IMG/VR virus record: IMGVR_UViG_2681813004_000014
Location: 1 to 15,890 of that record
Source of the DNA: a virus
Lineage: Duplodnaviria; Heunggongvirae; Uroviricota; Caudoviricetes
Reading direction: 5' to 3' (one strand)
DNA: 15,890 nt
Shown here: one piece after another, positions 1 to 15,890 of the stretch
Position numbering within the stretch: the first letter of the stretch is position 1
Layout of the letters: the number at the start of each line of letters is the position of its first letter
Notes under the pieces: generated by a model
Databases searched by the model: none
Told to the model about the DNA's origin: nothing
What the model saw: only the letters and a program-made list of their open reading frames with translations
Made by a program: the position numbers and the translations under genes

Positions 1-78
1 CCGCTGAGCAGGCGGTCGGTTCTGGGCAGGGTCGGGTTCGTCCTGAAAACTCCCCCCCACCCCGTCCGGCTGCCTCAT
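1..78 (-). CDS. N-terminal fragment of a gene continuing past the left window edge (possibly a terminase subunit)
   Basis: ATG at 76-78 on minus strand overlaps the upstream stop (ATGA coupling); reading frame MRQPDGVGGEF... stays open to position 1. Identity is a guess from operon context. Confidence 0.3.
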   Translation of the reverse strand, partial: MRQPDGVGGSFQDEPDPAQNRPPAQR

Positions 79-260
79 CAGCGATTGCGAAAACATTCCA
101 TGACCTCGCGGTCACGGTCGGTTAATCGCTTCGCTGTGGTGCGTTTTGTGCGCCCTGTCCTGTTGGCTTTGTGCTCTGTCTCCTGTGTCTTCCATGTGTC
201 ACGCTGCCTTATCAGTCCACGTATCAGCCTGGTTTGCTCCTGTTCAGTCATCATCGCCAT
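78..260 (-). CDS. Hypothetical small basic protein (~60 aa)
   Basis: C-terminal part of track ORF 78..494; the N-terminal part overlaps the HNH gene in another frame, so an internal Met (MAMMTEQEQTRLIRGL...) is the likely start. Rich in R/K/T, no recognised motif. Confidence 0.3.
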   Translation of the reverse strand: MAMMTEQEQTRLIRGLIRQRDTWKTQETEHKANRTGRTKRTTAKRLTDRDREVMECFRNR

Positions 261-684
261 ACATCCAGTCGTTACGGTGTGCCGCCCGTTCTTCCTGCTC
301 GCGATACATGCCCGCTTTACGGTTTGCTTTCGTGGCTGGATCTTCCCGTGTGGTCTTACGGTTGTGGCACGTCTGGCACAATGCCTGGTGATTCCACTCA
401 GGCCAGAAGAGAACATCATTACCGCCATCGATGGGGATAATGTGATCCACCACCACGGCGGGCGTGTATATTCCTTTTTCCAGGCAATGCGCACATAACG
501 GGTTTTTACTCAGGTACATAGCGCGGTATTTCTCCCACTGCCTCGTATACCCTCGCTCCCTGCTGCTGCCTCTCCGGCTGTCCTGCTGCTGGCGTGCGCT
601 GCGTCTGTGCTCCTCACACTTCCCGGACTTCACGCGCCTGTTGCAGCCTGGTTGTGTGCATCGTCTCAATGGTTGCCACGGCAT
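244..684 (-). CDS. HNH endonuclease
   Basis: Cys-rich N-terminus (CTQPGCNRRVKSGKCEEH) and HNH core motif DHIIPIDGGNDVLFWPEWNHQALCQTCHNRKT; start overlaps the upstream connector stop. Confidence 0.8.
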   Translation of the reverse strand: MPWQPLRRCTQPGCNRRVKSGKCEEHRRSARQQQDSRRGSSRERGYTRQWEKYRAMYLSKNPLCAHCLEKGIYTPAVVVDHIIPIDGGNDVLFWPEWNHQALCQTCHNRKTTREDPATKANRKAGMYREQEERAAHRNDWMYGDDD

Positions 685-980
685 CAGTACACCCCCACAT
701 CACGATAAACCGACCAGAGCGCGGAAATCGTCAGGGGAATTTCTTTTGTATCGGTATCGCCAAGCGTTGTCCGGTACTCGTACAGTTGCGAGATGTACAT
801 CAGGCAACCAATTTTTATTGCAGGGGTAAATTCCAGGCCGTCATCAAAACGCCTGCCAATATGCTTCTGGCATACCTCCAGCGCCGCGCTTATGTATGCC
901 TGAATCAGTGTGTCTTCTGTGTTACCATCTATGCGGCAGTGAAGTTTGGCCTCTTCCAGGGTTATTTTTTCTGCTGTCAT
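684..980 (-). CDS. Head-tail connector protein (gp6-like)
   Basis: 98 aa, N-terminus MTAEKITLEEAKLHCRIDGNTEDTLIQAYISAA typical of gp6-like connectors; sits in the head operon. Confidence 0.7.
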   Translation of the reverse strand: MTAEKITLEEAKLHCRIDGNTEDTLIQAYISAALEVCQKHIGRRFDDGLEFTPAIKIGCLMYISQLYEYRTTLGDTDTKEIPLTISALWSVYRDVGVY

Positions 981-1315
981 TTTTCTGTACCCACCTTTGC
1001 CAGAATTTCCAGCCGGGTTCTTTTCGCATCAGGTAAGGGGATCCCGATGATATTAAGCGTGCTCCCGGCAAAAGCGCCGGTAAGCACTTTCAGGCGACTG
1101 GCGGCGGATATGTCGCCACGATAGCGAACCCATACCCGAATCGTTGCAGGTGCGGTTTCTGCGCCTGCGGTCAGTAATTCCCGTCCGCTGATCCCCTTGA
1201 CCTCTGCCCAGATGGTTTCCCCTTCCGTCCATATCTGCTGGATCGCACCTGACGGCAGGCGCTGTGTGGTAAATGTCATAATCGTCACCCGGTCCCGCAT
1301 CTTTCCGGCTATCAT
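977..1315 (-). CDS. Head closure / head-tail adaptor protein (gp7 / SPP1 gp16-like)
   Basis: 112 aa with MRDRVTI...IWAEVKGISGRE...IRVWVRYRGDI pattern; 4-bp overlap with portal stop. Confidence 0.65.
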   Translation of the reverse strand: MIAGKMRDRVTIMTFTTQRLPSGAIQQIWTEGETIWAEVKGISGRELLTAGAETAPATIRVWVRYRGDISAASRLKVLTGAFAGSTLNIIGIPLPDAKRTRLEILAKVGTEK

Positions 1316-2529
1316 TCGTCACCGCCCTTACTGTTCTTGCTGATTGTCACTTCCTGCTTCCATGCCTGGCTGAACTCGTCACCACCTTCACGCGGCGGCA
1401 TTCCCTCACGCTCACGGGCTTCGTTCGGATTGATGATCCCGTTCTTAATCCCTTTCTCATACGTGGCGTAACGTTCGGTAGGGGTGGCGCGTAATAAATC
1501 GGCTGAATCAAACTCAACCAGATAACGGGTTCCAGGCACGGGAGAAGCCACCAGCAAAGCGGCCTTGATTTGCTGTTCGAAGTTCGCCAACCAAGGACGC
1601 ATTGTCATGGTCAGAAACGCGCGGCTTGCCTCACTGAAATTGCTGTAGGTGCTGTTGCTGTATTCCTGCAAAAAAATCGGCGAGACGTTGAACATTCGGG
1701 CGATGTCTTCAATGGTAAAGCGACGGGAGGCCAGCCATTCAGCATCCTGATTACTCATGCCCAGCTGCTGATAGCTCATACCCCCTTCAAGGATGGGCGT
1801 TTTTCCGGCGTTTCTGGCCCCTTTGTAGCGTTCCAGTGCGGCTAATGCCTGTTTGCCCTTCACGCCGTCCAGCCATTCGCCTGACGTGATAACCCCTGCC
1901 GCCATCATGCCATCACGCATCACGCTCGCGCCGTGGCGTTGTTGGGCCAGCCCAAGCCCCAGCGATTCGCGGCAGATGGTTACAGGTGAGCGCCCCATAA
2001 AGCCGTCATCCGTGGAGTAACGAAGGTGGAGAACCTCCCACGGTAAATAGTTGCGGGTGTTTCCGGTGTAGGCGTCAGTGATGCAGTAGCGCCAGTTATG
2101 CTCACCTGTCTGCTCCACGTTCACCGACTGCGGCGGGTAAGGATGTAAAGCCACCGGAAAACCATCACGCCCCCACTGAATCACCGCATAAGCATTACCG
2201 TTTAACAGGCAGTGGCGGATCATCATTCGCTTAAACTGGTAGGGGGTTTGCCATGCGTTCGGGCGCTCGTTGAGGATGTGATCGACCGGATGAGAATCAA
2301 GCCACTCGCGGGCCTCCTTCCCCTTCTCATTGCGTACCAGGTACAGGTAACACGGCATGGTAGCCACCGCCTCAGAGATGACCGTCACGGCGTTCATGAC
2401 GGCGGGCAGTGATTCCGCTGTCCCCGATGATACGTACTCACCCGCCCCCGTGTTCGATGTGCCCGCCAGCGCCATAAATTCATCAAGCGTCATGCTGCGC
2501 TGCTCTTTTTTTCTTCTGAAAAGCCACAT
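1312..2529 (-). CDS. Portal protein, HK97 family (copy 1)
   Basis: 405 aa; near-identical to ORF 3552..4760 except the C-terminal tail; immediately upstream of prohead protease. Confidence 0.85.
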   Translation of the reverse strand: MWLFRRKKEQRSMTLDEFMALAGTSNTGAGEYVSSGTAESLPAVMNAVTVISEAVATMPCYLYLVRNEKGKEAREWLDSHPVDHILNERPNAWQTPYQFKRMMIRHCLLNGNAYAVIQWGRDGFPVALHPYPPQSVNVEQTGEHNWRYCITDAYTGNTRNYLPWEVLHLRYSTDDGFMGRSPVTICRESLGLGLAQQRHGASVMRDGMMAAGVITSGEWLDGVKGKQALAALERYKGARNAGKTPILEGGMSYQQLGMSNQDAEWLASRRFTIEDIARMFNVSPIFLQEYSNSTYSNFSEASRAFLTMTMRPWLANFEQQIKAALLVASPVPGTRYLVEFDSADLLRATPTERYATYEKGIKNGIINPNEAREREGMPPREGGDEFSQAWKQEVTISKNSKGGDE

Positions 2530-2530
2530 A

Positions 2531-3103
2531 TCACACCCCCGCTAAATCCACCCACCAGCGGCGATTATCCGCACGCGGCATTTTTTCGGGGTGCTGCTCA
2601 TACAGGGAACGGCGGGCCAGCTCCACGCCGGAATCGGGGTAAGCCGGTACCGATGTAACGGTAATTTCGTACAGTTCCGCCACCAGCACGGTACGAACGC
2701 ATGGATCTGTTGTGGTATCCCATACATCCTTACGGGAGCGAAAGCCAAAGCTCATGCCGGATATATCACCGCGTTTAACCAGTTCGATAACGTCGCGCCC
2801 TGTACTGGTATCCGGTGGGGTCAGTTCAAAGCGTAACCCTGTTTCGTCCTCTTCCAGTTTCAGCGTGCCGGAACGGGTGCGCCCCAGTAACATGCTGTGG
2901 TCATGCTCATACAGGCCGCGAACGTCATTACCCGCCGCAAGCCATTCAGTAAACGCCCCCCGCTGGAATTTTTCGTAAAACTCACCCCATAACAGTTCTG
3001 AAAGCTTATCCCAGCGAACAACGTAGCCCGTCAGCGTACCGGCTCCGCTCGTGGTGATTTCCGATGACCGGATTTCCATACTCTTCATAATTTTTTCACC
3101 CAT
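2531..3103 (-). CDS. Prohead protease, HK97 family (copy 1)
   Basis: 190 aa with DHSMLLGRTRSGTLKL and GMSFGF motifs; identical in protein sequence to ORF 4762..5334. Confidence 0.85.
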   Translation of the reverse strand: MGEKIMKSMEIRSSEITTSGAGTLTGYVVRWDKLSELLWGEFYEKFQRGAFTEWLAAGNDVRGLYEHDHSMLLGRTRSGTLKLEEDETGLRFELTPPDTSTGRDVIELVKRGDISGMSFGFRSRKDVWDTTTDPCVRTVLVAELYEITVTSVPAYPDSGVELARRSLYEQHPEKMPRADNRRWWVDLAGV

Positions 3104-3113
3104 AAAACACTAA

Positions 3114-3131
3114 AGGGGCTTTTAAGCCCCT
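3114..3131 (-). terminator. Hairpin 3' of the capsid-derived ORF (copy 1 of duplicated unit)
   Basis: Inverted repeat aggggct/agcccct with 4-nt loop followed on minus strand by a T-rich run; possible partial terminator or mRNA stabiliser. Confidence 0.3.
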
Positions 3132-3142
3132 TCTGTATGCTG

Positions 3143-3559
3143 TTAATCGTCGTCCTGTGGCAGTTCCAGAATCTTGATCGCGTTCGAATCCACCACGCCA
3201 CCGCCTAAATATTTCTGCGTGAAAATTTTGATGAAGCCCGGCTCTGTGATGTTGTCCGGTCTGGTGCGAACACCTGTTTCGTGATCAACAATGTAGTAAC
3301 CGCGTTTGAAGTCACCCAGGGCAATAACGTTATCAGGCATAAACTCCAGATATTCGACCGGAAGGCCCAGCAACGTATCAGGATCACCCGCCTGTAAACG
3401 GTCGCGCCAGATGTAATCACCGTTCGCGTTCTTCACCTTCTGAAGTTTTGCCGATGACGCGTTTCTTGTATACATTTTCAGAAGTTCGCCTTCTCCGGAA
3501 AAGTCATCAAGGCGAAGATGTGCCCTGACTTCATCAGGTGTAATTTTTTCTTCACTCAT
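3143..3559 (-). pseudogene. Chimeric ORF: gp6-like connector N-terminus (~35 aa) fused in frame to the last ~103 aa of the major capsid protein
   Basis: C-terminal part is identical to the end of capsid ORF 5374..6576; N-terminus MSEEKITPDEVRAHLRLDD resembles the start of connector ORF 684..980; Shine-Dalgarno-like aaggtg sits 6 nt upstream of ATG at 3559. Track ORF extends to 3640 but that region overlaps portal copy 2. Confidence 0.55.
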
Positions 3560-4760
3560 CTTTTTCACCTTTAATTTCCACCGTCTGCTTCCATGCCTGG
3601 CTGAATTCGTCGCCACCTTCACGCGGCGGCATCCCCTCACGTTCGCGGGCTTCGTTCGGATTCATGATCCCGTTCTTAATCCCTTTCTCATACGTGGCGT
3701 AACGTTCGGTAGGGGTGGCGCGTAATAAATCGGCTGAATCAAACTCAACCAGATAACGGGTACCAGGTACGGGAGAAGCCACCAGCAAAGCAGCCTTGAT
3801 TTGCTGTTCGAAGTTCGCCAGCCACGGGCGCATTGTCATGGTCAGAAACGCGCGGCTTGCCTCACTGAAATTGCTGTAGGTGCTGTTGCTGTATTCCTGC
3901 AAAAAAATCGGCGAGACGTTGAACATTCGGGCGATGTCTTCAATGGTAAAGCGACGGGAGGCCAGCCATTCAGCATCCTGATTACTCATGCCCAGCTGCT
4001 GATAGCTCATACCCCCTTCAAGGATGGGCGTTTTTCCGGCGTTTCTGGCCCCTTTGTAGCGTTCCAGTGCGGCTAATGCCTGTTTGCCCTTCACGCCGTC
4101 CAGCCATTCGCCTGACGTGATAACCCCTGCCGCCATCATGCCATCACGCATCACGCTCGCGCCGTGGCGTTGTTGGGCCAGCCCAAGCCCCAGCGATTCG
4201 CGGCAGATGGTTACAGGTGAGCGCCCCATAAAGCCGTCATCCGTGGAGTAACGAAGGTGGAGAACCTCCCACGGTAAATAGTTGCGGGTGTTTCCGGTGT
4301 AGGCGTCAGTGATGCAGTAGCGCCAGTTATGCTCACCTGTCTGCTCCACGTTCACCGACTGCGGCGGGTAAGGATGTAAAGCCACCGGAAAACCATCACG
4401 CCCCCACTGAATCACCGCATAAGCATTACCGTTTAACAGGCAGTGGCGGATCATCATTCGCTTAAACTGGTAGGGGGTTTGCCATGCGTTCGGGCGCTCG
4501 TTGAGGATGTGATCGACCGGATGAGAATCAAGCCACTCGCGGGCCTCCTTCCCCTTCTCATTGCGTACCAGGTACAGGTAACACGGCATGGTAGCCACCG
4601 CCTCAGAGATGACCGTCACGGCGTTCATGACGGCGGGCAGTGATTCCGCTGTCCCCGATGATACGTACTCACCCGCCCCCGTGTTCGATGTGCCCGCCAG
4701 CGCCATAAATTCATCAAGCGTCATGCTGCGCTGCTCTTTTTTTCTTCTGAAAAGCCACAT
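3552..4760 (-). CDS. Portal protein, HK97 family (copy 2)
   Basis: 402 aa; same as copy 1 except a different C-terminal tail (…KQTVEIKGEKDE). Confidence 0.85.
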   Translation of the reverse strand: MWLFRRKKEQRSMTLDEFMALAGTSNTGAGEYVSSGTAESLPAVMNAVTVISEAVATMPCYLYLVRNEKGKEAREWLDSHPVDHILNERPNAWQTPYQFKRMMIRHCLLNGNAYAVIQWGRDGFPVALHPYPPQSVNVEQTGEHNWRYCITDAYTGNTRNYLPWEVLHLRYSTDDGFMGRSPVTICRESLGLGLAQQRHGASVMRDGMMAAGVITSGEWLDGVKGKQALAALERYKGARNAGKTPILEGGMSYQQLGMSNQDAEWLASRRFTIEDIARMFNVSPIFLQEYSNSTYSNFSEASRAFLTMTMRPWLANFEQQIKAALLVASPVPGTRYLVEFDSADLLRATPTERYATYEKGIKNGIMNPNEAREREGMPPREGGDEFSQAWKQTVEIKGEKDE

Positions 4761-4761
4761 A

Positions 4762-5334
4762 TCACACCCCCGCTAAATCCACCCACCAGCGGCGATTATC
4801 CGCACGCGGCATTTTTTCGGGGTGCTGCTCATACAGGGAACGGCGGGCCAGCTCCACGCCGGAATCGGGGTAAGCCGGTACCGATGTAACGGTAATTTCG
4901 TACAGTTCCGCCACCAGCACGGTACGAACGCATGGATCTGTTGTGGTATCCCATACATCCTTACGGGAGCGAAAGCCAAAGCTCATGCCGGATATATCAC
5001 CGCGTTTAACCAGTTCGATAACGTCGCGCCCTGTACTGGTATCCGGTGGGGTCAGTTCAAAGCGTAACCCTGTTTCGTCCTCTTCCAGTTTCAGCGTGCC
5101 GGAACGGGTGCGCCCCAGTAACATGCTGTGGTCATGCTCATACAGGCCGCGAACGTCATTACCCGCCGCAAGCCATTCAGTAAACGCCCCCCGCTGGAAT
5201 TTTTCGTAAAACTCACCCCATAACAGTTCTGAAAGCTTATCCCAGCGAACAACGTAGCCCGTCAGCGTACCGGCTCCGCTCGTGGTGATTTCCGATGACC
5301 GGATTTCCATACTCTTCATAATTTTTTCACCCAT
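4762..5334 (-). CDS. Prohead protease, HK97 family (copy 2)
   Basis: Protein identical to copy 1. Confidence 0.85.
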   Translation of the reverse strand: MGEKIMKSMEIRSSEITTSGAGTLTGYVVRWDKLSELLWGEFYEKFQRGAFTEWLAAGNDVRGLYEHDHSMLLGRTRSGTLKLEEDETGLRFELTPPDTSTGRDVIELVKRGDISGMSFGFRSRKDVWDTTTDPCVRTVLVAELYEITVTSVPAYPDSGVELARRSLYEQHPEKMPRADNRRWWVDLAGV

Positions 5335-5344
5335 AAAACACTAA

Positions 5345-5362
5345 AGGGGCTTTTAAGCCCCT
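5345..5362 (-). terminator. Hairpin 3' of the major capsid gene (copy 2 of duplicated unit)
   Basis: Same inverted repeat as 3114..3131, offset by 2231 bp. Confidence 0.3.
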
Positions 5363-5373
5363 TCTGTATGCTG

Positions 5374-6576
5374 TTAATCGTCGTCCTGTGGCAGTTCCAG
5401 AATCTTGATCGCGTTCGAATCCACCACGCCACCGCCTAAATATTTCTGCGTGAAAATTTTGATGAAGCCCGGCTCTGTGATGTTGTCCGGTCTGGTGCGA
5501 ACACCTGTTTCGTGATCAACAATGTAGTAACCGCGTTTGAAGTCACCCAGGGCAATAACGTTATCAGGCATAAACTCCAGATATTCGACCGGAAGGCCCA
5601 GCAACGTATCAGGATCACCCGCCTGTAAACGGTCGCGCCAGATGTAATCACCGTTCGCGTTCTTCACCTTCTGAAGTTTTGCCGCCGTTGTGGAGTTAAC
5701 CACCCATACCGCGTTCTTGCGGTATTTTTTACGCAATGCAAATTTCAGGTCGATCAGCGGGTCCGCAGATGTCCACGCCAGACCGTGAGCGGGCTTGATA
5801 ACCTGCAACGTTCCGAAGTCGCGTTCTTTGTCGCTCTTCTCTGCACGGGGGACGGATAAAAAGCCTTTTGCTTTTTTGTCACCGTCGCCCACAACCAGAT
5901 CGCTTTCTTCGGTTTCCGTGAAGGTGTCGCCAATCTCGCCCGTCAGCCATGAAAGGATGTCCACATCGGAAAAATCCACGATTTCCTGTGTGGTGCGCGG
6001 GTACGCATAGACCGGATACAGCTTAATGCTCACCTCGTTAATCTTCGGGGTGCTGGTCTGTTCGCGTGCCTTACCCTCTTCACCGTGGTTAACGGTCGCA
6101 CCGCCAGCGGAAACAAGCTGCTTAAACTCGTTGCTGCTGATTTTCTTCACGGTACAGATGCGGCGCATGGTGGATTCATCCGCCAGTATTCGCATGATTT
6201 CGGTGTTCAGTTCGGGGATAACGGTATAACCACCATCAGCGGCAACGCCTGTACTTAATGCGCGGGTTTCACCTGTCAGAATGTAGTTGCGTAGTTCTGC
6301 GGGGTCAGTGGTCTGACTGCTTTTACCTGGCTTGCTGCGCTCTTCGTCTGCAATGGCTTCAAGGCGGGAAATGTCTTTATCGAGGGATTCAGCTTTAGCG
6401 CGTAATTCGTCAAATTTTGCGCCCTCAGCATCGTTAAGACTGCGGTTTTCTTTTTCCGCGTTCTCCAGCATGTCGCGCATCTGATTTTTAATGGCGGTTT
6501 TCTGCTGGCGTAATTCGATTATTCTCGGCATAAAAAAAAGTCCTGGGGTTAAGTAAGGAACTCCAGGACGCGACAA
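5374..6576 (-). CDS. Major capsid protein, HK97 family, with N-terminal coiled-coil delta domain
   Basis: 400 aa; N-terminal heptad-rich segment (IIELRQQKTAIKNQMRDMLENAEKE…) then a capsid-like body. Track start at 6576 is a TTG; an ATG at 6531 (MPRIIELRQQ) is an alternative start. Confidence 0.85.
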   Translation of the reverse strand: MSRPGVPYLTPGLFFMPRIIELRQQKTAIKNQMRDMLENAEKENRSLNDAEGAKFDELRAKAESLDKDISRLEAIADEERSKPGKSSQTTDPAELRNYILTGETRALSTGVAADGGYTVIPELNTEIMRILADESTMRRICTVKKISSNEFKQLVSAGGATVNHGEEGKAREQTSTPKINEVSIKLYPVYAYPRTTQEIVDFSDVDILSWLTGEIGDTFTETEESDLVVGDGDKKAKGFLSVPRAEKSDKERDFGTLQVIKPAHGLAWTSADPLIDLKFALRKKYRKNAVWVVNSTTAAKLQKVKNANGDYIWRDRLQAGDPDTLLGLPVEYLEFMPDNVIALGDFKRGYYIVDHETGVRTRPDNITEPGFIKIFTQKYLGGGVVDSNAIKILELPQDDD

Positions 6577-6902
6577 ACACTCAACCGTTTTTCATAAGGA
6601 AATCAGCAATCGCACCGATCGTTTTCCCGCCTGGTAATGAATATTGGCGAGCACATTAACAGGCGGTAAAGTGGCCCCAGCGTCCTGGCACCACGGGCGA
6701 GAATAATCATGATTCAGTTCGGGTAAAATATGCCGATCCGCTCAGTGAACAACCTGGAACAACCACGAACAAATAATTTACAAAACCTGAAAAAATAAAT
6801 AAGCTGTTCCGTACATTTTCTGCTCGTTAATCAGGAGGAACGAACTATGTCAGAAAATGAACTGAAAAAAGCAATGTTCATTCAGCAACACTTCTAAAAA
6901 TA

Positions 6903-6928
6903 ATGGCCTGGAAAATACCAGGCCATTA
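6903..6928. terminator. Bidirectional terminator-like hairpin
   Basis: Inverted repeat aatggcctgg / ccaggccatt with 6-nt loop; T-rich run follows on the minus strand directly after the stop of ORF 6934..7182. Confidence 0.45.
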
Positions 6929-6933
6929 TTATT

Positions 6934-7182
6934 CTACCGTTTCACGGGATCACGCATTCTGCGCCTTATTTTCCACAGATATTCGATCATCGCTTCCACC
7001 TGCTCACGGTTGGTTGCGAAAATTTCCCCGGTCAGTGAGCTGCGCAGAAAATCATTATGATCCACAAAAAATAACGCATCGGAAGAAAGCAGACGGCGAT
7101 ATTTTTTTGCTGTCGTGGTTTCCAGATCATCAAAACCATGAAACTTTTTATGTTGCTGGACTTCTTCAAATGTCACTGGCAT
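6934..7182 (-). CDS. Hypothetical protein (~82 aa)
   Basis: Track ORF 6934..7221; the internal ATG at 7182 is preceded by aggagg at 7-nt spacing, so it is the preferred start. No recognised motif. Confidence 0.5.
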   Translation of the reverse strand: MPVTFEEVQQHKKFHGFDDLETTTAKKYRRLLSSDALFFVDHNDFLRSSLTGEIFATNREQVEAMIEYLWKIRRRMRDPVKR

Positions 7183-7227
7183 GTTTCCTCCTGCTGCCAC
7201 GATACCAGAAACAGTTAACAACCGTTA

Positions 7228-7509
7228 TCAATTATCCCTTTTTTTCGGGTAGTTCCTGAACATCTCACCGCCAGGTTTCTGTAAGCCAATCCCGGTATGT
7301 GTGCGGTTTATGGCCTCTTTCAGTATTCCGAAATTATCCGGTATGACTGGTGGGCGTGCTGCCTTACGGATACATTCCGCGCGACGCTTTGCCACTTGTT
7401 CGCGCTCCTTGTCAGTGCTCACCAGCCACATAACATCAGCCCAACGTGCCGCCGCTCTCCGGTACAGCCCTTTAGCCTCCAGTTCTTCCGCTTTGCTGTC
7501 TTTAATCAT
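7228..7509 (-). CDS. PerC-like transcriptional regulator (putative)
   Basis: ~93 aa starting MIKDSKAEELEAKGLYRRAAARWADVM, a pattern I associate with PerC-family prophage regulators; gaggt lies 5-6 nt upstream of ATG 7509. Assignment is from memory of the family. Confidence 0.5.
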   Translation of the reverse strand: MIKDSKAEELEAKGLYRRAAARWADVMWLVSTDKEREQVAKRRAECIRKAARPPVIPDNFGILKEAINRTHTGIGLQKPGGEMFRNYPKKRDN

Positions 7510-7543
7510 GCTGTACCTCACTGCTTAAAACGGTATCCCGTCC

Positions 7544-7815
7544 CCGTACGGATCATCGTGCTGGCCTGTCTGTTGTTTTGCCCTGTTCAGTGCGTCAGTA
7601 GCCTGGCCCTGCTGGCCTTTTTTGCCGCCCGGTCGCACTGTCCGCGCACTGATTACGCTGTCTGCGATGACCTGCCAGCCCGTACGGATCATCGTGCTGG
7701 CCTGTCTGTTGTTTTGCCCTGTTCAGTGCGTCAGTGGCCTGGCCCTGTTGACCTTTTTTGCCGCCCGGTCGCGCCGTTCGCGCACTGATTACGCTGTCTG
7801 CGATAACCTGCCAGC
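7544..7815. repeat. Tandem 136 bp duplication (2 copies, a few mismatches) at the 3' end of ssb
   Basis: 7544..7679 and 7680..7815 align at a 136 bp offset with a handful of substitutions. Confidence 0.85.
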
Positions 7816-8086
7816 CCTGCCGCGTTTCGCCGTTCTGGCCTGTCCACTGGCTTACCTGCATGTTACCCGCCACGCTCACCAGTTCGCCTTTCTGGTGTTT
7901 TGCCAGTGCCTCGGCCTGTCTGCCAAACGCCAGGACGGATAACCACATCGTCGCCGTTCCGTCATCTGCCTGGCTGCACGGAAGGGGGACCGCCATACTC
8001 GCCATCGCCATTTGTGTCCCCTTGCTGGTCTGTTTTACCTGCGGGTCAGCCACCAGCCGCCCGTAAGCTGCTATCTGTGCTGTCAT
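7595..8086 (-). CDS. ssb: Single-stranded DNA-binding protein with frameshifted C-terminus
   Basis: N-terminal OB-fold-like region (…TMWLSVLAFGRQAEALAKHQKGELVSVAGNMQVSQW…). The 136 bp duplication is not a multiple of 3, so the ORF ends in an out-of-frame tail; the canonical ending …HDDPYGDGIPF* is present in another frame, stopping at 7526. Confidence 0.7.
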   Translation of the reverse strand: MTAQIAAYGRLVADPQVKQTSKGTQMAMASMAVPLPCSQADDGTATMWLSVLAFGRQAEALAKHQKGELVSVAGNMQVSQWTGQNGETRQGWQVIADSVISARTARPGGKKGQQGQATDALNRAKQQTGQHDDPYGLAGHRRQRNQCADSATGRQKRPAGPGY

Positions 8087-8334
8087 GCTGTCTGCTCTCC
8101 GGTTTTAACGTTGATGGTTGTTACCTGTTCCGCTCCGGCAATCTCCCGTTGTGTCAGCGTGGCAAAGTTTGCCGCCGCTGTGGTCATGAATGCGCTAATC
8201 AGTTCGGGATGCGCTTTCGCGTATCCTTCTCCGGCGTGGCGGTCTATCGTTCTGATTGCCACCTTTAAGGCGTGCTCTGTCATGTCTAACGCTTTATATT
8301 TTGGCGCTGTCTTATCTCTGGTTTTTCTGTTCAT
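8083..8334 (-). CDS. Hypothetical protein (start uncertain: 8364, 8334 or 8283)
   Basis: Track ORF 8083..8364; the 5' part lies inside the iteron array, so a later start is more plausible. Stop overlaps ssb start. Confidence 0.4.
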   Translation of the reverse strand: MNRKTRDKTAPKYKALDMTEHALKVAIRTIDRHAGEGYAKAHPELISAFMTTAAANFATLTQREIAGAEQVTTINVKTGEQTA

Positions 8335-8550
8335 TCCCCACCACTCCCCACTTTTGCTCCCCACTTTTTAAATTCCCCACTTGCTCCCCACCTCGTTTTT
8401 TGAGTGAATGTAATGCTTTGTTTTTCATTGCGTTTTTTACTCCCCACTTTTTTGGATGTATACAGGTGGGAAAGTGGGGAATTATGTTTCAATTTTGTTA
8501 AATTCCCCACTCTCCCCACTTTTACTACCCACTTTTTACAGTGGGTAAAC
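8334..8550. repeat. Iteron array, putative replication origin
   Basis: At least 9 direct copies of (t)tccccac(tttt), inverted copies near 8463-8482, an AT-rich spacer around 8394-8440, and a palindrome tacccac…gtgggta at 8526-8546; directly 3' of the replication gene. Confidence 0.6.
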
Positions 8551-9942
8551 ATCATCCCCATCGACACAAATCACGCCGTCTTTTTCCAGCTTGGACAGCC
8601 AGCGCCGGAAGTGCTTCATCTCATACCCCAGCTTTTTCATATCGTCGCGGAGAAGGGCGATAGTGCATGGCTCTTTGTGTGCCGTCCGCGTTCTGATGCA
8701 CTGCCATAGCGCGGCGTGATTCTCCGATTTGTTGCCTGCTTCCTCGATGCGCTCCAGTTCAGCAGGGGCGCGGGGAACGTCAATCACCACCATAGACACA
8801 ATCTCTTCCCCATCGGTATCGGTAAACACCTCCACGCTTTTAAGGTCGTATGCACTCTCTTTTGGCTCCTCTGCGTCCTTCATCTTCGTACACGCCGCCA
8901 CCAGTGCTGTAACGTCTGAATTTTCCCGGCTGATTCGGTACTCTGCATCAAGCGCGGCACGGAATGCGCTGGAACCACGCGCCCCCTTTGTTTCATCCTT
9001 GCCGGAATGGTGAACCACCAGCACCGTGGCCCCTGTGGCCTGCTTTATCGCGTCACACCCCTGGATAAATGCGCCCATATCACGGGAATCATTTTCATCA
9101 TTCCCACCAAAGCAACGGGCCAGTGTGTCGATCACAATCAGCCGCACATTTTCGCCCGTTCTGCTCTTAACAAGTCCGGCAGTCCTGATAACCTGCTCCA
9201 CATAGTCAGGCGATGCAGGGAAAACAGGCGCGTTAATGATGCACAAATCTGTAACCACCTTGTCGTGGGTTATCTCCCACGCCTTAACGCGGCGTTTTAC
9301 GCCCATACTGCCTTCGCCAGCGATATAGATAACCGCGCCCTTACTCACCCTGCGGCCTCCCCATGCCATACCTGTGGCAACATGGCACGACCAGGAAATG
9401 GCGAGGAACGATTTATAAGAACCGCTGGCCCCGTAGGTGCTGCATAATGACTCAGCCGGAATAAGCCCCTTAATGACGTAGCTTTGCTGCGCGTCGAATC
9501 CCTCAGAACCCCATGAGATGGGAAGCGTGATTTTTCTCTTTCCGCCATTCATGACCAGGCTTTCCCCTCTCTCCCATGTTTCCCGTAGTCGTGGTAGCTG
9601 GTCGCTCCAGTCCTCAAGCAGTTCGAAATTTTCAGAAAGTAGCCGCGCCTCCTGGACTCCGGCGATCGCCAGTTTTGTGGCAATGGTCAGCATCTGCATA
9701 TCGTCCAGGTTTCCGGCGCGTATGACCTTTACCCTGTATCGTCCTTCATCAACAATCTGTAAGTTGTCCAGTTCGCTTAACTGATAACGGCCCAGGTAAA
9801 CCGGAGGGATGGGATCGCCTGCTTTTTTGGCCTGTGCAATCATGTAATGTTCTGCAAAGGAGTGAGCATTATCACCCGCAAAAATAACCGCCTCAGTGTG
9901 TTTATCTTTCGGTAACAGTTTTACGTTCGGTGCAAGTTTCAT
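8536..9942 (-). CDS. Replication protein with RecA/RepA-like P-loop ATPase domain (putative primase-helicase)
   Basis: 468 aa; Walker A-like YGASGSYKSF, Walker B-like RLIVIDTLARCFGGNDEND, then VLVVHHSGKD…RGSSA, as in RepA/AAA_25-type replicative ATPases. Confidence 0.75.
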   Translation of the reverse strand: MKLAPNVKLLPKDKHTEAVIFAGDNAHSFAEHYMIAQAKKAGDPIPPVYLGRYQLSELDNLQIVDEGRYRVKVIRAGNLDDMQMLTIATKLAIAGVQEARLLSENFELLEDWSDQLPRLRETWERGESLVMNGGKRKITLPISWGSEGFDAQQSYVIKGLIPAESLCSTYGASGSYKSFLAISWSCHVATGMAWGGRRVSKGAVIYIAGEGSMGVKRRVKAWEITHDKVVTDLCIINAPVFPASPDYVEQVIRTAGLVKSRTGENVRLIVIDTLARCFGGNDENDSRDMGAFIQGCDAIKQATGATVLVVHHSGKDETKGARGSSAFRAALDAEYRISRENSDVTALVAACTKMKDAEEPKESAYDLKSVEVFTDTDGEEIVSMVVIDVPRAPAELERIEEAGNKSENHAALWQCIRTRTAHKEPCTIALLRDDMKKLGYEMKHFRRWLSKLEKDGVICVDGDDVYPL

Positions 9943-10226
9943 TTCTTACCCCCTGCGACCAGCATTTCACGGATTTTGCGGATATAACTTGCAGCACGTT
10001 TCTGATTAACGGCTTTACGATGGCCCACCAGCGTGAAATCACGCCGGAACTGATAAACAGGCATAACGCAGTCATATTCGTAGCCATCACGGCGGTAAGT
10101 GATGCGCCGTTCCTCCACGCCCTTAATCATTACCGTGCCGCCGTAGTTATCACGGAAAATATCGCCGGGACGGATTTCAGGACGAGCGGGGCCGCTGGCA
10201 TTAACGCCAGAATTTTTATTTTTCAT
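9939..10226 (-). CDS. Hypothetical protein (95 aa)
   Basis: ORF in the early operon with 4-bp overlap to the replication gene; no recognised motif. Confidence 0.5.
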   Translation of the reverse strand: MKNKNSGVNASGPARPEIRPGDIFRDNYGGTVMIKGVEERRITYRRDGYEYDCVMPVYQFRRDFTLVGHRKAVNQKRAASYIRKIREMLVAGGKK

Positions 10227-10231
10227 GTTTT

Positions 10232-10465
10232 TTATTCTCCGGTGTGCTGTTCTTTATATCTGTCGTGCAATAGGTCTATTTCCTGCAACTCTGTTATTAC
10301 AGGTTCAAGGAGAGTTATCAGAGATTTAATAATCCGCGCATTCTTTACATCACGCTCATTATCGCCAAATGTATCTGGATACATTTGCAATATTTCGTAC
10401 ATGCCTTCAGCGTAAGCAAGGGCACTAAATGCGCGGTCTATTGTTTCGTGGTAAATATCACGCAT
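10232..10465 (-). CDS. Hypothetical protein (77 aa)
   Basis: Tightly packed ORF in the same operon; no recognised motif. Confidence 0.45.
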   Translation of the reverse strand: MRDIYHETIDRAFSALAYAEGMYEILQMYPDTFGDNERDVKNARIIKSLITLLEPVITELQEIDLLHDRYKEQHTGE

Positions 10466-10466
10466 A

Positions 10467-11021
10467 TTAATCCCCGTCCGTCGTTTTTCTTAAAACAGTT
10501 TCCGTTACGAAATCAGCATAGTTAGCGGCGATATCAAGAATATTTAGCCCTGTATCCCTGTGCTCATCAGTGCAAAGAAAGAAAAAAGCCACCCGCATAA
10601 TTTCAGATATTGACGAAAGCGCATCAGCCGCATTATCAGGAACGCCGGAAAATTCCTGTTTCAGGGAATTAAAACGATCATCACGCATAACCCCCCCATT
10701 TTCACAATCAGCAATCAGGATGGCTTTAGCCTCATTCAGCGCCATATCAGCGGTTAGCTGTGCGTAGGCCAGCGAATGCGGGATTATTGCCCCTGTATAT
10801 TCCGGCTCTCTGGTAATGTGTTTTTCTGCGGTTGCTGCCGTGCATGAAATATCAATCAGCGCGTGCATTAGCGTTATGATGGCTTCGGCGGCTGCGTCCG
10901 GACGGATCTCTCTGGTAATGTGTTTTTCTGCGGTTGCTGCCGTGCATGAAATATCAATCAGCGCGTGCATTAGCGTTATGATGGCTTCGGCGGCTGCGTC
11001 CGGACGGATGTTATTGCACAT
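10467..11021 (-). CDS. Hypothetical protein (184 aa) with internal duplicated 34 aa segment
   Basis: Contains IRPDAAAEAIITLMHALIDISCTAATAEKHITRE twice in tandem. Confidence 0.5.
   Translation of the reverse strand: MCNNIRPDAAAEAIITLMHALIDISCTAATAEKHITREIRPDAAAEAIITLMHALIDISCTAATAEKHITREPEYTGAIIPHSLAYAQLTADMALNEAKAILIADCENGGVMRDDRFNSLKQEFSGVPDNAADALSSISEIMRVAFFFLCTDEHRDTGLNILDIAANYADFVTETVLRKTTDGD
10806..11009. repeat. Perfect tandem 102 bp duplication, in frame
   Basis: 10806..10907 is identical to 10908..11009. Confidence 0.85.
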
Positions 11022-11379
11022 GGCGCACCCCCTGAATAACCTGATATCCGCAACTGGTCAGCAATTCGATAAATTCCGGCAGTGTGCCGAAACAGCAATC
11101 ATCACGCAGCCGTTCGCAGGATACCTCGACGCCGTTTTCGTAGTGACTCACCATACATCCGGTAAAATGCAGATCATCATCGTGATGGCTCGTTGACGGT
11201 TTCATCAGTCGCGCACGTTCCGCCAGTTCAAGCAATGCTTCAACGCTTCCGGCAATTGCACCATCCGGCAGGTGATAATTACTTACTACGCGTCCATTCT
11301 CTACATTGACGAGTAGCTGTCCGGTAAATTTCTCACGAAACTGAACGCGGTTAAGATCGGTAAGTGACAGGTTAATCAT
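11011..11379 (-). CDS. Hypothetical protein (~122 aa)
   Basis: Internal ATG at 11379 (MINLSLTDLNRVQ…) is preceded by aggggg at about 7 nt; track ORF extends to 11496 but overlaps the upstream gene. Confidence 0.5.
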   Translation of the reverse strand: MINLSLTDLNRVQFREKFTGQLLVNVENGRVVSNYHLPDGAIAGSVEALLELAERARLMKPSTSHHDDDLHFTGCMVSHYENGVEVSCERLRDDCCFGTLPEFIELLTSCGYQVIQGVRHVQ

Positions 11380-11568
11380 GGTACACCCCCTGACGAATAC
11401 GGGCAGCGAATACAGCGACACAACCGGACGGGCAACGGTTACGCGCTTCGCGTTCTGTCCAGGCGGTGACGTGGATGATTTGGGATTCTCCGGCACTCAG
11501 TGCCAGAAAACGCCACACAAAGGCCGTTTGTGTGTGCGCTAGGCGTGGGGTATGCTGTTTTACAGCCA
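11372..11568 (-). CDS. Hypothetical small protein (~65 aa), first gene of the early operon
   Basis: ATG at 11568 with agaggt 7 nt upstream; MAVKQHTPRLAHTQTAFVWRFLAL…; the long track ORF 11372..12199 is rejected. Any resemblance to Icd-like small proteins is unverified. Confidence 0.4.
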
Positions 11569-11768
11569 TAATCGTTACCTCTTTTAACGGTTTGGTTAGA
11601 CGCCCCGTTACTGCTCCAACAGTACGGGGCTTCGTCGTTTCAATTGCTGAATTGCATATATCAGCCCTTGTGGTATTCAGATTACATTTAGGTGAATACC
11701 ATTTCAAGTCTTTTTTGGTATTCACTTTTGTATTACACTGCATCCCGTTATTAATCGGAGGTGCAAAT
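11569..11768. promoter_or_regulatory. Divergent promoter/operator region between the early operon and the RHH gene
   Basis: Half-site GGTATTCA at 11672-11679, its inverted copy at 11693-11700 (13 bp spacer) and a third copy at 11717-11724; imperfect hairpin at 11602-11630. Confidence 0.5.
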
Positions 11769-12074
11769 ATGTCCACGAGTTCTGTTAACAATAAGTCACA
11801 GCAACTGAATGCCAGATTTCCACATGAAGTAGTGAGTGGCATTGAGGCATCCCTACAGCCAGGGGAAACTAAAGCGAATTTTATAGTTACGGCTGTACGC
11901 GGTGAGATCGCCCGCCGCCAAGCAGAAGGAAGAAGAGAAAATCCCCTGGTTTCTTCGCTCGATGCACTGGCGCAGGTGGAAAAAATCGGTGTCAAAGCTG
12001 CCGAGGAGATCGGGCAACTCGTCGCCGTTGCGCGTGAAGAACTCCAGCGGCGCAAAGCCAAAGAACAGGAATAG
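11769..12074 (+). CDS. Ribbon-helix-helix-like DNA-binding protein (candidate island repressor)
   Basis: ggagg 8 nt upstream of ATG 11769; N-terminal region (…ARFPHEVVSGIEASL…FIVTAVRGEIARRQ) resembles Arc/CopG-type RHH; the only plus-strand island gene, divergent from the early operon. Confidence 0.55.
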   Translation: MSTSSVNNKSQQLNARFPHEVVSGIEASLQPGETKANFIVTAVRGEIARRQAEGRRENPLVSSLDALAQVEKIGVKAAEEIGQLVAVAREELQRRKAKEQE

Positions 12075-12162
12075 CCCACCAGCAAGCCAGCACACTGATC
12101 ACATTGCCCACCAGCCAGCAAACCGCTATGATGGCCGGGCTTATGTTTAGTGTTTTCCCATT

Positions 12163-12190
12163 GGCGACCGCCCCCGGTCGCCTTTGTTTT
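12163..12190 (+). terminator. Rho-independent terminator
   Basis: GC-rich hairpin ggcgaccg-cccc-cggtcgcc followed by tttgtttt, downstream of the RHH gene. Confidence 0.6.
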
Positions 12191-12209
12191 ATGTGCCATA
12201 TACTCCCCT

Positions 12210-12434
12210 TTACGCTGCCTTGCCTGAATTAATGCGATCCCGGCTTTTAACCCATTCCATAACCTCGGACAGCAGCCAACCTACAGAACGACCGCCCAGA
12301 TTAAGGCGTGACGGAAATCGCCCTTTTTTCTCCAGTTCGTAGCGTGTAGTGCGACACACTCCAGTTAACTTACGACATTCATCCTCACGGATTACGCGAT
12401 CTGATAGTGATTGAAATTGTGTATTTTGATTCAT
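12210..12434 (-). CDS. alpA: AlpA-family transcriptional regulator
   Basis: 74 aa; …CRKLTGVCRTTRYELEKKGRFPSRLNLGGRSVGWLLSEVMEWV matches the AlpA HTH pattern of CP4-57-type islands. Confidence 0.85.
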   Translation of the reverse strand: MNQNTQFQSLSDRVIREDECRKLTGVCRTTRYELEKKGRFPSRLNLGGRSVGWLLSEVMEWVKSRDRINSGKAA

Positions 12435-12528
12435 AAAAAACGTCCTCGAACGTTGCCGAACGAGGACGATTCTAGACGGTGGTAAAACGCCGTTTGTGTG
12501 ATATCACATTATCGGTACGTGATATCAC
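12435..12528 (-). promoter_or_regulatory. alpA leader hairpin plus two palindromic operator-like sites
   Basis: Hairpin 12441-12468 (cgtcctcg…cgaggacg) followed on the minus strand by TTTTTT and the alpA ATG; the right arm contains the only GAGGA upstream of alpA. Palindrome GTGATATCAC occurs at 12498-12507 and 12519-12528, centres 21 bp apart. Confidence 0.45.
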
Positions 12529-13244
12529 TTTTTGCGTTTTTGTTGAGATTCACGCCCCAAATACTTTTGCCATGTCTGCCAATGTGTTTTGGGAAATTCT
12601 ATCCCTCTGGATGCAGCTATAGAATCAATTAAATCTGCTATTTTAGGTAATGATTCCGTGTCTAGGTCTACATCACCCATTTCTGGAATAAGTTTAATTA
12701 AAGAGTAAATAACCTCATTCCTTTTTGCTGCTCTTTTGGGGTTATCTTCTGTAAGATTACGAAAACTACCTTCATCTTTTACATTATTTAAATCATCTGC
12801 CATCACACATAAATAATCAACATCTATATCAAATGGCTTGAGATTTTCCCCTTCTGGAGTTATTTCTAATCCACCGCCAAGTCTATCAGGGTAAAAATAT
12901 AATGTTGGTGAGCTTATGATGTTATTATGTTTAAACTCAATATCAGAGAACGCCTTTTTGTTTACATAGAAAAAACCAGCAATAAAATTTGCTATATATA
13001 ATCTATCATCTATTTCCTTCTCTAAATTAATTGTTTTGCCGTCCTGGAATATTAGTCCATTCCGTTTATTATCTTTAAATCCCTCAAGAAAATAAACCTC
13101 ACAGTTCCCAACACTATGCTCAGGAATAAATACAGAAATATCAATGGCACCTGTACTAGCGAAATGATAGAGATCCCTTATTGTACATCCTAACTTTTCT
13201 GCCGCTTCAGGTAACGGATAATAGAGTCTTTTAGGTAATTTCAT
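12525..13244 (-). CDS. Low-GC cargo protein of unknown function, possible N-terminal HTH
   Basis: 239 aa; markedly AT-rich compared with flanking int and alpA; N-terminus LPEAAEKLGCTIRDLYHFASTGAI resembles excisionase/MerR-type HTH; 4-bp overlap with int stop. Confidence 0.7.
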   Translation of the reverse strand: MKLPKRLYYPLPEAAEKLGCTIRDLYHFASTGAIDISVFIPEHSVGNCEVYFLEGFKDNKRNGLIFQDGKTINLEKEIDDRLYIANFIAGFFYVNKKAFSDIEFKHNNIISSPTLYFYPDRLGGGLEITPEGENLKPFDIDVDYLCVMADDLNNVKDEGSFRNLTEDNPKRAAKRNEVIYSLIKLIPEMGDVDLDTESLPKIADLIDSIAASRGIEFPKTHWQTWQKYLGRESQQKRKK

Positions 13245-14461
13245 TTAGCCACCTTCAGCATAACAATATTTTCATGATTTCCAGCCAGCACATCAAGACG
13301 CTCAACCCACAGATTCAACGCGTCCCGCTTTGCCTGTAAATAGCGTGAATGGTTATAGGTTTTTTGCTGACCGGGCATCTGATGCGCTGTGATGTGCTCC
13401 ACGATATGCGGATCGACACCTAAATCGTTCAGCATCGTTGTAAACGTGTGGCGAAAGTCATGCAGCGTCCAGTGTTCCTGGTTAAGCCGCTTATGCGCAT
13501 TTCGCCCATATTGCGCTACCGTGGTATCTTTTTTCAGTTCTCCGAGTAATAACCCTGTATGCCGGTTCTTCTCCACCAGCTTCTGAATGAACGGCAAAAT
13601 GCCATCGGGGATTGGCCTGAATATCGTTACCTTCGTTTTGCTATGCTCTTTTGGCACTGTCCACAACATTTCTTTCAGATCCCATTCTTTGATCTCTGAA
13701 AGTCTGACCTCTGCCGTTCTGCACCCGAACACAATCAGCAAGCGCATTAACGCGCTGTAGTAAGGCGCGAACACATCACCATCGATAGCGCGTAAAATTT
13801 CCTTTAATTCGCTGTTACTGTGCACCCTCTCGCGAATTTCTGCTCTCTTACCCACATCGCTGACGATCAAATCGTCCAGGGCATTACTGAACGCGTAGCG
13901 CCTCCTGCGGCAGAACTTTAGCGCCTGTTTGCAGGTTTGCATGACGTGCCCTGCTGCTACTGGTGCTTTTTTTCGTACACGGTCAAAACATGCGATCCAC
14001 TGCCTTGTATCGCATTTATCAAGAGGAATTGCCCCTATATGGCAAATGATGTGCTTATCCATACGTTGCACCAGCTTTATGTAGTCTTTGCGGTTACCCT
14101 TCGCATATTCATCCAGCCAGTAGTTAATCGCCTCCTTCACCGTAACGGGTTTTAGCGCTTCCTGTACTGTGGCGCACAACTCATAACGGGGGTTTTTACC
14201 CTCAGCCAGCCATGCCCGGCACTGTGCGCGTTTTTCCCTTGCAGCTTTCAGCGACAATTCAGGGTAAGCCCCCAGCTTTAACCGCTCTGCGGCAACCTCA
14301 CGGCCTCCCGTTCGGTACCGGAAATACCAGGTTAATTTGCCGCCCTTTGAGTGTTTAATCTCCAGCCCGCCCCCGTCGGAGTAAAAACGCTCTTTTTCTG
14401 CCTGGACAGCCGCCAATTTTTTTAACGTCGAATCGCTCAGTTTGTTTAGTGCTTTTCCCAC
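13241..14461 (-). CDS. int: Tyrosine integrase, P4-like
   Basis: 406 aa with catalytic-region pattern …LHDFRHTFTTMLNDLGVDPHIVEHITAHQ…YNHSRY; located at the island edge. Confidence 0.9.
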   Translation of the reverse strand: MGKALNKLSDSTLKKLAAVQAEKERFYSDGGGLEIKHSKGGKLTWYFRYRTGGREVAAERLKLGAYPELSLKAAREKRAQCRAWLAEGKNPRYELCATVQEALKPVTVKEAINYWLDEYAKGNRKDYIKLVQRMDKHIICHIGAIPLDKCDTRQWIACFDRVRKKAPVAAGHVMQTCKQALKFCRRRRYAFSNALDDLIVSDVGKRAEIRERVHSNSELKEILRAIDGDVFAPYYSALMRLLIVFGCRTAEVRLSEIKEWDLKEMLWTVPKEHSKTKVTIFRPIPDGILPFIQKLVEKNRHTGLLLGELKKDTTVAQYGRNAHKRLNQEHWTLHDFRHTFTTMLNDLGVDPHIVEHITAHQMPGQQKTYNHSRYLQAKRDALNLWVERLDVLAGNHENIVMLKVAK

Positions 14462-14489
14462 TATCAGATCCTCTTTTCAGTCCTCCAGC

Positions 14490-14640
14490 CTCAAAAAACT
14501 GACCACACAACTGACCACACATTTCGTTGAAGCTCTACGAACAACGACGAACAATAACAAACAAGAAAACGAAACATTCCATTTAATATCAAATACATAT
14601 CCAAACAACCACGAACAACCCCGAACCACAAAAAACACTA
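14490..14640. promoter_or_regulatory. A/C-rich repeat region upstream of int
   Basis: Direct repeat aactgaccacac x2 (14497-14520), multiple gaacaa units, and the 15-mer AACAACCACGAACAA (14604-14618) that also occurs at 6758-6772. Confidence 0.3.
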
Positions 14641-14790
14641 AATGAGAAAATACGGGTATTTCTCAGCCTTCACGCAGAAGGGCACCCCGAGTCGTTTGGT
14701 TGCGATGATAAATCGCAGAGGAGGATGGTAATGTCCAGCGCACGCGTTGTAAACGAGGAAAAACGGCAGTATTACAATCGCGTTAATAAA

Positions 14791-15063
14791 TTATTTGATA
14801 TATGAATCCAGCACCTTCAGAACGACATCCAGATCTTCTTCACGTTTTAGCTCATCCCCCTGGTGAACGATGTGTTCCGTCAGATGACCTTTAATCACTT
14901 CCCGCATCAGACCGTTTACCGCGCCACGGATAGCAGCAATCTGTTGTAAAACTGCAGCGCATTCGTGCGGCTCGTCGAGCATTTTCTTGAGCGCCACGAC
15001 CTGGCCCTGAATCTTACTGGCACGCGCTTTCAGTTTCTGTTTATCACGGATTGTATGAGACAT
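14791..15063 (-). CDS. rcnR: Ni/Co-responsive transcriptional repressor RcnR
   Basis: 90 aa [56 protein letters not shown]… recognised as RcnR; divergent from rcnA. Confidence 0.9.
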
Positions 15064-15111
15064 GGCAACACCTGGTTAACAAGAATATGAAAAATCATAG
15101 CACTATTAATC

Positions 15112-15146
15112 TACTGGGGGGTAGTATCAGGTACTGGGGGGGAGTA
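15112..15146. promoter_or_regulatory. RcnR operator sites in the rcnR-rcnA intergenic region
   Basis: TACT-G6-T-AGTA at 15112-15126 and TACT-G7-AGTA at 15132-15146, matching the established RcnR recognition motif. Confidence 0.75.
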
Positions 15147-15183
15147 GAATCAGATTGCCGAATTAATACTAAGAATTATTATC

Positions 15184-15864
15184 ATGACCGAATTTACAAC
15201 TCTTCTTCAGCAAGGAAACGCCTGGTTCTTCATCCCCAGCGCCATCTTACTTGGTGCGCTTCATGGCCTGGAACCAGGGCACTCAAAAACGATGATGGCG
15301 GCGTTTATCATCGCCATCAAAGGCACCATTAAACAAGCGGTGATGCTCGGACTGGCAGCAACTATTTCGCATACCGCAGTGGTCTGGTTAATTGCCTTTG
15401 GCGGGATGGTGATCAGTAAGCGCTTTACTGCTCAATCAGCAGAACCGTGGCTCCAGCTGATTTCCGCAGTGATCATTATTAGCACCGCGTTCTGGATGTT
15501 CTGGCGTACCTGGCGCGGCGAACGCAACTGGCTGGAGAATATGCACGGGCATGATTATGAGCATCATCATCACGATCACGAAGATCACCACGACCATGGA
15601 CATCATCACCATCACGAACATGGCGAGTATCAGGATGCCCATGCACGAGCCCATGCCAATGATATTAAACGACGCTTTGATGGTAGAGAGGTCACCAACT
15701 GGCAAATTTTGTTATTTGGCTTAACAGGTGGTCTTATCCCCTGTCCGGCAGCAATTACCGTGCTGTTGATTTGCATTCAGTTGAAAGCCCTGACACTGGG
15801 CGCAACACTGGTCGTCAGTTTCAGCATTGGCCTGGCGGGTAATGCTGCCAACTTACTGATTTAG
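15184..15864 (+). pseudogene. rcnA: Nickel/cobalt efflux protein RcnA, interrupted by IS1
   Basis: N-terminus and His-rich loop (HGHDYEHHHHDHEDHHDHGHHHHHEHGEYQDAH) match RcnA; after …SFSIGLA the reading frame runs into IS1 terminal sequence and stops early (226 aa, shorter than intact RcnA). Confidence 0.85.
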
Positions 15865-15890
15865 TGTATGATGGTGTTTTTGAGGTGCTC
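15839..15890 (+). mobile_element. IS1 terminal inverted repeat and adjacent sequence (partial, runs off window)
   Basis: ggtaatgctgccaacttactgatttagtgtatgatggtgtttttgaggtgctc matches the IS1 end as I recall it, with one variant base. Confidence 0.85.

Follow-up and report, generated by a model that had tools for sequence, protein, structure and literature searches.

[quoted passage not shown] In Proteobacteria their morphogenesis genes run in the order capsid, protease, portal and head connectors, and a size of about 10-15 kb has served as a criterion (10.1101/2022.09.08.507074), with a later screen using a range of 10-18 kb (10.1101/2025.02.11.637232). Within the packaging module it is the adaptor and connector genes that diverge, and they determine tail specificity (10.1101/2025.02.11.637232). 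The stretch of DNA analysed here (the window) is the complete 15,890 bp contig AOTC01000266.1 of the draft assembly GCA_001447405.1, which has at least 266 contigs, and its element is an E. coli cf-PICI satellite adjoining rcnR/rcnA, with genes on the minus strand. It is like the prototype EcCIEDL933 (Alqurainy et al., 10.1101/2022.09.08.507074) in its proteobacterial layout and in its integrase, AlpA, replication module, head genes and HNH, but it is unlike the cf-PICIs described or retrieved in that a block of portal, protease and capsid 3′ end stands twice in the deposited sequence, with a chimeric joint. The island genes are ordered int, alpA, RepA-type helicase, SSB, PerC, capsid-protease-portal-connectors and HNH, and the main features outside the repeated block are as follows.

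14461..13241, minus strand: integrase with Arm-DNA-bind_3 and Phage_integrase domains, neighbouring rcnR/rcnA
12434..12210, minus strand: AlpA-type regulator (Phage_AlpA)
9942..8536, minus strand: RepA-family helicase (AAA_25)
8325..8540: CTCCCCAC iteron-like repeats
6531..5374, minus strand: full-length major capsid protein, HK97-fold, 385 aa (Phage_capsid, Pfam)
1315..977, minus strand: head-closure protein (Phage_HCP, Pfam)
980..684, minus strand: gp6-like connector (Phage_connect_1, Pfam)
684..244, minus strand: HNH protein (Pfam)

Several cf-PICI traits are present. The tyrosine integrase lies at the island end in a prophage-free chromosomal site, and this rcnR-side site is also used by related islands in O157:H7 and S19-141. 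There is an AlpA-type regulator together with the island's own replication module (helicase and SSB), and the Pfam families Phage_capsid, Peptidase_S78, Phage_portal, Phage_HCP and Phage_connect_1 are matched in series. The HNH gene represents the hnh-terS-terL packaging set in the window, the left end of the contig sitting immediately before terS; terS and terL, which occupy the corresponding position in the LH50-c and S19-141 islands, fall past the contig end. No tail or lysis genes are found in the 15,890 bp window. With its duplications the island is estimated at about 16.8 kb, compared with about 14.2 kb in its relatives.

The nearest single-copy relative is that of E. coli LH50-c (NZ_CP100500.1, 3183-3197 kb), in which the portal gene is followed by head-closure and connector genes, and which is 99.77 % identical to window positions 5..3453 and 99.5 % identical to 3585..6889, in both cases without gaps. 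A further point of similarity is that consecutive WP_05810104x accessions cover portal A, the head-closure protein and the HNH protein. LH50-c differs in having a single block with no junction, a single 102-nt unit and a single SSB 3′ end (the extra copies in the window are described below), and its island is integrated elsewhere, adjoining roxA. The downstream order of head-closure, gp6-like connector and HNH, which we call type I, is shared by LH50-c, S19-141 and O26 11368. The type II islands, such as those of E. coli KFu019 and 042, are prophage-embedded, lying inside a prophage terL gene, and resemble PICIs described as helper-embedded (PMC10111431); they have the gene order portal, connector and HNH without a head-closure gene, and their capsid, protease and portal core are only ~77 % identical to the window. 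They are nevertheless 93-99 % similar to its PerC/SSB segment and to 10691..11038, and ~14 % of the window is at least 93 % identical to them. We note that E. coli has two connector architectures, portal to head-closure to connector and portal to connector.

An offset-2231 self-comparison aligns 1354..3453 with 3585..5684 at a period of 2231 nt with 12 mismatches, so that the two-unit repeat of the original prediction stands as a feature of the deposited sequence, with coordinates that were at most 1 base off; its gene labels, including those of the two complete portal and protease genes, were also correct, as judged by Pfam. At 99.4 % identity over 2.1 kb, the repeat is far beyond chance. The differences (at 1375, 1381, 1402, 1411, 1414, 1432, 1531, 1537, 1561, 1590, 1594 and 1597) are clustered at one end, 1598..3453 being 100 % identical to the partner copy, and they represent natural alleles, 11 of the 12 falling at the third base of a codon in the portal gene, which is read on the minus strand. 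The repeated block and its joint are made up as follows.

3585..5684, minus strand: repeat unit B, with capsid codons 283-385, protease B and all but the last 11 codons of portal B
5334..4762, minus strand: prohead protease copy B (Peptidase_S78), identical to copy A
4760..3552, minus strand: portal B, 402 aa, WP_058101047.1, with a type I core and a type II C-terminal tail (...QTVEIKGEKDE)
3559..3143, minus strand: chimeric ORF, 138 aa, WP_058101046.1, with a Phage_capsid match in its C-terminal part only
3454..3584, minus strand: unique junction between the units, from the offset self-comparison
3468..3584, minus strand: type II patch, 117 nt, 100 % identical to KFu019-type islands
3454..3467, minus strand: orphan filler of 14 nt, AAGAAACGCGTCAT (minus strand), without known template
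1354..3453, minus strand: repeat unit A, with the capsid 3′ fragment, protease A and all but the last 14 codons of portal A
3103..2531, minus strand: prohead protease copy A (Peptidase_S78)
2529..1312, minus strand: portal A, 405 aa (Phage_portal), with a type I tail (...QEVTISKNSKGGDE)

The joint consists of the type II patch, the 14 orphan nucleotides and then the capsid gene from codon 283. Within the patch (3468..3584) are the last 11 codons of portal B, which form its alternative tail, and 92 nt from the 5′ end of a gp6-like connector gene, the start codon (ATG) of which overlaps the stop codon of the portal gene. The identity to KFu019-type islands runs past the junction into unit B, and 3468..3791 as a whole is 100 % identical to islands of the portal-connector-HNH order (KFu019); this upholds the earlier suggestion that two related head modules, not simple slippage, were involved, and the alignment to related islands, suggested as a way to find the donor of the junction segment, points to type II islands such as that of E. 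coli KFu019. The capsid part of the chimeric ORF had been predicted to be fused in frame to the start of the connector, and it is, but the approximate counts of 35 and 103 codons are replaced by connector residues 1-31, five filler or joint residues and capsid residues 284-385 (102 residues). The SD-like sequence attributed to this ORF is the native ribosome-binding site of the gp6-like connector gene. The 14-nt filler is contiguous with neither flank in any complete E. coli genome, has no copy at two or fewer mismatches in the window or the fetched loci, and matches no adapter sequence in a by-eye comparison. The breakpoints of the 2231-nt joint show neither a repeat nor microhomology.

The same contig contains two further private, blunt tandem duplications, of 136 nt and 102 nt, with joints at 7678/7679 and 10907/10908. 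The 136-nt duplication frameshifts the SSB gene, whose product loses its C-terminal DGIPF tip. Relatives are single-copy for all three duplicated units (2231, 136 and 102 nt) and the products of the duplications are unique; all three rearrangements are expansions, with no deletions, and microhomology is 0-1 nt at every joint. All three joints lie inside segments common to type II islands, the chance of all falling within the ~14 % shared part being about 0.003 (a rough, post hoc figure). The capsid breakpoint (5684/5685) is 4 nt from position 5689, where a naturally variable patch has its first SNP, and many unrelated assemblies, draft and Logan, have contigs that begin at 5676-5681, within 4-8 nt of 5684, which points to an assembly-graph branch point. 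No allele boundary was found to coincide with the connector-side breakpoint at 3468, and the boundaries of the 136-nt and 102-nt units match no contig breaks in other drafts.

Of 5,426 complete E. coli genomes, not one spans the joint, and an exact search for it in contigs from genomes and metagenomes gave no match. In a set of about 15 billion proteins, this contig is the sole source of the chimeric ORF and of portal B; portal A, a common natural allele, is found as the exact protein on 680 contigs. The combination of the portal B core with the type II end is seen in no complete genome, and no other connector-capsid fusion was found among the homologues.

The circumstantial evidence leans towards an assembly artefact, the outcome that the original prediction had itself named as telling against it. 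From the sequence comparisons we judge that the 2.2-kb duplication is, on balance, probably an assembly or scaffolding chimera of two related cf-PICIs and not the chromosome as written. The genome would then hold a type I and a type II cf-PICI; one contig would have come from the rcnA side via capsid, protease and portal, slipped across to the type II island where the portal 3′ ends of the two types are almost the same, and stopped ~120 nt on, in the type II connector gene, and a second would have started at the capsid repeat boundary and continued through protease, portal, head-closure and HNH. Their 2.1-kb overlap would have been abutted and not merged, with 14 junk bases filling the gap, and similar but smaller joins would account for the 136-nt and 102-nt duplications. 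Consistent with this, the source is one contig of a fragmented draft, it ends before terS, where multi-copy sequence would break assembly, and the duplication is private to it and accompanied by similar anomalies, making three private blunt tandem duplications in 15.9 kb; an intact island matches the module at 99.8 % identity, a divergence too small to have allowed time for three rearrangements to arise independently. Reads of two co-resident islands would tangle in just those type II-like segments that hold the joints, the capsid breakpoint is near a recurrent contig start or graph branch point, and a second island in the genome would be expected to supply natural alleles like those that distinguish the two copies. 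The arrangement is like the false duplications of draft assemblies (unmerged contig ends, repeat mis-threading) in being private, blunt, expansion-only and in paralogue-shared regions, with one boundary at a recurrent contig break point, although the 14-nt filler and the connector-side breakpoint fit no specific known failure mode. A graph or overlap assembler, however, requires reads containing the joint; the filler matches neither parent, so that the gap-fill account is ad hoc, breakpoint 3468 is off any allele boundary found, and the boundaries of the two smaller units are off the contig breaks of other drafts. The consensus is also otherwise clean, being gapless against LH50-c over 3.4 kb, and a tandem duplication that is real and has a junction of its own forms a simple loop, which an assembler would legitimately resolve in this way. 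If the assembly chimera is the correct explanation, then the chimeric ORF (WP_058101046.1), portal B (WP_058101047.1) and the truncated SSB (WP_058101051.1) are RefSeq entries produced by mis-joining and neither real proteins nor natural variants.

A real but non-functional rearrangement, involving a co-resident chromosomal type I and a prophage-embedded type II cf-PICI, is a tenable though doubtful alternative, whether by replication-associated template switching of the MMBIR/FoSTeS type or by illegitimate deletion between tandemly integrated islands. A nascent strand could have copied capsid, protease and portal, crossed by homology at the shared portal 3′ end, copied the type II portal tail and 31 connector codons, dissociated, gained 14 nt and re-primed without homology at type I capsid codon 283; the 136-nt and 102-nt duplications would be more switches in the one event, and the product may be clonal or confined to a fraction of the replicating island DNA. 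Complex template-switch (MMBIR) junctions are described as having a short insertion and no microhomology, as does the specific sequence of this joint, and the type II patch matches real islands at 100 %, the joints lie in segments common to both types, where homology-driven switching would begin, the copy differences are natural and mostly synonymous, and consensus quality is high; if the joint reads are real, the graph (in->C->B->J->C->A->out) forces the tandem layout. But the arrangement is known from one draft only, a perfect 2.1-kb tandem repeat is unstable in a recA+ cell, and a real rearrangement needs three blunt duplications and no deletions within 16 kb, although the island otherwise matches an intact relative at 99.8 % identity, while leaving unexplained why the capsid breakpoint is at a common assembly break point. 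The SSB would moreover be inactivated and the island enlarged from ~14.2 to ~16.8 kb, near the capacity of a T=4 head by a rough, unverified estimate. A real joint would capture one instance of non-homologous exchange between two lineages of cf-PICI, placed exactly where portal meets connector, in an oversized island that is still most likely a dead end. A functional role for the duplication or the chimera is unlikely, and we give very little credence to a selected duplication in which two portal tails widen connector/tail docking or the chimera is a dominant-negative inhibitor of head assembly in a competitor or the helper. The ORF does retain the native, translationally coupled connector start and is in frame (by chance 1 in 3), and the portal-connector boundary is a meaningful site of module exchange (tail specificity, 10.1101/2025.02.11.637232), but there is one contig with zero conservation and no second such fusion, only 31 residues remain of the type II connector, which leaves portal B without a cognate partner, and a capsid fragment amounting to a third of the HK97 fold would be unlikely to fold alone. 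It is similarly improbable that the joint is a real, multi-step template switch between a chromosomal and a prophage-embedded cf-PICI, recorded in one molecule, that gave a satellite with two portal alleles differing in their connector-facing tail and with a translationally coupled connector-capsid fusion that poisons the head assembly of a rival island or helper. Least credible is a simple tandem duplication in a single island, by slippage or unequal crossing-over at short repeats and subsequent divergence, which would suit the head-to-tail arrangement and identical copy cores but not the 117 nt foreign to the single-copy parent type, the 14 orphan nucleotides, the breakpoints without repeat or microhomology, or 12 differences that are natural alleles grouped at one end and not scattered. 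Slippage or homology-mediated tandem duplication is thus contradicted by the junction sequence itself, with its non-parental DNA and lack of microhomology.

We note, finally, that cf-PICI head modules that are ~77 % identical are yet near-identical over ~330 nt at the portal 3′ end, and this shared stretch looks like a recombination linker for exchanging connector sets.

Self-comparison of the window, shifted by 2231 nt, confirmed that one unit is doubled: 1354..3453 (unit A) equals 3585..5684 (unit B) with 12 mismatches, all within 1375-1597, of which 11 are at third codon positions of the minus-strand portal gene, and 1598..3453 is identical to its partner copy. The gene labels of the original prediction are correct according to the Pfam assignments, which give the following order.

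6531..5374, minus strand, major capsid
5334..4762, minus strand, S78 prohead protease
4760..3552, minus strand, portal B
3559..3143, minus strand, 138-aa ORF whose C-terminal part matches Phage_capsid
3103..2531, minus strand, second S78 protease, identical to the first
2529..1312, minus strand, portal A
1315..977, minus strand, head-closure protein
980..684, minus strand, gp6-like connector
684..244, minus strand, HNH

Upstream of the capsid gene are genes for PerC, SSB, a RepA-family helicase, a DUF4222 protein, AlpA and a tyrosine integrase, and rcnR and rcnA adjoin. The gene order is that published for proteobacterial capsid-forming PICIs (cf-PICIs), namely capsid, protease, portal and head connectors, then hnh, terS and terL (bioRxiv 10.1101/2022.09.08.507074), and every cf-PICI feature that can be assessed in the window is present, terS and terL lying beyond the contig end. 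Directly downstream of the RepA-family helicase gene, at 8325..8540, are at least eight CTCCCCAC-containing repeats with units of 18 to 46 nt, about 27-85 nt apart, which look like iterons belonging to the island's origin of replication.

On the minus strand, portal B runs out of the repeat at 3584 and ends in an alternative tail of 11 codons, and its stop codon is overlapped by the ATG of the following gene, which encodes MSEEKITPDEVRAHLRLDDFSGEGELLKMYT, the N-terminus of a gp6-like connector. The sequence from 3584 down to 3468 is 100 % identical to islands like that of E. coli KFu019, an identity that extends upward into unit B as far as 3791. The 14 nt past 3468 (AAGAAACGCGTCAT, minus strand) match neither parent, after which the capsid gene restarts in frame at 3453, the second base of codon 283. 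Microhomology is absent at the breakpoints of the 2231-nt joint, so neither slippage nor unequal crossing-over within a single island can account for it, and we give simple slippage next to no credit as the source of the repeat.

The single-copy island of E. coli LH50-c is 99.77 % identical to window positions 5..3453, without gaps, and 99.5 % identical to 3585..6889; its order is portal, head-closure, connector (type I). The type II islands, with the order portal, connector, HNH and no head-closure gene, are only ~77 % identical to the window over capsid, protease and portal, but 98-100 % identical over 3468..3900, the last ~330 nt of the portal gene (this stretch aligns to 9001..9433 of the KFu019 locus). 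A switch by crossover from the type I to the type II sequence within this shared portal end explains both the alternative tail and five B-specific variants at 3606-3663; the remaining differences between the copies are natural alleles too, and LH50-c mixes both patterns. Recombination between two related head modules, as originally predicted, is supported at the sequence level, with a type I core and a type II patch. The shared portal end looks like a conserved linker for exchange of the connector or tail-docking module between cf-PICI lineages. When a natural parent combining the window's core with a type II end was sought, the core was found at ≥99 % identity in three genomes only, all type I, and no complete genome joins it to a type II end; the 403-aa members of the portal cluster bear other tails. 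We note that the type II islands of E. coli KFu019 and 042 split a prophage terL gene in two, so that these cf-PICIs are embedded in a late gene of a helper prophage, like the helper-embedded PICIs described previously (PMC10111431).

All three joints in the window (that of the large repeat and those of two small duplications) fall in the ~14 % of it that matches type II islands at 93 % identity or more. This clustering points to the participation of a second, type II-like island of the same genome, whether the event took place in the cell or during assembly. The capsid breakpoint at 5684/5685 is 4 nt from 5689, the first SNP of a naturally variable patch (5689..5851) by which capsid alleles differ; no switch between type I and type II similarity occurs there relative to KFu019, and the boundary lies between type I alleles instead. 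Contigs of many unrelated assemblies start at 5676-5681, including many NCBI drafts and five Logan assemblies (SRR27430192, SRR8719686 and three more, three of the five being placeable on the window), so that the repeat starts where assemblies of two-island genomes habitually break. Other drafts contain partial capsids that start 63-101 residues from the C-terminus; a k-1 offset was dropped as their sole cause because the Logan contigs, with an assumed k of 31, start at 5676-5678, the same place as the NCBI drafts. On the connector side, no allele boundary was found at codon 31 of the type II connector genes. The contig itself ends ~50 nt before the expected terS (on the 1..243 side) and, at its other end, inside rcnA (15184..15890), and the first of these ends suggests that this genome carries terS and terL more than once, an indirect hint of a second island or a related phage.

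The window is the entire 15,890-bp contig AOTC01000266.1 of draft assembly GCA_001447405.1, and we found no paper that mentions AOTC01 or GCA_001447405. We found the joint in none of the 5,426 complete E. coli genomes, nor in a set with one representative genome for each species, nor in contigs of JGI metagenomes. Among ~15 billion proteins, the chimera (WP_058101046.1) and portal B (WP_058101047.1) are each encoded by this contig only, and portal A by 680 contigs. A homologue search for further fusions of connector and capsid, or for C-terminal capsid ORFs in a comparable setting, gave partial capsids, frameshifted capsids and connectors, and no second fusion.

The two small tandem duplications have blunt joints, at 7678/7679 and 10907/10908, and their units are single-copy in relatives. 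One consists of 136 nt twice at 7543..7814, the copies differing at seven positions; it covers the 3' end of the SSB gene and shifts the frame after ...DDPYG, so that the 163-aa product lacks the C-terminal DGIPF tip kept by the SSBs of relatives (140-141 aa), the intact end still being encoded by the downstream copy. The other, 102 nt twice at 10806..11009 with identical copies, forms an in-frame 34-residue repeat in a hypothetical protein of 184 aa (10467..11021), for which relatives have either ORFs of 73 and 79 aa or a 150-aa fusion. Both products are unique to this contig, and neither pair of boundaries coincides with contig breaks elsewhere. That three private, blunt, expansion-only rearrangements arose naturally and independently within 16 kb is difficult to accept, since the rest of the island matches an intact island at 99.8 % identity.

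We therefore lean, by a little, towards a chimera made at the level of assembly, in which one contig would have strayed onto the type II island at the portal end common to both types, another would have begun at the capsid branch point, and the two overlapping contigs would have been joined. The duplication looks less like any described satellite feature than like the false duplications that unmerged contig overlaps produce; it is seen in a single fragmented draft, and the genome itself probably does not contain it. Against an assembly chimera, the evidence consists of assembled sequence, a genuine tandem duplication with a unique junction would legitimately assemble in exactly this way, the connector-side breakpoint is at no allele boundary, the small duplications are at no breaks seen elsewhere, and the filler matches no adapter or template tested. 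The 14-mer has no copy with two or fewer mismatches in the window or the fetched loci, and no complete E. coli genome (5,426 searched) places it next to either flank. Comparison by eye with the Nextera mosaic end, TruSeq adapters and 454 paired-end linkers gave no convincing match. The adjoining TGTATA is native connector sequence, and the filler includes an MluI site (ACGCGT), though the chance of some 6-bp palindrome within 14 nt is not small (~14 %).

A real but non-functional rearrangement, possibly sub-clonal, is a substantial if lesser possibility. It would have arisen when replication switched templates between two islands of the same cell, entering the type II island through homology and re-priming without it; the mosaic copies, the filler and the concentration of joints in shared segments would be accounted for in this way too. 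A selected function appears very improbable: the chimera retains its native translationally coupled start, yet its connector part is just 31 residues long and its capsid part a third of an HK97 fold, and nothing suggests a working product from the chimeric joint. A small remainder is left for some other explanation.

If the rearrangement is real, the island would be ~16.8 kb long, compared with ~14.2 kb for LH50-c and S19-141, and portal B would have no cognate connector. The adaptor and connector genes of cf-PICIs set tail specificity (bioRxiv 10.1101/2025.02.11.637232), so the location of the junction is biologically meaningful. A length of ~16.8 kb may be near the capacity that we roughly estimate for the T=4, 47-nm cf-PICI head. 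The capsid patch at 5689..5851 is hypervariable, with 24 differences from the O26 11368 allele within ~160 nt and a similar number from that of S19-141, in genes otherwise nearly identical. It covers approximately residues 227-281 and is densest at 5783..5834 (residues 233-250). If the residue numbering is equivalent, it may correspond to the 'connector loop' (227-248) of EcCIEDL933, which has been proposed to set T=4 geometry.

Follow-up and report, generated by a model that had tools for sequence, protein, structure and literature searches.

A probable EcCIEDL933-type capsid-forming satellite between thiM and rcnR on an Escherichia coli draft contig

The window, meaning the whole stretch of 15,890 nucleotides that was analysed, very probably (about 0.9 by our estimate) covers ~14.5 kb from the right-hand side of an integrated phage-inducible chromosomal island (PICI) of the capsid-forming EcCIEDL933 type (cf-PICI), with thiM and rcnR as its flanking genes in this E. 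coli draft genome. The initial annotation had proposed a capsid-forming satellite that builds its own heads and borrows tails, and this model is supported by the homology to EcCIEDL933, by the gene order, by the int-alpA-rep module and by the absence of tail genes from the relatives. EcCIEDL933 of E. coli O157:H7 EDL933 is the prototypical E. coli cf-PICI and has been characterised experimentally (Alqurainy et al., 10.1101/2022.09.08.507074); the structure of its capsid is available as PDB 9GYI (10.1101/2025.02.11.637232). cf-PICIs were described in 2022-2023, a capsid structure has been solved, and existing tools detect these elements in about 13% of the genomes of Enterobacteriaceae. The element in the window is an ordinary member of this already known E. 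coli family. Three relatives from complete E. coli genomes, LH50-c, JNE170426 and Br_190_kylling (L001, L002 and L003, respectively), are compared with it below.

Gene content and order of the head module

The head module is encoded on the minus strand, and its first gene is that of the major capsid protein, which has the HK97 fold (PF05065, E 2e-61). The true start of this gene is probably the ATG at 6531 rather than the TTG at 6576 that opens the longest form of the ORF (5374-6576, minus strand), because the 385-aa product of 5374..6531 fits PDB chain 9GYI from end to end and agrees with the annotation of the relatives. Specifically, the match to 9GYI is full-length and includes all 385 residues (E 1e-250).

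The capsid gene is followed, all on the minus strand, by the genes for the prohead serine protease (copy 1, 4762..5334; Peptidase_S78, PF04586 at 7e-48), the portal (copy 1, 402 aa, 3552..4760; Phage_portal, PF04860 at 3e-92), the head closure protein or head-tail adaptor (Hc1, gp7/gp16 type, 977..1315; PF05521, phrog_25, TIGR01563), the gp6-like head-tail connector (Ad1 type, 684..980; PF05135, phrog_40, TIGR01560) and the HNH endonuclease of the packaging module (244..684; PF01844 at 3e-8), and then by a 60-aa ORF (78..260; phrog_3173 at 6e-27). Between the first portal gene and the closure gene there are second copies of the protease gene (2531..3103, minus strand), which is identical in sequence to copy 1, and of the portal gene (405 aa, 1312..2529, minus strand), whose product is 100% identical to the portal of LH50-c. 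The initial annotation had listed capsid, protease, portal, closure, connector, HNH and the small ORF in this order, which profile searches bear out, but it had left out the tandem-duplicated ORFs between the first portal gene and the closure gene. The 60-aa ORF is conserved between hnh and terS and is annotated in every relative fetched (n = 4). From the gene numbering, we infer that it is the positional counterpart of EcCIEDL933 'gene 1792'.

As had been pointed out initially, the order of the head genes is opposite to that of HK97. Specifically, the HK97 record reads TerS-TerL-portal-protease-MCP-Ad1-Hc1 and continues into tail genes, whereas the order in the window is reversed within each block and has no tail genes. 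Other than that, HK97 has the same families as cf-PICIs (HNH, TerS, TerL, portal, S78 protease, HK97-fold capsid, Ad1 and Hc1) and, like them, packages its DNA by an HNH-dependent cos mechanism. The order in proteobacterial cf-PICIs is conserved, namely capsid-protease-portal-head connectors and then hnh-terS-terL (10.1101/2022.09.08.507074), and the window agrees with it, the internal duplication apart. Far from being an anomaly, the 'inverted' head order is thus what members of this family normally show, and it is diagnostic of them. The same order is found in all four annotated relatives, with the exception that in Br_190_kylling no separate head-closure gene is annotated and a connector gene comes immediately after the portal gene. 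Moreover, of the 5426 complete E. coli genomes, 403 carry the collinear capsid-protease-portal block. The arrangement is thus not due to chance.

The genes from that of the capsid through the 60-aa ORF come in the same order as in EcCIEDL933, and the relatives continue with TerS and TerL. The capsid and the protease are each 97% identical to their EcCIEDL933 counterparts, the portal 95% and the HNH endonuclease 78%. The closure and connector proteins are just 54% and 68% identical, respectively, so the two elements probably differ in tail compatibility. EcCIEDL933 likewise carries int, alpA, DUF4222, SSB and PerC genes, likewise lacks tail and lysis genes, and is 15.4 kb long, compared with about 15 kb for the window element, duplications discounted. 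The two elements differ in integration site (thiM/rcnR in the window, phoQ/roxA in EDL933), in the integrase (67% identical), in the replication protein (RepA-type helicase in the window, DUF927 primase-type in EDL933) and in internal tandem duplications (n = 3), which are present in the window and absent from EcCIEDL933.

A hairpin with a T-run, a candidate attenuator or terminator, is located directly 3' of the capsid stop codon (5343..5364, minus strand; dG -17.3, z -3.0), and a second copy at 3112-3133 stems from the duplication. The position of the hairpin is kept in the 75%-identical Br_190_kylling lineage, where stem and loop differ, and a putative terminator-like hairpin likewise lies directly 3' of the HK97 capsid gene. 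As a class, terminator-like and promoter sites from a consensus scan of the window were not enriched over shuffled sequences. Having the capsid gene in first place, with the hairpin and T-run conserved behind it, may help to give a large excess of capsid protein over the protease and the portal.

Integration, replication and accessory genes

The right end of the island is marked by a 43-bp att core with an internal AACTGACCACACA repeat (14494..14536), 33 nt outside int. The core occurs once in the window as an exact match (expected by chance, 0), and the identical 43-mer is found on both sides of the JNE170426 element (positions 8001 and 22174). The tyrosine integrase (13241..14461, minus strand) contains a P4-type arm-binding domain (PF13356 at 2e-18) and a catalytic domain (PF00589 at 4e-17), and is 99% identical to the JNE170426 integrase at the same thiM/rcnR site. 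A tRNA scan of the window found none, and the island is therefore not tRNA-targeted.

The accessory slot between int and alpA is occupied by a 239-aa ORF of low GC (0.38-0.42; 12525..13244, minus strand), which has no match in Pfam, PHROG, PADLOC or NCBIfam. The alpA regulator (12210..12434, minus strand; PF05930 at 2e-16) is followed by two called genes, a divergent gene of the YlcI/YnfO family (11769..12074, plus strand; NF041551 at 1e-16) and a small Icd-like gene (11372..11569, minus strand), whose 65-aa product is 94% identical to the 'host cell division inhibitor Icd-like' protein of LH50-c. Further inward are a 184-aa ORF of phrog_2512 (10467..11021, minus strand), which holds an exact in-frame tandem duplication of 102 nt, and a DUF4222 gene (9939..10226, minus strand; PF13973 at 1e-25).

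The RepA-family replicative helicase (AAA_25; 8536..9942, minus strand; PF13481 at 6e-43) is 99-100% identical to the 'helicase RepA family protein' of LH50-c and Br_190_kylling. Just 3' of its gene lies a cluster of iterons of repeat family D4 (8325..8538), which is a putative origin. Specifically, seven of the nine CCCCACT sites in the window fall within 8346-8520, compared with 1.5 sites expected in the whole window. The iteron cluster is followed by the SSB gene (7595..8086, minus strand; PF00436), which is frameshifted by a 136-nt tandem duplication, and by the gene of a PerC-family regulator (7228..7509, minus strand; PF06069 at 6e-35). The P4-type integrase, alpA and the replication protein with iterons, which had been recognised from the outset, are thus all present according to Pfam and the CCCCACT count.

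The three relatives resemble the window in different modules. JNE170426 has the insertion site, att core, int and alpA of the window (99%), the head and packaging module of LH50-c is 99.5-99.8% identical to that of the window in DNA, and Br_190_kylling has a helicase and an SSB that are 99% and 97% identical, respectively; the joint segment of the largest duplication likewise comes from the Br_190_kylling lineage (99.8%). Each of them shares only some of the window modules, and none has the duplications. Judged by these identities, the window is a mosaic, with int and alpA of JNE170426 type, replication genes of LH50-c/Br_190_kylling type and head genes of LH50-c type.

The left edge and the prophage alternative

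The window ends before terS and terL, the cos site and the left att, which are known from the relatives alone. Up to the edge of the window, LH50-c shows 99.8% identity, and homology to it places the terS start ~47 nt beyond window position 1. Beyond the corresponding point, terS and terL are directly present in LH50-c, JNE170426, Br_190_kylling and EDL933. The initial annotation had a gene running off the window at this edge; it is not borne out, being an open frame of 26 codons that in LH50-c closes after 53 codons and is unannotated. Reading this frame (1-78) as an N-terminal extension of TerS was ruled out by the same closure and by the frame being out of register with terS. By homology to LH50-c, positions 1..77 are an intergenic stretch upstream of terS and not a gene. 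In the HK97 record, the cos end sits 50 nt upstream of terS, and the stretch 1..77 is probably the cos-proximal region.

The left part of the strain's own element is off the contig, and the head genes belong to phage (HK97) families. Both facts fit a prophage, complete or defective, of which the window would hold the head end, with the genes for tail and lysis beyond the left end of the contig. We consider this alternative very improbable. To the left, the elements of LH50-c and of JNE170426, the latter at the same site and with the same att core, contain only terS, terL and a 93-aa ORF before att and the chromosomal genes. In addition, the gene order is the cf-PICI order and not the phage order, the int-alpA-rep module is that of PICIs, and capsid identity to true phages does not exceed 40%, the closest 'phage' records being satellite-sized (15-16.5 kb). 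Tail or lysis genes beyond the left edge, which would have made the element a full prophage, are found in neither LH50-c nor JNE170426, where homology stands in for the strain's own left part on another contig. Because the relatives are free of tail and lysis genes to the left of terS and terL, the interpretation as a satellite appears to hold. A complete HK97-like prophage of ~40 kb with tail, lysis and immunity genes was rejected for its wrong gene order and because the relatives are 14-15 kb and tail-less.

The gene content of the window points to a cf-PICI as well. The integrase is at the island end and is accompanied by AlpA and by a RepA-family helicase (AAA_25) with an iteron cluster; capsid, protease and portal (PF05065, PF04586, PF04860) are encoded by the island itself, as are closure and connector (PF05521/phrog_25, PF05135/phrog_40) and HNH (PF01844). 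Of the 11 core components of the SatelliteFinder cfPICI model, nine are present in the window, and neither of the two forbidden components is. The forbidden tail and holin/lysis genes are absent from the window, with the unseen ~3 kb covered by homology; the initial observation that tail genes are missing extends to lysis families in Pfam, PHROG, PADLOC and NCBIfam. Consistent with this, the complete att-bounded relatives are 14.2 and 15.2 kb long and encode TerS and TerL but nothing for tails or lysis.

Classical PICIs (EcCICFT073 type) and P4-like satellites also carry an int-alpA-replication module at one end, as in the window, and like cf-PICIs they are helper-dependent, with a size of about 10-15 kb. 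Unlike the window element, they have no portal, connectors, terL or complete capsid set and use the capsid proteins of the helper; gene content thus rules out both classes. A search with the whole window found the full arrangement in none of the complete E. coli genomes. This search was swamped by an IS-like repeat at the right end of the window, which matches all 5426 genomes.

For EcCIEDL933, the literature reports T=4 capsids, dependence on helper tails, a need for AlpA and a requirement for all packaging genes; helper induction, small capsids made by the island and transfer that needs the helper for tails alone have been shown. By analogy with this prototype, a helper phage would induce the island through AlpA, and the integrase would excise it for replication by its own helicase from the iteron origin. 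Expression of the head module (capsid, protease, portal, closure, connector, HNH, small ORF, TerS and TerL) would then yield small T=4 capsids of the HK97 fold, as in the prototype. The HNH-TerS-TerL of the island would fill these capsids with island DNA cut at a cos near terS, and the filled heads would take helper-phage tails via the closure and connector proteins.

Tandem duplications in the contig

The sole oddity of the element is three tandem duplications, which are seen in the draft contig only. The largest spans 2231 bp (1347-3461 = 3578-5692) and yields the second protease gene, the second portal gene and an in-frame connector::capsid chimeric ORF at the joint (138 aa called; 3143..3559, minus strand). 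This ORF is made up of 31 connector codons of Br_190_kylling type, a 14-nt filler (3454-3467) and the C-terminal ~100 residues of the capsid; a search of the window and the fetched loci found no source for the filler. The last ~250 nt of portal copy 1 are also of the Br_190_kylling lineage. Specifically, 3468-3900 is 99.8% identical to the portal/connector junction of this type, and the two portal copies differ by 16 mismatches, all at the 3' end.

The second duplication, of 136 nt (7543-7814), lies in the SSB gene and causes the frameshift, so the C-terminal DGIPF tip is lost. Removal of either copy restores a 141-aa SSB of Br_190_kylling type. The third, of 102 nt (10806-11009), is exact and in-frame. 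With the left part borrowed from LH50-c or JNE170426, the size of the element is estimated at about 17.5 kb as assembled and at about 15.0-15.3 kb without the duplications; a satellite of this class would be expected at ~15 kb, roughly a third of the genome of a helper phage. Relatives measure 14.2-15.4 kb, and this copy as assembled is oversized and has a frameshifted SSB. It may not be transferable in this form, and the duplications may mark it as damaged or misassembled.

There is about an even chance that the duplications are real and that the element is a recent recombinant of two cf-PICI lineages, damaged or decaying, and too large for a T=4 head. The joint coincides exactly with the boundary between the portal 3' end and the connector and carries 99.8% Br_190_kylling-type sequence, exchange of adaptors and connectors between otherwise identical cf-PICIs is documented, and the element is a mosaic elsewhere as well. 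An SSB without its conserved tip and an estimated 17.5 kb, compared with 15.4 kb for the prototype, likewise fit a damaged element. However, it is improbable that one 15-kb element acquired three private tandem duplications independently, none of the three occurs in any second assembly, and a limit on how much DNA the small capsid can take is something that we infer.

A somewhat doubtful but serious possibility is that all three duplications (2231, 136 and 102 bp) arose as artefacts when a fragmented short-read draft was assembled, possibly because the genome contains another cf-PICI that is closely related, and that the true element is an unremarkable cf-PICI of ~15 kb. The window is an entire contig of 15,890 bp, number 266 or higher in the draft assembly GCA_001447405.1, whose right end breaks within a multi-copy repeat and whose left end stops just short of terS, in a region that is similar among related islands. 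The large repeat contains 1856 identical bases, beyond the span of short reads, and the repeats partly carry sequence of a second lineage. Removal of the duplications brings the element to the size of its relatives (about 15.0-15.3 kb) with an intact SSB. The four duplication-specific proteins are found in this contig alone among about 15 billion proteins, and the joint was found in none of the 185,579 representative genomes scanned. On the other hand, the specific 14-nt filler and the clean switch to Br_190_kylling-type sequence must have been in the reads, and a joint of this kind can be placed only by the tandem path. Both small duplications are also of a length that single reads can span.

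The contig is accordingly flagged as either misassembled or a damaged recombinant, which matters when it is used as a reference or when 'two portals' are counted. Satellites of this kind are known to swap, at the portal/connector boundary, the adaptor and connector genes on which their choice of phage tails depends. If the joint is real, it provides a concrete case of recombination between satellites at the tail-specificity module; that the 2231-bp duplication is real and records such a recombination of two cf-PICI lineages at this boundary is rather improbable in our judgement. The connector::capsid fragment or the tip-less SSB might also have an effect of its own, for example interference with capsid assembly or further duplications by template switching.

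Head-gene order and likeness to EcCIEDL933

All island genes lie on the minus strand, save a divergent YlcI/YnfO-like gene. Searches against Pfam, PHROGs and NCBIfam assign, in the direction of transcription, a Phage_capsid ORF (5374-6576), an S78 prohead protease (4762-5334), a portal (3552-4760), a head completion/closure protein (977-1315), a gp6-like connector (684-980), an HNH protein (244-684) and a conserved 60-aa ORF (78-260), all on the minus strand. These assignments agree with the initial annotation in placing the capsid gene first and the portal third. The order is opposite to the canonical HK97 order, in which the record reads TerS, TerL, portal, protease, capsid, Ad1, Hc1 and tail genes. 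The earlier gene list stands as regards order and is incomplete: downstream of the first portal and ahead of the closure gene it omits a chimeric ORF, another protease and another portal. The most likely start codon of the capsid gene is the ATG at 6531, which gives a 385-aa product matching both the solved chain discussed below and the annotation in relatives.

The 39-nt gap directly 3' of the capsid stop codon contains a strong minus-strand hairpin followed by a T-run (5343-5364; dG −17.3 kcal/mol, z −3.0), with a second copy at 3112-3133. The position of this hairpin is kept in the 75%-identical lineage of L003, an island of E. coli Br_190_kylling, where both stem and loop differ, and HK97 likewise has a putative terminator at the equivalent place after its capsid gene. 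Given that the capsid gene comes first, the hairpin may act as a partial terminator or attenuator that favours capsid over protease and portal.

The gene order is the same as that of EcCIEDL933, the prototype capsid-forming phage-inducible chromosomal island (cf-PICI) of E. coli O157:H7 EDL933. Specifically, the EDL933 island carries int, a regulator, replication genes, SSB, PerC, capsid, protease and portal, followed by closure, connector, HNH, a 60-aa ORF, TerS, TerL and a small ORF. Over its full 385 residues the capsid aligns to PDB 9GYI with few substitutions, and 9GYI is cited only in the paper reporting the EcCIEDL933 capsid structure (10.1101/2025.02.11.637232). Identity to the EDL933 island is high for capsid (97%), protease (97%) and portal (95%), but lower for closure (54%), connector (68%) and HNH (78%). 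Because closure and connector show such low identity, sequence comparison suggests that the tail partner differs from that of the prototype.

EcCIEDL933 was described as a 15.4-kb island with int, alpA, rep, capsid, protease, portal, head-tail connectors, HNH, TerS and TerL, and without tail genes; phage and PICI packaging modules were reported to have "different genetic organisations" (10.1101/2022.09.08.507074). The same paper reports a conserved gene order for proteobacterial cf-PICIs, with capsid, protease, portal and head connectors ahead of hnh-terS-terL, and the window follows this order apart from its internal duplication. In that founding work on EcCIEDL933, mutation of each packaging gene abolished island but not phage transfer, while helper tail mutants abolished both. 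Later work described T=4 cf-PICI capsids and the release of tail-less capsids, found that tail compatibility is set by adaptor and connector proteins, and reported natural cases in which identical packaging modules are joined to differing adaptor/connector genes. The SatelliteFinder cfPICI model has 11 core components, forbids tails and holins, and detects cfPICI in 13% of Enterobacteriaceae genomes. The window contains 9 of the 11 core and neither of the two forbidden components; the other two core components, terS and terL, lie off the contig.

The proposal that this is a capsid-forming satellite is thus supported by the EDL933 gene order, the capsid match to 9GYI, the nine cfPICI components and the relatives without tails. 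The initial annotation had correctly recognised a known family, the "inverted order" is the diagnostic layout of the cf-PICI family, and the element is a satellite of an already known kind, a mosaic of known modules. By analogy with the prototype, a helper phage would induce the island via AlpA, and the island would excise and replicate from its own origin. Expression of the head operon would then yield small HK97-fold capsids, into which HNH, TerS and TerL would package island DNA from a cos site, and the closure and connector proteins would dock helper tails.

Contig edges and the missing left end

The window is the entire 15,890-bp contig AOTC01000266.1 from the E. coli draft assembly GCA_001447405.1, so both window edges are contig ends. 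The left part of this strain's own element lies on another contig, and two relatives cover that side. L001, an island of E. coli LH50-c, is 99.8% identical to the window over window positions 5 to 3453 and continues past the window edge with TerS, TerL, a 93-aa ORF and then phoQ. L002, an island of E. coli JNE170426, occupies the same thiM/rcnR site as the window, with integrase and alpA 99% identical to the window's. A 43-bp direct repeat flanks the L002 element on both sides and has a single occurrence in the window (14494-14536), just outside int.

According to the initial annotation, the element would be a full prophage if tail and lysis genes followed immediately past the left edge. The complete L001 (15.2 kb) and L002 (14.2 kb) elements contain no tail or lysis genes, and searches of the window ORFs against Pfam, PHROGs, NCBIfam and PADLOC gave no tail, holin or endolysin match. 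By homology to these two islands, the unseen part would likewise be free of tail and lysis genes. Of 5426 complete E. coli genomes, 403 carry capsid, protease and portal as a collinear block, chromosomal in every case. Among "phage" records, the closest have the size of satellites (15-16.5 kb), and true phages reach no more than 40% identity in the capsid.

A "gene running off the window" is not supported: at that place lies a 26-codon open frame, whose unannotated L001 counterpart closes after 53 codons. An N-terminal extension of TerS was also considered for this frame and rejected, as the frame closes in L001 and is out of frame with terS there. Placed by homology to relatives, terS starts about 47 nt beyond the left contig end. 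Because the cohesive end of HK97 lies 50 nt upstream of terS (HK97 record), the G-rich stretch at 1-77 probably adjoins the cos site. The left contig break may coincide with the cos site or with a repeat common to a second island.

Tandem duplications

A 2231-bp tandem duplication, missed in the initial annotation, makes 1347-3461 correspond to 3578-5692 and spans portal, protease and the 3' third of the capsid gene; L001 positions 10350-12449 are present twice in the window. No difference separates the copies over 1598-3453 (1856 nt); their 16 mismatches all lie in the last 250 nt of portal. At the joint (3454-3584), capsid homology stops at 3453 and is followed by 14 nt of filler, for which no source was found in the window or the fetched loci. 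The stretch from 3468 to about 3830 shares 99.8% identity with the portal/connector junction of L003, a second cf-PICI lineage. The joint creates an in-frame 138-aa ORF (3143-3559) comprising 31 codons of L003-type connector and the capsid C-terminus.

Two shorter duplications are absent from relatives. A 136-nt tandem duplication (7543-7814; copies 95% identical) inside the SSB gene shifts the frame, with loss of the conserved C-terminal DGIPF tip, and in silico removal of either copy restores an intact 141-aa L003-type SSB. An exact 102-nt tandem duplication (10806-11009), not present in L001, repeats 34 aa in frame within the 184-aa ORF 10467-11021 (phrog_2512), the protein of which is a singleton.

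All four duplication-specific proteins are private to the present contig among about 15 billion proteins, and the joint of the 2231-bp duplication was not found in 185,579 representative genomes. The element is estimated at about 17.5 kb with the duplications and about 15.0-15.3 kb, the family norm, without them. The duplications may be an assembly error, as three private duplications fall within a single contig from a fragmented draft and one of the repeats far exceeds short-read length. Alternatively, they may be real, a recent and probably disabling set of rearrangements: the joint holds specific sequence that was necessarily present in reads, and its position matches a known hotspot of adaptor/connector exchange.

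Mosaicism, other island genes and the chromosomal flank

Comparison of the whole island with L001, L002, L003 and a further locus, L005, defines a modular mosaic. Int and alpA are 99% identical to those of one relative, whereas the helicase matches two other relatives at 99-100%. SSB is 97% identical to that of a third lineage, and the head module matches yet a fourth combination at 99-100%. In L003 (9793-11299), one annotated connector gene comes directly after portal, and the annotation lists no separate head-closure gene; this is a variant form of the module that joins head and tail in cf-PICIs.

The remaining genes encode a minus-strand integrase with a P4-type arm-binding domain, a minus-strand AlpA, an Icd-like protein, a DUF4222 protein, a RepA-family helicase, SSB and a PerC-family regulator. 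Seven of the nine CCCCACT sites in the window cluster at 8325-8538, directly 3' of the helicase gene, together with two repeats of about 46 nt lying 168 nt apart. This iteron-like cluster is likely the replication origin.

The interval between int and alpA is a slot where PICIs often carry accessory genes. Here it contains a minus-strand 239-aa ORF (12525-13244) in a low-GC patch (0.38-0.42), which has no match in Pfam, PHROGs, PADLOC or NCBIfam. L002 encodes a 34%-identical protein at the matching position.

The right flank is chromosomal, with rcnR at 14791-15063 and rcnA from 15184. Alignment of rcnA to relatives ends at 15837, where the gene is cut short by a repeat. The last 53 nt (15838-15890) are this multi-copy repeat, present in several copies each in at least 5000 plasmids, probably a terminal inverted repeat of IS1. 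That the contig breaks off within this repeat points to a short-read assembly.

Follow-up and report, generated by a model that had tools for sequence, protein, structure and literature searches.

This locus raises the question of why an identical 15-mer should stand upstream of both the head operon and the integrase gene of one element. In the stretch of DNA analyzed here (15,890 nt of the IMG/VR record IMGVR_UViG_2681813004_000014, hereafter the window), the 15-mer AACAACCACGAACAA occurs exactly at positions 6758-6772 and 14604-14618, in both cases on the plus strand; the capsid gene and int, which follow, are minus-strand genes, and each copy is oriented in the same way toward its own downstream gene. 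An initial annotation, which had read the two copies as a shared AlpA-type regulator box or, alternatively, as remnants of att-related or arm-type sites, placed the second copy about 145 bp upstream of the int start, in agreement with the 143 bp that separate it from the GTG at 14461. The corresponding figure of about 185 bp for the capsid gene came from the upstream TTG of the open reading frame (6576) and has to be corrected to 217-241 bp, measured from the capsid ATG at 6531.

The window is an EcCIEDL933-type capsid-forming PICI (cf-PICI) inserted in the thiM TPP riboswitch, an assignment based on its gene set and insertion site (preprint 10.1101/2022.09.08.507074). Genes were called by BLAST against complete E. 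coli genomes with their RefSeq annotation and by comparison with Pfam and PHROGs, and nearly all of them lie on the minus strand. In transcription order, a P4/CP4-57-type tyrosine integrase gene (int, 13241..14461, minus strand, starting with the GTG at 14461) with an Arm-DNA-bind_3 N-domain is followed by a hypothetical gene, alpA (12210..12434, minus strand), several small genes, a RepA-type helicase gene (9942 to 8536, minus strand), iteron-like repeats, and an SSB gene. A PerC-family gene (7228-7521, minus strand), next to a 95-aa open reading frame, lies 5' of the capsid operon. The major capsid protein gene (5374..6531, minus strand; 97.7-97.9% identity to RefSeq 'phage major capsid protein') opens the HK97-type packaging operon, in which HK97 prohead protease, portal, head closure, connector, and HNH genes follow; its start at ATG 6531, giving a product of 385 aa, is that annotated in the RefSeq relatives. 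The window stops in the HNH gene, and terS/terL and attR are visible in relatives only, where they complete the cf-PICI gene set (int, alpA, primase/helicase, own HK97-type capsid, protease, portal, connectors, HNH, and terS/terL). Tail and lysis genes are absent and a dedicated att site is present, as judged from the window and the complete relatives L001 and L002. The right flank of the island consists of rcnR and rcnA, the complete relatives extend to the left with terS, terL, and thiM, and the int/alpA genes and insertion site (thiM-rcnR) of the window match E. coli O157:H7-type loci. The alpA product is a 74-aa winged-helix protein that matches the AlpA family in Pfam (PF05930, E=2e-16), PHROG 2790 ('excisionase and transcriptional regulator'), and PDB entry 8C3T (AlpA family protein, 6e-8); a search of the genome contigs with this protein returned only four distant, unrelated loci.

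Taken alone, the pair of 15-mers is not rare, with an estimated chance of ~0.1 that some exact 15-mer pair occurs within 15.9 kb; it becomes significant because each copy sits in a direct-repeat array of three units with a 10-bp period. On the gene-sense strand the unit reads TTGTTCnnnG, the decamers are arranged head to tail with a strict 10-bp period, three per array, and AACAACCACGAACAA is the junction of two abutting consensus units. The first 15-mer is held by the array upstream of the capsid operon (6747..6776, minus strand; plus-strand units GAACAACCTG GAACAACCAC GAACAAATAA; gene-sense from 6776 to 6747, TTTGTTCGTG GTTGTTCCAG GTTGTTCACT). The second is held by a core-proximal array in attL (14603..14632, minus strand; plus-strand units AAACAACCAC GAACAACCCC GAACCACAAA; gene-sense from 14632 to 14603, TTTGTGGTTC GGGGTTGTTC GTGGTTGTTT), ~18-47 bp from the att core. 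A distal attL array (14539..14568, minus strand; plus-strand units GAACAACGAC GAACAATAAC AAACAAGAAA; gene-sense from 14568 to 14539, TTTCTTGTTT GTTATTGTTC GTCGTTGTTC) adjoins a doublet of candidate Int sites. With up to two mismatches allowed, AACAACCACGAACAA has five matches in the window (the others at 6748, 14540, and 14614), compared with 0.04 expected from 200 dinucleotide shuffles. A scan for tandem triples on both strands of the window, using a position-weight matrix trained on these three arrays and sister sites, returned just these three places, where 0.005 were expected at a score of >=25.

The motif search across related islands that had been proposed as a check finds the arrays in a small number of recurrent locations. 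The survey covered both strands of 1.19 Mb from 86 loci (80 cf-PICI loci gathered from IMG/VR by means of a capsid alignment, plus E. coli loci) at a score of >=22, and 149 of the 150 arrays detected fall into four location classes: upstream of the capsid gene (80), at the downstream end/attR (35), in attL (12), and, in inverted orientation, between int and alpA (22); a single array lies elsewhere. The inverted arrays between int and alpA, which contain 4-5 units, are found in EcCICFT073-type islands; in the window, no array was found upstream of alpA when both strands were scanned. The capsid-upstream block is present in 80/86 loci, together with every AlpA and Int allele and with capsids of three lineages, whose amino-acid identities to that of the window are about 98, 74, and 65%. 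The same decamer arrays thus occur in the att arms and at the capsid promoter, the pattern of a dual-function operator. The original observation is non-random, and the arrays are among the cis-features that define this island family.

Both int-side arrays lie within the attL arm, ~20-110 bp from the core, between the core and the doublet CTGACCACACA-A-CTGACCACACA (14499..14521, minus strand), which is present on both arms and represents candidate Int arm-type sites. The att core is a 14-bp identity block, ATACGGGTATTTCT (14650..14663), inside the thiM TPP riboswitch, and the same block is found at both island ends in the complete relative L002. The Rfam search gave no match at the gathering score; the riboswitch is seen as a sub-threshold partial match (14594-14699, minus strand), with the 5' half of the aptamer at 14645-14699. 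In window orientation, the right end of L002 reads int start, CTGACCACACA twice, ~16 nt, distal array, an AT-rich stretch of ~35-45 nt, core-proximal array, CAAAAAACACTAAATG, and core, and its left end reads core, ~70 nt, and then the same doublet and array; in complete relatives, the attR arm likewise carries a second copy of the doublet-plus-array block. Relatives with other integrases at other chromosomal sites follow the same plan (L004 at clpS/cspD, L011 and CFT073 at roxA/phoQ, L092 at yhdJ/fis, and L055-type elements inside prophage genes), and the core-proximal array has the same position in L004, L011/L016, and L093. Several features are those of arrays bound by a recombination directionality factor (RDF): the arrays are placed within an att arm, with the crossover core on one side and the Int arm-type candidates on the other, they consist of head-to-tail direct repeats phased at about one helical turn, and the element encodes a small winged-helix AlpA (PF05930/PHROG 2790). 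The sites differ from such arrays in not being confined to one arm, since attR of complete relatives also carries an array. The arms of L070, a distant cf-PICI whose Int is unrelated, contain another 10-bp repeat, CTCAnCAAAC, which does not recur at the capsid promoter of that island.

The two elements of the arms vary with different proteins. The doublet is CTGACCACACA in the window type, TAACTACACC in L004 and L011, GTGATACACC in L003, GTGCAGTCAGT in L082, and TGTGTATTGCA in L055 (HE-PICI type), the last being the motif described for helper-embedded PICIs (PMC10111431). The window and L004 have AlpA proteins that are 100% identical over 63 aa and Ints that are 67% identical (60% in the N-domains); their doublets differ (CTGACCACACA versus TAACTACACC) and their TTGTTCG arrays are alike. 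L004 and L011 have the doublet in common, together with a nearly identical beta-strand region in the N-terminal arm-binding domain of Int (NDGGNLSVRHST(N/S)GLLTWYFTYRAGTGR), and their AlpAs differ; the L011-type AlpA is an allele diverged from that of the window, and the arm units accompanying it read TTGTT(C/T)C. At position 7, counted in units detected by the first six matrix columns only, G is found in 40/46 units with the window-type AlpA (and two different Ints) and C in 38/38 units with the L011-type AlpA. These two pairs of islands dissociate the elements, so that the doublet tracks the Int N-terminal domain and the array tracks the AlpA allele, in a comparison that covers ~3 independent lineages and includes many nearly identical loci. 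The base at position 7 is not strictly fixed by the allele, since the attR array of L082/L092 has GTTCG. In L082 the arm and the capsid box both carry the 9-mer GTTCATTGC, of a GTTCA flavor and present once at each place in 15 kb; this was considered a strong case of covariation between arm and box and was downgraded, as the complete copy L092 has GTTCG units in its attR array. L003-type islands, with an AlpA that is 45% identical, have arms with a single TTGTTCG unit and keep the standard capsid box, and no second repeat family common to the L003 arms and other parts of the island was found in a search for one.

At the capsid operon, the array is part of a conserved upstream block, TTTTGTAAATTA-TTTGTTCGTGG-TTGTTCCAsG-TTGTTC. 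The TTTTGTAAATTA element (6774..6785, minus strand) marks the upstream edge of the array and the 5' boundary of the conserved regulatory block of the capsid module, with mosaic sequence further upstream, and is kept in the divergent islands L068, L071, L077, and L082. Capsid lineages with leaders that cannot otherwise be aligned have a 49-bp block in common, array included, at 100% identity. At a fixed distance 3' of the array in all lineages, TTTAC(A/C/T)-N16-TA(T/A)nnT is followed by 5 nt and a conserved hairpin, and on account of this conservation a sigma-70 promoter for the capsid/packaging operon is predicted at 6700..6727 (minus strand; -35 TTTACC at 6727-6722, 16-nt spacer, -10 TATTCT at 6705-6700), with a start near 6693. 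A consensus promoter/terminator scan under stricter rules called neither this promoter nor the leader hairpin. Relative to the predicted promoter, the array lies at about -50 to -79, with its units at about -54 to -59, -64 to -69, and -74 to -79. The predicted 5' leader of ~162 nt (6532..6694, minus strand) is structured (fold z = -2.6), with a first hairpin at 6694-6671 (minus strand; GACG loop, 6/9 pairs with compensatory changes across lineages), a second hairpin, from folding, at about 6666-6627 (minus strand), and a terminator-like hairpin at 6569-6540 (minus strand) with T8 at 6539-6532, directly before the capsid ATG at 6531; the terminator-like hairpin is found in capsid lineage 1 only. 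There is no Shine-Dalgarno sequence before ATG 6531 and no Rfam match in the capsid leader.

The favored reading, to which a probability of roughly 0.6 is assigned, is that the arrays are AlpA binding arrays, with AlpA serving as an RDF in the arms and as an activator at the capsid promoter. AlpA would bind the decamer arrays cooperatively, with units one helical turn apart. At attL (two arrays) and attR (one array, outside the window) it would act as the RDF, bending DNA beside the Int arm-type doublets and so leading to excision, and on the array just upstream of the capsid -35 it would switch the packaging module on. In EcCICFT073-type relatives, the inverted array of 4-5 units between int and alpA would provide AlpA autoactivation. 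A single DNA code would thereby let a helper phage that induces alpA bring about both excision and expression of the capsid genes. Of the regulator box proposed in the initial annotation, what survives is one class of putative binding array for which an AlpA-family protein is the best candidate, and what does not is a role in activating int.

Published experiments in sister islands provide some insight into this model. AlpA is the master activator of Gram-negative PICIs and is required for their induction (Fillol-Salom 2018, PMC6092414; Alqurainy 2022, 10.1101/2022.09.08.507074). In EcCICFT073, which like EcCIEDL933 belongs to the same island family as the window, AlpA activates a PalpA-lacZ fragment (PMC6092414), and the published primers map to L093 4128-4583, a fragment that holds a 5-unit array at 4195-4242. 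Overexpression of AlpA alone leads to EcCICFT073 excision and replication (PMC6092414), and EcCIEDL933 tail-less capsids have been produced with a strain overexpressing alpA alone (bioRxiv 10.1101/2025.02.11.637232); therefore, no helper-encoded activator is needed for the capsid operon. These results are as expected if AlpA is the RDF of the arms and, whether directly or by way of a cascade, activates the packaging operon. In the EcCICFT073/EcCIEDL933 literature searched, neither an AlpA binding site nor a capsid-operon promoter has been defined. Other observations argue against the AlpA model: autoactivation is reported for a relative, yet the window has no array before alpA; the capsid array does not covary with AlpA, including in L003-type islands; and arrays on both arms are atypical of lambda/KplE1-type RDF sites.

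The capsid-side array is nearly invariant across AlpA alleles, unlike the arm arrays, and its units have G, C, and A/G at position 7, a mix that is conserved in all backbones. Three readings fit this invariance: the AlpA alleles may share specificity for a GTTC core, the box may be a composite that serves all alleles, or it may be bound by something else. In the last case a host response regulator that reads decameric direct repeats, or another island protein such as the PerC-like one, would occupy the capsid-side array, perhaps all of the arrays, and AlpA would act indirectly. This is unlikely, even though the box stays the same whatever the AlpA allele, including in islands without arm arrays, and many islands have a PerC-family gene (that at 7228-7521 in the window) 5' of the capsid operon. 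Direct repeats with a TGTTC core also resemble response-regulator boxes such as those of TorR. However, PerC is missing from some islands that keep the box (L003 and L009), and we know of no DNA site for PerC, which counts against it as the binder. The tracking of the AlpA allele by the arm arrays also speaks for AlpA, as does the production of capsids upon alpA overexpression alone, a result with which a cascade is still compatible.

It is quite improbable that the 15-mer marks a shared AlpA box activating transcription of both int and the head operon, as first proposed from the common motif and orientation upstream of the two genes. That proposal has a precedent in the original CP4-57 work, in which AlpA raises int expression (as cited in PMC6092414 and PMC10111431). 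The int-side arrays, however, lie in the attL arm by the core, and their attR equivalent is far from int and has no gene to activate. The published Pint-lacZ primers of EcCICFT073 map, with small mismatches, to L093 ~2621-3469, a fragment containing the whole of attL with both arrays, and this fusion showed no AlpA effect (PMC6092414); because PalpA responds and Pint with both attL arrays does not, int activation is disfavored. In the window, moreover, the interval from the arrays to int gave no sigma-70-like promoter for int; the only promoter-like site is that of thiM, which reads inward from outside.

The remaining part of the initial annotation, that the copies could be remnants of att-related or arm-type integrase sites, was right in placing them at att-arm recombination sites; the arrays look functional rather than like remnants, and they do not behave as arm-type sites of Int. 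The presence of directly oriented arrays in both att arms is reminiscent of arm-type sites, and if Int bound them the capsid-side copy would be a stray site or one through which Int regulates the operon. This is very improbable, as the arrays do not covary with the Int N-terminal domain, while the adjacent doublets do (window versus L004). The capsid promoter and the int-alpA interval, neither of which has a core site, carry arrays too, and the capsid array is conserved across Ints down to 45-48% identical. A chance repeat, low-complexity sequence, or functionless recombination scar, for which the ~0.1 prior of a single exact pair in 16 kb and the position of the capsid box at a mosaic boundary might speak, can be dismissed, being contradicted by the comparative data (149/150 arrays in four fixed location classes across 86 loci, and a 49-bp block fully conserved between capsid lineages with unalignable leaders) and by the five near-matches and three tandem arrays found against 0.04 and 0.005 expected.

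The AlpA-array reading has parallels among known regulators. Apl of coliphage 186 and Vis of the satellite P4, the latter a member of the AlpA family, are dual-function RDFs and regulators. P2 Cox (PMC3936717) and RdfS of ICEMlSymR7A (PMC11963761) are small winged-helix RDFs that regulate promoters via the same repeats. In all of these, as proposed here, one small (winged) helix-turn-helix protein uses phased direct repeats at att and at promoters and links excision with transcription. They mostly repress or modulate early/lysogenic promoters, except for the effects of Cox and Vis on P4 PLL, whereas the target in the window is the capsid/packaging operon of a cf-PICI, with predicted activation, and the sites and proteins differ in sequence. 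The RDF TorI of KplE1 (CPS-53) has five sites in attL, grouped as two and three and overlapping PintS, and in the group of three the sites are 2 nt apart with cores GTTCG/GATCG/GTCCG (Panis et al. 2010, PMC2951348). The window shares with this system a small winged-helix protein, a 10-bp period, an int transcribed inward from attL, the layout of the sites, and a core nearly the same as that in TTGTTCG; unlike the window arrays, TorI sites occupy a single arm and repress intS (PMC2951348), and none is described at a late promoter. No similarity of TorI to the window AlpA was detectable, TorI not being among the PDB matches at E<=1, and a sequence relationship between the two was dropped, with the GTTCG resemblance kept as an analogy only.

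Helper-embedded PICIs have a doubled attP motif, tgTGTATTGCantgTGTATTGCa, for which the binder was left open (the Int arm domain or AlpA) and which was reported as absent from other PICIs (Tommasini et al. 2023, PMC10111431). The CTGACCACACA doublet resembles it in having two co-oriented copies, one on each attP arm. In contrast to that account, each Int clade examined here has its own doublet, and the GTTC arrays form a second, distinct element. AlpA of P. aeruginosa has eight helices, contacts DNA with residues 128-142, and has a Q21-like fold (PMC7969949, PMC9371919); its binding element, ABE, lies between -35 and -10, whereas the window array lies upstream of the -35, and the 74-aa winged-helix AlpA is unrelated to the eight-helix protein. 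In the targets of P. aeruginosa AlpA, terminators stand directly before the first gene of an operon, and terminator-like hairpins are similarly placed before capsid and alpA in the window. Antitermination of the P. aeruginosa AlpA type, suggested by a hairpin and U-run before these genes, was rejected on the grounds that the protein is unrelated and its binding element lies within the promoter.

Genetic work has established AlpA as the master switch of Gram-negative PICIs and cf-PICIs, and its DNA targets are undefined in the literature searched. The arrays offer a testable cis-code that would link helper-induced alpA expression, attL/attR excision, and capsid production, and that comes with coordinates, a promoter prediction, and a base specific to the AlpA allele. 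The principle has precedents in other elements; for PICIs, the literature searched appears to contain no report of the sites, the promoter, or the allele tracking. The arrays also separate two attP arm elements, Int doublets and AlpA-type arrays, that were left unassigned in an earlier study. It is possible, although doubtful, that the capsid array is a composite, allele-independent operator through which any AlpA allele could switch on one packaging module; the conserved leader hairpins and the terminator-like hairpin would then add a second, post-initiation gate. If true, this would explain the free reassortment of HK97-type packaging modules among PICI backbones with different Ints and AlpAs. 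The findings suggest how packaging modules keep working when swapped between island backbones, and the arrays provide a compact annotation signature for this island family and a handle for engineering cf-PICI-based delivery particles.

At the 5' end of the capsid operon, the predicted capsid mRNA opens with two hairpins (minus strand, 6694-6627 in the window): first a conserved one whose loop reads G(A/G)CG, then one built on a conserved CCGCCUG. Five related island loci (L003, L051, L068, L071, and L082) have homologous leaders. Across lineages, the first hairpin shows compensatory changes at six of its nine pairs, with 96.8% of cells paired. Rfam contains no family matching the capsid leader, and the conserved hairpin may be an RNA element with a cis-regulatory or stabilising role. 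The segment upstream of the capsid box (6786-6933) is variable: locus L072 and strain TUM1886 have it, and the complete relatives L001 and L002 lack it. It encloses a plus-strand ORF of 16 codons whose RBS is strong (6848-6898) and a hairpin that resembles a bidirectional terminator (6896-6933).

The window also contains several types of repeats. Three tandem duplications were observed, including one of 2047 bp with 99.4% identity (1354-3400 versus 3585-5631) that spans the protease gene and most of the portal gene, one of 136 bp (95%) in the SSB gene (7543-7814), and a perfect one of 102 bp (10806-11009); none was found among the E. coli relatives examined, and the duplications may be real or may be assembly artefacts. 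Directly downstream of the RepA-type helicase gene, iteron-like repeats (TTTTRCTCCCCACTTTTT recurring about every 84 bp, alongside numerous TCCCCAC units and copies in inverted orientation; 8325-8540) probably mark the replication origin of the island.

The island is inserted in the TPP riboswitch aptamer of thiM (window 14640-14760, minus strand; 2900-2960 in L002). A thiM promoter-like site (14753 to 14725, minus strand) and the aptamer's 5' half are now both directed into the island, towards int. The whole island is now located between thiMD and the thiMD promoter, and thiMD is reachable only from the late operon of the island or from a promoter that the island carries. Within the attL arm, CAAAAAACACTAAATG lies between the core-proximal array and the att core (window 14629-14644, with equivalents in L011, L016, and L093) and is kept across these islands, which differ in integrase and in att core; it may be a host-factor site or a core-type site.

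Arrays also occur near alpA in some relatives. In EcCICFT073-type islands, the interval from the int stop codon to alpA contains an array of 4-5 units whose orientation is opposite to that of the arm arrays (4195-4242 in L093, from CFT073; 9990-10025 in L011; ~4261 in L016), and the related locus L031 has an additional array directly downstream of alpA (position 2551). Upstream of alpA in the window, two copies of the palindrome GTGATATCAC (12528-12519 and 12508-12497), found in L001 and L077 as well, look operator-like. The C-terminal part of a 275-aa ORF (11372-12199) matches PHROG 'transcriptional repressor' families.

In the window, both the capsid gene and alpA lack a Shine-Dalgarno sequence and are preceded on the minus strand by a GC-rich hairpin and a T6-T8 run ending at the ATG (6569-6532 and 12468-12435, respectively), the 5' arms of the two hairpins being alike (CGTCCTGG and CGTCCTCG). 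Compensatory changes preserve the alpA hairpin in related alleles, and in other alpA alleles the place of the hairpin and T-run is taken by a clear terminator or by a hairpin that sequesters the SD. These features suggest that alpA is gated after transcription initiation, and this gate is possibly the point at which the helper phage acts.

Follow-up and report, generated by a model that had tools for sequence, protein, structure and literature searches.

The accessory ssb gene of a phage satellite in Escherichia coli carries a 136-bp tandem duplication that shifts its reading frame away from the conserved C-terminal tip, and the two repeat copies are alleles of different satellite lineages, with the change of lineage falling at the junction between them. 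The arrangement is unique to a single contig. We favor, with modest confidence, a model in which the two alleles were joined by illegitimate recombination, which would have left a private loss-of-function ssb in a heavily rearranged satellite.

The window, that is, the whole stretch of DNA analyzed, is all of contig AOTC01000266.1 (15,890 bp), read in reverse orientation, from the draft E. coli assembly GCA_001447405.1. The assembly comprises at least 266 contigs, and this one 15.9-kb contig is the sole source of the duplicated ssb.

The satellite and its duplicated ssb gene

Genes on the minus strand of the contig follow an order that begins with the chromosomal genes rcnA and rcnR, next to which the satellite is integrated, followed by a tyrosine integrase (PF00589), a 239-aa ORF, an AlpA-type regulator (PF05930), and several small ORFs. 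The middle part encodes a DUF4222 protein, a replication module in the form of a 468-aa RepA-family helicase (AAA_25), ssb, and perC. The end holds genes for the major capsid protein, prohead protease, portal, head-closure protein, connector, and an HNH endonuclease, and this capsid and head module is matched by the profiles PF05065, PF04586, PF04860, PF05521, PF05135, and PF01844. The contig stops just past the HNH gene; in PEC148 and LH50-c, the closest closed-genome relatives of the island, a P27-family terS and terL lie immediately beyond that point. Neither the called genes of the contig nor the annotated islands of PEC148 and LH50-c include tail or lysis genes. The gene order matches the architecture that defines cfPICIs (PMC10085698), which identifies the element, as judged from its gene content, as a capsid-forming PICI-type phage satellite (cfPICI).

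Directly downstream of the helicase gene, CCCCACTTTT occurs six times, with at most one mismatch each, inside 190 nt (8346–8536), against a chance expectation of 1.4. These repeats are iteron-like and probably mark the replication origin of the satellite.

The ssb gene and its surroundings are described below by the following features, in which L013 denotes a related IMG/VR contig and lineage X denotes the sequence type that occupies 7679–8250.

7595–8086, minus strand: ssb ORF as encoded, 163 aa (WP_058101051.1), with OB fold, linker, and out-of-frame tail
7815–8086, minus strand: unduplicated 5′ part of ssb, codons 1–91, the bulk of the OB fold; lineage X
7679–7814, minus strand: proximal 136-bp copy, in the correct SSB frame (...GWQVIADSVISARTARPGG...DDPYG); haplotype TAGCTAC
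7543–7678, minus strand: distal 136-bp copy, one nucleotide out of frame; haplotype CGATCGT
7676–7681, minus strand: novel junction 7678/7679, in gene orientation ...CCGTACGGG/CTGGCAGGTC..., with 3-nt GGG microhomology
7525–7542, minus strand: last five canonical codons and stop, GAC GGG ATA CCG TTT TAA = DGIPF*, out of frame with the start
7615–7621, minus strand: AAA-AGG-C heptamer, put in frame by the duplication; candidate +1 slippage site
6674–7678, minus strand: L013-like lineage patch with the distal copy, perC (7228–7509), and a downstream ORF

In a repeat search by self-comparison, the segments 7543–7678 and 7679–7814 align as direct tandem copies with 7 mismatches and no indels, and Tandem Repeats Finder reports the same structure (7543–7817, period 136, 2.0 copies, 94% matches, 0 indels, score 501). 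Chance would come nowhere near producing a repeat of 136 nt with 95% identity. The similarity extends 3 nt past the unit (7543–7681 versus 7679–7817), which constitutes a CCC/GGG microhomology. Because 136 equals 45 × 3 + 1, the duplication shifts the frame after ssb codon 136, and the 163-aa ORF runs on to terminate in ...QHDDPYGLAGHRRQRNQCADSATGRQKRPAGPGY, exactly the ending given in the original prediction of a frameshifting duplication that removes the ...DGIPF tip. The encoded C terminus thus reads ...RPAGPGY, and the acidic I-P-F tip (SSB-Ct) is absent from the ORF. In silico deletion of either repeat copy reconstructs a 141-aa SSB. Retention of the canonical ending in another frame was likewise borne out: the tip that closes the ...DDPYGDGIPF ending is still encoded out of frame at 7528–7542, as part of a 55-aa ORF on the minus strand (7525–7692, stop codon 7525–7527) that terminates in ...QHDDPYGDGIPF. 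No Shine-Dalgarno sequence is evident by eye at the internal ATG start of this ORF.

The OB fold had been predicted to be intact, and profile comparison agrees. The SSB family profile PF00436 covers residues 5–99, scoring 60.4 bits for the frameshifted protein and 60.8 bits for its reconstructed single-copy counterpart (cut-off, 26), and these nearly equal scores indicate that the duplication leaves the OB fold untouched. The fold also matches solved SSB structures in the PDB, including the E. coli SSB chains 1eyg and 1eqq, with E values down to 4e-11. Most of the linker is retained as well, but in place of DGIPF, the protein carries a 27-aa basic out-of-frame tail containing six K/R residues and one D/E residue. 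E. coli SSB no longer binds its partners in vitro once the SSB-Ct or just the terminal Phe is removed, and either deletion is lethal when the protein is the sole SSB of the host (PMC10164576). With its OB fold intact, the satellite protein should still fold, form homotetramers, and bind ssDNA, and it would be unable to dock partners via the SSB-Ct. The allele is best read as a private, recent, pseudogene-like loss of function without a designed role.

Single-copy relatives and the two alleles at the junction

The satellite ssb normally encodes 140–141 aa, in which a short linker connects the OB fold to a ...D-x-I-P-F tip. The gene is single-copy in all 82 related loci examined, and its product ends in D[DNGE]I[PQ]F in 80 of them (IPF in 78 and IQF in 2), which indicates that the tip is under selection in the family and that its loss here is a private lesion. 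Of the two exceptions, one is LH50-c, whose diverged 136-aa SSB still ends in DDIPF. In the other, L026, a CAG-to-TAG nonsense change at codon 116 of ssb (6789–7214) leaves a 115-aa tail-less SSB, an allele whose sequence indicates that the accessory ssb occasionally decays by routes other than duplication.

The ssb module is carried by 1,752 of 5,426 closed E. coli genomes, with up to six copies per genome. The junction is contiguous in none of the 5,426: a junction-centered query matches only as two permuted pieces, and the best matches span 1,065 nt of the 1,201-nt query, as they would with one copy of the unit. A 30-nt junction pattern has no match in GTDB species representatives, IMG/VR, or JGI metagenomes, and the 163-aa protein WP_058101051.1 is recorded from AOTC01000266.1 only. 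The ancestral state, which the original prediction had proposed to establish by comparing related islands, is on this sequence evidence from the 82 loci, the closed genomes, and the three other collections the single-copy form; a duplicated, tail-less ssb as the conserved state of related islands was not found.

Comparison of the two copies reveals their separate origins. Read in the SSB frame, six of the seven differences between them are synonymous third-position changes, and the seventh is A105V (P = 0.007 for at least six of seven random changes falling at third positions). The distal copy is nevertheless read out of frame, and the pattern must therefore have accrued when each copy still belonged to a working gene. 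Both haplotypes occur as single-copy alleles among the 82 loci examined, TAGCTAC (proximal) in 10 IMG/VR relatives and CGATCGT (distal) in one locus, L013. The distal copy (7543–7678) is 100% identical to L013, and identity over 6674–7681 is 99.2% (8 mismatches in 1,008 nt, none of them within 7358–7678). Across the junction, over 7679–8119, identity to L013 is 95.2%, with 21 differences in 442 nt, 7 of which lie within the proximal copy, and the contrast has a Fisher P of 3e-6. By this comparison the lineage changes exactly at 7678/7679, where one natural allele meets another with a register offset of 136 bp. The pre-existence of both haplotypes, together with the switch of flanking lineage at the junction, places their divergence before the join, and the differences between the copies are consequently silent on its age.

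Lineage X (7679–8250) finds its best match, among closed E. coli genomes and anywhere, at 96.3% identity. Over 441 nt it has one private site, and the rest are polymorphisms common to the pool. An interpretation of lineage X as an error-laden or collapsed consensus was rejected on this low count of private sites.

One claim of the original prediction did not survive these comparisons. The differences between the copies (7 of 136 positions) had been taken to mean that the duplication is no fresh slip, as would be expected if an old intragenic replication slip had produced copies that diverged in place and a long-standing tail-less SSB. Divergence in place is at odds, however, with the synonymous bias in a copy that is translated out of frame, and with the existence of both haplotypes as single-copy alleles. 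The distal copy, moreover, belongs to the L013 lineage together with the 1 kb downstream of it but not with the sequence upstream, and the junction is found nowhere else in the collections searched. An old slip is accordingly the least probable of the explanations considered, and we give it almost no weight.

In the favored recombination model, the ssb alleles of two satellite lineages would have been joined out of register at the 3-nt GGG microhomology when related satellites underwent one illegitimate, unequal recombination or one template switch. The join would have added 136 nt (3n + 1), such that translation would leave the SSB frame after codon 136 and stop at 7595. Exchange of DGIPF for the 27-aa basic tail would preserve ssDNA binding and abolish docking through the SSB-Ct.

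Rearrangement of the contig and competing explanations

The contig as a whole is a mosaic. In a sliding-window comparison, 1–6750 and 8250–9900 are 99–100% identical to the closed genome LH50-c, 6674–7681 is L013-like, and 7679–8250 represents a third lineage. Relative to the corresponding region of LH50-c (L003, 8100–9700), which has an extra 101-aa ORF, the entire ssb–perC module at 6750–8250 has been replaced, and the alignment provides an example of cf-PICI lineages exchanging modules. A GAACAACCAC/AACAACCACG motif forms short tandem runs at two places, one (6747–6772) at the point where the LH50-c-like backbone gives way to the L013-like lineage and the other (14604–14626) between the integrase gene and rcnR, close to the presumed attachment site.

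Two further duplications are present in the contig, and LH50-c has none of the three. The larger one is a near-tandem duplication of 2.2 kb that pairs 1354–3453 with 3585–5684 and duplicates the 3′ part of the capsid gene, the prohead protease, and the portal. Its copies differ by 12 mismatches, all within 1375–1597, and share 1,856 bp of perfect identity. The junction (3454–3584) opens with a 432-nt patch (3468–3899) resembling another related locus, L036, which represents a third lineage and contributes the 3′ end of the portal gene and 30 codons of a connector gene; next come 14 orphan nucleotides (3454–3467) that match neither parent, and after them mid-capsid sequence. The junction is fused in frame to the capsid C terminus, creating a 138-aa chimeric ORF. 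LH50-c lacks this duplication and is otherwise 100% identical. The smaller one is a perfect in-frame repeat of 102 bp (34 codons; 10806–11009) inside a 184-aa ORF (10467–11021), the single-copy counterpart of which is a 150-aa protein found on 14 contigs. Neither the 2.2-kb nor the 102-bp junction was found in the 5,426 closed E. coli genomes.

Among the 82 related loci (1.06 Mb), tandem duplications were detected only in L013, an IMG/VR contig of unknown assembly status. An independent in-frame duplication of 84 bp (28 codons) at L013 6474–6646 has its left boundary within 1 nt of that of the 102-bp duplication, and this shared boundary may indicate a recurrent duplication hotspot. Close to its end, the L013 contig also contains a heteroallelic duplication (99.1% identity) around perC, the period of which is 764 nt (10135–10692 and 10899–11456), and a 423-nt insertion follows the second copy.

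The explanation that competes most strongly with recombination is that the genome holds several related satellites and that an assembler or scaffolder stitched reads or contigs of two or three of them together, generating false tandem duplications; each real island would then carry an intact single-copy ssb. The window is a whole contig of a draft and apparently fragmented assembly; it contains three private tandem duplications within 15.9 kb, two of which combine different alleles and change lineage where the copies meet, on a backbone that is 99–100% identical to the duplication-free LH50-c. All three junctions are missing from closed genomes, the chimeric proteins are encoded on one contig only and appear in none of the independent read-level (Logan) assemblies, and E. 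coli genomes can hold up to six copies of the ssb module. Short reads cannot span the perfect 1,856-bp repeat, which the contig nevertheless contains in two copies. It would be improbable for one island to have undergone three real events independently of one another, unless a mechanism links them, and only one other contig among the 82 related loci, L013, shows tandem duplications at all. The form of the junctions, however, argues against stitching. Assemblers need overlap, and these junctions share just 0–3 nt, with a 14-nt orphan filler at the 2.2-kb junction, features that illegitimate recombination typically leaves and joining by overlap does not. Measured to the closest allele-specific variants, the copy ends are 9 nt and 57 nt away, unlike the k-1 spacing of de Bruijn unitig ends; on these distances, and on the mere 3 nt shared, the idea that two de Bruijn contig ends overlapped and were left unmerged was rejected. 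The contig is free of Ns. Its PerC allele is seen on this one NCBI contig only, with no second contig of GCA_001447405.1 on record that carries it; lineage X has its single private site in 441 nt; and the 102-bp duplication and the 84-bp duplication of L013, both in frame and sharing a boundary, look biological. Weighing these points, we infer with somewhat better than even confidence that the junction is real DNA produced by illegitimate recombination between satellites, and we regard an assembly chimera as a serious contender that falls short of even.

Two further explanations build on a real junction. Given the geometry of the duplication, restoring the tail requires a +1 ribosomal shift, and −1 frameshifting on the A-run was rejected as a means of rescue because the geometry demands +1. 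The sequence CAA-AAA-AGG-C lies in frame at 7624–7615, with AAA-AGG as codons 156–157, and an AAA codon in the P site would re-pair with AAA in the +1 frame. A slip at AAA-AGG-C might thus yield a minor, tip-bearing SSB of 186 aa, or the tail-less form might itself be useful as a dominant-negative protein or decoy. The required direction agrees with a heptamer in which a perfectly re-pairing P-site codon is followed by AGG, the rarest codon in E. coli (PMC7022156), and Lys-tRNA could move from AAA to AAA while the ribosome pauses at AGG. There is precedent in CCC-AGG-C, at which, with no other element, ribosomes shift +1 at a rate of about 5%, enough to rescue a +1-nt insertion in rpoB in E. 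coli (PMC7022156). In favor of such a product with its longer linker, the SSB linker tolerates large changes or deletions (PMC10164576). It is conceivable on these grounds that a minor 186-aa product with a longer linker and the DGIPF tip is made. On the other side, the heptamer is an accidental by-product of the wild-type sequence GGC-AAA-AAA-GGC; the arrangement occurs in no relative, all of which are single-copy and in frame, so that there is no sign of selection; and if only a few percent of the subunits had the tip, most tetramers would still be largely without tails. Rescue by leaky slippage, or an adaptive role, is therefore judged very unlikely. Scarcely more probable is a scenario that would link the three duplications as real products of one microhomology-mediated template-switching episode among cf-PICIs co-replicating in one induced cell, with ssb partly rescued by +1 slippage at AAA-AGG-C, so that a small fraction of long-linker SSB with the tip would accompany a tail-less majority. 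If it were true, template switching would represent a previously undescribed route for module exchange and length gain in satellites.

Implications and relation to known systems

The biological consequence of the recombination model would be small. At most, the satellite of one strain loses the tip of an accessory SSB, and the host keeps its essential ssb. Far from defining a new kind of SSB, the finding reflects either an isolated case of a broken gene or a chimera made in assembly; it amounts to an ordinary frameshift pseudogene in a known protein family and a known type of element. More generally, the locus illustrates that divergence between tandem copies cannot date a duplication when the copies may derive from different alleles, and that codon-position bias together with lineage tracing of the flanks can reveal a two-allele origin. 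A draft contig with several heteroallelic duplications needs read-level confirmation before biological conclusions are drawn from it. If the junctions are real, the contig would document, on a small scale, how phage satellites that reside together recombine illegitimately.

False tandem duplications that arise by mis-assembly of diverged allelic or paralogous copies are known in draft eukaryotic assemblies. The ssb repeat resembles them in being heteroallelic, in switching lineage at its junction, and in lying on a draft contig from a type of genome that often holds several related islands. In contrast to such artifacts, the junctions of the contig lack the usual overlaps or gaps, and one of them contains the orphan 14-nt filler.

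The element shares with EcCIEDL933 and other Enterobacteriaceae cfPICIs the order int–alpA–replication–ssb–perC–capsid–protease–portal–head closure–connector–HNH. It differs from them in that the contig ends short of terS/terL, and its three duplications, of 136 bp, 102 bp, and 2.2 kb, are seen in none of its relatives.

At the level of translation, the candidate slippage site recalls the rpoB allele with a +1-nt insertion, in which slippage occurs at CCC-AGG-C (PMC7022156): AAA-AGG-C likewise lies in the shifted frame, and a +1 slip there would restore the original one. Its P-site codon is Lys AAA, however, and not the Pro CCC of rpoB or the Leu CUU of Ty1 (CUU-AGG-C) and prfB (CUU-UGA-C). 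Unlike the known +1 sites, AAA-AGG-C is unconserved, accidental, and predicted from sequence.

The protein itself belongs with the homotetrameric SSBs of bacteria and phages (PF00436), with which it shares the OB-fold domain. The ...DDPYGD[GNDE]IPF ending of its single-copy relatives corresponds to an acidic I-P-F tip, comparable to ...DDDIPF in E. coli SSB, whereas the satellite protein differs from bacterial SSB in its short length of 141 aa, about 35 of which form the linker. In functional terms, the tail-less SSB encoded by the contig resembles the engineered variants SSB-deltaC8 and SSB-deltaF (PMC10164576).

What the first reader, a model, noticed from the sequence alone, without database searches (positions are those of the whole stretch)
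8334..8550. Dense iteron array 3' of the replication gene: putative origin
At least nine direct repeats of tccccactttt, plus inverted copies, an AT-rich spacer and a terminal palindrome, lie directly after the replication ATPase gene. This is the arrangement of iteron-type origins in satellites and plasmids. Part of the array overlaps the annotated 5' end of the next small ORF, which makes that ORF's longer start doubtful.
Basis: partly seen in the sequence, partly recalled or inferred. Interest (0 to 1): 0.45.

Follow-up and report, generated by a model that had tools for sequence, protein, structure and literature searches.

The report
Satellite island replication origin with iterons
The repeat cluster is almost certainly the replication origin of a phage-satellite island (a capsid-forming PICI), read by a DNA-binding domain at the end of the neighbouring helicase; this layout is already known for such islands, and what is new is a one-amino-acid, one-base matching rule between helicase and repeats.

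Summary
Window 8335-8547 is a 213-bp non-coding stretch between the stop codon of a RepA-family helicase gene (8536-9942, minus strand) and the ATG of a small ORF (8334). It holds nine direct copies and two to three inverted copies of the core TCCCCAC. There are two AT-rich spacers and a 40-bp inverted pair centred on TGTATACA.

The island carries int, alpA, rep, ssb, perC, and capsid, protease and portal genes, so it is a capsid-forming PICI. Gram-negative PICIs are already known to place an iteron origin directly 3' of rep (PMC6092414).

About 60-70 related loci across Enterobacterales keep the same architecture while the repeat sequence changes. The variable base of the iteron (GTGNGG) tracks one residue, H444, at the start of the third helix of a predicted C-terminal winged-helix domain of Rep. 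The pairings are H or K with G, N with A, and S with C: 70 loci concordant, none discordant, at least 10 switches. Two E. coli elements whose last 45 Rep residues differ only by H/N carry GTGGGG versus GTGAGG throughout.

Verdict: the cognate Rep-binding origin, supported by comparison but not by experiment. It is a new member of a known kind. Interest is moderate.

The parts
8536..9942 (-). rep: 468-aa RepA-family (RecA-fold, SF4-like) helicase, the putative initiator
8539..8730 (-). Coding region for the C-terminal domain (aa 405-468), predicted winged helix; the H444 codon is 8611-8613
8504..8532 (+). rep-proximal iteron set: three direct copies (8504-8510, 8513-8519, 8526-8532 TACCCAC)
   Evidence: The same set of 3-4 copies follows the stop codon in related loci.
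8527..8546 (.). Terminal palindrome over the rep stop codon (8536-8538); probably incidental
   Evidence: Present in the window and L001, absent in L083-L087.
8481..8503 (.). AT-rich spacer 1; locally the least stable duplex
   Evidence: The least stable 20-mers within 8250-8620 start at 8479-8486: -20.3 kcal/mol against a window mean of -27.2, sd 2.7.
8441..8480 (.). Core palindrome: two iterons in inverted orientation (8441-8447 and 8474-8480, plus a degenerate copy at 8465-8471) around TGTATACA (8457-8464)
   Evidence: Found 40-58 nt after the rep stop in about 58 of 77 loci, with nearly fixed length (40 or 42 bp). The arms are 98.7% complementary and two arm positions change on both sides. 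It occurs once per locus, only at this place.
8392..8440 (.). AT-rich spacer 2 (49 bp), the candidate unwinding region
   Evidence: GC 0.34-0.38. The equivalent spacer in 61 loci has median length 55 nt and median GC 0.31, against 0.48 for whole loci.
8335..8391 (+). Distal iteron set: five direct copies (8335, 8345, 8358, 8374, 8385), the last abutting the ATG of the next ORF
8083..8334 (-). Small ORF (83 aa from the ATG at 8334, PHROG 1231), function unknown; not part of the origin but marks its boundary
   Evidence: A homologue sits in the same place after the validated EcCICFT073 ori. It is absent in L088 and L091.
7595..8086 (-). Island-encoded single-strand DNA-binding protein, a likely replication accessory
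   Evidence: Pfam SSB, E=2e-16.

Best explanation
Window 8335-8547 is the replication origin of a capsid-forming phage-inducible chromosomal island.

Proposed mechanism: after induction, the island's Rep protein binds the 7-11-bp iterons (AAAGTGGGGA in the rep sense) through its C-terminal winged-helix domain. Rep is a RecA-fold hexameric helicase of the RSF1010 RepA family. Residue H444, at the N-terminus of the third (recognition) helix, reads the fourth base of GTGGGG.

Rep molecules would load on three proximal and five distal direct iterons and on a 40-bp inverted pair around TGTATACA. They would open one of the adjacent AT-rich spacers (8392-8440 or 8481-8503) and load themselves as the replicative helicase, with no DnaA and no separate loader. 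The island SSB and the host replisome would complete replication.

What is shown here: the repeats, their non-coding nature, the conserved architecture, and the residue-to-base co-variation. What is inferred: binding, melting, self-loading, and that replication starts here.
For: Repeat statistics.

Island identity: int, AlpA, DUF4222, Rep, SSB, PerC, capsid, protease, portal, connector and HNH genes.

Published rule: PICI origins lie immediately 3' of rep, with two iteron sets around AT-rich DNA, and the EcCICFT073 rep-ori fragment supports plasmid maintenance (PMC6092414). EcCICFT073 has the same gene order with its own iterons at the same place.

Enrichment: in 69 related loci the class 6-mer occurs at 18.4 per kb in the 330 nt after the rep stop, against 0.35 per kb elsewhere, a 53-fold difference.

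Conserved layout despite different iteron sequences.

Co-variation: Rep K-x-F residue against iteron base gives H-G 11, K-G 29, N-A 23, S-C 7, with no discordant locus, and at least 10 switches on the helicase-core tree. This was predicted and then confirmed within E. coli. L089 versus L088/L091 have identical last 45 residues except H/N, and every iteron, including both palindrome arms, is GTGGGG versus GTGAGG.

C-terminal domain: predicted with high confidence and matches winged-helix folds.

Other readings excluded for this stretch: no frame stays open across the array in relatives; no sigma-70 promoter or intrinsic terminator; no DnaA box in the array; no Rfam family.

Episomal relative: a relative with the same cassette is deposited as a 16,971-bp circular episome, pKp_Goe_795-4.
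Against: There is no experimental evidence for this replicon type. Nothing on it was found in the searchable literature.

The Rep C-terminus and the array are less than 100 bp apart, so part of the co-variation could reflect co-inheritance of a linked cassette rather than direct contact.

The AT-rich spacers are easy to melt locally but are not the least stable DNA in the window.

The window's Rep lacks the recognisable zinc-ribbon and TOPRIM primase motifs of the roughly 700-aa relatives, so how priming occurs is open.

About 20 of the 87 loci examined showed no clear array.
Confidence: 0.8

Rival explanations
1. The array is a Rep-binding site cluster whose main role is control rather than initiation. 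It might act in copy-number handcuffing, as a roadblock, or in regulating read-through from rep into the downstream ssb/perC/capsid genes. Replication would then start elsewhere, or depend on the helper phage.
For: Iterons in plasmids serve both initiation and control (established knowledge). The array lies inside a co-directional operon with no terminator or promoter, and its last iteron abuts the next start codon. In the published test, deleting the EcCICFT073 ori reduced but did not abolish colonies.
Against: The two-sets-plus-AT-rich layout is the one shown to be an origin in SaPIs and EcCICFT073. No second iteron cluster or core palindrome exists elsewhere in the window or in the 7-kb loci. 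The downstream gene differs between relatives while the array is kept.
Confidence: 0.1
2. The array is a packaging recognition site (cos/pac-type repeats bound by the island's small terminase).
For: The island makes its own capsids and has an HNH/terminase-type packaging module. Terminase small subunits often bind short repeated sites (established knowledge).
Against: The repeat sequence co-varies with Rep, not with packaging genes. The same array follows rep in relatives with quite different downstream morphogenesis genes. It also follows the roughly 700-aa primase-helicase forms in Xenorhabdus, Serratia and Pectobacterium.
Confidence: 0.03
3. The repeats are bound by another island protein (AlpA, the DUF4222 protein or the small ORF product), or they form a DNA hairpin signal. 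On this reading the link with Rep residue 444 is only genetic linkage.
For: The CTD codons and the array are physically adjacent. As single-stranded DNA the core palindrome can form a 10-bp stem (-8.4 kcal/mol, z = -2.65).
Against: There is no discordant locus among 70, across at least 10 switches. The co-varying residue sits at the start of the predicted recognition helix. The small ORF is absent in L088 and L091, which keep the array. The same iteron variant is used in the direct copies, which a hairpin does not explain. The 20-nt interior of the palindrome is not self-complementary.
Confidence: 0.05

Closest known systems
Origins of Gram-negative PICIs, e.g. EcCICFT073 (Fillol-Salom et al. 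2018, PMC6092414)
   Same: The array lies immediately 3' of the initiator gene. Two iteron sets flank AT-rich DNA. The gene order is identical (DUF4222, rep, about 200-290 bp intergenic, PHROG-1231 small ORF, ssb), and the island type is the same (int, alpA, perC).
   Different: The initiator is a RepA-family RecA-fold helicase rather than the 'DNA primase family protein' of EcCICFT073. The iterons are GTGGGGA rather than GTCTACC/GGTAGA. This replicon type has not been tested experimentally. I could not see Fig. 2a of that paper, so I cannot exclude that it already draws iterons of this type.
SaPI ori and Rep self-loading helicases (Ubeda 2007; Qiao et al. 2022, PMC9371898)
   Same: There are 6-12 short iterons just downstream of rep and a central AT-rich region. 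The initiator is a helicase with a C-terminal winged-helix domain that reads the iterons. Specificity is cognate, and no loader or DnaA is needed.
   Different: SaPI Reps are SF3 AAA+ helicases, whereas this one is RecA-fold/SF4-like. In SaPIs the iterons on the two sides point in opposite directions. Here nearly all copies are co-directional, with one conserved inverted pair.
Satellite phage P4 alpha protein with ori/crr (from my own knowledge)
   Same: It is an enterobacterial satellite with a multidomain primase-helicase and a C-terminal origin-binding domain that recognises short octamer repeats.
   Different: P4 alpha has an SF3 helicase, and P4 needs a second site (crr). No second cluster exists here.
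RSF1010/IncQ replicon and T7 gp4-type primase-helicases
   Same: The helicase core is homologous to RSF1010 RepA. The roughly 700-aa relatives carry a zinc ribbon and TOPRIM ahead of the helicase, as in T7 gp4 (read by eye).
   Different: In IncQ plasmids a separate protein (RepC) binds 20-bp iterons, and RepA has no DNA-recognition domain. T7 gp4 has no origin-binding domain.

Membership tests
PICI/SaPI-type replication origin | Lies immediately 3' of the replication initiator gene of an int-alpA/stl-rep island | tested here: met
   The array begins at the rep stop codon. int, alpA and rep are all on the minus strand.
PICI/SaPI-type replication origin | Multiple short iterons in two sets flanking an AT-rich region | tested here: met
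   There are 3 proximal and 5 distal direct copies plus the inverted pair, with spacers of GC about 0.3.
PICI/SaPI-type replication origin | Iterons on the two sides of the AT-rich region point in opposite directions (the SaPI rule) | tested here: inconclusive
   Only one or two copies are inverted. They form a pair with one direct copy across TGTATACA, and the two large sets are co-directional.
PICI/SaPI-type replication origin | Iterons are specific to the cognate Rep | tested here: met
   Comparative evidence only: residue 444 against iteron base, 70 concordant and 0 discordant.
PICI/SaPI-type replication origin | A rep-ori fragment drives autonomous replication | not testable with these tools
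   The only indirect hint is that a relative with the same cassette is deposited as a 17-kb circular record.
Capsid-forming PICI (cf-PICI) | int, regulator, replication module and its own HK97-type capsid, protease, portal, connector and HNH/terminase genes, without tail or lysis genes | tested here: met
   int, AlpA, Rep, capsid, S78 protease, portal, head completion, connector and HNH genes are present. The terminases lie beyond the window edge. They are annotated in related islands.
Iteron plasmids (pSC101, R6K, RK2 type) | 17-22-bp iterons bound by a WH-WH Rep initiator, with DnaA boxes and DnaA/DnaB-DnaC dependence | tested here: not met
   The repeats are 7-11 bp. No DnaA box lies in the array. 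The initiator is a helicase.
IncQ (RSF1010) oriV | Separate RepC iteron-binding protein, RepA helicase and RepB' primase, with ssiA/ssiB signals | tested here: not met
   Only the helicase core is shared. The recognition domain is fused to the helicase. No RepC or RepB' homologue was found among the island ORFs scanned.

The most novel reading that the evidence does not exclude
This family of RecA-fold initiator helicases may define replication specificity (and so compatibility between co-resident satellites) by a near single-residue code at the N-cap of a winged-helix recognition helix: H or K for G, N for A, S for C. The conserved 40-bp inverted iteron pair around TGTATACA may be the site where two hexamers assemble head to head. 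That would make it a bacterial-satellite analogue of the paired initiator sites of SV40 or papillomavirus origins, built on a different helicase superfamily from SaPI Rep and P4 alpha.
Probability: 0.3. Interest if true: 0.55.

Novelty: new member of a known kind. Interest (0 to 1): 0.4.

Why it matters
The result pins down the cis-acting origin and the likely recognition determinant of a replicon found in at least 637 of 5,426 complete E. coli genomes and across Enterobacterales.

The residue-to-base rule predicts which satellites can cross-replicate or compete. It offers a one-mutation specificity-swap experiment (H444N). It also gives a compact rep-ori cassette for engineering satellites.

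For annotation, it shows that ORFs called across the array are spurious (for example the 82-aa calls in L089 and L090, or the 93-aa GTG start at 8364).

It does not change the general picture of how PICIs replicate.

Tried and rejected
- DnaA boxes: none in the array, and the window total is no higher than the shuffle expectation.
- Sigma-70 promoter and intrinsic terminator scans of 7900-9000: none found.
- Rfam and tRNA scans of the window: nothing.
- Coding potential across the array: no frame is consistently open in 69 loci.
- Terminal palindrome as a functional element: rejected because it is not conserved.
- Second iteron cluster (P4 crr-like): none. The GTGGGG count outside the array (7 in 15.6 kb) is about what I calculate for a random 6-mer on both strands (about 7.6), and the core palindrome occurs only once.
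- Near-identical DNA in the phage collection: no match.
- Single-sequence AF2: unusable, pLDDT 41. Foldseek on the whole model returned only RecA-fold hits.
- Sequence and profile searches of the C-terminal and N-terminal domains against Pfam and PDB: nothing significant.
- Literature searches for the iteron sequence, for RepA-type PICI replicons and for DUF4222: nothing specific.
- Duplex-stability scan: the spacers are only locally the least stable DNA, not the least stable in the window.

Full report
**What is in the sequence.**
The stretch 8335-8547 lies between two minus-strand genes. Upstream is a 468-aa ORF (8536-9942). Downstream is a small ORF whose conserved start is the ATG at 8334.

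The core TCCCCAC occurs eight times on the + strand and once on the - strand within 8335-8519, and nowhere else in the window. For YCCCCAC there are 13 matches against 3.97 expected, and 0 of 200 shuffles reach 13. A ninth direct copy is TACCCAC at 8526. The longer unit TCCCCACTTTT is exact only four times.

Read in the sense of the upstream gene, the order is as follows:
- the stop codon, overlapped by a 20-bp palindrome;
- three direct iterons (AAAGTGGGGA type);
- a 23-bp AT-rich spacer;
- an inverted iterons pair enclosing TGTATACA, that is, one inverted iteron with a degenerate neighbour, the TGTATACA centre, then one direct iteron;
- a 49-bp AT-rich spacer;
- five direct iterons, the last abutting the next ATG.

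GC falls to 0.34-0.38 inside the array, against about 0.55 in the flanks.

**What the element is.**
The upstream protein has an AAA_25 domain. It matches the RSF1010 RepA hexameric helicase by sequence and by fold.

The window also encodes, on the minus strand:
- a tyrosine integrase and AlpA;
- a DUF4222 protein, an SSB and PerC;
- an HK97-type capsid, an S78 protease, a portal, a head-completion protein, a connector and an HNH protein.

The host genes rcnR and rcnA flank the island beyond the integrase. This is the gene set of a capsid-forming PICI. Related islands occur in many E. coli genomes: 637 of 5,426 carry at least 80% of window 8084-9100.

**What is already known.**
Fillol-Salom et al. 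(PMC6092414) reported that Gram-negative PICIs carry the origin immediately 3' of rep, as two iteron sets flanking an AT-rich region. They showed that the EcCICFT073 rep-ori segment supports plasmid maintenance.

I fetched EcCICFT073. It has the same gene order: DUF4222, initiator, a 288-bp intergenic region, a homologue of the same small ORF, then ssb. Its initiator, however, is a primase-family protein, and its iterons are GTCTACC/GGTAGA. SaPI Reps are self-loading helicases whose C-terminal winged-helix domain reads 5-6-bp iterons just downstream of rep (PMC9371898). The finding therefore belongs to a known kind.

**Comparative test.**
A scan of one genome per species returned 80 loci with Rep relatives of 51-65% identity across Enterobacterales.

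- **Repeats after the stop.** In most of them, the 300 nt after the stop codon carry 4-9 direct copies and 1-3 inverted copies of a short word. The word differs by lineage: GTGGGGA, GTGAGGA, GTGGGGG(A) or GTGCGGC.
- **Enrichment.** The lineage-specific 6-mer is 53-fold enriched in that segment relative to the rest of the loci.
- **Layout.** The arrangement is conserved. The inverted pair has a nearly fixed length of 40 or 42 bp, with a (T)GTATA(T/C) centre, and starts 40-58 nt after the stop. It is found in 66 of 87 regions.
- **Palindrome arms.** In an alignment of 51 distinct cores, 98.7% of arm positions are complementary. The two variable positions change on both arms together (C-G 29, T-A 16, G-C 6 and C-G 23, T-A 22, G-C 6) with no mismatch, and 0 of 500 shuffles reach this.
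- **Uniqueness.** The core occurs once per locus, only after rep.
- **Non-coding.** No reading frame stays open through the array.

**Link to the protein.**
Positions that sort by iteron class cluster at residues 440-454 of Rep. In the motif K-x-F-x-R-W-L, the residue x (H444 in the window) pairs with the fourth base of GTGNGG as follows:

| Residue x | Iteron base N | Loci |
|---|---|---|
| H | G | 11 |
| K | G | 29 |
| N | A | 23 |
| S | C | 7 |

No locus is discordant. There are at least 10 switches on a tree built from the helicase core alone.

I used this as a prediction inside E. coli, where both KHF and KNF proteins exist. The KHF loci (L001, L083, L084) have GTGGGG, and the KNF/KNM loci (L085-L087) have GTGAG(G/T).

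The cleanest case is L089 against L088 and L091. Their last 45 Rep residues are identical except for H/N. Every iteron, both palindrome arms included, is GTGGGG in the first and GTGAGG in the other two.

**Caveats.**
- The CTD codons and the array are adjacent, so some of the association could be linkage.

**Mechanism proposed.**
Rep binds the iterons through its winged-helix domain and oligomerises on the two direct sets and the inverted core. It then opens an adjacent AT-rich spacer and loads itself as the helicase. SSB is encoded two genes downstream.

No DnaA box is present. There is also no promoter, terminator or known RNA that would explain the array otherwise.

A K. pneumoniae relative with the same cassette (KSF class, GTGCGGC iterons, same layout) is deposited as a 16,971-bp circular 'plasmid'. 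That record is in fact a cf-PICI-like element. This is compatible with episomal replication but does not prove it.

**Rivals.**
- A mainly regulatory role for Rep binding, with initiation elsewhere, cannot be excluded without origin mapping (about 0.1).
- A packaging site is unlikely, because the array follows rep regardless of the downstream morphogenesis genes.
- A site for another protein is unlikely, because the co-varying residue is in Rep.
- A hairpin signal is unlikely, because the direct copies share the same variant and the interior of the palindrome is not self-complementary.

**Verdict.**
In kind, this is the already described PICI origin. In detail, it is an undescribed member, as far as the searchable literature shows. 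It has a RecA-fold initiator, a conserved 40-bp inverted core, and a simple residue-to-base specificity rule that one point mutation could test. Interest is moderate.

Noticed in passing
window 1343-3400 vs 3574-5631: There is a tandem duplication with a 2,231-bp period. Portal (1312-2529 and 3552-4760) and prohead protease (2531-3103 and 4762-5334) are each present twice, and a 3' capsid-gene fragment (3143-3640) repeats the end of the capsid gene 5374-6576. Identity is about 100% over roughly 1600-3400. It is either a real recent duplication or an assembly artefact.
   Followed up: partly
L004 4020-4440 (Xenorhabdus beddingii): Two complete origin-like arrays lie in tandem after one rep gene. 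The first has GTGAGG iterons, cognate to the adjacent KNF-class Rep. The second has (G/A)TGGGGA iterons, with its own 38-bp core palindrome and AT-rich spacer. It is the only such case among 82 loci scanned. It could be an orphan origin, or a way to use the Rep of another element.
   Followed up: partly
window 9538-9942 (-), Rep residues 1-135: The N-terminal domain of Rep is 46-59% identical to the N-termini of otherwise different initiators on Klebsiella and Arsenophonus plasmids (DUF927, P4-family primase, DUF5906; H80-H89). It is replaced by other N-termini in most Rep relatives. It has no Pfam or PDB sequence match. It looks like a shuffled module of unknown role, possibly TOPRIM-like.
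   Followed up: partly
L093 (CP018459.1, pKp_Goe_795-4, 16,971 bp): This record is deposited as a K. pneumoniae plasmid, but it is a cf-PICI-like element: integrase, DNA-binding regulator, Rep homologue with iteron origin, capsid, head-tail adaptor and terminases. One gene is annotated as a tape measure protein.
   Followed up: partly
window 8083-8334 (-): The 83-aa ORF (PHROG 1231, unknown function) is conserved directly after the origin in both RepA-type and primase-type PICIs, including EcCICFT073. It is absent from some RepA-type elements. Its start codon abuts the last iteron, and the G-rich iterons upstream may double as its ribosome-binding site.
   Followed up: no
L089 2573-2821, L090 1647-1895; window 8331-8567 (-): Gene callers place an ORF of about 80 aa across the iteron array, on the rep strand, in public assemblies. 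It is not conserved as an open frame and is almost certainly spurious.
   Followed up: yes
L094 529-852 (E. coli TUM1886), and H2 (strain HNSQ2209): The closest relatives differ by insertions next to the origin. One has an extra 108-aa ORF between the small ORF and the array. In the other, an IS5-family element is annotated under the two-piece match to window 8000-10000; its exact position relative to the array was not checked.
   Followed up: no
window 14462-15864: The island is integrated next to rcnR (14791-15063, -) and rcnA (15184-15864, +). No tRNA is present in the window. The attachment site was not located.
   Followed up: no

Follow-up and report, generated by a model that had tools for sequence, protein, structure and literature searches.

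The window, the whole 15,890-bp stretch of DNA that we analysed, represents an E. coli capsid-forming PICI (cf-PICI), a phage satellite, as judged from its gene set and from comparison with a related island in E. coli strain SM107. The minus strand carries genes for an integrase (13241-14461) and for a 239-aa ORF (orf239, 12525-13244), alpA (12210-12434; PF05930, E = 2e-16), and an early or replication operon. This operon starts with an Icd-like gene (11372-11569; NF033153, 64.4 bits) and continues through unknown genes and a DUF4222 gene (9939-10226) to an AAA_25 helicase gene (8536-9942), whose product is tied by PHROGs to primase-helicases. On the plus strand, a gene at 11769-12074 encodes a 101-aa protein of the YlcI/YnfO family, our candidate RHH repressor. 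This gene is convergent with alpA, which shares its strand with the early operon, and is followed by an intrinsic terminator at 12163-12182 (plus strand; GGCGACCGCCCCCGGTCGCC then TTTGTTTT) that has a T-run on the plus strand only. The start codons of the Icd-like gene (11569, minus strand) and of the RHH gene (11769, plus strand) enclose 199 bp of intergenic DNA (11570-11768) which, as part of the overall explanation developed below, is probably the early-gene control region of the cf-PICI.

A 1.2-kb query around this putative switch gave a partial match in 1,375 of 5,426 complete E. coli genomes, and at least 80% of the query length was covered in 25 of the matching genomes. The best match was strain SM107, which carries a near-identical 15-kb island between rcnR and thiM. 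On its early side this island encodes an integrase, a hypothetical gene product, an HTH (AlpA-type) protein, an opposed YlcI/YnfO gene product, an Icd-like protein, small unknown proteins, DUF4222, a replicase, SSB and PerC, and on its late side a capsid protein, prohead protease, portal, connectors, HNH and terminases, without tail genes. The presence of int, alpA, a replicase and the island's own capsid, protease, portal, connector, HNH and terminase genes, together with the absence of tail genes, corresponds to the published definition of a cf-PICI (10.1101/2022.09.08.507074); this gene set was taken from the SM107 annotation, with Pfam matches in the window itself for int, alpA and the helicase. 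The SM107 island also bears out the description, in an earlier note on this DNA, of the plus-strand gene as the sole island gene in that orientation, as no other gene is annotated on that strand there. A switch of identical class is also found in EcCIO42, the reference PICI of E. coli 042.

The intergenic region contains a conspicuous set of repeats. The word GGTATTCA and the longer 9-mer TGGTATTCA each have exactly three copies in the window of 15,890 bp, clustered within 54 bp, with TGGTATTCA at 11671-11679 (plus strand), 11693-11701 (minus strand) and 11716-11724 (plus strand). Copies 1 and 2 are perfectly inverted with respect to each other and separated by 13 nt, and copy 3 is a direct repeat of copy 1 at a distance of 45 bp, so that the repeats which had been described in the earlier note were all located as exact copies. 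Three copies compare with a whole-window expectation of 0.41, and 2 of 200 shuffles reached this number. In dinucleotide shuffles of the 199-bp region, any 9-mer reached three copies in 82 of 20,000 cases (0.4%), presumably mostly as low-complexity runs. A chance origin of the three TGGTATTCA copies was rejected.

The three copies define three predicted operator sites of 10 bp. Site 1 (11671-11680, plus strand, TGGTATTCAG) overlaps the edge of the -10 element and the predicted start of the leftward early promoter described below, and its position, -98/-99 from the ATG of the RHH gene, is occupied by class-specific words in all the repeat classes that we distinguish. Site 2 (11692-11701, minus strand, GTGAATACCA, reverse complement TGGTATTCAC) falls within the spacer that separates the -35 from the -10 element of the early promoter, and here mismatch is 2.4% within a class versus 53% between classes. 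Site 3 (11716-11725, plus strand, TGGTATTCAC) is located just upstream of the early -35 element and inside the spacer and -35 region of the RHH-gene promoter. A degenerate site 4 (11738-11747, minus strand, CTGCATCCCG), which matches GTGAATACCA at 6 of 10 positions, overlaps the 3' end of the RHH-gene -10 element and the predicted start. Its position is strong in sister islands (L028, CTGAATACCA; L010, GTGAATCTCA) and holds exact words in classes QISI, LTTV, MTTI and KLQA. Left of site 1, at a distance of one period, lies a possible weak site 0 (11647-11656, minus strand, CTGAATTGCA, 7 of 10 positions); sites near -121 are also present in L010, L045, L072 and L032. Finally, a TGGTATTCA-like copy with one mismatch lies in phase inside the RHH gene at 11806-11814. 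These three additional copies (11738-11747, 11647-11656 and 11806-11814) coincide with strong-site positions of sister islands. Rather than the three half-sites first proposed, the layout thus appears to be a periodic array of 4-6 sites spaced about 22-23 bp apart.

We compared 90 related loci, 10 from one-genome-per-species contigs and 80 from IMG/VR. Among them we found ten variants of four beta-strand residues of the RHH protein, each with its own repeated word, and the words of all classes sit at about -121, -99, -77, -54 and -31 from the ATG. The word is TGTGATTCAG in class QISI, GTGTGTTTCA in LTTV, GTGA(G/T)ATACA in MTTI, CTGGATTCCAG in KLQA, TGTAAGAC or GTCTTACA in SLTA, GGTGT(A/G)TA.. 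in MKNI and AGGTGTG(C/T)AT in I/VKNV. Classes that have residues 12 and 14 in common have related words, namely TGGTATTCA in class QLNA and TGGGATTCA or TGGTATTCAC in class QINA. Site mismatch is 2-3% within a class versus 50-55% between classes, although the operators adjoin the N-terminal codons, so that this one-to-one covariation could partly reflect linkage within one cassette. The extent of such a cassette could be delimited by sliding identity: against L066, L048 and L045, identity falls to 30-77% only between about -140 and +115, counted from the ATG, and the flanks, among them alpA and the region that codes for the C-terminal two thirds of the protein, remain 80-100% identical across the change of class. 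In the window this specificity cassette corresponds to 11629-11884, comprises the operators and the first ~38 codons of the RHH gene, and appears to be exchanged as a unit between islands.

The surrounding genes are shuffled relative to the repeats. Six AlpA clusters, which share less than 85% identity with one another, accompany the class QLNA repeats, cluster A1 is found with four repeat classes, and altogether the clusters are fully mixed over the classes. Inside class QLNA, Icd-like alleles range from 45 to 100% identity, and the window and SM107 have identical repeats with an AAA_25 replicase in the former and a DUF927 replicase in the latter. In these comparisons the repeat word therefore appears to change with the beta-strand of the protein and with nothing else that we examined (AlpA, the Icd-like protein, the replicase and the C-terminus). 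Between E. coli and Xenorhabdus/Photorhabdus, the sites are 93.5% identical versus 65.2% for the other positions (p = 4e-14), and this pattern of conserved sites with drifting neighbouring bases was repeated in two further classes. Such conservation across genera with drifting spacers suggests selection on the words themselves and not shared descent alone. Together with the independent recombination of AlpA, the Icd-like protein, the replicase and the C-terminus, this means that binding of the RHH repressor at these sites is well supported computationally.

The identity of the plus-strand protein was examined in several ways. Its orthologues carry the RefSeq annotation YlcI/YnfO family, and its residues 9-50 match the 42-residue N-terminal model NF041551 (YlcI_YnfO_N) with 60.3 bits against a cutoff of 30. 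The 101-aa protein matched no Pfam family at gathering score, the PHROGs entry for the YlcI/YnfO-type protein is of unknown function, and we found no functional study of either YlcI or YnfO in our literature search. An AlphaFold2 (AF2) monomer model (pLDDT 81.7) consists of coil at residues 10-18, helices at 19-28 and 35-54, and a long helix at 59-100. The model is consistent with the strand/helix/helix topology of an RHH domain of ~45 residues, at about residues 10-54, followed by a C-terminal helix at 59-100; the beta-strand is modelled as coil, which is expected when a monomer is predicted. In an alignment of 28 homologues the C-terminal two thirds are conserved, and the segment K-S-Q-xxxx-R-x-P-H-[DE] and the next helix are hypervariable.

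Profile alignment placed Q12, N14 and R16 of this segment on Q9, N11 and R13 of Arc, which are the base-contacting residues of that repressor, and was also in register with residues 8-20 of Mnt. These hhalign matches had E = 0.005 for Arc and E = 0.046 for Mnt with probabilities of 1-7%, in a short alignment that covers the strand and helix A. PF07704, which we take to be an RHH-clan family, matched 17 of the 28 homologues weakly (best E = 0.0011, below the gathering score). No significant match to a curated RHH sequence family was found with Pfam or with hhalign to Arc and Mnt, and neither Foldseek with the full-length model nor a PDB sequence-profile search with the 101-aa protein found anything. 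The earlier suggestion of an RHH-like protein is therefore upheld by the predicted topology and the in-register alignment with Arc and Mnt, though not by membership of a curated RHH family. We regard an RHH fold of the N-terminal domain as supported by this modelling, and the plus-strand protein is most likely, on the sequence evidence, a repressor that shuts off the early genes.

Since a generic promoter scan of the intergenic region found nothing, we mapped promoters with a position-weight scan over 44 distinct regions from the related loci. In all 44 of these the top-scoring leftward promoter was the early promoter, with its -35 element (TTGACA, TTGACC, TTGAAA and similar) at -61 to -70, always between sites 2 and 3, and its -10 element at -82 to -94, always between sites 1 and 2. 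In the window this predicted sigma-70 promoter (11679-11707, minus strand) has the -35 element TTGAAA (11707-11702), a 17-nt spacer and the -10 element TAATCT (11684-11679), and would start transcription of the early operon near 11672. Of the 44 regions, 37 had a rightward -10 element (TATACT, TATAAT, TATATT or TACACT) at -38 to -30, which immediately precedes site 4 and leaves site 3 in the spacer and -35 region. The corresponding predicted RHH-gene promoter of the window (11711-11739, plus strand) is weak, with the -10 element TACACT (11734-11739) and a poor -35 element in the T-run at 11711-11716. The window thus has a weak early -10 element (TAATCT), a weak RHH-promoter -35 element and a degenerate site 4. 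These predicted divergent promoters in the scanned regions agree with the earlier placement of the region between an early operon and a plus-strand gene. In both promoters one site falls in the spacer region and another covers the start site, a geometry which suits repression and auto-repression and not activation. With class-specific words, conservation of sites across genera and overlap with promoters all pointing the same way, the proposal that the RHH protein is the binder and repressor at this region gains considerable support, albeit from sequence comparison.

The imperfect hairpin that had been noted in this region is present, with arms at 11599-11608 and 11624-11633, and a terminator-like stem-loop at this position (SL2, 11599-11633, plus strand, then TTCGTCGTTTC) is conserved in all loci. 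Pairing across the loci extends to 94.5% of SL2 cells, and compensatory changes in both partners are seen for 9 of the 14 pairs; none of 500 shuffles paired as highly and no slid register came close. Among wobble cells there were 37 G·T versus 1 A·C, which indicates that SL2 is constrained as RNA on the plus strand, opposite the early mRNA. Directly upstream lies a further plus-strand stem-loop, SL1 (11564-11597). RNAalifold on a MAFFT alignment recovered SL2 only, and since SL1 is misaligned across sequence families we instead compared per-sequence folds and the energies of the plus and minus strands. The two-hairpin fold was obtained in 43 of 43 distinct sequences; the plus strand was the more stable in all 43 for SL1, by 6.3 kcal/mol on average, and in 36 of 43 for SL2. 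The SL1 loop of the window and its sequence family contains CCUC, complementary to the Shine-Dalgarno sequence of the Icd-like gene. These wobble counts and strand energies argue for a plus-strand RNA structure and against the hairpin as part of the operator.

SL1, SL2 and a U-rich tail together would form a predicted cis-antisense RNA of ~80 nt (11563-11643, plus strand), complementary to the start of the Icd-like transcript (leader, ribosome-binding site and first codons), and SL2 is most likely its terminator. The tail that follows SL2 (UUCGUCGUUUC) is U-rich yet interrupted, and did not pass a simple terminator scan. A predicted promoter for this RNA (11528-11556, plus strand) lies inside codons 5-14 of the Icd-like gene, with the -35 element TTGTGT (11528-11533), a 17-nt spacer and the -10 element TATGCT (11551-11556). 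A TAnnnT element, often an extended -10 (TGGTATGAT) or TATAAT, is found 42-44 nt upstream of the GGTTAGA anchor in 43 of 43 distinct sequences and across unrelated first-gene families, although the antisense -10 overlaps conserved His-Thr codons and may be kept for coding reasons. This promoter could also transcribe a long leader of the RHH gene, in which case the hairpin would act as an attenuator. A search of the literature for an antisense RNA of Icd-like genes found nothing relevant. Rfam found no known RNA family in the whole window at gathering thresholds, and neither C4 nor isrK between 11300 and 12500 at E <= 10; the sub-threshold matches were to the minus strand only (R1162-like, 22.8 bits against a gathering score of 55, and RsaJ). 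An immunity RNA of the C4/CI type was rejected on the absence of a C4 or isrK match in Rfam.

Repeats in such a position could in principle serve another protein. AlpA activates downstream genes in PICIs (PMC6092414) and alpA is only 440 bp away, so that the repeats might be AlpA binding sites from which the early promoter is activated. We consider this very unlikely: identical repeats are combined with six AlpA clusters and a single AlpA cluster with four repeat classes, alpA has its own allele-specific upstream repeats (here two copies of GTGATATCAC) which are absent from the switch, and positions in the spacer and over the start site fit repression and not activation. Periodic, class-specific repeats that flank AT-rich spacers also look like iterons of a replication origin bound by the island replicase. 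This reading is the most improbable that we weighed, given the identical repeats next to the AAA_25 replicase of the window and the DUF927 replicase of SM107, the common class (QISI) of L057 and L066, of which L057 has a D5-type primase, and the location of published PICI origins 3' of the replicase gene (PMC6092414). The hairpin likewise permits another reading, in which it acts in the early mRNA, on the minus strand, as a leader element, whether a stabiliser, a processing site or a target of an immunity RNA of the P4/P1 type. It is indeed part of the predicted early 5' leader and precedes the AUG of the Icd-like gene by 30 nt, the R1162 leader model shows its weak resemblance (22.8 bits against 55) on that strand, and RNAs are known to control P1 Icd genes and P4 leaders (PMC10111431). 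However, on the minus strand the 37 G·T cells would become A·C mismatches, the plus strand is the more stable for SL2 (36 of 43) as for SL1 (43 of 43), no U-run follows the hairpin on that strand, and neither C4 nor isrK was matched even at E <= 10, all of which make a leader element unlikely.

A different question is whether the RHH protein alone silences the island as a master repressor, in the manner of SaPI Stl, and is lifted by an anti-repressor of a helper phage. The divergent layout relative to the early operon, the predicted operators over the early promoter, the resemblance of the hypervariable specificity cassettes to immunity regions and the fact that Gram-negative PICIs have no known repressor (PMC6092414) are all in line with this. 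Against it, alpA is required for induction of related elements and its overexpression induces them (PMC6092414; 10.1101/2022.09.08.507074; 10.1101/2025.02.11.637232), and the conserved C-terminal part of the RHH protein is a single predicted helix without an obvious sensor domain. In view of the published AlpA requirement, a master repressor with a helper-phage inducer is possible but not the most economical reading, and we consider it rather unlikely. We favour a maintenance repressor and an antisense RNA which would be overridden by AlpA-dependent events.

Our preferred explanation, to which we assign a probability of about 0.6 from the sequence evidence, is a divergent switch composed of the RHH repressor, its periodic operators and the antisense RNA, and overridden by AlpA-dependent events. 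RHH dimers would each read one word of 9-10 bp through the beta-strand residues 12, 14 and 16, and dimers two helical turns apart would cooperate, perhaps through the long C-terminal helix. Occupation of sites 1 and 2 would occlude the -10 element and start of the early promoter and so keep the Icd-like/replication operon off, and sites 3 and 4 would auto-regulate the weak promoter of the RHH gene, site 4 having decayed in this island. As a second layer, the ~80-nt plus-strand RNA would start inside the Icd-like gene, end at SL2, and pair with the leader, Shine-Dalgarno sequence and AUG of early transcripts that escape repression. Induction is the more speculative part. A helper phage might bring about AlpA expression and hence transcription on the early-operon strand; the transcripts would cross the repressor gene in the antisense direction, extend into the early operon and so override the switch. 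The RHH-gene terminator has its T-run on the plus strand only, and alpA and any cargo genes are on the early-operon strand and converge on the RHH gene, so that AlpA-driven read-through of this kind could occur.

Published work on related islands bears on this model. In Gram-negative PICIs AlpA is an auto-activating activator that is switched on by the helper phage (PMC6092414); no repressor has been identified in them and transcription is unidirectional, a contrast with Gram-positive PICIs that has been called a mystery (PMC6092414). For cf-PICIs, alpA is needed for induction (10.1101/2022.09.08.507074), and its overexpression has been used to produce particles in a study according to which the gene downstream of alpA varies and has no known function (10.1101/2025.02.11.637232). 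According to published work, alpA is necessary in EcCICFT073 and EcCIEDL933 and its overexpression induces them. These results can be explained without a repressor, which would count against the switch model if the two elements carry the module. C4/isrK-type immunity RNAs, but no RHH gene, appear in a survey of how PICIs are organised (PMC10111431), and our literature search for an RHH protein in PICIs found nothing relevant. When the conserved half of the gene was searched, an O157:H7 genome was one among the 60 matches listed of 151 matching genomes.

More tentatively, we suggest a wider possibility which we hold to be somewhat doubtful at present, that classical (EcCIO42) and capsid-forming Gram-negative PICIs possess an unrecognised immunity module made up of a swappable RHH cassette, with at least 10 classes, and a cis-antisense RNA. 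AlpA might then silence the repressor by transcriptional collision or antisense transcription and read into the early operon instead of binding the early promoter, and the different classes might hold several islands in one cell off independently. The switch matters because no repressor has been described for islands of this kind. What appears new here is an uncharacterised protein family in the role of switch repressor, in satellites that lacked a described one, and the variable gene downstream of alpA in cf-PICIs is given a concrete putative role with predicted operators, promoters and specificity residues. If correct, the model would provide a first function for the YlcI/YnfO family, which includes two y-genes of E. 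coli K-12, would explain the silence of these satellites, and would make available a number of small repressor/operator pairs that are orthogonal to one another.

In logic, the nearest analogues appear to be phage P22 immI and the CopG/RNAII system of plasmid pMV158, with no detectable homology to either. P22 immI encodes two RHH repressors, Mnt and Arc, with the divergent promoters Pmnt and Pant and the antisense RNA sar. The island resembles it in having an RHH repressor beside divergent promoters with predicted operators that overlap the silenced promoter, in a protein that, like Mnt, has an N-terminal RHH domain and a C-terminal helical extension, and in a short, here predicted, cis-antisense RNA that covers the ribosome-binding site of the gene with which the repressed operon begins. 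Unlike P22, the island has one RHH protein instead of two, without significant homology to Mnt or Arc (hhalign probability below 10%); its sites are ~22 bp apart and bracket the -10 element, whereas P22 has a compact operator of 17-21 bp; and its operon starts with Icd-like and replication genes where that of P22 encodes an antirepressor. Copy control in pMV158 relies on the RHH repressor CopG and the antisense RNAII, and shares with the island the control of replication genes by an RHH repressor and by a counter-transcript (in the island, a predicted one) that blocks initiation of translation. However, copG is co-transcribed with repB and the island RHH gene is divergent, CopG has 45 aa and lacks a C-terminal helix, and pMV158 is a plasmid and the island an integrated phage satellite.

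Among satellite and phage immunity systems, Stl of SaPIs and Rpr of Gram-positive PICIs are likewise divergent from the early (xis/replication) operon of the satellite and have highly variable alleles. Stl and Rpr are helix-turn-helix proteins, and the island protein is a predicted RHH protein. They are co-oriented with int and have been proven to be lifted by helper-phage proteins (PMC6092414), whereas the island RHH gene is on the plus strand, convergent with int, orf239 and alpA on the minus strand. As in lambdoid immunity regions, the DNA-reading part of the repressor and the operators seem to be swapped as a cassette and to define immunity classes, but the predicted fold is RHH where lambdoid repressors have HTH, the cassette is much smaller at ~250 bp, and a Cro-like partner and an SOS-cleavable domain are absent. 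Control at the level of RNA in a satellite or phage, here predicted, recalls the CI RNA of P4 and the c4 RNA of P1, where the operon can likewise start with an icd-type gene, and some Gram-negative PICIs are reported to encode RNAs of the C4/isrK type (PMC10111431). The P4 CI and P1 c4 RNAs come from the same strand as the operon and are released from its leader by processing, whereas the island RNA is predicted to be a true cis-antisense transcript.

The Icd-like protein encoded by the first gene of the early operon (11372-11569, minus strand) matched phrog_1743 and phrog_6196, both of which carry the PHROGs label 'transcriptional repressor'. If this label is right, the switch could comprise two divergently encoded regulators instead of one repressor facing a cell-division inhibitor. 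Within the Icd-like coding region, the early-operon strand (minus) can form a hairpin, CACACAAACGGCCTTTGTGTG, that resembles a terminator and precedes GCGTTTTCTG (11514-11534); its stem overlaps the -35 element (11528-11533) of a predicted antisense-RNA promoter. The equivalent place in the other Icd-like family holds CCCGCCCTTGCGGG.

We also identified an operator word with one mismatch, TGGCATTCA, on the minus strand inside the RHH gene (11806-11814). It occupies codons 13-15, which encode the RHH protein's own putative DNA-reading strand, and lies 90 bp from site 3 of the putative operator array, in phase with the 22.5-bp period of that array. Judged from sequence, this copy may be an additional site, or it may have arisen by chance. 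The C-terminal part of the RHH protein (residues 59-100; window 11943-12068) is conserved, with I73-G74 almost invariant. It showed a weak likeness to the helix-hairpin-helix motif of Hef nuclease (1x2i, E = 0.016); however, the AF2 model of these residues was a single unbroken helix.

Two related loci, L076 and L070, carry a tandem pair of complete predicted switch modules at about 3000-4300. One encodes a 59-aa RHH-only paralogue of beta-strand residue class KLQA, which has a separate leader hairpin and separate putative operators (CTGGATTCCAG). A class QISI gene for a 101-aa protein follows 740 bp downstream of this paralogue. In the reference PICI EcCIO42 (E. coli 042, locus L092; 8692-9462), the switch and the operator class are the same as in the window, and a second small plus-strand ORF is located downstream of the RHH gene. 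Transcription of Gram-negative PICIs has been described as unidirectional (PMC6092414), in contrast with these plus-strand genes of EcCIO42.

The region upstream of the activator gene alpA (12435-12528, minus strand) contains repeats and a hairpin. The perfect palindrome GTGATATCAC occurs twice (12498-12507 and 12519-12528; expected 0.31), and these upstream repeats are allele-specific, other AlpA alleles being preceded by different ones. A strong minus-strand hairpin, CGTCCTCG...GCAA...CGAGGACG (12441-12468), with T6 after the stem, directly adjoins the alpA ATG and buries GAGGA, the sole SD-like motif of alpA. From its sequence, this hairpin looks like a terminator or attenuator ahead of alpA.

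Among the structural genes, the window contains a tandem duplication of 2,231 bp (1343-3640 versus 3574-5900) spanning the portal gene, the prohead protease gene and part of the capsid gene, for which 94% identity between 300-nt repeat copies was reported. This duplication, which could reflect a two-island recombinant or an assembly artefact, is missing from the otherwise near-identical island of E. coli strain SM107.

What the first reader, a model, noticed from the sequence alone, without database searches (positions are those of the whole stretch)
12525..13244. Low-GC cargo gene between integrase and alpA: candidate accessory or anti-phage function
The 239 aa ORF is strongly AT-rich relative to the genes on both sides, which marks it as a later acquisition. 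It occupies the slot between a P4-type int and alpA, a position that holds variable cargo in CP4-57-type islands (yfjH there). Its N-terminus looks like an excisionase/MerR-type HTH, and the remaining ~190 aa have no motif I recognise. It is co-transcribed with int (4-bp overlap) and is followed by palindromic sites and a terminator-like hairpin before alpA. This is the best candidate in the window for an undescribed system, but I cannot assign a mechanism from sequence alone.
Basis: partly seen in the sequence, partly recalled or inferred. Interest (0 to 1): 0.7.

Follow-up and report, generated by a model that had tools for sequence, protein, structure and literature searches.

The report
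Regulator-like gene beside satellite master switch
The AT-rich 239-aa gene is a real, uncharacterised protein that always sits between the integrase and the alpA master-switch gene of enterobacterial phage satellites and always comes with two palindromic DNA sites at the likely alpA promoter, so it looks more like a swappable regulator of satellite induction than anti-phage cargo.

Summary
A 239-aa ORF (12525-13244, minus strand; GC 0.34 against about 0.48 in its flanks) overlaps int by 4 bp and lies upstream of alpA.

The element is a capsid-forming PICI phage satellite inserted beside rcnR, not a CP4-57-type island.

The protein matches nothing in Pfam, NCBIfam, PADLOC, PDB or phage genomes. 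Its family has 534 clusters. All 14 alleles whose context I read sit at int-X-alpA.

Each allele carries two roughly 10-bp dyads, 20-22 bp apart. In the window these are GTGATATCAC twice, at -93 and -72 from the alpA ATG. They are followed by a -10-like hexamer and a covarying hairpin that buries the alpA ribosome-binding site.

Islands with the same AlpA but DUF6387 or nothing in the slot lack the dyads.

The gene is mosaic. An island with 99% identical Int and 100% identical AlpA has codons 1-165 replaced, with sharp breakpoints. Within allele lineages dN/dS is 0.06-0.28.

Best reading (confidence about 0.5): a DNA-binding regulator of the alpA promoter with an exchangeable specificity module. 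Whether it activates or represses, and what it senses, is unknown.

Defence cargo is not excluded, because the 5' end of PICIs is a published immune hotspot, but no result here supports it.

The parts
13241..14461 (-). Tyrosine integrase of the satellite. Its stop codon overlaps the start of the 239-aa ORF.
   Evidence: Pfam Arm-DNA-bind_3 (E 2e-18) and Phage_integrase (E 4e-17). The 4-bp ATGA overlap is visible.
12525..13244 (-). The 239-aa ORF of the finding, an uncharacterised family found only at int-X-alpA.
   Evidence: No Pfam, NCBIfam, PADLOC or PHROG assignment. The family has 534 representative clusters at E<=1e-3. dN/dS is 0.06-0.28.
13110..13244 (-). N-terminal winged-helix domain (aa 1-45), the best conserved part of the family (Y8, A14, C20, D24, H27).
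12750..13109 (-). Beta-rich middle domain (aa 46-165), the most divergent part. Together with the N-domain it forms the exchangeable unit.
   Evidence: Mean pairwise identity 22%. AF2 strands with pLDDT 79-94. The recombination breakpoints against L017 lie at ~13250 and ~12750.
12528..12749 (-). C-terminal four-helix domain (aa 166-239). It is 94-97% identical among E. coli and Salmonella alleles whose N and middle domains are 11-75% identical.
   Evidence: dS 0.02 for the C-domain against >1.2 for the N and middle domains, L015 vs L017.
12519..12528 (.). Dyad O1, GTGATATCAC. It overlaps the ORF stop codon, starts at -94 from the alpA ATG, and is centred at about -61.5 of the putative alpA promoter.
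12498..12507 (.). Dyad O2, GTGATATCAC, 21 bp after O1. It starts at -73 from the alpA ATG and is centred at about -40.5 of the putative promoter.
12469..12474 (-). A -10-like hexamer, TAGAAT, 23 nt after O2. No -35 match precedes it.
   Evidence: Read from the sequence. An nAnnAT hexamer lies 22-23 nt after O2 in the 8 allele types with a measurable spacing. The stricter promoter scan did not call it.
12442..12467 (-). Hairpin in the alpA leader (7-bp stem, 12-nt loop). Its 3' arm CGAGGAC contains the alpA Shine-Dalgarno. GTTTTTT follows.
   Evidence: MFE -20.9 kcal/mol, z -3.9. 98.6% of cells paired, 4 of 7 pairs with compensatory changes, 0 of 500 shuffles as high.
12210..12434 (-). alpA, the published master activator of Gram-negative PICI induction.
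   Evidence: Pfam Phage_AlpA, E 2e-16. Its role is taken from PMC6092414.

Best explanation
The ORF encodes a satellite-specific, sequence-specific DNA-binding regulator. It is made together with the integrase in the quiescent island, through the overlapping start and stop codons. Most likely it acts as a dimer or pair of dimers on two ~10-bp dyads (GTGATATCAC twice, 21 bp apart) at about -40 and -61 of a -35-less promoter for alpA, the gene that switches the satellite on. In this way it would gate induction of the island.

The N-terminal winged helix plus beta domain (codons 1-165) is an exchangeable module that exists in many old allelic forms. I infer that it sets what the regulator responds to, plausibly a helper-phage product. 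The C-terminal domain, the dyads, the hairpin and alpA travel together as the stable part.

A covarying hairpin that buries the alpA ribosome-binding site would keep read-through from int and this gene from expressing alpA. Transcripts started at the dyad-controlled promoter would begin inside the 5' arm and escape the hairpin.

Shown: the anatomy, the synteny, the co-occurrence of dyads and gene, the mosaic structure, purifying selection and the hairpin covariation. Inferred: DNA binding to the dyads, the promoter and its start site, the sign of regulation, and the sensed signal.
For: (1) Synteny: all 14 distinct alleles whose context I read lie between an Arm-DNA-bind_3 integrase and an AlpA/HTH_17 gene. 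They come from E. coli, Salmonella, Klebsiella, Citrobacter, Trabulsiella, Serratia, an unnamed Enterobacterales bacterium and several metagenomic, viral-contig or sequencing-run assemblies, down to 24% identity and profile E-values of about 1e-11. Most overlap int by 4-8 bp.
(2) Dyads: 12 of these allele types carry two GTNAWWTNAC-like dyads 20-22 bp apart just upstream of alpA. O2 starts at -72 to -78 and O1 at -92 to -100 from the alpA ATG in the 12 loci scored. At most 3 of 300 shuffles scored as well in 11 of those 12 (32 of 300 for L019). The spacers between the dyads are unrelated in sequence.
(3) Co-occurrence: islands with a 90.5% identical AlpA, or a 100% identical AlpA over residues 12-74, but with DUF6387 or nothing in the slot have no such dyads. 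The sites therefore go with this gene and not with AlpA.
(4) Promoter geometry: 22-23 nt after O2 there is an nAnnAT hexamer (TAGAAT, TACAAT, CAAAAT, CACTAT, CAATAT, TTAAAT) with no -35 match. The DUF6387 island has TTGCAC-16-TAAGAT at the same place.
(5) Fold: the N-terminus is a Xis/MerR/AlpA-type winged helix.
(6) Mosaic: compared with L017, Int is 98.8%, AlpA 100% and primase 97.6% identical, but this protein only 46%. Breakpoints lie at the int stop codon and at about codon 165. dS for the C-domain is 0.02, against >1.2 for the N and middle domains.
(7) Hairpin covariation.
(8) The family is absent from 50,697 phage records.
(9) How helper phages induce alpA, and whether Gram-negative PICIs have a repressor, are stated as open questions in PMC6092414.
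Against: No binding, transcript or phenotype data exist. The promoter scan did not call a promoter here.

Which domain reads the dyads is unresolved. The only recognised DNA-binding fold is N-terminal, yet N-domains that are only 39-43% identical sit with identical dyads, and operator variants (GGGAATTCCC, GTAATATTAC, GGAATTTCC) track the C-terminal helix type rather than the N-terminal helix. The C-domain gave no fold match.

A 10-bp palindrome is short for two winged helices. In the Serratia and Enterobacterales-8AC subfamily only one clear palindrome (GTGGGAATTCCCAC) is present, and it lies inside the coding 3' end.

Only 66 of 5426 complete E. coli genomes carry the gene, and sister islands do without it, so it cannot be the general induction mechanism. 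The dyads could belong to a phage or host factor and merely be linked to the cassette.
Confidence: 0.5

Rival explanations
1. Accessory anti-phage (or other host-benefit) cargo. In this reading it is a single-gene immune protein carried in the 5' accessory hotspot of PICIs and expressed constitutively with int. Its allelic diversity would reflect an arms race with phages. The dyads would belong to the alpA promoter for some other factor.
For: PICIs are reported to carry immune systems at their 5' or 3' ends (PMC11364771, citing Fillol-Salom 2022). The slot is demonstrably swappable, holding this gene, DUF6387, a small gene in EcCIMP1, or nothing. Both slot genes measured are AT-rich and coupled to int by a 4-bp overlap. 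Many divergent alleles shuffled by recombination are typical of defence genes.
Against: There is no PADLOC hit. No nuclease, NTPase, TIR, Sir2 or membrane domain appears in the model or in 124 family members. Unlike typical cargo, every one of the 14 alleles whose context was read sits at this one position, and its own conserved dyad pair is positioned to the base pair relative to alpA in most. Islands without the gene lack the dyads. Within lineages selection is purifying, with no sign of ongoing positive selection.
Confidence: 0.22
2. Integration-module accessory. In this reading it is an elongated recombination directionality factor or Int partner. Its Xis-like N-domain would bend att DNA or contact Int to control excision or integration of the satellite.
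Against: The conserved dyads lie about 2 kb from the int-proximal island end, next to alpA, not in att arms. The same Int (96-99% identical) works with a different N-domain, with DUF6387, or in related islands with no partner. Known RDFs are 60-100 aa single-domain proteins. No Pfam excisionase, HTH_17 or AlpA model matches.
Confidence: 0.1
3. The two palindromes are not protein sites but the arms of an RNA or DNA stem-loop at the 3' end of the int-ORF transcript (a terminator or processing site). The ORF would then have an unrelated function.
For: Two identical palindromes are also perfect inverted repeats. In L020 (GTGAAATCAC and GTGATTTCAC) the second site is the exact reverse complement of the first, and in L019 it is close to it.
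Against: A stem-loop gives no reason for each arm to be a palindrome in its own right, yet most are 5 of 5. In L033 (GTGAAATCAC and GTGAAATCGC) and in Klebsiella (GTGAATTCAC and GTGATATCCC) arm-to-arm pairing has 2-3 mismatches, while the GTGA....TCAC half-sites are kept. Centre-to-centre spacing is held at 20-22 bp, two helical turns.
Confidence: 0.05

Closest known systems
Stl/Rpr master repressors of Gram-positive PICIs (SaPIs)
   Same: Both are encoded next to int in a phage satellite and expressed in the quiescent state. Both combine a DNA-binding part with highly divergent allelic forms. The proposed role is also the same: coupling island induction to a helper-phage signal at the promoter of the island's switch (PMC6092414).
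   Different: No sequence or fold relation was found. This gene is co-directional with alpA rather than divergent. Its target is the promoter of an activator (alpA), and the site geometry (-40 and -61, no -35) fits activation at least as well as repression. It is present in only a minority of Gram-negative PICIs.
Excisionase/RDF and AlpA-type winged-helix proteins (lambda-type Xis, RdfS, TorI, P4 Vis, AlpA)
   Different: It is 3-4 times longer, with a beta domain and a helical domain of unknown fold. No Pfam Phage_AlpA, HTH_17 or excisionase hit was found. The associated DNA sites are dyads at the alpA promoter, not arrays in att arms.
MerR-family transcription regulators
   Different: There is no long coiled-coil dimerisation helix after the winged helix; beta strands follow. 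The operators lie upstream of the -35 position, not between -35 and -10.
Accessory or immune genes in the 5' hotspot of PICIs (Fillol-Salom 2022, as cited in PMC11364771), including EcCIMP1_002 (PMC11773190)
   Same: It occupies the same physical slot directly after int. It is AT-rich and can be replaced by unrelated genes such as DUF6387.
   Different: This family was found at only one position and brings its own conserved dyad pair at a fixed distance from alpA. It has no known defence domain or PADLOC model.
The LuxR-type second regulator next to alpA in PIME1 integrative mobilizable elements (bioRxiv 10.64898/2026.01.12.698999)
   Same: It is a second regulator in the int-alpA regulatory region of an AlpA-controlled mobile element, and it too is proposed to sense the helper.
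   Different: The protein family, the orientation (divergent in PIME1) and the helper type (conjugative plasmid) all differ.

Membership tests
Excisionase / recombination directionality factor (Xis, AlpA, Vis type) | Winged-helix (Xis/MerR-like) DNA-binding fold | tested here: met
Excisionase / recombination directionality factor (Xis, AlpA, Vis type) | Small single-domain protein (about 55-100 aa) recognised by the Phage_AlpA, HTH_17 or excisionase profiles | tested here: not met
   The protein is 239 aa with three domains. It has no Pfam hit, and only 1 of 124 family members reaches HTH_17, at E 0.0026.
Excisionase / recombination directionality factor (Xis, AlpA, Vis type) | Binding sites in the att arms beside the recombination core | tested here: inconclusive
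   The only conserved sites found lie ~2 kb from the int-proximal end, at alpA. The other island end is outside the window, so att-arm sites for the N-domain cannot be excluded.
MerR-family regulators | Winged helix followed by a long antiparallel coiled-coil dimerisation helix and a C-terminal effector domain | tested here: not met
MerR-family regulators | Operator dyad located between the -35 and -10 hexamers of a promoter with a 19-20-bp spacer | tested here: not met
   The dyads are centred at about -40.5 and -61.5 relative to the putative TAGAAT promoter.
SaPI Stl-type satellite master repressor | Sequence or fold homology to Stl/Rpr proteins (N-terminal lambda-cI/Xre-type HTH) | tested here: not met
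   No HTH_3/Xre-type or other Pfam hit. No PDB match by sequence or fold apart from the Xis/MerR winged helix.
SaPI Stl-type satellite master repressor | Represses the island's lytic-cycle promoter and is inactivated by binding a helper-phage protein | not testable with these tools
   This needs reporter, EMSA and interaction assays. Only the site geometry at the alpA promoter is available.
Known anti-phage defence systems (PADLOC/DefenseFinder catalogue) | Match to a defence-protein profile | tested here: not met
   PADLOC-DB: 0 families at E<=10.
Known anti-phage defence systems (PADLOC/DefenseFinder catalogue) | Location in a recognised defence hotspot of a mobile element | tested here: met
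   The int-proximal (5') end of PICIs is a published immune hotspot (PMC11364771). Slot content varies between sister islands.
Known anti-phage defence systems (PADLOC/DefenseFinder catalogue) | Protection against phage infection | not testable with these tools
   Needs phage-challenge assays. Fillol-Salom 2022 (Cell) is not held in the library, so I could not check whether a member was tested there.
DUF6387 (PF19924), the alternative occupant of the slot | Match to PF19924, or similarity to the L003 protein | tested here: not met
   BLASTP E 3.9. The L003 protein hits PF19924 at 4.6e-31 whereas the window ORF does not.
   hhalign probability 0.5%. yfjH is on the strand opposite to intA and alpA.
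CRP/FNR/PrfA-type regulators (beta-barrel plus C-terminal HTH; GTGA half-sites) | Significant fold match over the beta-barrel and the HTH | tested here: not met
   PrfA chains appear only at Foldseek E 0.16-0.7, probability <0.1, TM 0.12-0.16. CRP-type half-site spacing (N6) is not present.

The most novel reading that the evidence does not exclude
This family is the missing helper-sensing switch of a subset of Gram-negative PICIs. It would be a modular regulator parked on two dyads at the alpA promoter. Its exchangeable winged-helix plus beta module would bind a helper-phage protein or DNA and thereby turn alpA, and so the whole satellite, on or off. The many old alleles would then define which phages can induce which island. 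That would make it a functional counterpart of SaPI Stl built from an unrelated fold.
Probability: 0.25. Interest if true: 0.8.

Novelty: new variant of a known kind. Interest (0 to 1): 0.6.

Why it matters
How Gram-negative PICIs sense their helper phages and switch on alpA is stated as unknown in the founding paper (PMC6092414). Whether they have any repressor is described there as unclear.

This gene offers a concrete, cheap test case. It is one protein, two 10-bp sites and one promoter, with natural allele swaps on an otherwise identical island backbone (98.8% Int, 100% AlpA).

If it gates alpA, the alleles would predict satellite-helper specificity. That matters for gene transfer by PICIs and for engineered PICI delivery vehicles.

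If it instead proves to be a defence gene, it would be a new single-protein system with its own DNA sites. Either way the family has no Pfam, NCBIfam or PADLOC model and deserves one.

Tried and rejected
Profile searches with the single protein against Pfam, NCBIfam, PADLOC and PHROGs, and Pfam on 124 diverse members, found nothing usable.

Homology to YfjH and to DUF6387 was rejected.

AlpA as the binder of the dyads was rejected, because islands with the same AlpA lack them.

I considered an RNA stem-loop reading of the two palindromes and judged it unlikely (see rivals).

CRP sites were rejected because the half-site spacing is N2, not N6.

I looked for covariation between the N-terminal recognition helix and operator variants and found none.

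Positive selection in the middle domain is not seen within lineages: dN/dS is 0.06-0.28.

The genome-contig scan returned only one locus, and alignment A3 was too diverse for locus scans.

Fillol-Salom 2022 (Cell) could not be read, and searches by protein accession found no paper.

Rfam found no family in the region at the gathering threshold.

Full report
OBSERVATION

- Its ATG overlaps the stop codon of the upstream tyrosine integrase (13241..14461) in the sequence ATGA.
- The integrase carries Arm-DNA-bind_3 and Phage_integrase domains.
- alpA (12210..12434, Phage_AlpA E 2e-16) lies 90 bp downstream.
- GC is 0.339 for the ORF, against 0.495 for int and 0.467 for alpA.
- Two exact GTGATATCAC palindromes lie at 12519-12528, across the ORF stop codon, and at 12498-12507. 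They are the only exact copies in the window.
- A hairpin at 12442-12467 immediately precedes the alpA ATG (MFE -20.9 kcal/mol, z -3.9).

CONTEXT

The window is not a CP4-57-type island. It is a capsid-forming PICI phage satellite inserted next to rcnR and rcnA.
- Reading leftward from int, it encodes alpA, a DUF4222 protein, an AAA_25 primase-type protein and a PerC regulator.
- It then encodes an HK97-type capsid, an S78 protease, a portal, a head completion protein, a connector and an HNH protein.
- This matches the published int-alpA-pri layout of Gram-negative PICIs and of cf-PICIs such as EcCIEDL933 (PMC6092414; bioRxiv 10.1101/2022.09.08.507074).
- YfjH of CP4-57 is unrelated (hhalign probability 0.5%) and is on the opposite strand.

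WHAT THE PROTEIN IS

No model in Pfam, NCBIfam, PADLOC or PHROGs fits it. None of 124 diverse relatives has a meaningful Pfam hit.

The family is nevertheless sizeable. A full HMM scan of 1.84 billion representative proteins gave 534 hits at E<=1e-3 and 57 at E<=1e-30, nearly all 230-320 aa long. It is absent from 50,697 phage genome records. Similar DNA occurs in 66 of 5426 complete E. coli genomes, where the gene is annotated as a hypothetical protein.

An AlphaFold2 model (pLDDT 84) shows three parts:
- an N-terminal winged helix (aa 1-45);
- a beta-rich middle domain (aa 46-158);
- a four-helix C-terminal domain (aa 169-237), reached through a disordered linker at residues 160-166.

SYNTENY

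I read the genomic context of 14 distinct alleles. They come from E. coli, Salmonella, Klebsiella, Citrobacter, Trabulsiella, Serratia, an unnamed Enterobacterales bacterium and several metagenomic, viral-contig or sequencing-run assemblies. They reach down to 24% identity and profile E-values of about 1e-11.

Every one lies directly after an Arm-DNA-bind_3 integrase, usually overlapping it by 4-8 bp. Every one lies 53-115 bp before an AlpA or HTH_17 gene. All sit in PICI-like elements, at several different chromosomal sites.

THE SLOT IS VARIABLE, AND THE GENE IS MOSAIC

At the same rcnR site, sister islands with a 96-99% identical Int carry another allele of this gene (L017) or an unrelated DUF6387 gene (L003). 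A related island at clpS/cspD, with a 100% identical AlpA over residues 12-74, has nothing in the slot (L004). EcCIMP1 carries yet another small gene there (PMC11773190).

Against L017:
- Int is 98.8%, AlpA 100% and primase 97.6% identical, but this protein is only 46% identical.
- Nucleotide identity is ~100% up to the int stop codon. It falls to 30-60% from about 13250 to 12750, and returns to ~100% from codon ~166 onward.

Against the DUF6387 island, the break is again at the int stop codon. Identity resumes only at about 12465, just before the hairpin, so the whole gene plus the palindromes is replaced.

Across alleles the C-terminal 72 aa are 94-97% identical, while the N-domain is 39-75% and the middle domain 11-25% identical. 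For L015 against L017, dS is 0.02 in the C-domain and above 1.2 in the N and middle domains. Within allele lineages every domain has dN/dS of 0.06-0.28. The diversity is therefore old and shuffled by recombination. It does not come from decay or from rapid current change.

Low GC (0.33-0.40) holds for seven of the eight other alleles measured, each below its own int and alpA. The Trabulsiella allele is 0.50. The DUF6387 occupant is also low, at 0.338. Low GC therefore does not mark a recent acquisition.

THE DNA SITES

The stretch between the gene and alpA has the same design in twelve of the allele types, although its sequence is otherwise unrelated. The design is two ~10-bp dyads 20-22 bp apart.
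- GTGATATCAC twice: window, O157, Salmonella, two more E. coli alleles, L034, L037.
- GTGAATTCAC and GTGATATCCC: Klebsiella.
- GTGATATCAC and GTGATTTCAC: Citrobacter.
- GTGAAATCAC and GTGAAATCGC: L033.
- GTGAAATCAC and GTGATTTCAC: L020.
- GGTGAACTCCCC and GGGGAATTCCCC: Trabulsiella.
- GGAATTTCC and GGAAATTACC: L019.
- GTAATATTGC and GTAATATTAC: L036.

In the twelve loci scored, O2 starts at -72 to -78 and O1 at -92 to -100 from the alpA ATG. At most 3 of 300 shuffles scored as well in eleven of those twelve, and 32 of 300 did for L019.

The Serratia and Enterobacterales-8AC subfamily has one perfect GTGGGAATTCCCAC at the O1 position, inside the coding 3' end, and only a degenerate second site.

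Islands with the same AlpA but DUF6387 or nothing in the slot have no such pair. The sites therefore belong with this gene and not with AlpA.

Read directly from the sequences:
- An nAnnAT hexamer (TAGAAT at 12469-12474) lies 22-23 nt after O2.
- No -35 match precedes it.
- The DUF6387 island has TTGCAC-16-TAAGAT at the same place.

This puts O2 at about -40.5 and O1 at about -61.5 of a putative -35-less alpA promoter. The stricter promoter scan did not call this site, so the promoter is an inference.

THE HAIRPIN

The 7-bp stem is kept in ten distinct leaders, including the DUF6387 island. 98.6% of cells are paired, 4 of 7 pairs show compensatory changes, and 0 of 500 shuffles reach the observed score.

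Its 3' arm always contains the alpA Shine-Dalgarno. The following U-run is not conserved.

I read it as an SD-sequestering element, and in this window possibly also a terminator. It would insulate alpA from int-ORF read-through. A start about 7 nt after TAGAAT would fall at the end of the 5' arm, so promoter-initiated transcripts would lack the hairpin. This is inference.

MECHANISM

The most economical reading is a sequence-specific regulator, made together with Int, that occupies the two dyads and controls the alpA promoter. Its exchangeable N plus middle module would set what it responds to.

The published record leaves open whether Gram-negative PICIs have a repressor at all, and how helper phages induce alpA (PMC6092414). 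This gene could supply that link for the minority of islands that carry it.

I cannot tell activation from repression. The -40/-61 geometry and the missing -35 lean toward activation.

I also cannot tell which domain reads the dyads. The N-terminal winged helix is the only recognised DNA-binding fold and the best conserved part of the protein. However, N-domains that are only 39-43% identical sit with identical dyads, and operator variants track the C-terminal helix type.

RIVALS

- Defence cargo remains possible. The 5' end of PICIs is a published immune hotspot (PMC11364771), and the slot is swappable. But there is no defence profile and no effector-like domain, and ordinary cargo would not be expected to carry its own positioned operator pair.
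- An RDF-like Int partner fits the fold and the coupling to int. It does not fit the position of the sites, nor the fact that the same Int works with other partners or with none.
- An RNA stem formed by the two palindromes is unlikely, because each arm is itself palindromic and arm-to-arm pairing breaks in two alleles.

NOVELTY AND LIMITS

No paper in the library mentions the protein or its accession numbers. The key Cell 2022 paper on PICI immune genes could not be read, so I cannot exclude that a family member was tested there.

Everything about function is inference from anatomy and comparison. I rate it a new variant of a known kind, namely satellite-encoded regulators that couple induction to a helper, built on an undescribed protein family. 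Interest is 0.6.

Noticed in passing
window 1312-5334 (repeat units start at 1343 and 3574; spacing 2231 bp): There is a tandem duplication inside the packaging module. Portal (1312-2529 and 3552-4760) and S78 protease (2531-3103 and 4762-5334) are each present twice. A truncated capsid fragment (3143-3640) lies between the copies, and the full capsid gene is at 5374-6576. The copies are ~94% identical over the 300-nt stretch compared, so this is not a simple assembly repeat. The related island L017 shows one capsid, one protease and the start of one portal before the fetched stretch ends.
   Followed up: partly
window 10806-11009 and 7543-7817: Two further tandem duplications are present. One is a 102-bp unit repeated twice at 100% identity inside the 184-aa ORF 10467-11021, which gives an exact ~34-aa protein repeat. 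The other is a 136-bp unit repeated twice at 94% identity across the 3' end of the 163-aa ORF 7595-8086 (annotated single-stranded DNA-binding protein in related islands). Three tandem duplications in one 15-kb island is unusual.
   Followed up: no
window 14594-14699 (-); L001 6527-6661 (-): A weak TPP-riboswitch-like match (20 bits, E 0.8) lies between int and rcnR. In the related island L001 a better copy (36 bits, E 4e-4, still below the gathering score) sits directly upstream of thiM at the other island end. This suggests that the satellite's attachment site lies in the thiMD leader or riboswitch, so that integration splits or duplicates part of it.
   Followed up: partly
window 12442-12467 (-), and the same position in L003, L006, L009, L012, L015, L019, L026, L033, L034: The hairpin in the alpA leader is conserved by compensatory changes and always contains the alpA Shine-Dalgarno. 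It is also present in the DUF6387 island, so it belongs to this alpA leader type rather than to the 239-aa gene. Islands of the L004 type have the same AlpA from residue 12 onward but a different leader and N-terminus.
   Followed up: yes
L003 12334-13188 (-): A DUF6387 protein (284 aa, PF19924, E 4.6e-31) occupies the same slot in sister islands at the rcnR site. It is also AT-rich (GC 0.338) and also overlaps the int stop codon by 4 bp. Its function is unknown, and it is mentioned in only two papers in the library.
   Followed up: partly
window 12163-12182: A GC-rich hairpin (GGCGACCGCCCCCGGTCGCC) lies right after the alpA stop codon, between alpA and a convergent plus-strand ORF (within 11466-12074). 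It looks like a bidirectional terminator. A terminator directly after alpA is notable because Pseudomonas AlpA acts as an antiterminator (PMC7969949, abstract only).
   Followed up: no
L001 14647-14734 (-) and 14802-14851 (-): The related island L001 encodes a C4-type antisense RNA (68.5 bits, above the gathering score) and an a1/b1 target-like element (42 bits, below gathering) in its Icd-like region. The window has no Rfam match at the gathering threshold, so the region between alpA and the primase differs between these sister islands.
   Followed up: partly
window 12896-12988: Promoter-like hexamer pairs occur on both strands inside the AT-rich ORF: TTTACA-16-TAAAAT on the plus strand and ATAACA-18-TATATT on the minus strand. 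The number found in the region is no more than shuffles give (4 found against a mean of 5.2), so these are probably by-products of the base composition.
   Followed up: no

Follow-up and report, generated by a model that had tools for sequence, protein, structure and literature searches.

The junction between the int-X operon and alpA on a PICI appears to be built as a two-part gate on alpA, the master activator of these islands (PMC6092414), and we give this reading a probability of roughly 60%. In the first part, transcripts that read through from the int-X operon would carry both arms of an RNA hairpin lying directly before alpA, and the hairpin that forms would, in this island, terminate transcription at U6; transcripts escaping termination would have their only Shine-Dalgarno (SD) sequence buried in it. 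The net result would be that expression of the int operon yields no AlpA. In the second part, two palindromes two helical turns apart would serve as an operator pair for a dimeric DNA-binding protein, most likely the product of X, and this pair, held at a fixed distance from the hairpin, would gate alpA transcription.

The window (the whole stretch of DNA that was analysed, 15,890 nt) is a capsid-forming PICI (cf-PICI) inserted next to rcnR. By Pfam the island has int, alpA, a replication gene and, of its own, capsid, protease, portal, connector and HNH genes, which is the set by which the class is recognized here. The class, of the EcCIEDL933 type, was defined in bioRxiv 10.1101/2022.09.08.507074. 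The structural genes identified through Pfam comprise capsid, prohead protease, portal, connector and head-completion genes as well as HNH, and the island further carries genes for DUF4222, an AAA_25 helicase and SSB. On the minus strand the order is int, X, a 90-nt leader and alpA, with the int stop and the X start sharing 4 nt (ATGA):

13241 to 14461, minus strand: int, tyrosine integrase of 406 aa (Pfam Arm-DNA-bind_3 and Phage_integrase)
12525 to 13244, minus strand: X, uncharacterised protein of 239 aa, candidate binder of the palindromes
12210 to 12434, minus strand: alpA, excisionase-family regulator of 74 aa (Pfam Phage_AlpA PF05930, E = 2e-16)

The only PDB match of the window AlpA is 8c3t, an AlpA-family excisionase (E = 6e-8). 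We gathered alpA leaders from complete E. coli genomes, IMG/VR, metagenomes and contigs encoding X homologues. The leader of the window is 100% identical in E. coli PKF11, where the int-X-alpA segment (locus L001) is 99.2% identical, RefSeq calls int a site-specific integrase and the alpA annotation is identical. Another 52 complete genomes carry the leader at no more than 97.7% identity, mostly 96.6%. Carriers include O157:H7, O145:H28, O103:H2 and O121 strains of E. coli, and Sakai and EDL933 are absent from the 55 full-length leader matches. Members of the int-X-alpA family are also found in Salmonella and Klebsiella, and a scan of GTDB genomes with AlpA returned only four distant loci. Mosaicism is evident among the islands, with the recombination breakpoints that separate the types located at the hairpin or inside it.

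The leader, with coordinates read on the minus strand from 5' to 3', holds the following elements:

12519 to 12528, unstranded: palindrome P1, GTGATATCAC, which holds the X stop TGA (12527-12525)
12498 to 12507, unstranded: palindrome P2, GTGATATCAC, an exact copy of P1, extended to the 12-bp TGTGATATCACA with its flanks
12469 to 12474, minus strand: -10-like hexamer TAGAAT, abutting the 5' arm of the hairpin and closing 29 nt after P2
12441 to 12468, minus strand: RNA hairpin with the 8-bp stem CGUCCUCG/CGAGGACG, -17.0 kcal/mol on its own
12435 to 12440, minus strand: T6 run (U-tract), directly after the stem with no gap, doubling as the spacer between SD and AUG

The arms of the hairpin are CGTCCTCG (12468-12461) and CGAGGACG (12448-12441), six of the eight stem pairs are G-C, and the apical 12 nt between the arms comprise a 2x2 U.U internal loop, a 2-bp stem and a GCAA tetraloop. 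The SD, GAGGA at 12447-12443, lies inside the 3' arm and is the sole GAGGA of the 90-nt leader; the alpA ATG begins at 12434. Upstream, an 11-nt spacer separates P1 from P2, and 63 nt separate the end of P2 from the ATG. The original prediction had located a hairpin, T6 and the ATG on the minus strand, with the only GAGGA in the right arm, and had noted a palindrome occurring twice with centres 21 bp apart. Every one of these placements proved exact, and the two palindromes are the only exact copies in the 15.9-kb window.

Folding of the leader RNA, which had been proposed as a check, places the hairpin well beyond chance. The 126-nt leader folds at -43.2 kcal/mol, compared with -21.5 +/- 3.4 kcal/mol for shuffled sequences (z = -6.4, 0 of 200 shuffles), and the probability that the SD is unpaired is about 0 in the modelled read-through RNA. 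A perfect 8-bp GC-rich stem with a loop of at most 12 nt followed by at least five T in six positions is expected 0.02 times per shuffled window; the window holds three such sites, the alpA hairpin among them. Among 11 diverged leaders with the same hairpin type (type 1), 95.5% of alignment cells are paired, against 34-47% when the partners are slid. Changes on both sides occur in five of ten pairs (12 cells), and none of 500 shuffles reached the observed covariation. The hairpin is kept across five genera (Escherichia, Salmonella, Klebsiella, Citrobacter and Trabulsiella), with type-1 arm pairs as diverse as CGTCCTCG/CGAGGACG, CGCCCTCG/CGAGGGC, GCTCTCG/CGAGGGC, GCCCTTG/CGAGGGT, GCTCCTG/CAGGAGC, CCACCTG/CAGGTGG and GCCCTTGT/ACAAGGGC, and with GGCTCCTTACG/CGTAAGGAGC as the arms of a second type. 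The apical part is conserved in length, with C at loop position 3 in 11 of 11 leaders, a CG/CG or CA/TG mini-stem and a tetraloop; the internal loop is U.U or A.A among relatives, and the 2-bp apical stem co-varies (GC to AU). Every variant has an SD motif (GAGG, AGGAG, AAGGG or AGGUGG) in its 3' arm, at 4-9 nt from the AUG; between stem and AUG there are 6-8 nt in hairpins of type 1 and 4 nt in those of type 2. Positions that wobble as U.G in the alpA-sense RNA would face each other as C.A in an antisense RNA, which argues that the hairpin acts in sense transcripts. Judged from this record of substitutions, the hairpin is a selected and conserved RNA structure of the sense strand that is predicted to bury the alpA SD. 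The suggestion that it could occlude alpA translation is thus upheld in silico, by covariation and by the near-zero unpaired probability. In Rfam 15 there was no family match at the hairpin, the only match between 11800 and 13000 being a chance snoRNA hit (E = 0.09) elsewhere.

By its anatomy, the hairpin of this island is a predicted terminator and a mask of the ribosome-binding site in one. Intrinsic terminators have a G+C-rich stem of about 5-14 bp, a U-tract directly after it and a loop usually of 3-8 nt. Here, an 8-bp GC stem is followed by U6 and preceded by an A-rich 5' flank able to lengthen the stem. The 12-nt apical part exceeds typical terminator loops and is itself folded, and a terminator scan made no call at the hairpin because the scan allows loops of 8 nt at most. 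In the type-1 alignment T37-39 and T41 are invariant, and the U-tract of relatives spans U7 to AUUAGAUU, with degenerate runs in Klebsiella L103 (GUUUAUCA), L162 (AUUAGAUU) and L166 (AUUUAAAU). The type-2 hairpins of L109 and L111 have no U-run, AAUA or AGUA preceding the AUG, and still fold at z = -6.0 and -4.2. Because the U-run is weak or absent in relatives that keep the SD-hairpin, SD occlusion appears to be the universal feature and termination a frequent addition.

These relatives also bear on the plainer explanation that the hairpin does no more than end the int-X operon as its rho-independent terminator, its overlap with the ribosome-binding site being incidental packing. The canonical anatomy in this island agrees with that explanation, as does EcCIMP1, which has a separate terminator-like hairpin about 110 nt upstream of alpA, between int and alpA. 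However, L109, L111, L162 and L166 have no usable U-run and yet hold the SD equally far from the AUG and inside the 3' arm; moreover, the SD lies within the stem in all variants, and the stem-to-AUG distance is fixed within each hairpin type. We therefore consider a terminator alone quite improbable. The resemblance to an intrinsic terminator that was originally noted holds for this island, in anatomy and in a position that faces read-through from int and its neighbour, but does not extend to the relatives whose U-run is poor or absent. The broader proposal of dual-level control fares similarly: an SD-burying hairpin, terminator anatomy and palindromes resembling protein-binding sites all speak for it, but termination is not part of the conserved core.

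The distribution of the hairpin suggests what it is for. All leaders with alpA directly behind an int-coupled ORF have it, whether this ORF is X or encodes an unrelated DUF6387 protein, and an SD-hairpin occurs only where alpA starts 53-103 nt after an ORF that is translationally coupled to int. Where a long, gene-free spacer separates int from alpA, no significant structure is seen around the start of alpA: EcCICFT073 (spacer of 365 bp, z = -0.45), EcCIMP1 (about 427 bp, z = +0.77) and islands at the cspD site (about 410 bp, z = +0.6). Such a restriction suggests, as the simplest reading, that alpA is being insulated against read-through of the int operon: int-X transcripts must not yield AlpA. 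AlpA is known to activate its own expression, and overproduced AlpA drives uncontrolled replication of the island (PMC6092414).

A different role for the same structure would be that of a regulated attenuator. The hairpin would then lie in alpA's own mRNA, whose promoter would be P_int or one located at the palindromes or further upstream. On induction, a factor from the helper or the island (for example an antiterminator, RNA-binding protein or small RNA) would open or bypass the hairpin, so that the helper would induce alpA mainly through anti-termination and by unmasking its translation. Several related leaders, among them DUF6387-type ones, have their strongest promoter matches (PWM) upstream of the hairpin, so the alpA mRNA of those DUF6387 islands may carry the whole hairpin. 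The apical 12 nt are conserved beyond the needs of a bare terminator, and helper phages induce alpA by an unidentified route (PMC6092414), both of which would suit such a device. Against it, searches of the window for an RNA complementary to the 5' arm gave matches at chance level only, no nut- or boxB-like motif was found by eye and no Rfam family matched. AlpA as antiterminator of its own leader was rejected on homology, since the window protein is unrelated to the Q-like AlpA antiterminator of P. aeruginosa. Further, the islands for which helper induction has been demonstrated, EcCICFT073 and EcCIMP1, both lack the hairpin. Regulated attenuation is thus in our view unlikely, and we continue with insulation as the preferred role of the hairpin.

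The second part of the proposed gate is the palindrome pair. With one mismatch allowed, the window contains three matches to the palindrome, a number reached by none of 200 shuffles. In 11 diverged X-type leaders, pairwise identity is 98% at P1 and 97% at P2, compared with 38% in the spacer between them and 36% in the next 22 nt. The spacing is held as well: the P1-P2 spacer is 11 nt (10 in Klebsiella, 12 in L111), the centres lie 20-22 bp apart among relatives, and in 14 distinct leaders P2 ends 62-64 nt before the ATG. The long-loop variant L177 preserves the P2-to-hairpin distance and not the one between P2 and the ATG. More distant relatives carry other sequences at the same positions, GGGAATTCCC in L107 and L109 and GGAATTTCC in L110. 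Such near-invariance amid drifting surroundings, together with the helical phase of two perfect 10-bp dyads centred 21 bp from each other, is what sites bound by a protein would show.

The two copies could also be thought to pair with each other as RNA, giving a hairpin of 10-12 bp that stabilises the 3' end of the X message or serves as a processing site, and RNAfold does pair them in the window and in several relatives. Such a stem does not need self-complementary arms, however, and these would arise by chance about once in 1000 per arm; the fixed 21-bp phasing also suits the helical repeat. In Klebsiella, P1 reads GTGAATTCAC, a double change that keeps the dyad symmetry and loses the P1:P2 complementarity (GTGATATCCC), and the stem is gone from the minimum free energy structure. 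Symmetry kept in the face of lost complementarity favours recognition as DNA and disfavours an RNA stem, to which we leave only a slim chance.

The identity of the binder is narrowed by co-occurrence. A perfect 10-bp palindrome with G/C is found in 17 of 21 distinct leaders with X (the other four are imperfect) and in none of 27 leaders without X. Sister islands at the same rcnR site have Int and AlpA that are 96% and 91% identical to those of the window, carry DUF6387 in place of X and have no palindromes, which disfavours Int or AlpA as the binder. We take X as the prime candidate on account of its specific co-occurrence with the palindromes and its winged-helix fold, and by these comparisons the palindrome pair is likely to be the X operator. 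The N-terminal recognition helix of X is, however, nearly invariant even though some relatives carry other palindromes, so X may bind through another domain or may not be the binder.

A binder other than X, whether AlpA acting in autoregulation, a host factor or a helper-phage regulator, must therefore be weighed. AlpA activates its own promoter in EcCICFT073 (PMC6092414), and the half-sites TGTGA/TCACA resemble those of CRP; the recognition helix of X, as noted, does not co-vary with the palindrome variants. But the sister islands separate the palindromes from AlpA, the half-sites are spaced by 2 bp where CRP needs 6 bp, and X has no homologue in phages. Identity with CRP, Fur, FNR or lambda-operator sites was rejected on half-site spacing or sequence, as judged by eye. 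An IMG/VR scan for the paired motif returned 63 contigs; a large group are unrelated AT-rich gut phages with TGATATCA arrays, and the enterobacterial matches are all PICI leaders with no helper-type phages among them, on which ground a helper-phage operator was also rejected. A full-text literature search for GTGATATCAC returned primers only. We hold a binder other than X to be doubtful.

X itself belongs to a small family of Enterobacterales with 24 clusters (Escherichia, Salmonella, Klebsiella, Citrobacter, Trabulsiella and others), always in the order int, X, alpA and always translationally coupled to int. It had been regarded as cargo of the int transcript, a description that does not fit a conserved family so constantly coupled to int and followed by alpA. 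X has no match in Pfam, PHROGs, NCBIfam, PADLOC or BFVD, and no homologue in 50,697 phage genomes. An AlphaFold model (pLDDT 82) shows an N-terminal beta-alpha-alpha-beta winged helix, a beta-barrel and a helical C-terminal domain, and in this model the N-terminus is a winged helix of the MerR/Xis/AlpA type. The earlier view of the 239-aa protein as HTH-type thus agrees with a predicted winged-helix DNA-binding domain.

In the version of the two-part gate that we prefer, the palindromes would control a weak promoter that has no -35 element, with TAGAAT (12474-12469) as its -10 and a start near 12462, where the 5' arm ends, so that only the island's own gated promoter would express AlpA. Transcripts from about 12462 lack the anti-SD arm and hence would be neither terminated nor translationally blocked; in modelled transcripts starting at 12463-12458 the SD is open. 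The position of the hexamer is well kept. Its final T is base 28 or 29 after P2 in all X-type leaders, type-2 and long-loop leaders included, and the hexamers abutting the 5' arm read TAGAAT, TACAAT, CAAAAT, CAATAT, CACTAT, GACAAT or TTAAAT, and TAGGCT in type 2. Sigma-70 PWM scans gave no strong match in the leader and none consistent across leader types; TAGAAT scores 3.6 bits with no -35 element, a weak and inconsistent PWM signal. The A-rich hexamer can equally be a terminator A-tract that pairs with the U-run. A nested start inside the hairpin may accordingly be given about one chance in three.

Two other elements of the same stretch were considered and rejected. A -10 in the P1-P2 spacer (GATAAT) is not conserved, being GGTAGT, ACTCAG or AAGCAA in relatives. 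A leader peptide would have to come from a GTG-started ORF of 11 codons that has no SD and is closed by the TAG of TAGAAT; neither the length of this ORF nor its stop is kept in L122, L162, L168 and L101.

If TAGAAT is taken as the -10, the centres of P2 and P1 lie at about -40.5 and -61.5, positions that would fit class-II activation as well as occlusion of the -35 region. The original idea of a dimeric repressor operator therefore stands in its operator geometry, given the conservation and phasing of the sites, and goes too far in the word 'repressor', for which activation from the same positions is an equal alternative. A bolder extension is that X is the helper-phage-responsive regulator of a subfamily of Gram-negative PICIs, a counterpart of SaPI Stl. 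X would then be made constitutively with the integrase and sit on the palindromes at about -41 and -62, the promoter lacking a -35 would fire from inside the terminator/anti-SD hairpin, and a helper-phage signal, perhaps sensed through the beta-barrel, would switch X so that alpA is expressed, while transcripts from anywhere else would be both terminated and untranslatable. This extension is speculative, and we think it unlikely as a whole.

Terminators, SD-masking hairpins and phased palindromic operators are already familiar. What is new is a terminator and an SD mask fused directly on a PICI master activator, the limitation of the hairpin to islands with an int-coupled upstream gene, an operator pair phase-locked to the hairpin, and the association with a previously unnoticed island-specific protein that is modelled as a winged helix. 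The leader thereby offers three conserved and mutable parts (the SD-burying terminator hairpin, the phased candidate operator pair and X) that bear on the silencing of alpA in Gram-negative PICIs before the arrival of a helper phage. If true, the two-part gate would explain how a positive-feedback activator stays silent 90 nt downstream of a constitutively expressed operon, and would provide a compact 'only my own promoter counts' insulator for synthetic use. Should the hairpin be merely a damper and X irrelevant, what remains would be an ordinary terminator and RBS hairpin; interest would be higher if X proved to be a helper-responsive gatekeeper.

Among the closest known systems are the islands EcCICFT073 and EcCIMP1, which share with this one the order int then alpA and an alpA that is the master activator, silent until helper induction. 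They differ in having no X gene, no GTGATATCAC palindromes and no SD-hairpin. In both, alpA has its own helper- and AlpA-responsive promoter region (PMC6092414, PMC11773190), which in these studies served only as a reporter fragment, its cis elements not being dissected; the helper-encoded inducer of alpA was stated to be unknown (PMC6092414) and is still cited so in PMC11773190. SaPI Stl offers a likeness in logic, in that an island DNA-binding protein encoded beside int would hold the activation module until a helper signal (PMC6092414). Unlike Stl, X is co-directional with and coupled to int and not divergent from the operon it would regulate, it belongs to no detectable annotated sequence family, and any repression by X is putative. 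The AlpA of P. aeruginosa shares a gene name and a terminator beside alpA, but it is a Q-like processive antiterminator that acts on a terminator (PMC9371919, PMC7969949). It is the larger protein and has a Q-like fold with a C-terminal HTH and functional residues at 128-142, whereas the window AlpA has 74 aa, belongs to PF05930 and, with 8c3t as its only structural match, does not qualify as a Q-type antiterminator; the P. aeruginosa terminator moreover lies downstream of the target-operon promoter and not before alpA.

Parallels in design come from insertion sequences. The left end of IS200 combines a terminator against impinging transcription with an SD-sequestering stem-loop in the tnpA 5'UTR (PMC4513863). 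There, as in the island, a mobile element shields its own mobilisation gene by termination and SD burial. IS200, however, uses two separate inverted repeats together with an antisense sRNA and Hfq, whereas the island would use one hairpin for both jobs; its 'outside' transcription is its own int-X operon, and an antisense RNA was not found. For IS10 and IS50, Davis, Simons and Kleckner reportedly described in 1985 a fold-back inhibition by which read-through transcripts hide the transposase start. In these elements, the element's own promoter fires inside the inverted repeat. If the TAGAAT promoter is real, the logic of the island would be identical, with only repeat-internal starts translatable; unlike IS10 and IS50, however, the hairpin of the island carries a U-run, and its candidate promoter would be gated by the operator pair.

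Two head genes of the island, for portal and prohead protease, are each present twice in a tandem duplication of ~2231 bp (1312-5334) whose copies are ~94% identical, and a 15-kb satellite with paired, diverged portal and protease genes is unusual. The following features of the window are referred to here:

1312-2529 and 3552-4760: portal gene, two copies, within the tandem duplication
2531-3103 and 4762-5334: prohead protease gene, two copies, within the tandem duplication
6903-6926: strong hairpin, AATGGCCTGG tatttt CCAGGCCATT, with T-runs on either side, resembling a bidirectional terminator
12163-12182, plus strand: predicted terminator after a 101-aa gene, arms GGCGACCG/CGGTCGCC, then T-rich TTTGTTTTAT

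The hairpin at 6903-6926 separates the replication module from the capsid gene and is likely the early/late boundary of the island. The window also holds two short tandem duplications: two 136-bp copies with 95% identity (7543-7814), which overlap the region of the SSB-like ORF at its start, and two perfect 102-bp copies (10806-11009) inside the ORF at 10467-11021, whose match to phrog_2512 is split into two stretches. Either repeat could represent iterons, an origin, or recent slippage.

Just downstream from alpA, the sequence points to a probable convergent plus-strand gene of 101 aa (~11770-12074), the ORF of which matches phrog_6522 (E = 7e-44). On the minus strand, the long 275-aa ORF of the 11372-12199 region is probably over-called; its family matches are confined to the last ~90 residues and are Icd-like. 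Upstream of int, a 70-bp stretch (14495-14564) recurs with 98.6% identity in E. coli PKF11, where it lies at the distal end of the related island (L001 23542-23611). The stretch most likely represents the att repeat of islands that have inserted between rcnR and thiM.

Among relatives, some sister islands (L003 1947-2942, L004 2073-2927, L179, L181, and L184) carry, in place of the uncharacterized 239-aa ORF between int and alpA, an unrelated DUF6387 protein, which may act as a substitute regulator or be genuine cargo. Its ORF also start-overlaps int, and in these islands the alpA hairpin is kept and the leaders are AT-rich and free of palindromes. Three other loci (L177, L178, and L182) have a hairpin variant with an apical part of 19 nt versus 12 nt and an unchanged stem (GCCCTCG/CGAGGGC); TGGAAGTTCCA-type palindromes lie upstream, and the spacing between the hairpin and P2, the nearer palindrome, is still 28 nt.

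Dense TGATATCA/GTGATATCAC palindrome arrays occur in L112, L115-L118, L120-L121, and ~35 further IMG/VR contigs, all from unrelated AT-rich gut phages (35-60 kb), where they adjoin repeated 'tgtgccttat' motifs; GTGATATCAC arrays are also present in high-GC phage contigs (L145, L147, and L159-L161). The AT-rich gut phages, another phage group, apparently employ the identical 8-10 bp palindrome as an iteron or operator.

The prototype PICI, EcCICFT073 (L054), differs in its 365-bp int-alpA spacer, which contains neither hairpin nor palindromes and instead has the following:

L054 8190-8260 and 8440-8500: repeated AACAACG and GACACAA motifs

These repeats of EcCICFT073, candidate binding sites for AlpA or Int, are not mentioned in the portions of the PICI literature consulted.

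Follow-up and report, generated by a model that had tools for sequence, protein, structure and literature searches.

Probable interruption of the nickel/cobalt efflux gene rcnA by IS1 at the end of an Escherichia coli draft contig

The window, by which is meant the whole stretch of 15,890 nucleotides analyzed here, carries at its right edge a gene for the nickel/cobalt exporter RcnA that stops short of its normal end. As judged from the sequence, it is highly probable that an IS1 element lies inside chromosomal rcnA after codon 218, that the truncated RcnA is likely nonfunctional, and that the contig breaks at this repeat, which together form the best explanation of the locus. This is an ordinary strain-specific gene knockout, which also explains why the contig stops where it does. 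IS1, the rcnR-rcnAB locus, gene inactivation by insertion sequences, and contig breaks at IS copies are all textbook matters, and the allele is a new instance of a known phenomenon.

The stretch from 15184 to 15890 contains a single long forward ORF (15184..15864, + strand), which encodes 226 aa. The Pfam NicO profile (PF03824) matches this ORF with an E value of 5.8e-54 and a score of 183.8 bits (cut-off, 27.7), and the match covers profile positions 1 to 232 of 287, with positions 233 to 287 being absent from the fusion ORF. RcnA is the same protein as YohM, a member of the NicO family (PF03824). Nucleotide alignment with the intact rcnA genes of E. coli AREA_497 and MB10 places the break point unambiguously between positions 15837 and 15838. 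The last native base, 15837, is the third base of codon 218 (GCG, Ala218), and codons 1 to 218 agree base for base with those of the intact 274-aa rcnA of MB10. Past this base, the native gene of MB10 continues as TTAACGCTGGTC... (Leu219 onward), and the window continues as GGTAATGCTGCCAACTTACTGATTTAGTG..., so that the product is a fusion of RcnA residues 1 to 218 with the octapeptide GNAANLLI, in which Gly219 already comes from IS1. The earlier note had followed RcnA through about residue 219 and then into an IS1 terminal inverted repeat and a stop. Its identification of the protein and its coordinates were right, and the residue count was one too high, the alignment giving 218 native residues; the entry into IS1 was borne out by a 53/53 match to an IS1A copy and by the GNAANLLI tail with its stop codon. 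The histidine-rich loop is retained (residues ~120 to 160, HGHDYEHHHHDHEDHHDHGHHHHHEHGEYQDAHARAH). Measured against a complete RcnA, which has 274 aa and C-terminal hydrophobic segments, the gene in the window is a disrupted member of the family, i.e., a pseudogene. Megablast placed the stretch on the annotated rcnR-rcnA locus, with 80% or more of the query at a single place, in 5,354 of the 5,426 complete E. coli genomes, and the part of rcnA present in the window is identical or nearly so to that of other E. coli.

The 53 nt that follow the break point (15838 to 15890) are the first 53 nt of a 768-bp IS1A copy in E. coli WCHEC050613, with 0 mismatches, and they agree with an IS1B copy at 52 of 53 positions. 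The WCHEC050613 element is annotated as an "IS1-like element IS1A family transposase" with a programmed frameshift, with a CDS that begins at element position 56; the contig reaches element position 53, which is 2 bases short of the transposase CDS start in this matching copy. Elements of the IS1 family have a terminal inverted repeat of ~23 bp that starts GGT(A/G)ATG...CCAACTTA(C/T)TGAT, and a repeat of this kind, GGTAATGCTGCCAACTTACTGAT, occupies 15838 to 15860. Of the 5,426 complete E. coli genomes, 4,958 contain the 53-mer, which occurs at 72,347 places in all (median, 10 per genome) and is thus a multicopy repeat in the host species; at least 180 records of it fall in the identity band of ≥99%, and the ten matches listed are all exact. 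This frequency and identity are far beyond chance, and 15838 to 15890 is the left end of IS1. The element is oriented such that its transposase genes (insA/insB) would read in the direction of rcnA. A complete IS1 has ~768 bp, encodes InsA and, via a programmed −1 frameshift, InsAB', and ends in a matching right inverted repeat; its target duplication usually has 9 bp. The window resembles known cases of IS1 (IS1A/IS1B of E. coli and Shigella) in the terminal 53 nt, in the interruption of a coding sequence with an in-frame stop, and in the break of a draft assembly, and it shows no difference in kind from them; it displays the left end alone. The features of the window are listed in Table 1.

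Table 1. Positions in the window of the rcn locus, the IS1 end, and two genes of the neighboring island
Feature	Position	Strand	Basis
Island RepA/AAA_25 helicase	8536..9942	-	
Island integrase	13241..14461	-	
rcnR, intact gene for the 90-aa repressor that responds to Ni(II) and Co(II)	14791..15063	-	Pfam Trns_repr_metal (PF02583), E=3.5e-21
RcnR operator site 1, TACTGGGGGGTAGTA (TACT-G6-N-AGTA)	15112..15126	.	Regular-expression scan
RcnR operator site 2, TACTGGGGGGGAGTA (TACT-G6-N-AGTA)	15132..15146	.	Regular-expression scan
rcnA 5' part, codons 1-218 of 274	15184..15837	+	Alignment, Pfam NicO, E. coli annotation as rcnA
GGCCTGGCG, 9 bp expected to be duplicated beyond IS1 if the insertion is simple	15829..15837	.	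Prediction from the usual IS1 duplication
IS1-encoded tail of the fusion ORF, GGT AAT GCT GCC AAC TTA CTG ATT TAG (GNAANLLI + stop)	15838..15864	+	
IS1 left end, terminal inverted repeat (~15838-15860) plus 30 more bases	15838..15890	+	IS1A identity

By analogy with E. coli KH_005, a simple insertion is the most likely anatomy. IS1, or at least its left end, would have inserted into chromosomal rcnA directly after codon 218 and in the same direction as the gene, and the full 768-bp element would be followed by a 9-bp duplication, the rcnA 3' remnant, and, directly after it, rcnB. The right junction of such an insertion is predicted to read ...CATTACC-GGCCTGGCG-TTAACGCTGGTC... and to run into rcnB, the right end of IS1 being followed by GGCCTGGCGTTAACGCTGGTC. 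In this predicted remnant, read in the rcnA frame, the IS1 right end has a TAA 18 nt before the duplication and an in-frame start codon comes only late, so no gene would be called on the rcnA 3' remnant. In KH_005 (NZ_CM174518.1), a clean 768-bp IS1 (2755 to 3522 of the region) lies at the extreme 3' end of rcnA, flanked by the 9-bp duplication GGCTTCATG and with rcnB downstream, and it is the only other IS1 inside rcnA among the complete E. coli genomes examined. The two cases share the gene, the GGTAATG... end, and the orientation of the element; they differ in that the KH_005 element sits at the extreme 3' end of the gene, where PGAP still annotates a near-full-length rcnA of 279 codons.

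A larger event marked by the IS1 end, such as an IS1-mediated adjacent deletion or inversion by which rcnB and the 3' end of rcnA were removed or relocated, or an IS1-bounded composite or resistance module with its edge here, is unlikely. It would also inactivate rcnA, but without a target duplication or an adjacent remnant. IS1 copies that lack a duplication elsewhere make an IS1-associated rearrangement a live alternative, since two of the three full IS1 copies inspected in other strains (those of AREA_497 and WCHEC050613, the latter being the IS1A copy matched above) have none, and in AREA_497, beyond the IS1B copy that lies close downstream of rcnA, IS26 and aph(6)-Id/aph(3'')-Ib take the place of rcnB. 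In addition, the right junction predicted for a simple insertion (IS1 right end, GGCCTGGCG, and continuation of rcnA) was found in none of the collections searched: among the GTDB representative genomes there were 26 matches, all in unrelated taxa and attributable to chance, and the same scan of the JGI metagenomes gave one match, on a GC-rich unrelated contig, which is likewise attributable to chance. These collections are, however, unlikely to hold this strain, so the null result weighs little; the KH_005 element is a simple insertion with its 9-bp duplication and rcnB directly downstream, and IS1 transposition most often results in simple insertion.

Across the 5,426 complete genomes, IS1 occurs near the rcnA 3' end at other positions in two, AREA_497 and KH_005. 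In AREA_497, an IS1B (2849 to 3616 of the region)-IS26-strAB resistance segment lies immediately downstream of rcnA and replaces rcnB. An IS5-family transposase under the rcnA match in ETEC4085 represents an unrelated event, and a different RcnA truncation, a 157-aa protein named Shigella flexneri by NCBI, is present on 78 contigs. The rcnA::IS1 allele of the window is not described in the literature searched for rcnA, IS1, pseudogene, and Shigella.

The control region of the locus is complete. The divergent repressor gene and the two operator sites in the intergenic region (Table 1) are those of a CsoR/RcnR-family system, both sites matching the published RcnR operator motif TACT-G6-N-AGTA (PMC7055735). 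The RcnR protein is identical to that of AREA_497 and S19-141, annotated as WP_000019944.1, and the rcnR-rcnA intergenic region is identical at 120 of 120 positions to those of AREA_497, KH_005, and S19-141; with these identities and the two motif matches, the proposal that rcnR and its G-tract operators are intact holds. The locus thus resembles rcnR-rcnAB of E. coli K-12 in the divergent rcnR, the 120-bp intergenic region, the two operators, and the histidine-rich loop of rcnA. It differs from the K-12 locus in that rcnA breaks off after the first 218 of its 274 codons, the contig does not include rcnB, and a satellite-phage-like island lies between rcnR and thiM.

RcnA is described as the one Ni/Co efflux pump known in E. 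coli, and disruption of its gene raises sensitivity to nickel and cobalt, an rcnA::uidA-kan mutant being more sensitive to both metals (PMC4124493). The rcnAB genes are transcribed from an RcnR-controlled bidirectional promoter (PMC4124493; PMC7055735). From the intact promoter of the window, a 226-aa product would now be made in which the histidine-rich loop and the hydrophobic segments at the N-terminal end are preserved and which, being cut in its second-to-last hydrophobic segment, would most likely be a nonfunctional exporter. In a Kyte-Doolittle scan, the hydrophobic segments of intact RcnA lie at residues ~52 to 77, 88 to 107, 175 to 215, 200 to 235, and 254 to 273, and the fusion product ends inside the segment at ~200 to 235 and lacks that at 254 to 273. 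The loss of the last hydrophobic segment, of part of the second-to-last, and of NicO positions 233 to 287 makes it very likely that the gene is a null allele, and impaired Ni/Co efflux can soundly be predicted from it. IS1 insertions are polar on downstream genes, and rcnB, which shares its promoter with rcnA, would probably be poorly expressed through this polarity. The strain is predicted to build up Ni(II) and Co(II) and to show greater sensitivity to the two metals.

That the fusion carrying RcnA residues 1 to 218 still exports metal and the insertion is phenotypically silent is very unlikely. The conserved stretches GLEPGHSK and GLIPCPAA are kept along with the histidine-rich loop, and the promoter and the regulator are intact, all of which would suit a working protein; against this, 56 of the 274 residues of RcnA are gone, including one whole hydrophobic segment, the preceding segment is cut midway, the end of the NicO profile is missing, and membrane transporters would be expected seldom to tolerate the loss of a terminal helix. 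A second rcnA copy may be present elsewhere in the genome, the view here being that of one contig.

An exact-protein look-up identified the window as the entire 15,890-bp draft contig AOTC01000266.1 of GCA_001447405.1, an E. coli assembly. It had been suggested that the window edge is a contig break at a repeat, and this is confirmed by a window that spans all of this contig and ends inside IS1: since IS1 is multicopy, a short-read assembly broke inside it, and the contig and the window both stop at 15890. The same junction and the same 226-aa fusion ORF are present on a 30.9-kb Logan contig from run SRR21284099, which likewise terminates in IS1, 28 nt in. On the Logan contig, thiM lies directly beside rcnR, with no island, and one SNP separates the two contigs over the shared 1.2 kb. 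This is an A/T SNP at 14771, in the spacer that separates rcnR from the riboswitch remnant, and it is the sole difference of the window from both the Logan contig and MB10 over 14650 to 15837. The SNP and the presence or absence of the island indicate that the two rcnA::IS1 genomes are close relatives and not identical. Among ~15 billion proteins, the fusion protein is found on three to four contigs; the junction does not occur in any of the 5,426 complete E. coli genomes, and a scan of the JGI metagenomes for the left junction gave 0 matches. It is scarcely credible that the junction arose in assembly, as a chimeric join at the contig end, and that rcnA is intact in the real genome, for although the junction lies only 53 nt from the end of the draft contig and the same contig holds a suspicious tandem duplication of 2.2 kb, of which a 1.6-kb core is perfectly identical, the junction and fusion ORF recur identically in an independently assembled contig from another run with a different left context, the fusion protein is on record from several contigs, De Bruijn assemblers make no joins without spanning reads, and the same junction in two independent assemblies rules out a chimeric contig end.

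The 10.65 kb of the Logan contig up to the junction show 100.0% identity (rounded) to complete genomes that include MB10, ET151, PSS-11, and D72, and in MB10, the one of these inspected, rcnA is an intact 274-codon gene. The rarity of the junction and this flank identity indicate that the insertion is recent and lineage restricted, in an otherwise ordinary E. coli background. A Shigella origin, which was considered for the IS1 load, is not supported: the flanks are 100.0% identical (rounded) to those of ordinary E. coli isolates, and there is no sign of Shigella-type decay, the ten neighboring genes of the Logan contig being called at lengths that match the intact MB10 genes.

Because the allele occurs in at least two nonidentical genomes, with and without the island and one SNP apart, it could mark a circulating E. 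coli clone. It is quite improbable that rcnA::IS1 represents a circulating clone selected for the loss of Ni/Co efflux, for example, to keep nickel for hydrogenases in a nickel-poor niche, or that the IS1 is one boundary of a larger IS1-mediated rearrangement or resistance module at the rcn-yeh locus instead of a neutral insertion private to the strain. For the annotation of GCA_001447405.1, rcnA is to be marked as a pseudogene, a mild Ni/Co-sensitive phenotype is predicted, and the contig break is explained. The allele is a further case in which IS1, as it routinely does in E. coli, causes gene loss and fragments a short-read assembly; the finding has little significance beyond strain annotation and makes no open question testable, and the side observations on the neighboring island are more curious than the rcnA insertion itself.

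The window from position 1 to ~14663 is a capsid-forming, PICI-like satellite island, the genes of which are all on the minus strand. In addition to the integrase and the helicase (Table 1), it encodes an AlpA-like regulator, an SSB, PerC, a major capsid protein, an HK97 protease, a portal protein, head closure/connector proteins, and an HNH protein. The left end of the contig, which maps to position ~4001 of the S19-141 region, lies just short of the terS/terL genes carried by related islands. The thiM-rcnR site is also where E. coli S19-141 carries a related island, and O157:H7 strain MB41-1 has a related island beside the rcn locus with ~2.5 kb of extra genes between the integrase and rcnR.

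Within 14594 to 14699 of the window, the attachment core, ATACGGGTATTTCT (14650 to 14663), lies inside the thiM TPP riboswitch, and the island therefore splits the aptamer. In the island-free MB10, the core occurs once (10967 of the region), within a PGAP-annotated riboswitch, and in S19-141 it occurs as a direct repeat (791 and 15983 of the region) flanking a 15.2-kb island; it is absent from the region examined in MB41-1. Of the aptamer, the 5' half alone remains in the window, beside rcnR, and it scores 20.3 bits with the Rfam TPP model, whose gathering score is 54.3. The 3' half lies with thiMD at the far end of the island and scores 34.6 bits in S19-141, where PGAP annotates no riboswitch; overall, the halves score 20 to 35 bits, below the gathering score.

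A tandem duplication of 2,231 bp within the island (1312 to 3542 versus 3543 to 5773) covers a capsid C-terminal fragment, the prohead protease, and the portal gene. Its core of ~1.6 kb is 100% identical and its edges are 79 to 97% identical, with the protease copies agreeing at 190 of 190 aa and the portal copies at 393 of 396. In S19-141 and MB41-1, the duplicated unit occurs just once in the homologous island. A perfect repeat of 1.6 kb in a short-read contig points either to two related islands having been misassembled or to a duplication that is real. Shorter repeats are also present. A 136-nt tandem duplication (7543 to 7814) that is 95% identical overlaps an SSB-like ORF, a second tandem duplication, of 102 nt, is perfect (10806 to 11009), and a pair of CCCCAC-rich 46-nt repeats (8325 to 8538), with a spacing of 168 nt, follows closely on the 3' end of the RepA helicase gene. 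The CCCCAC-rich pair may represent iterons of a replication origin.
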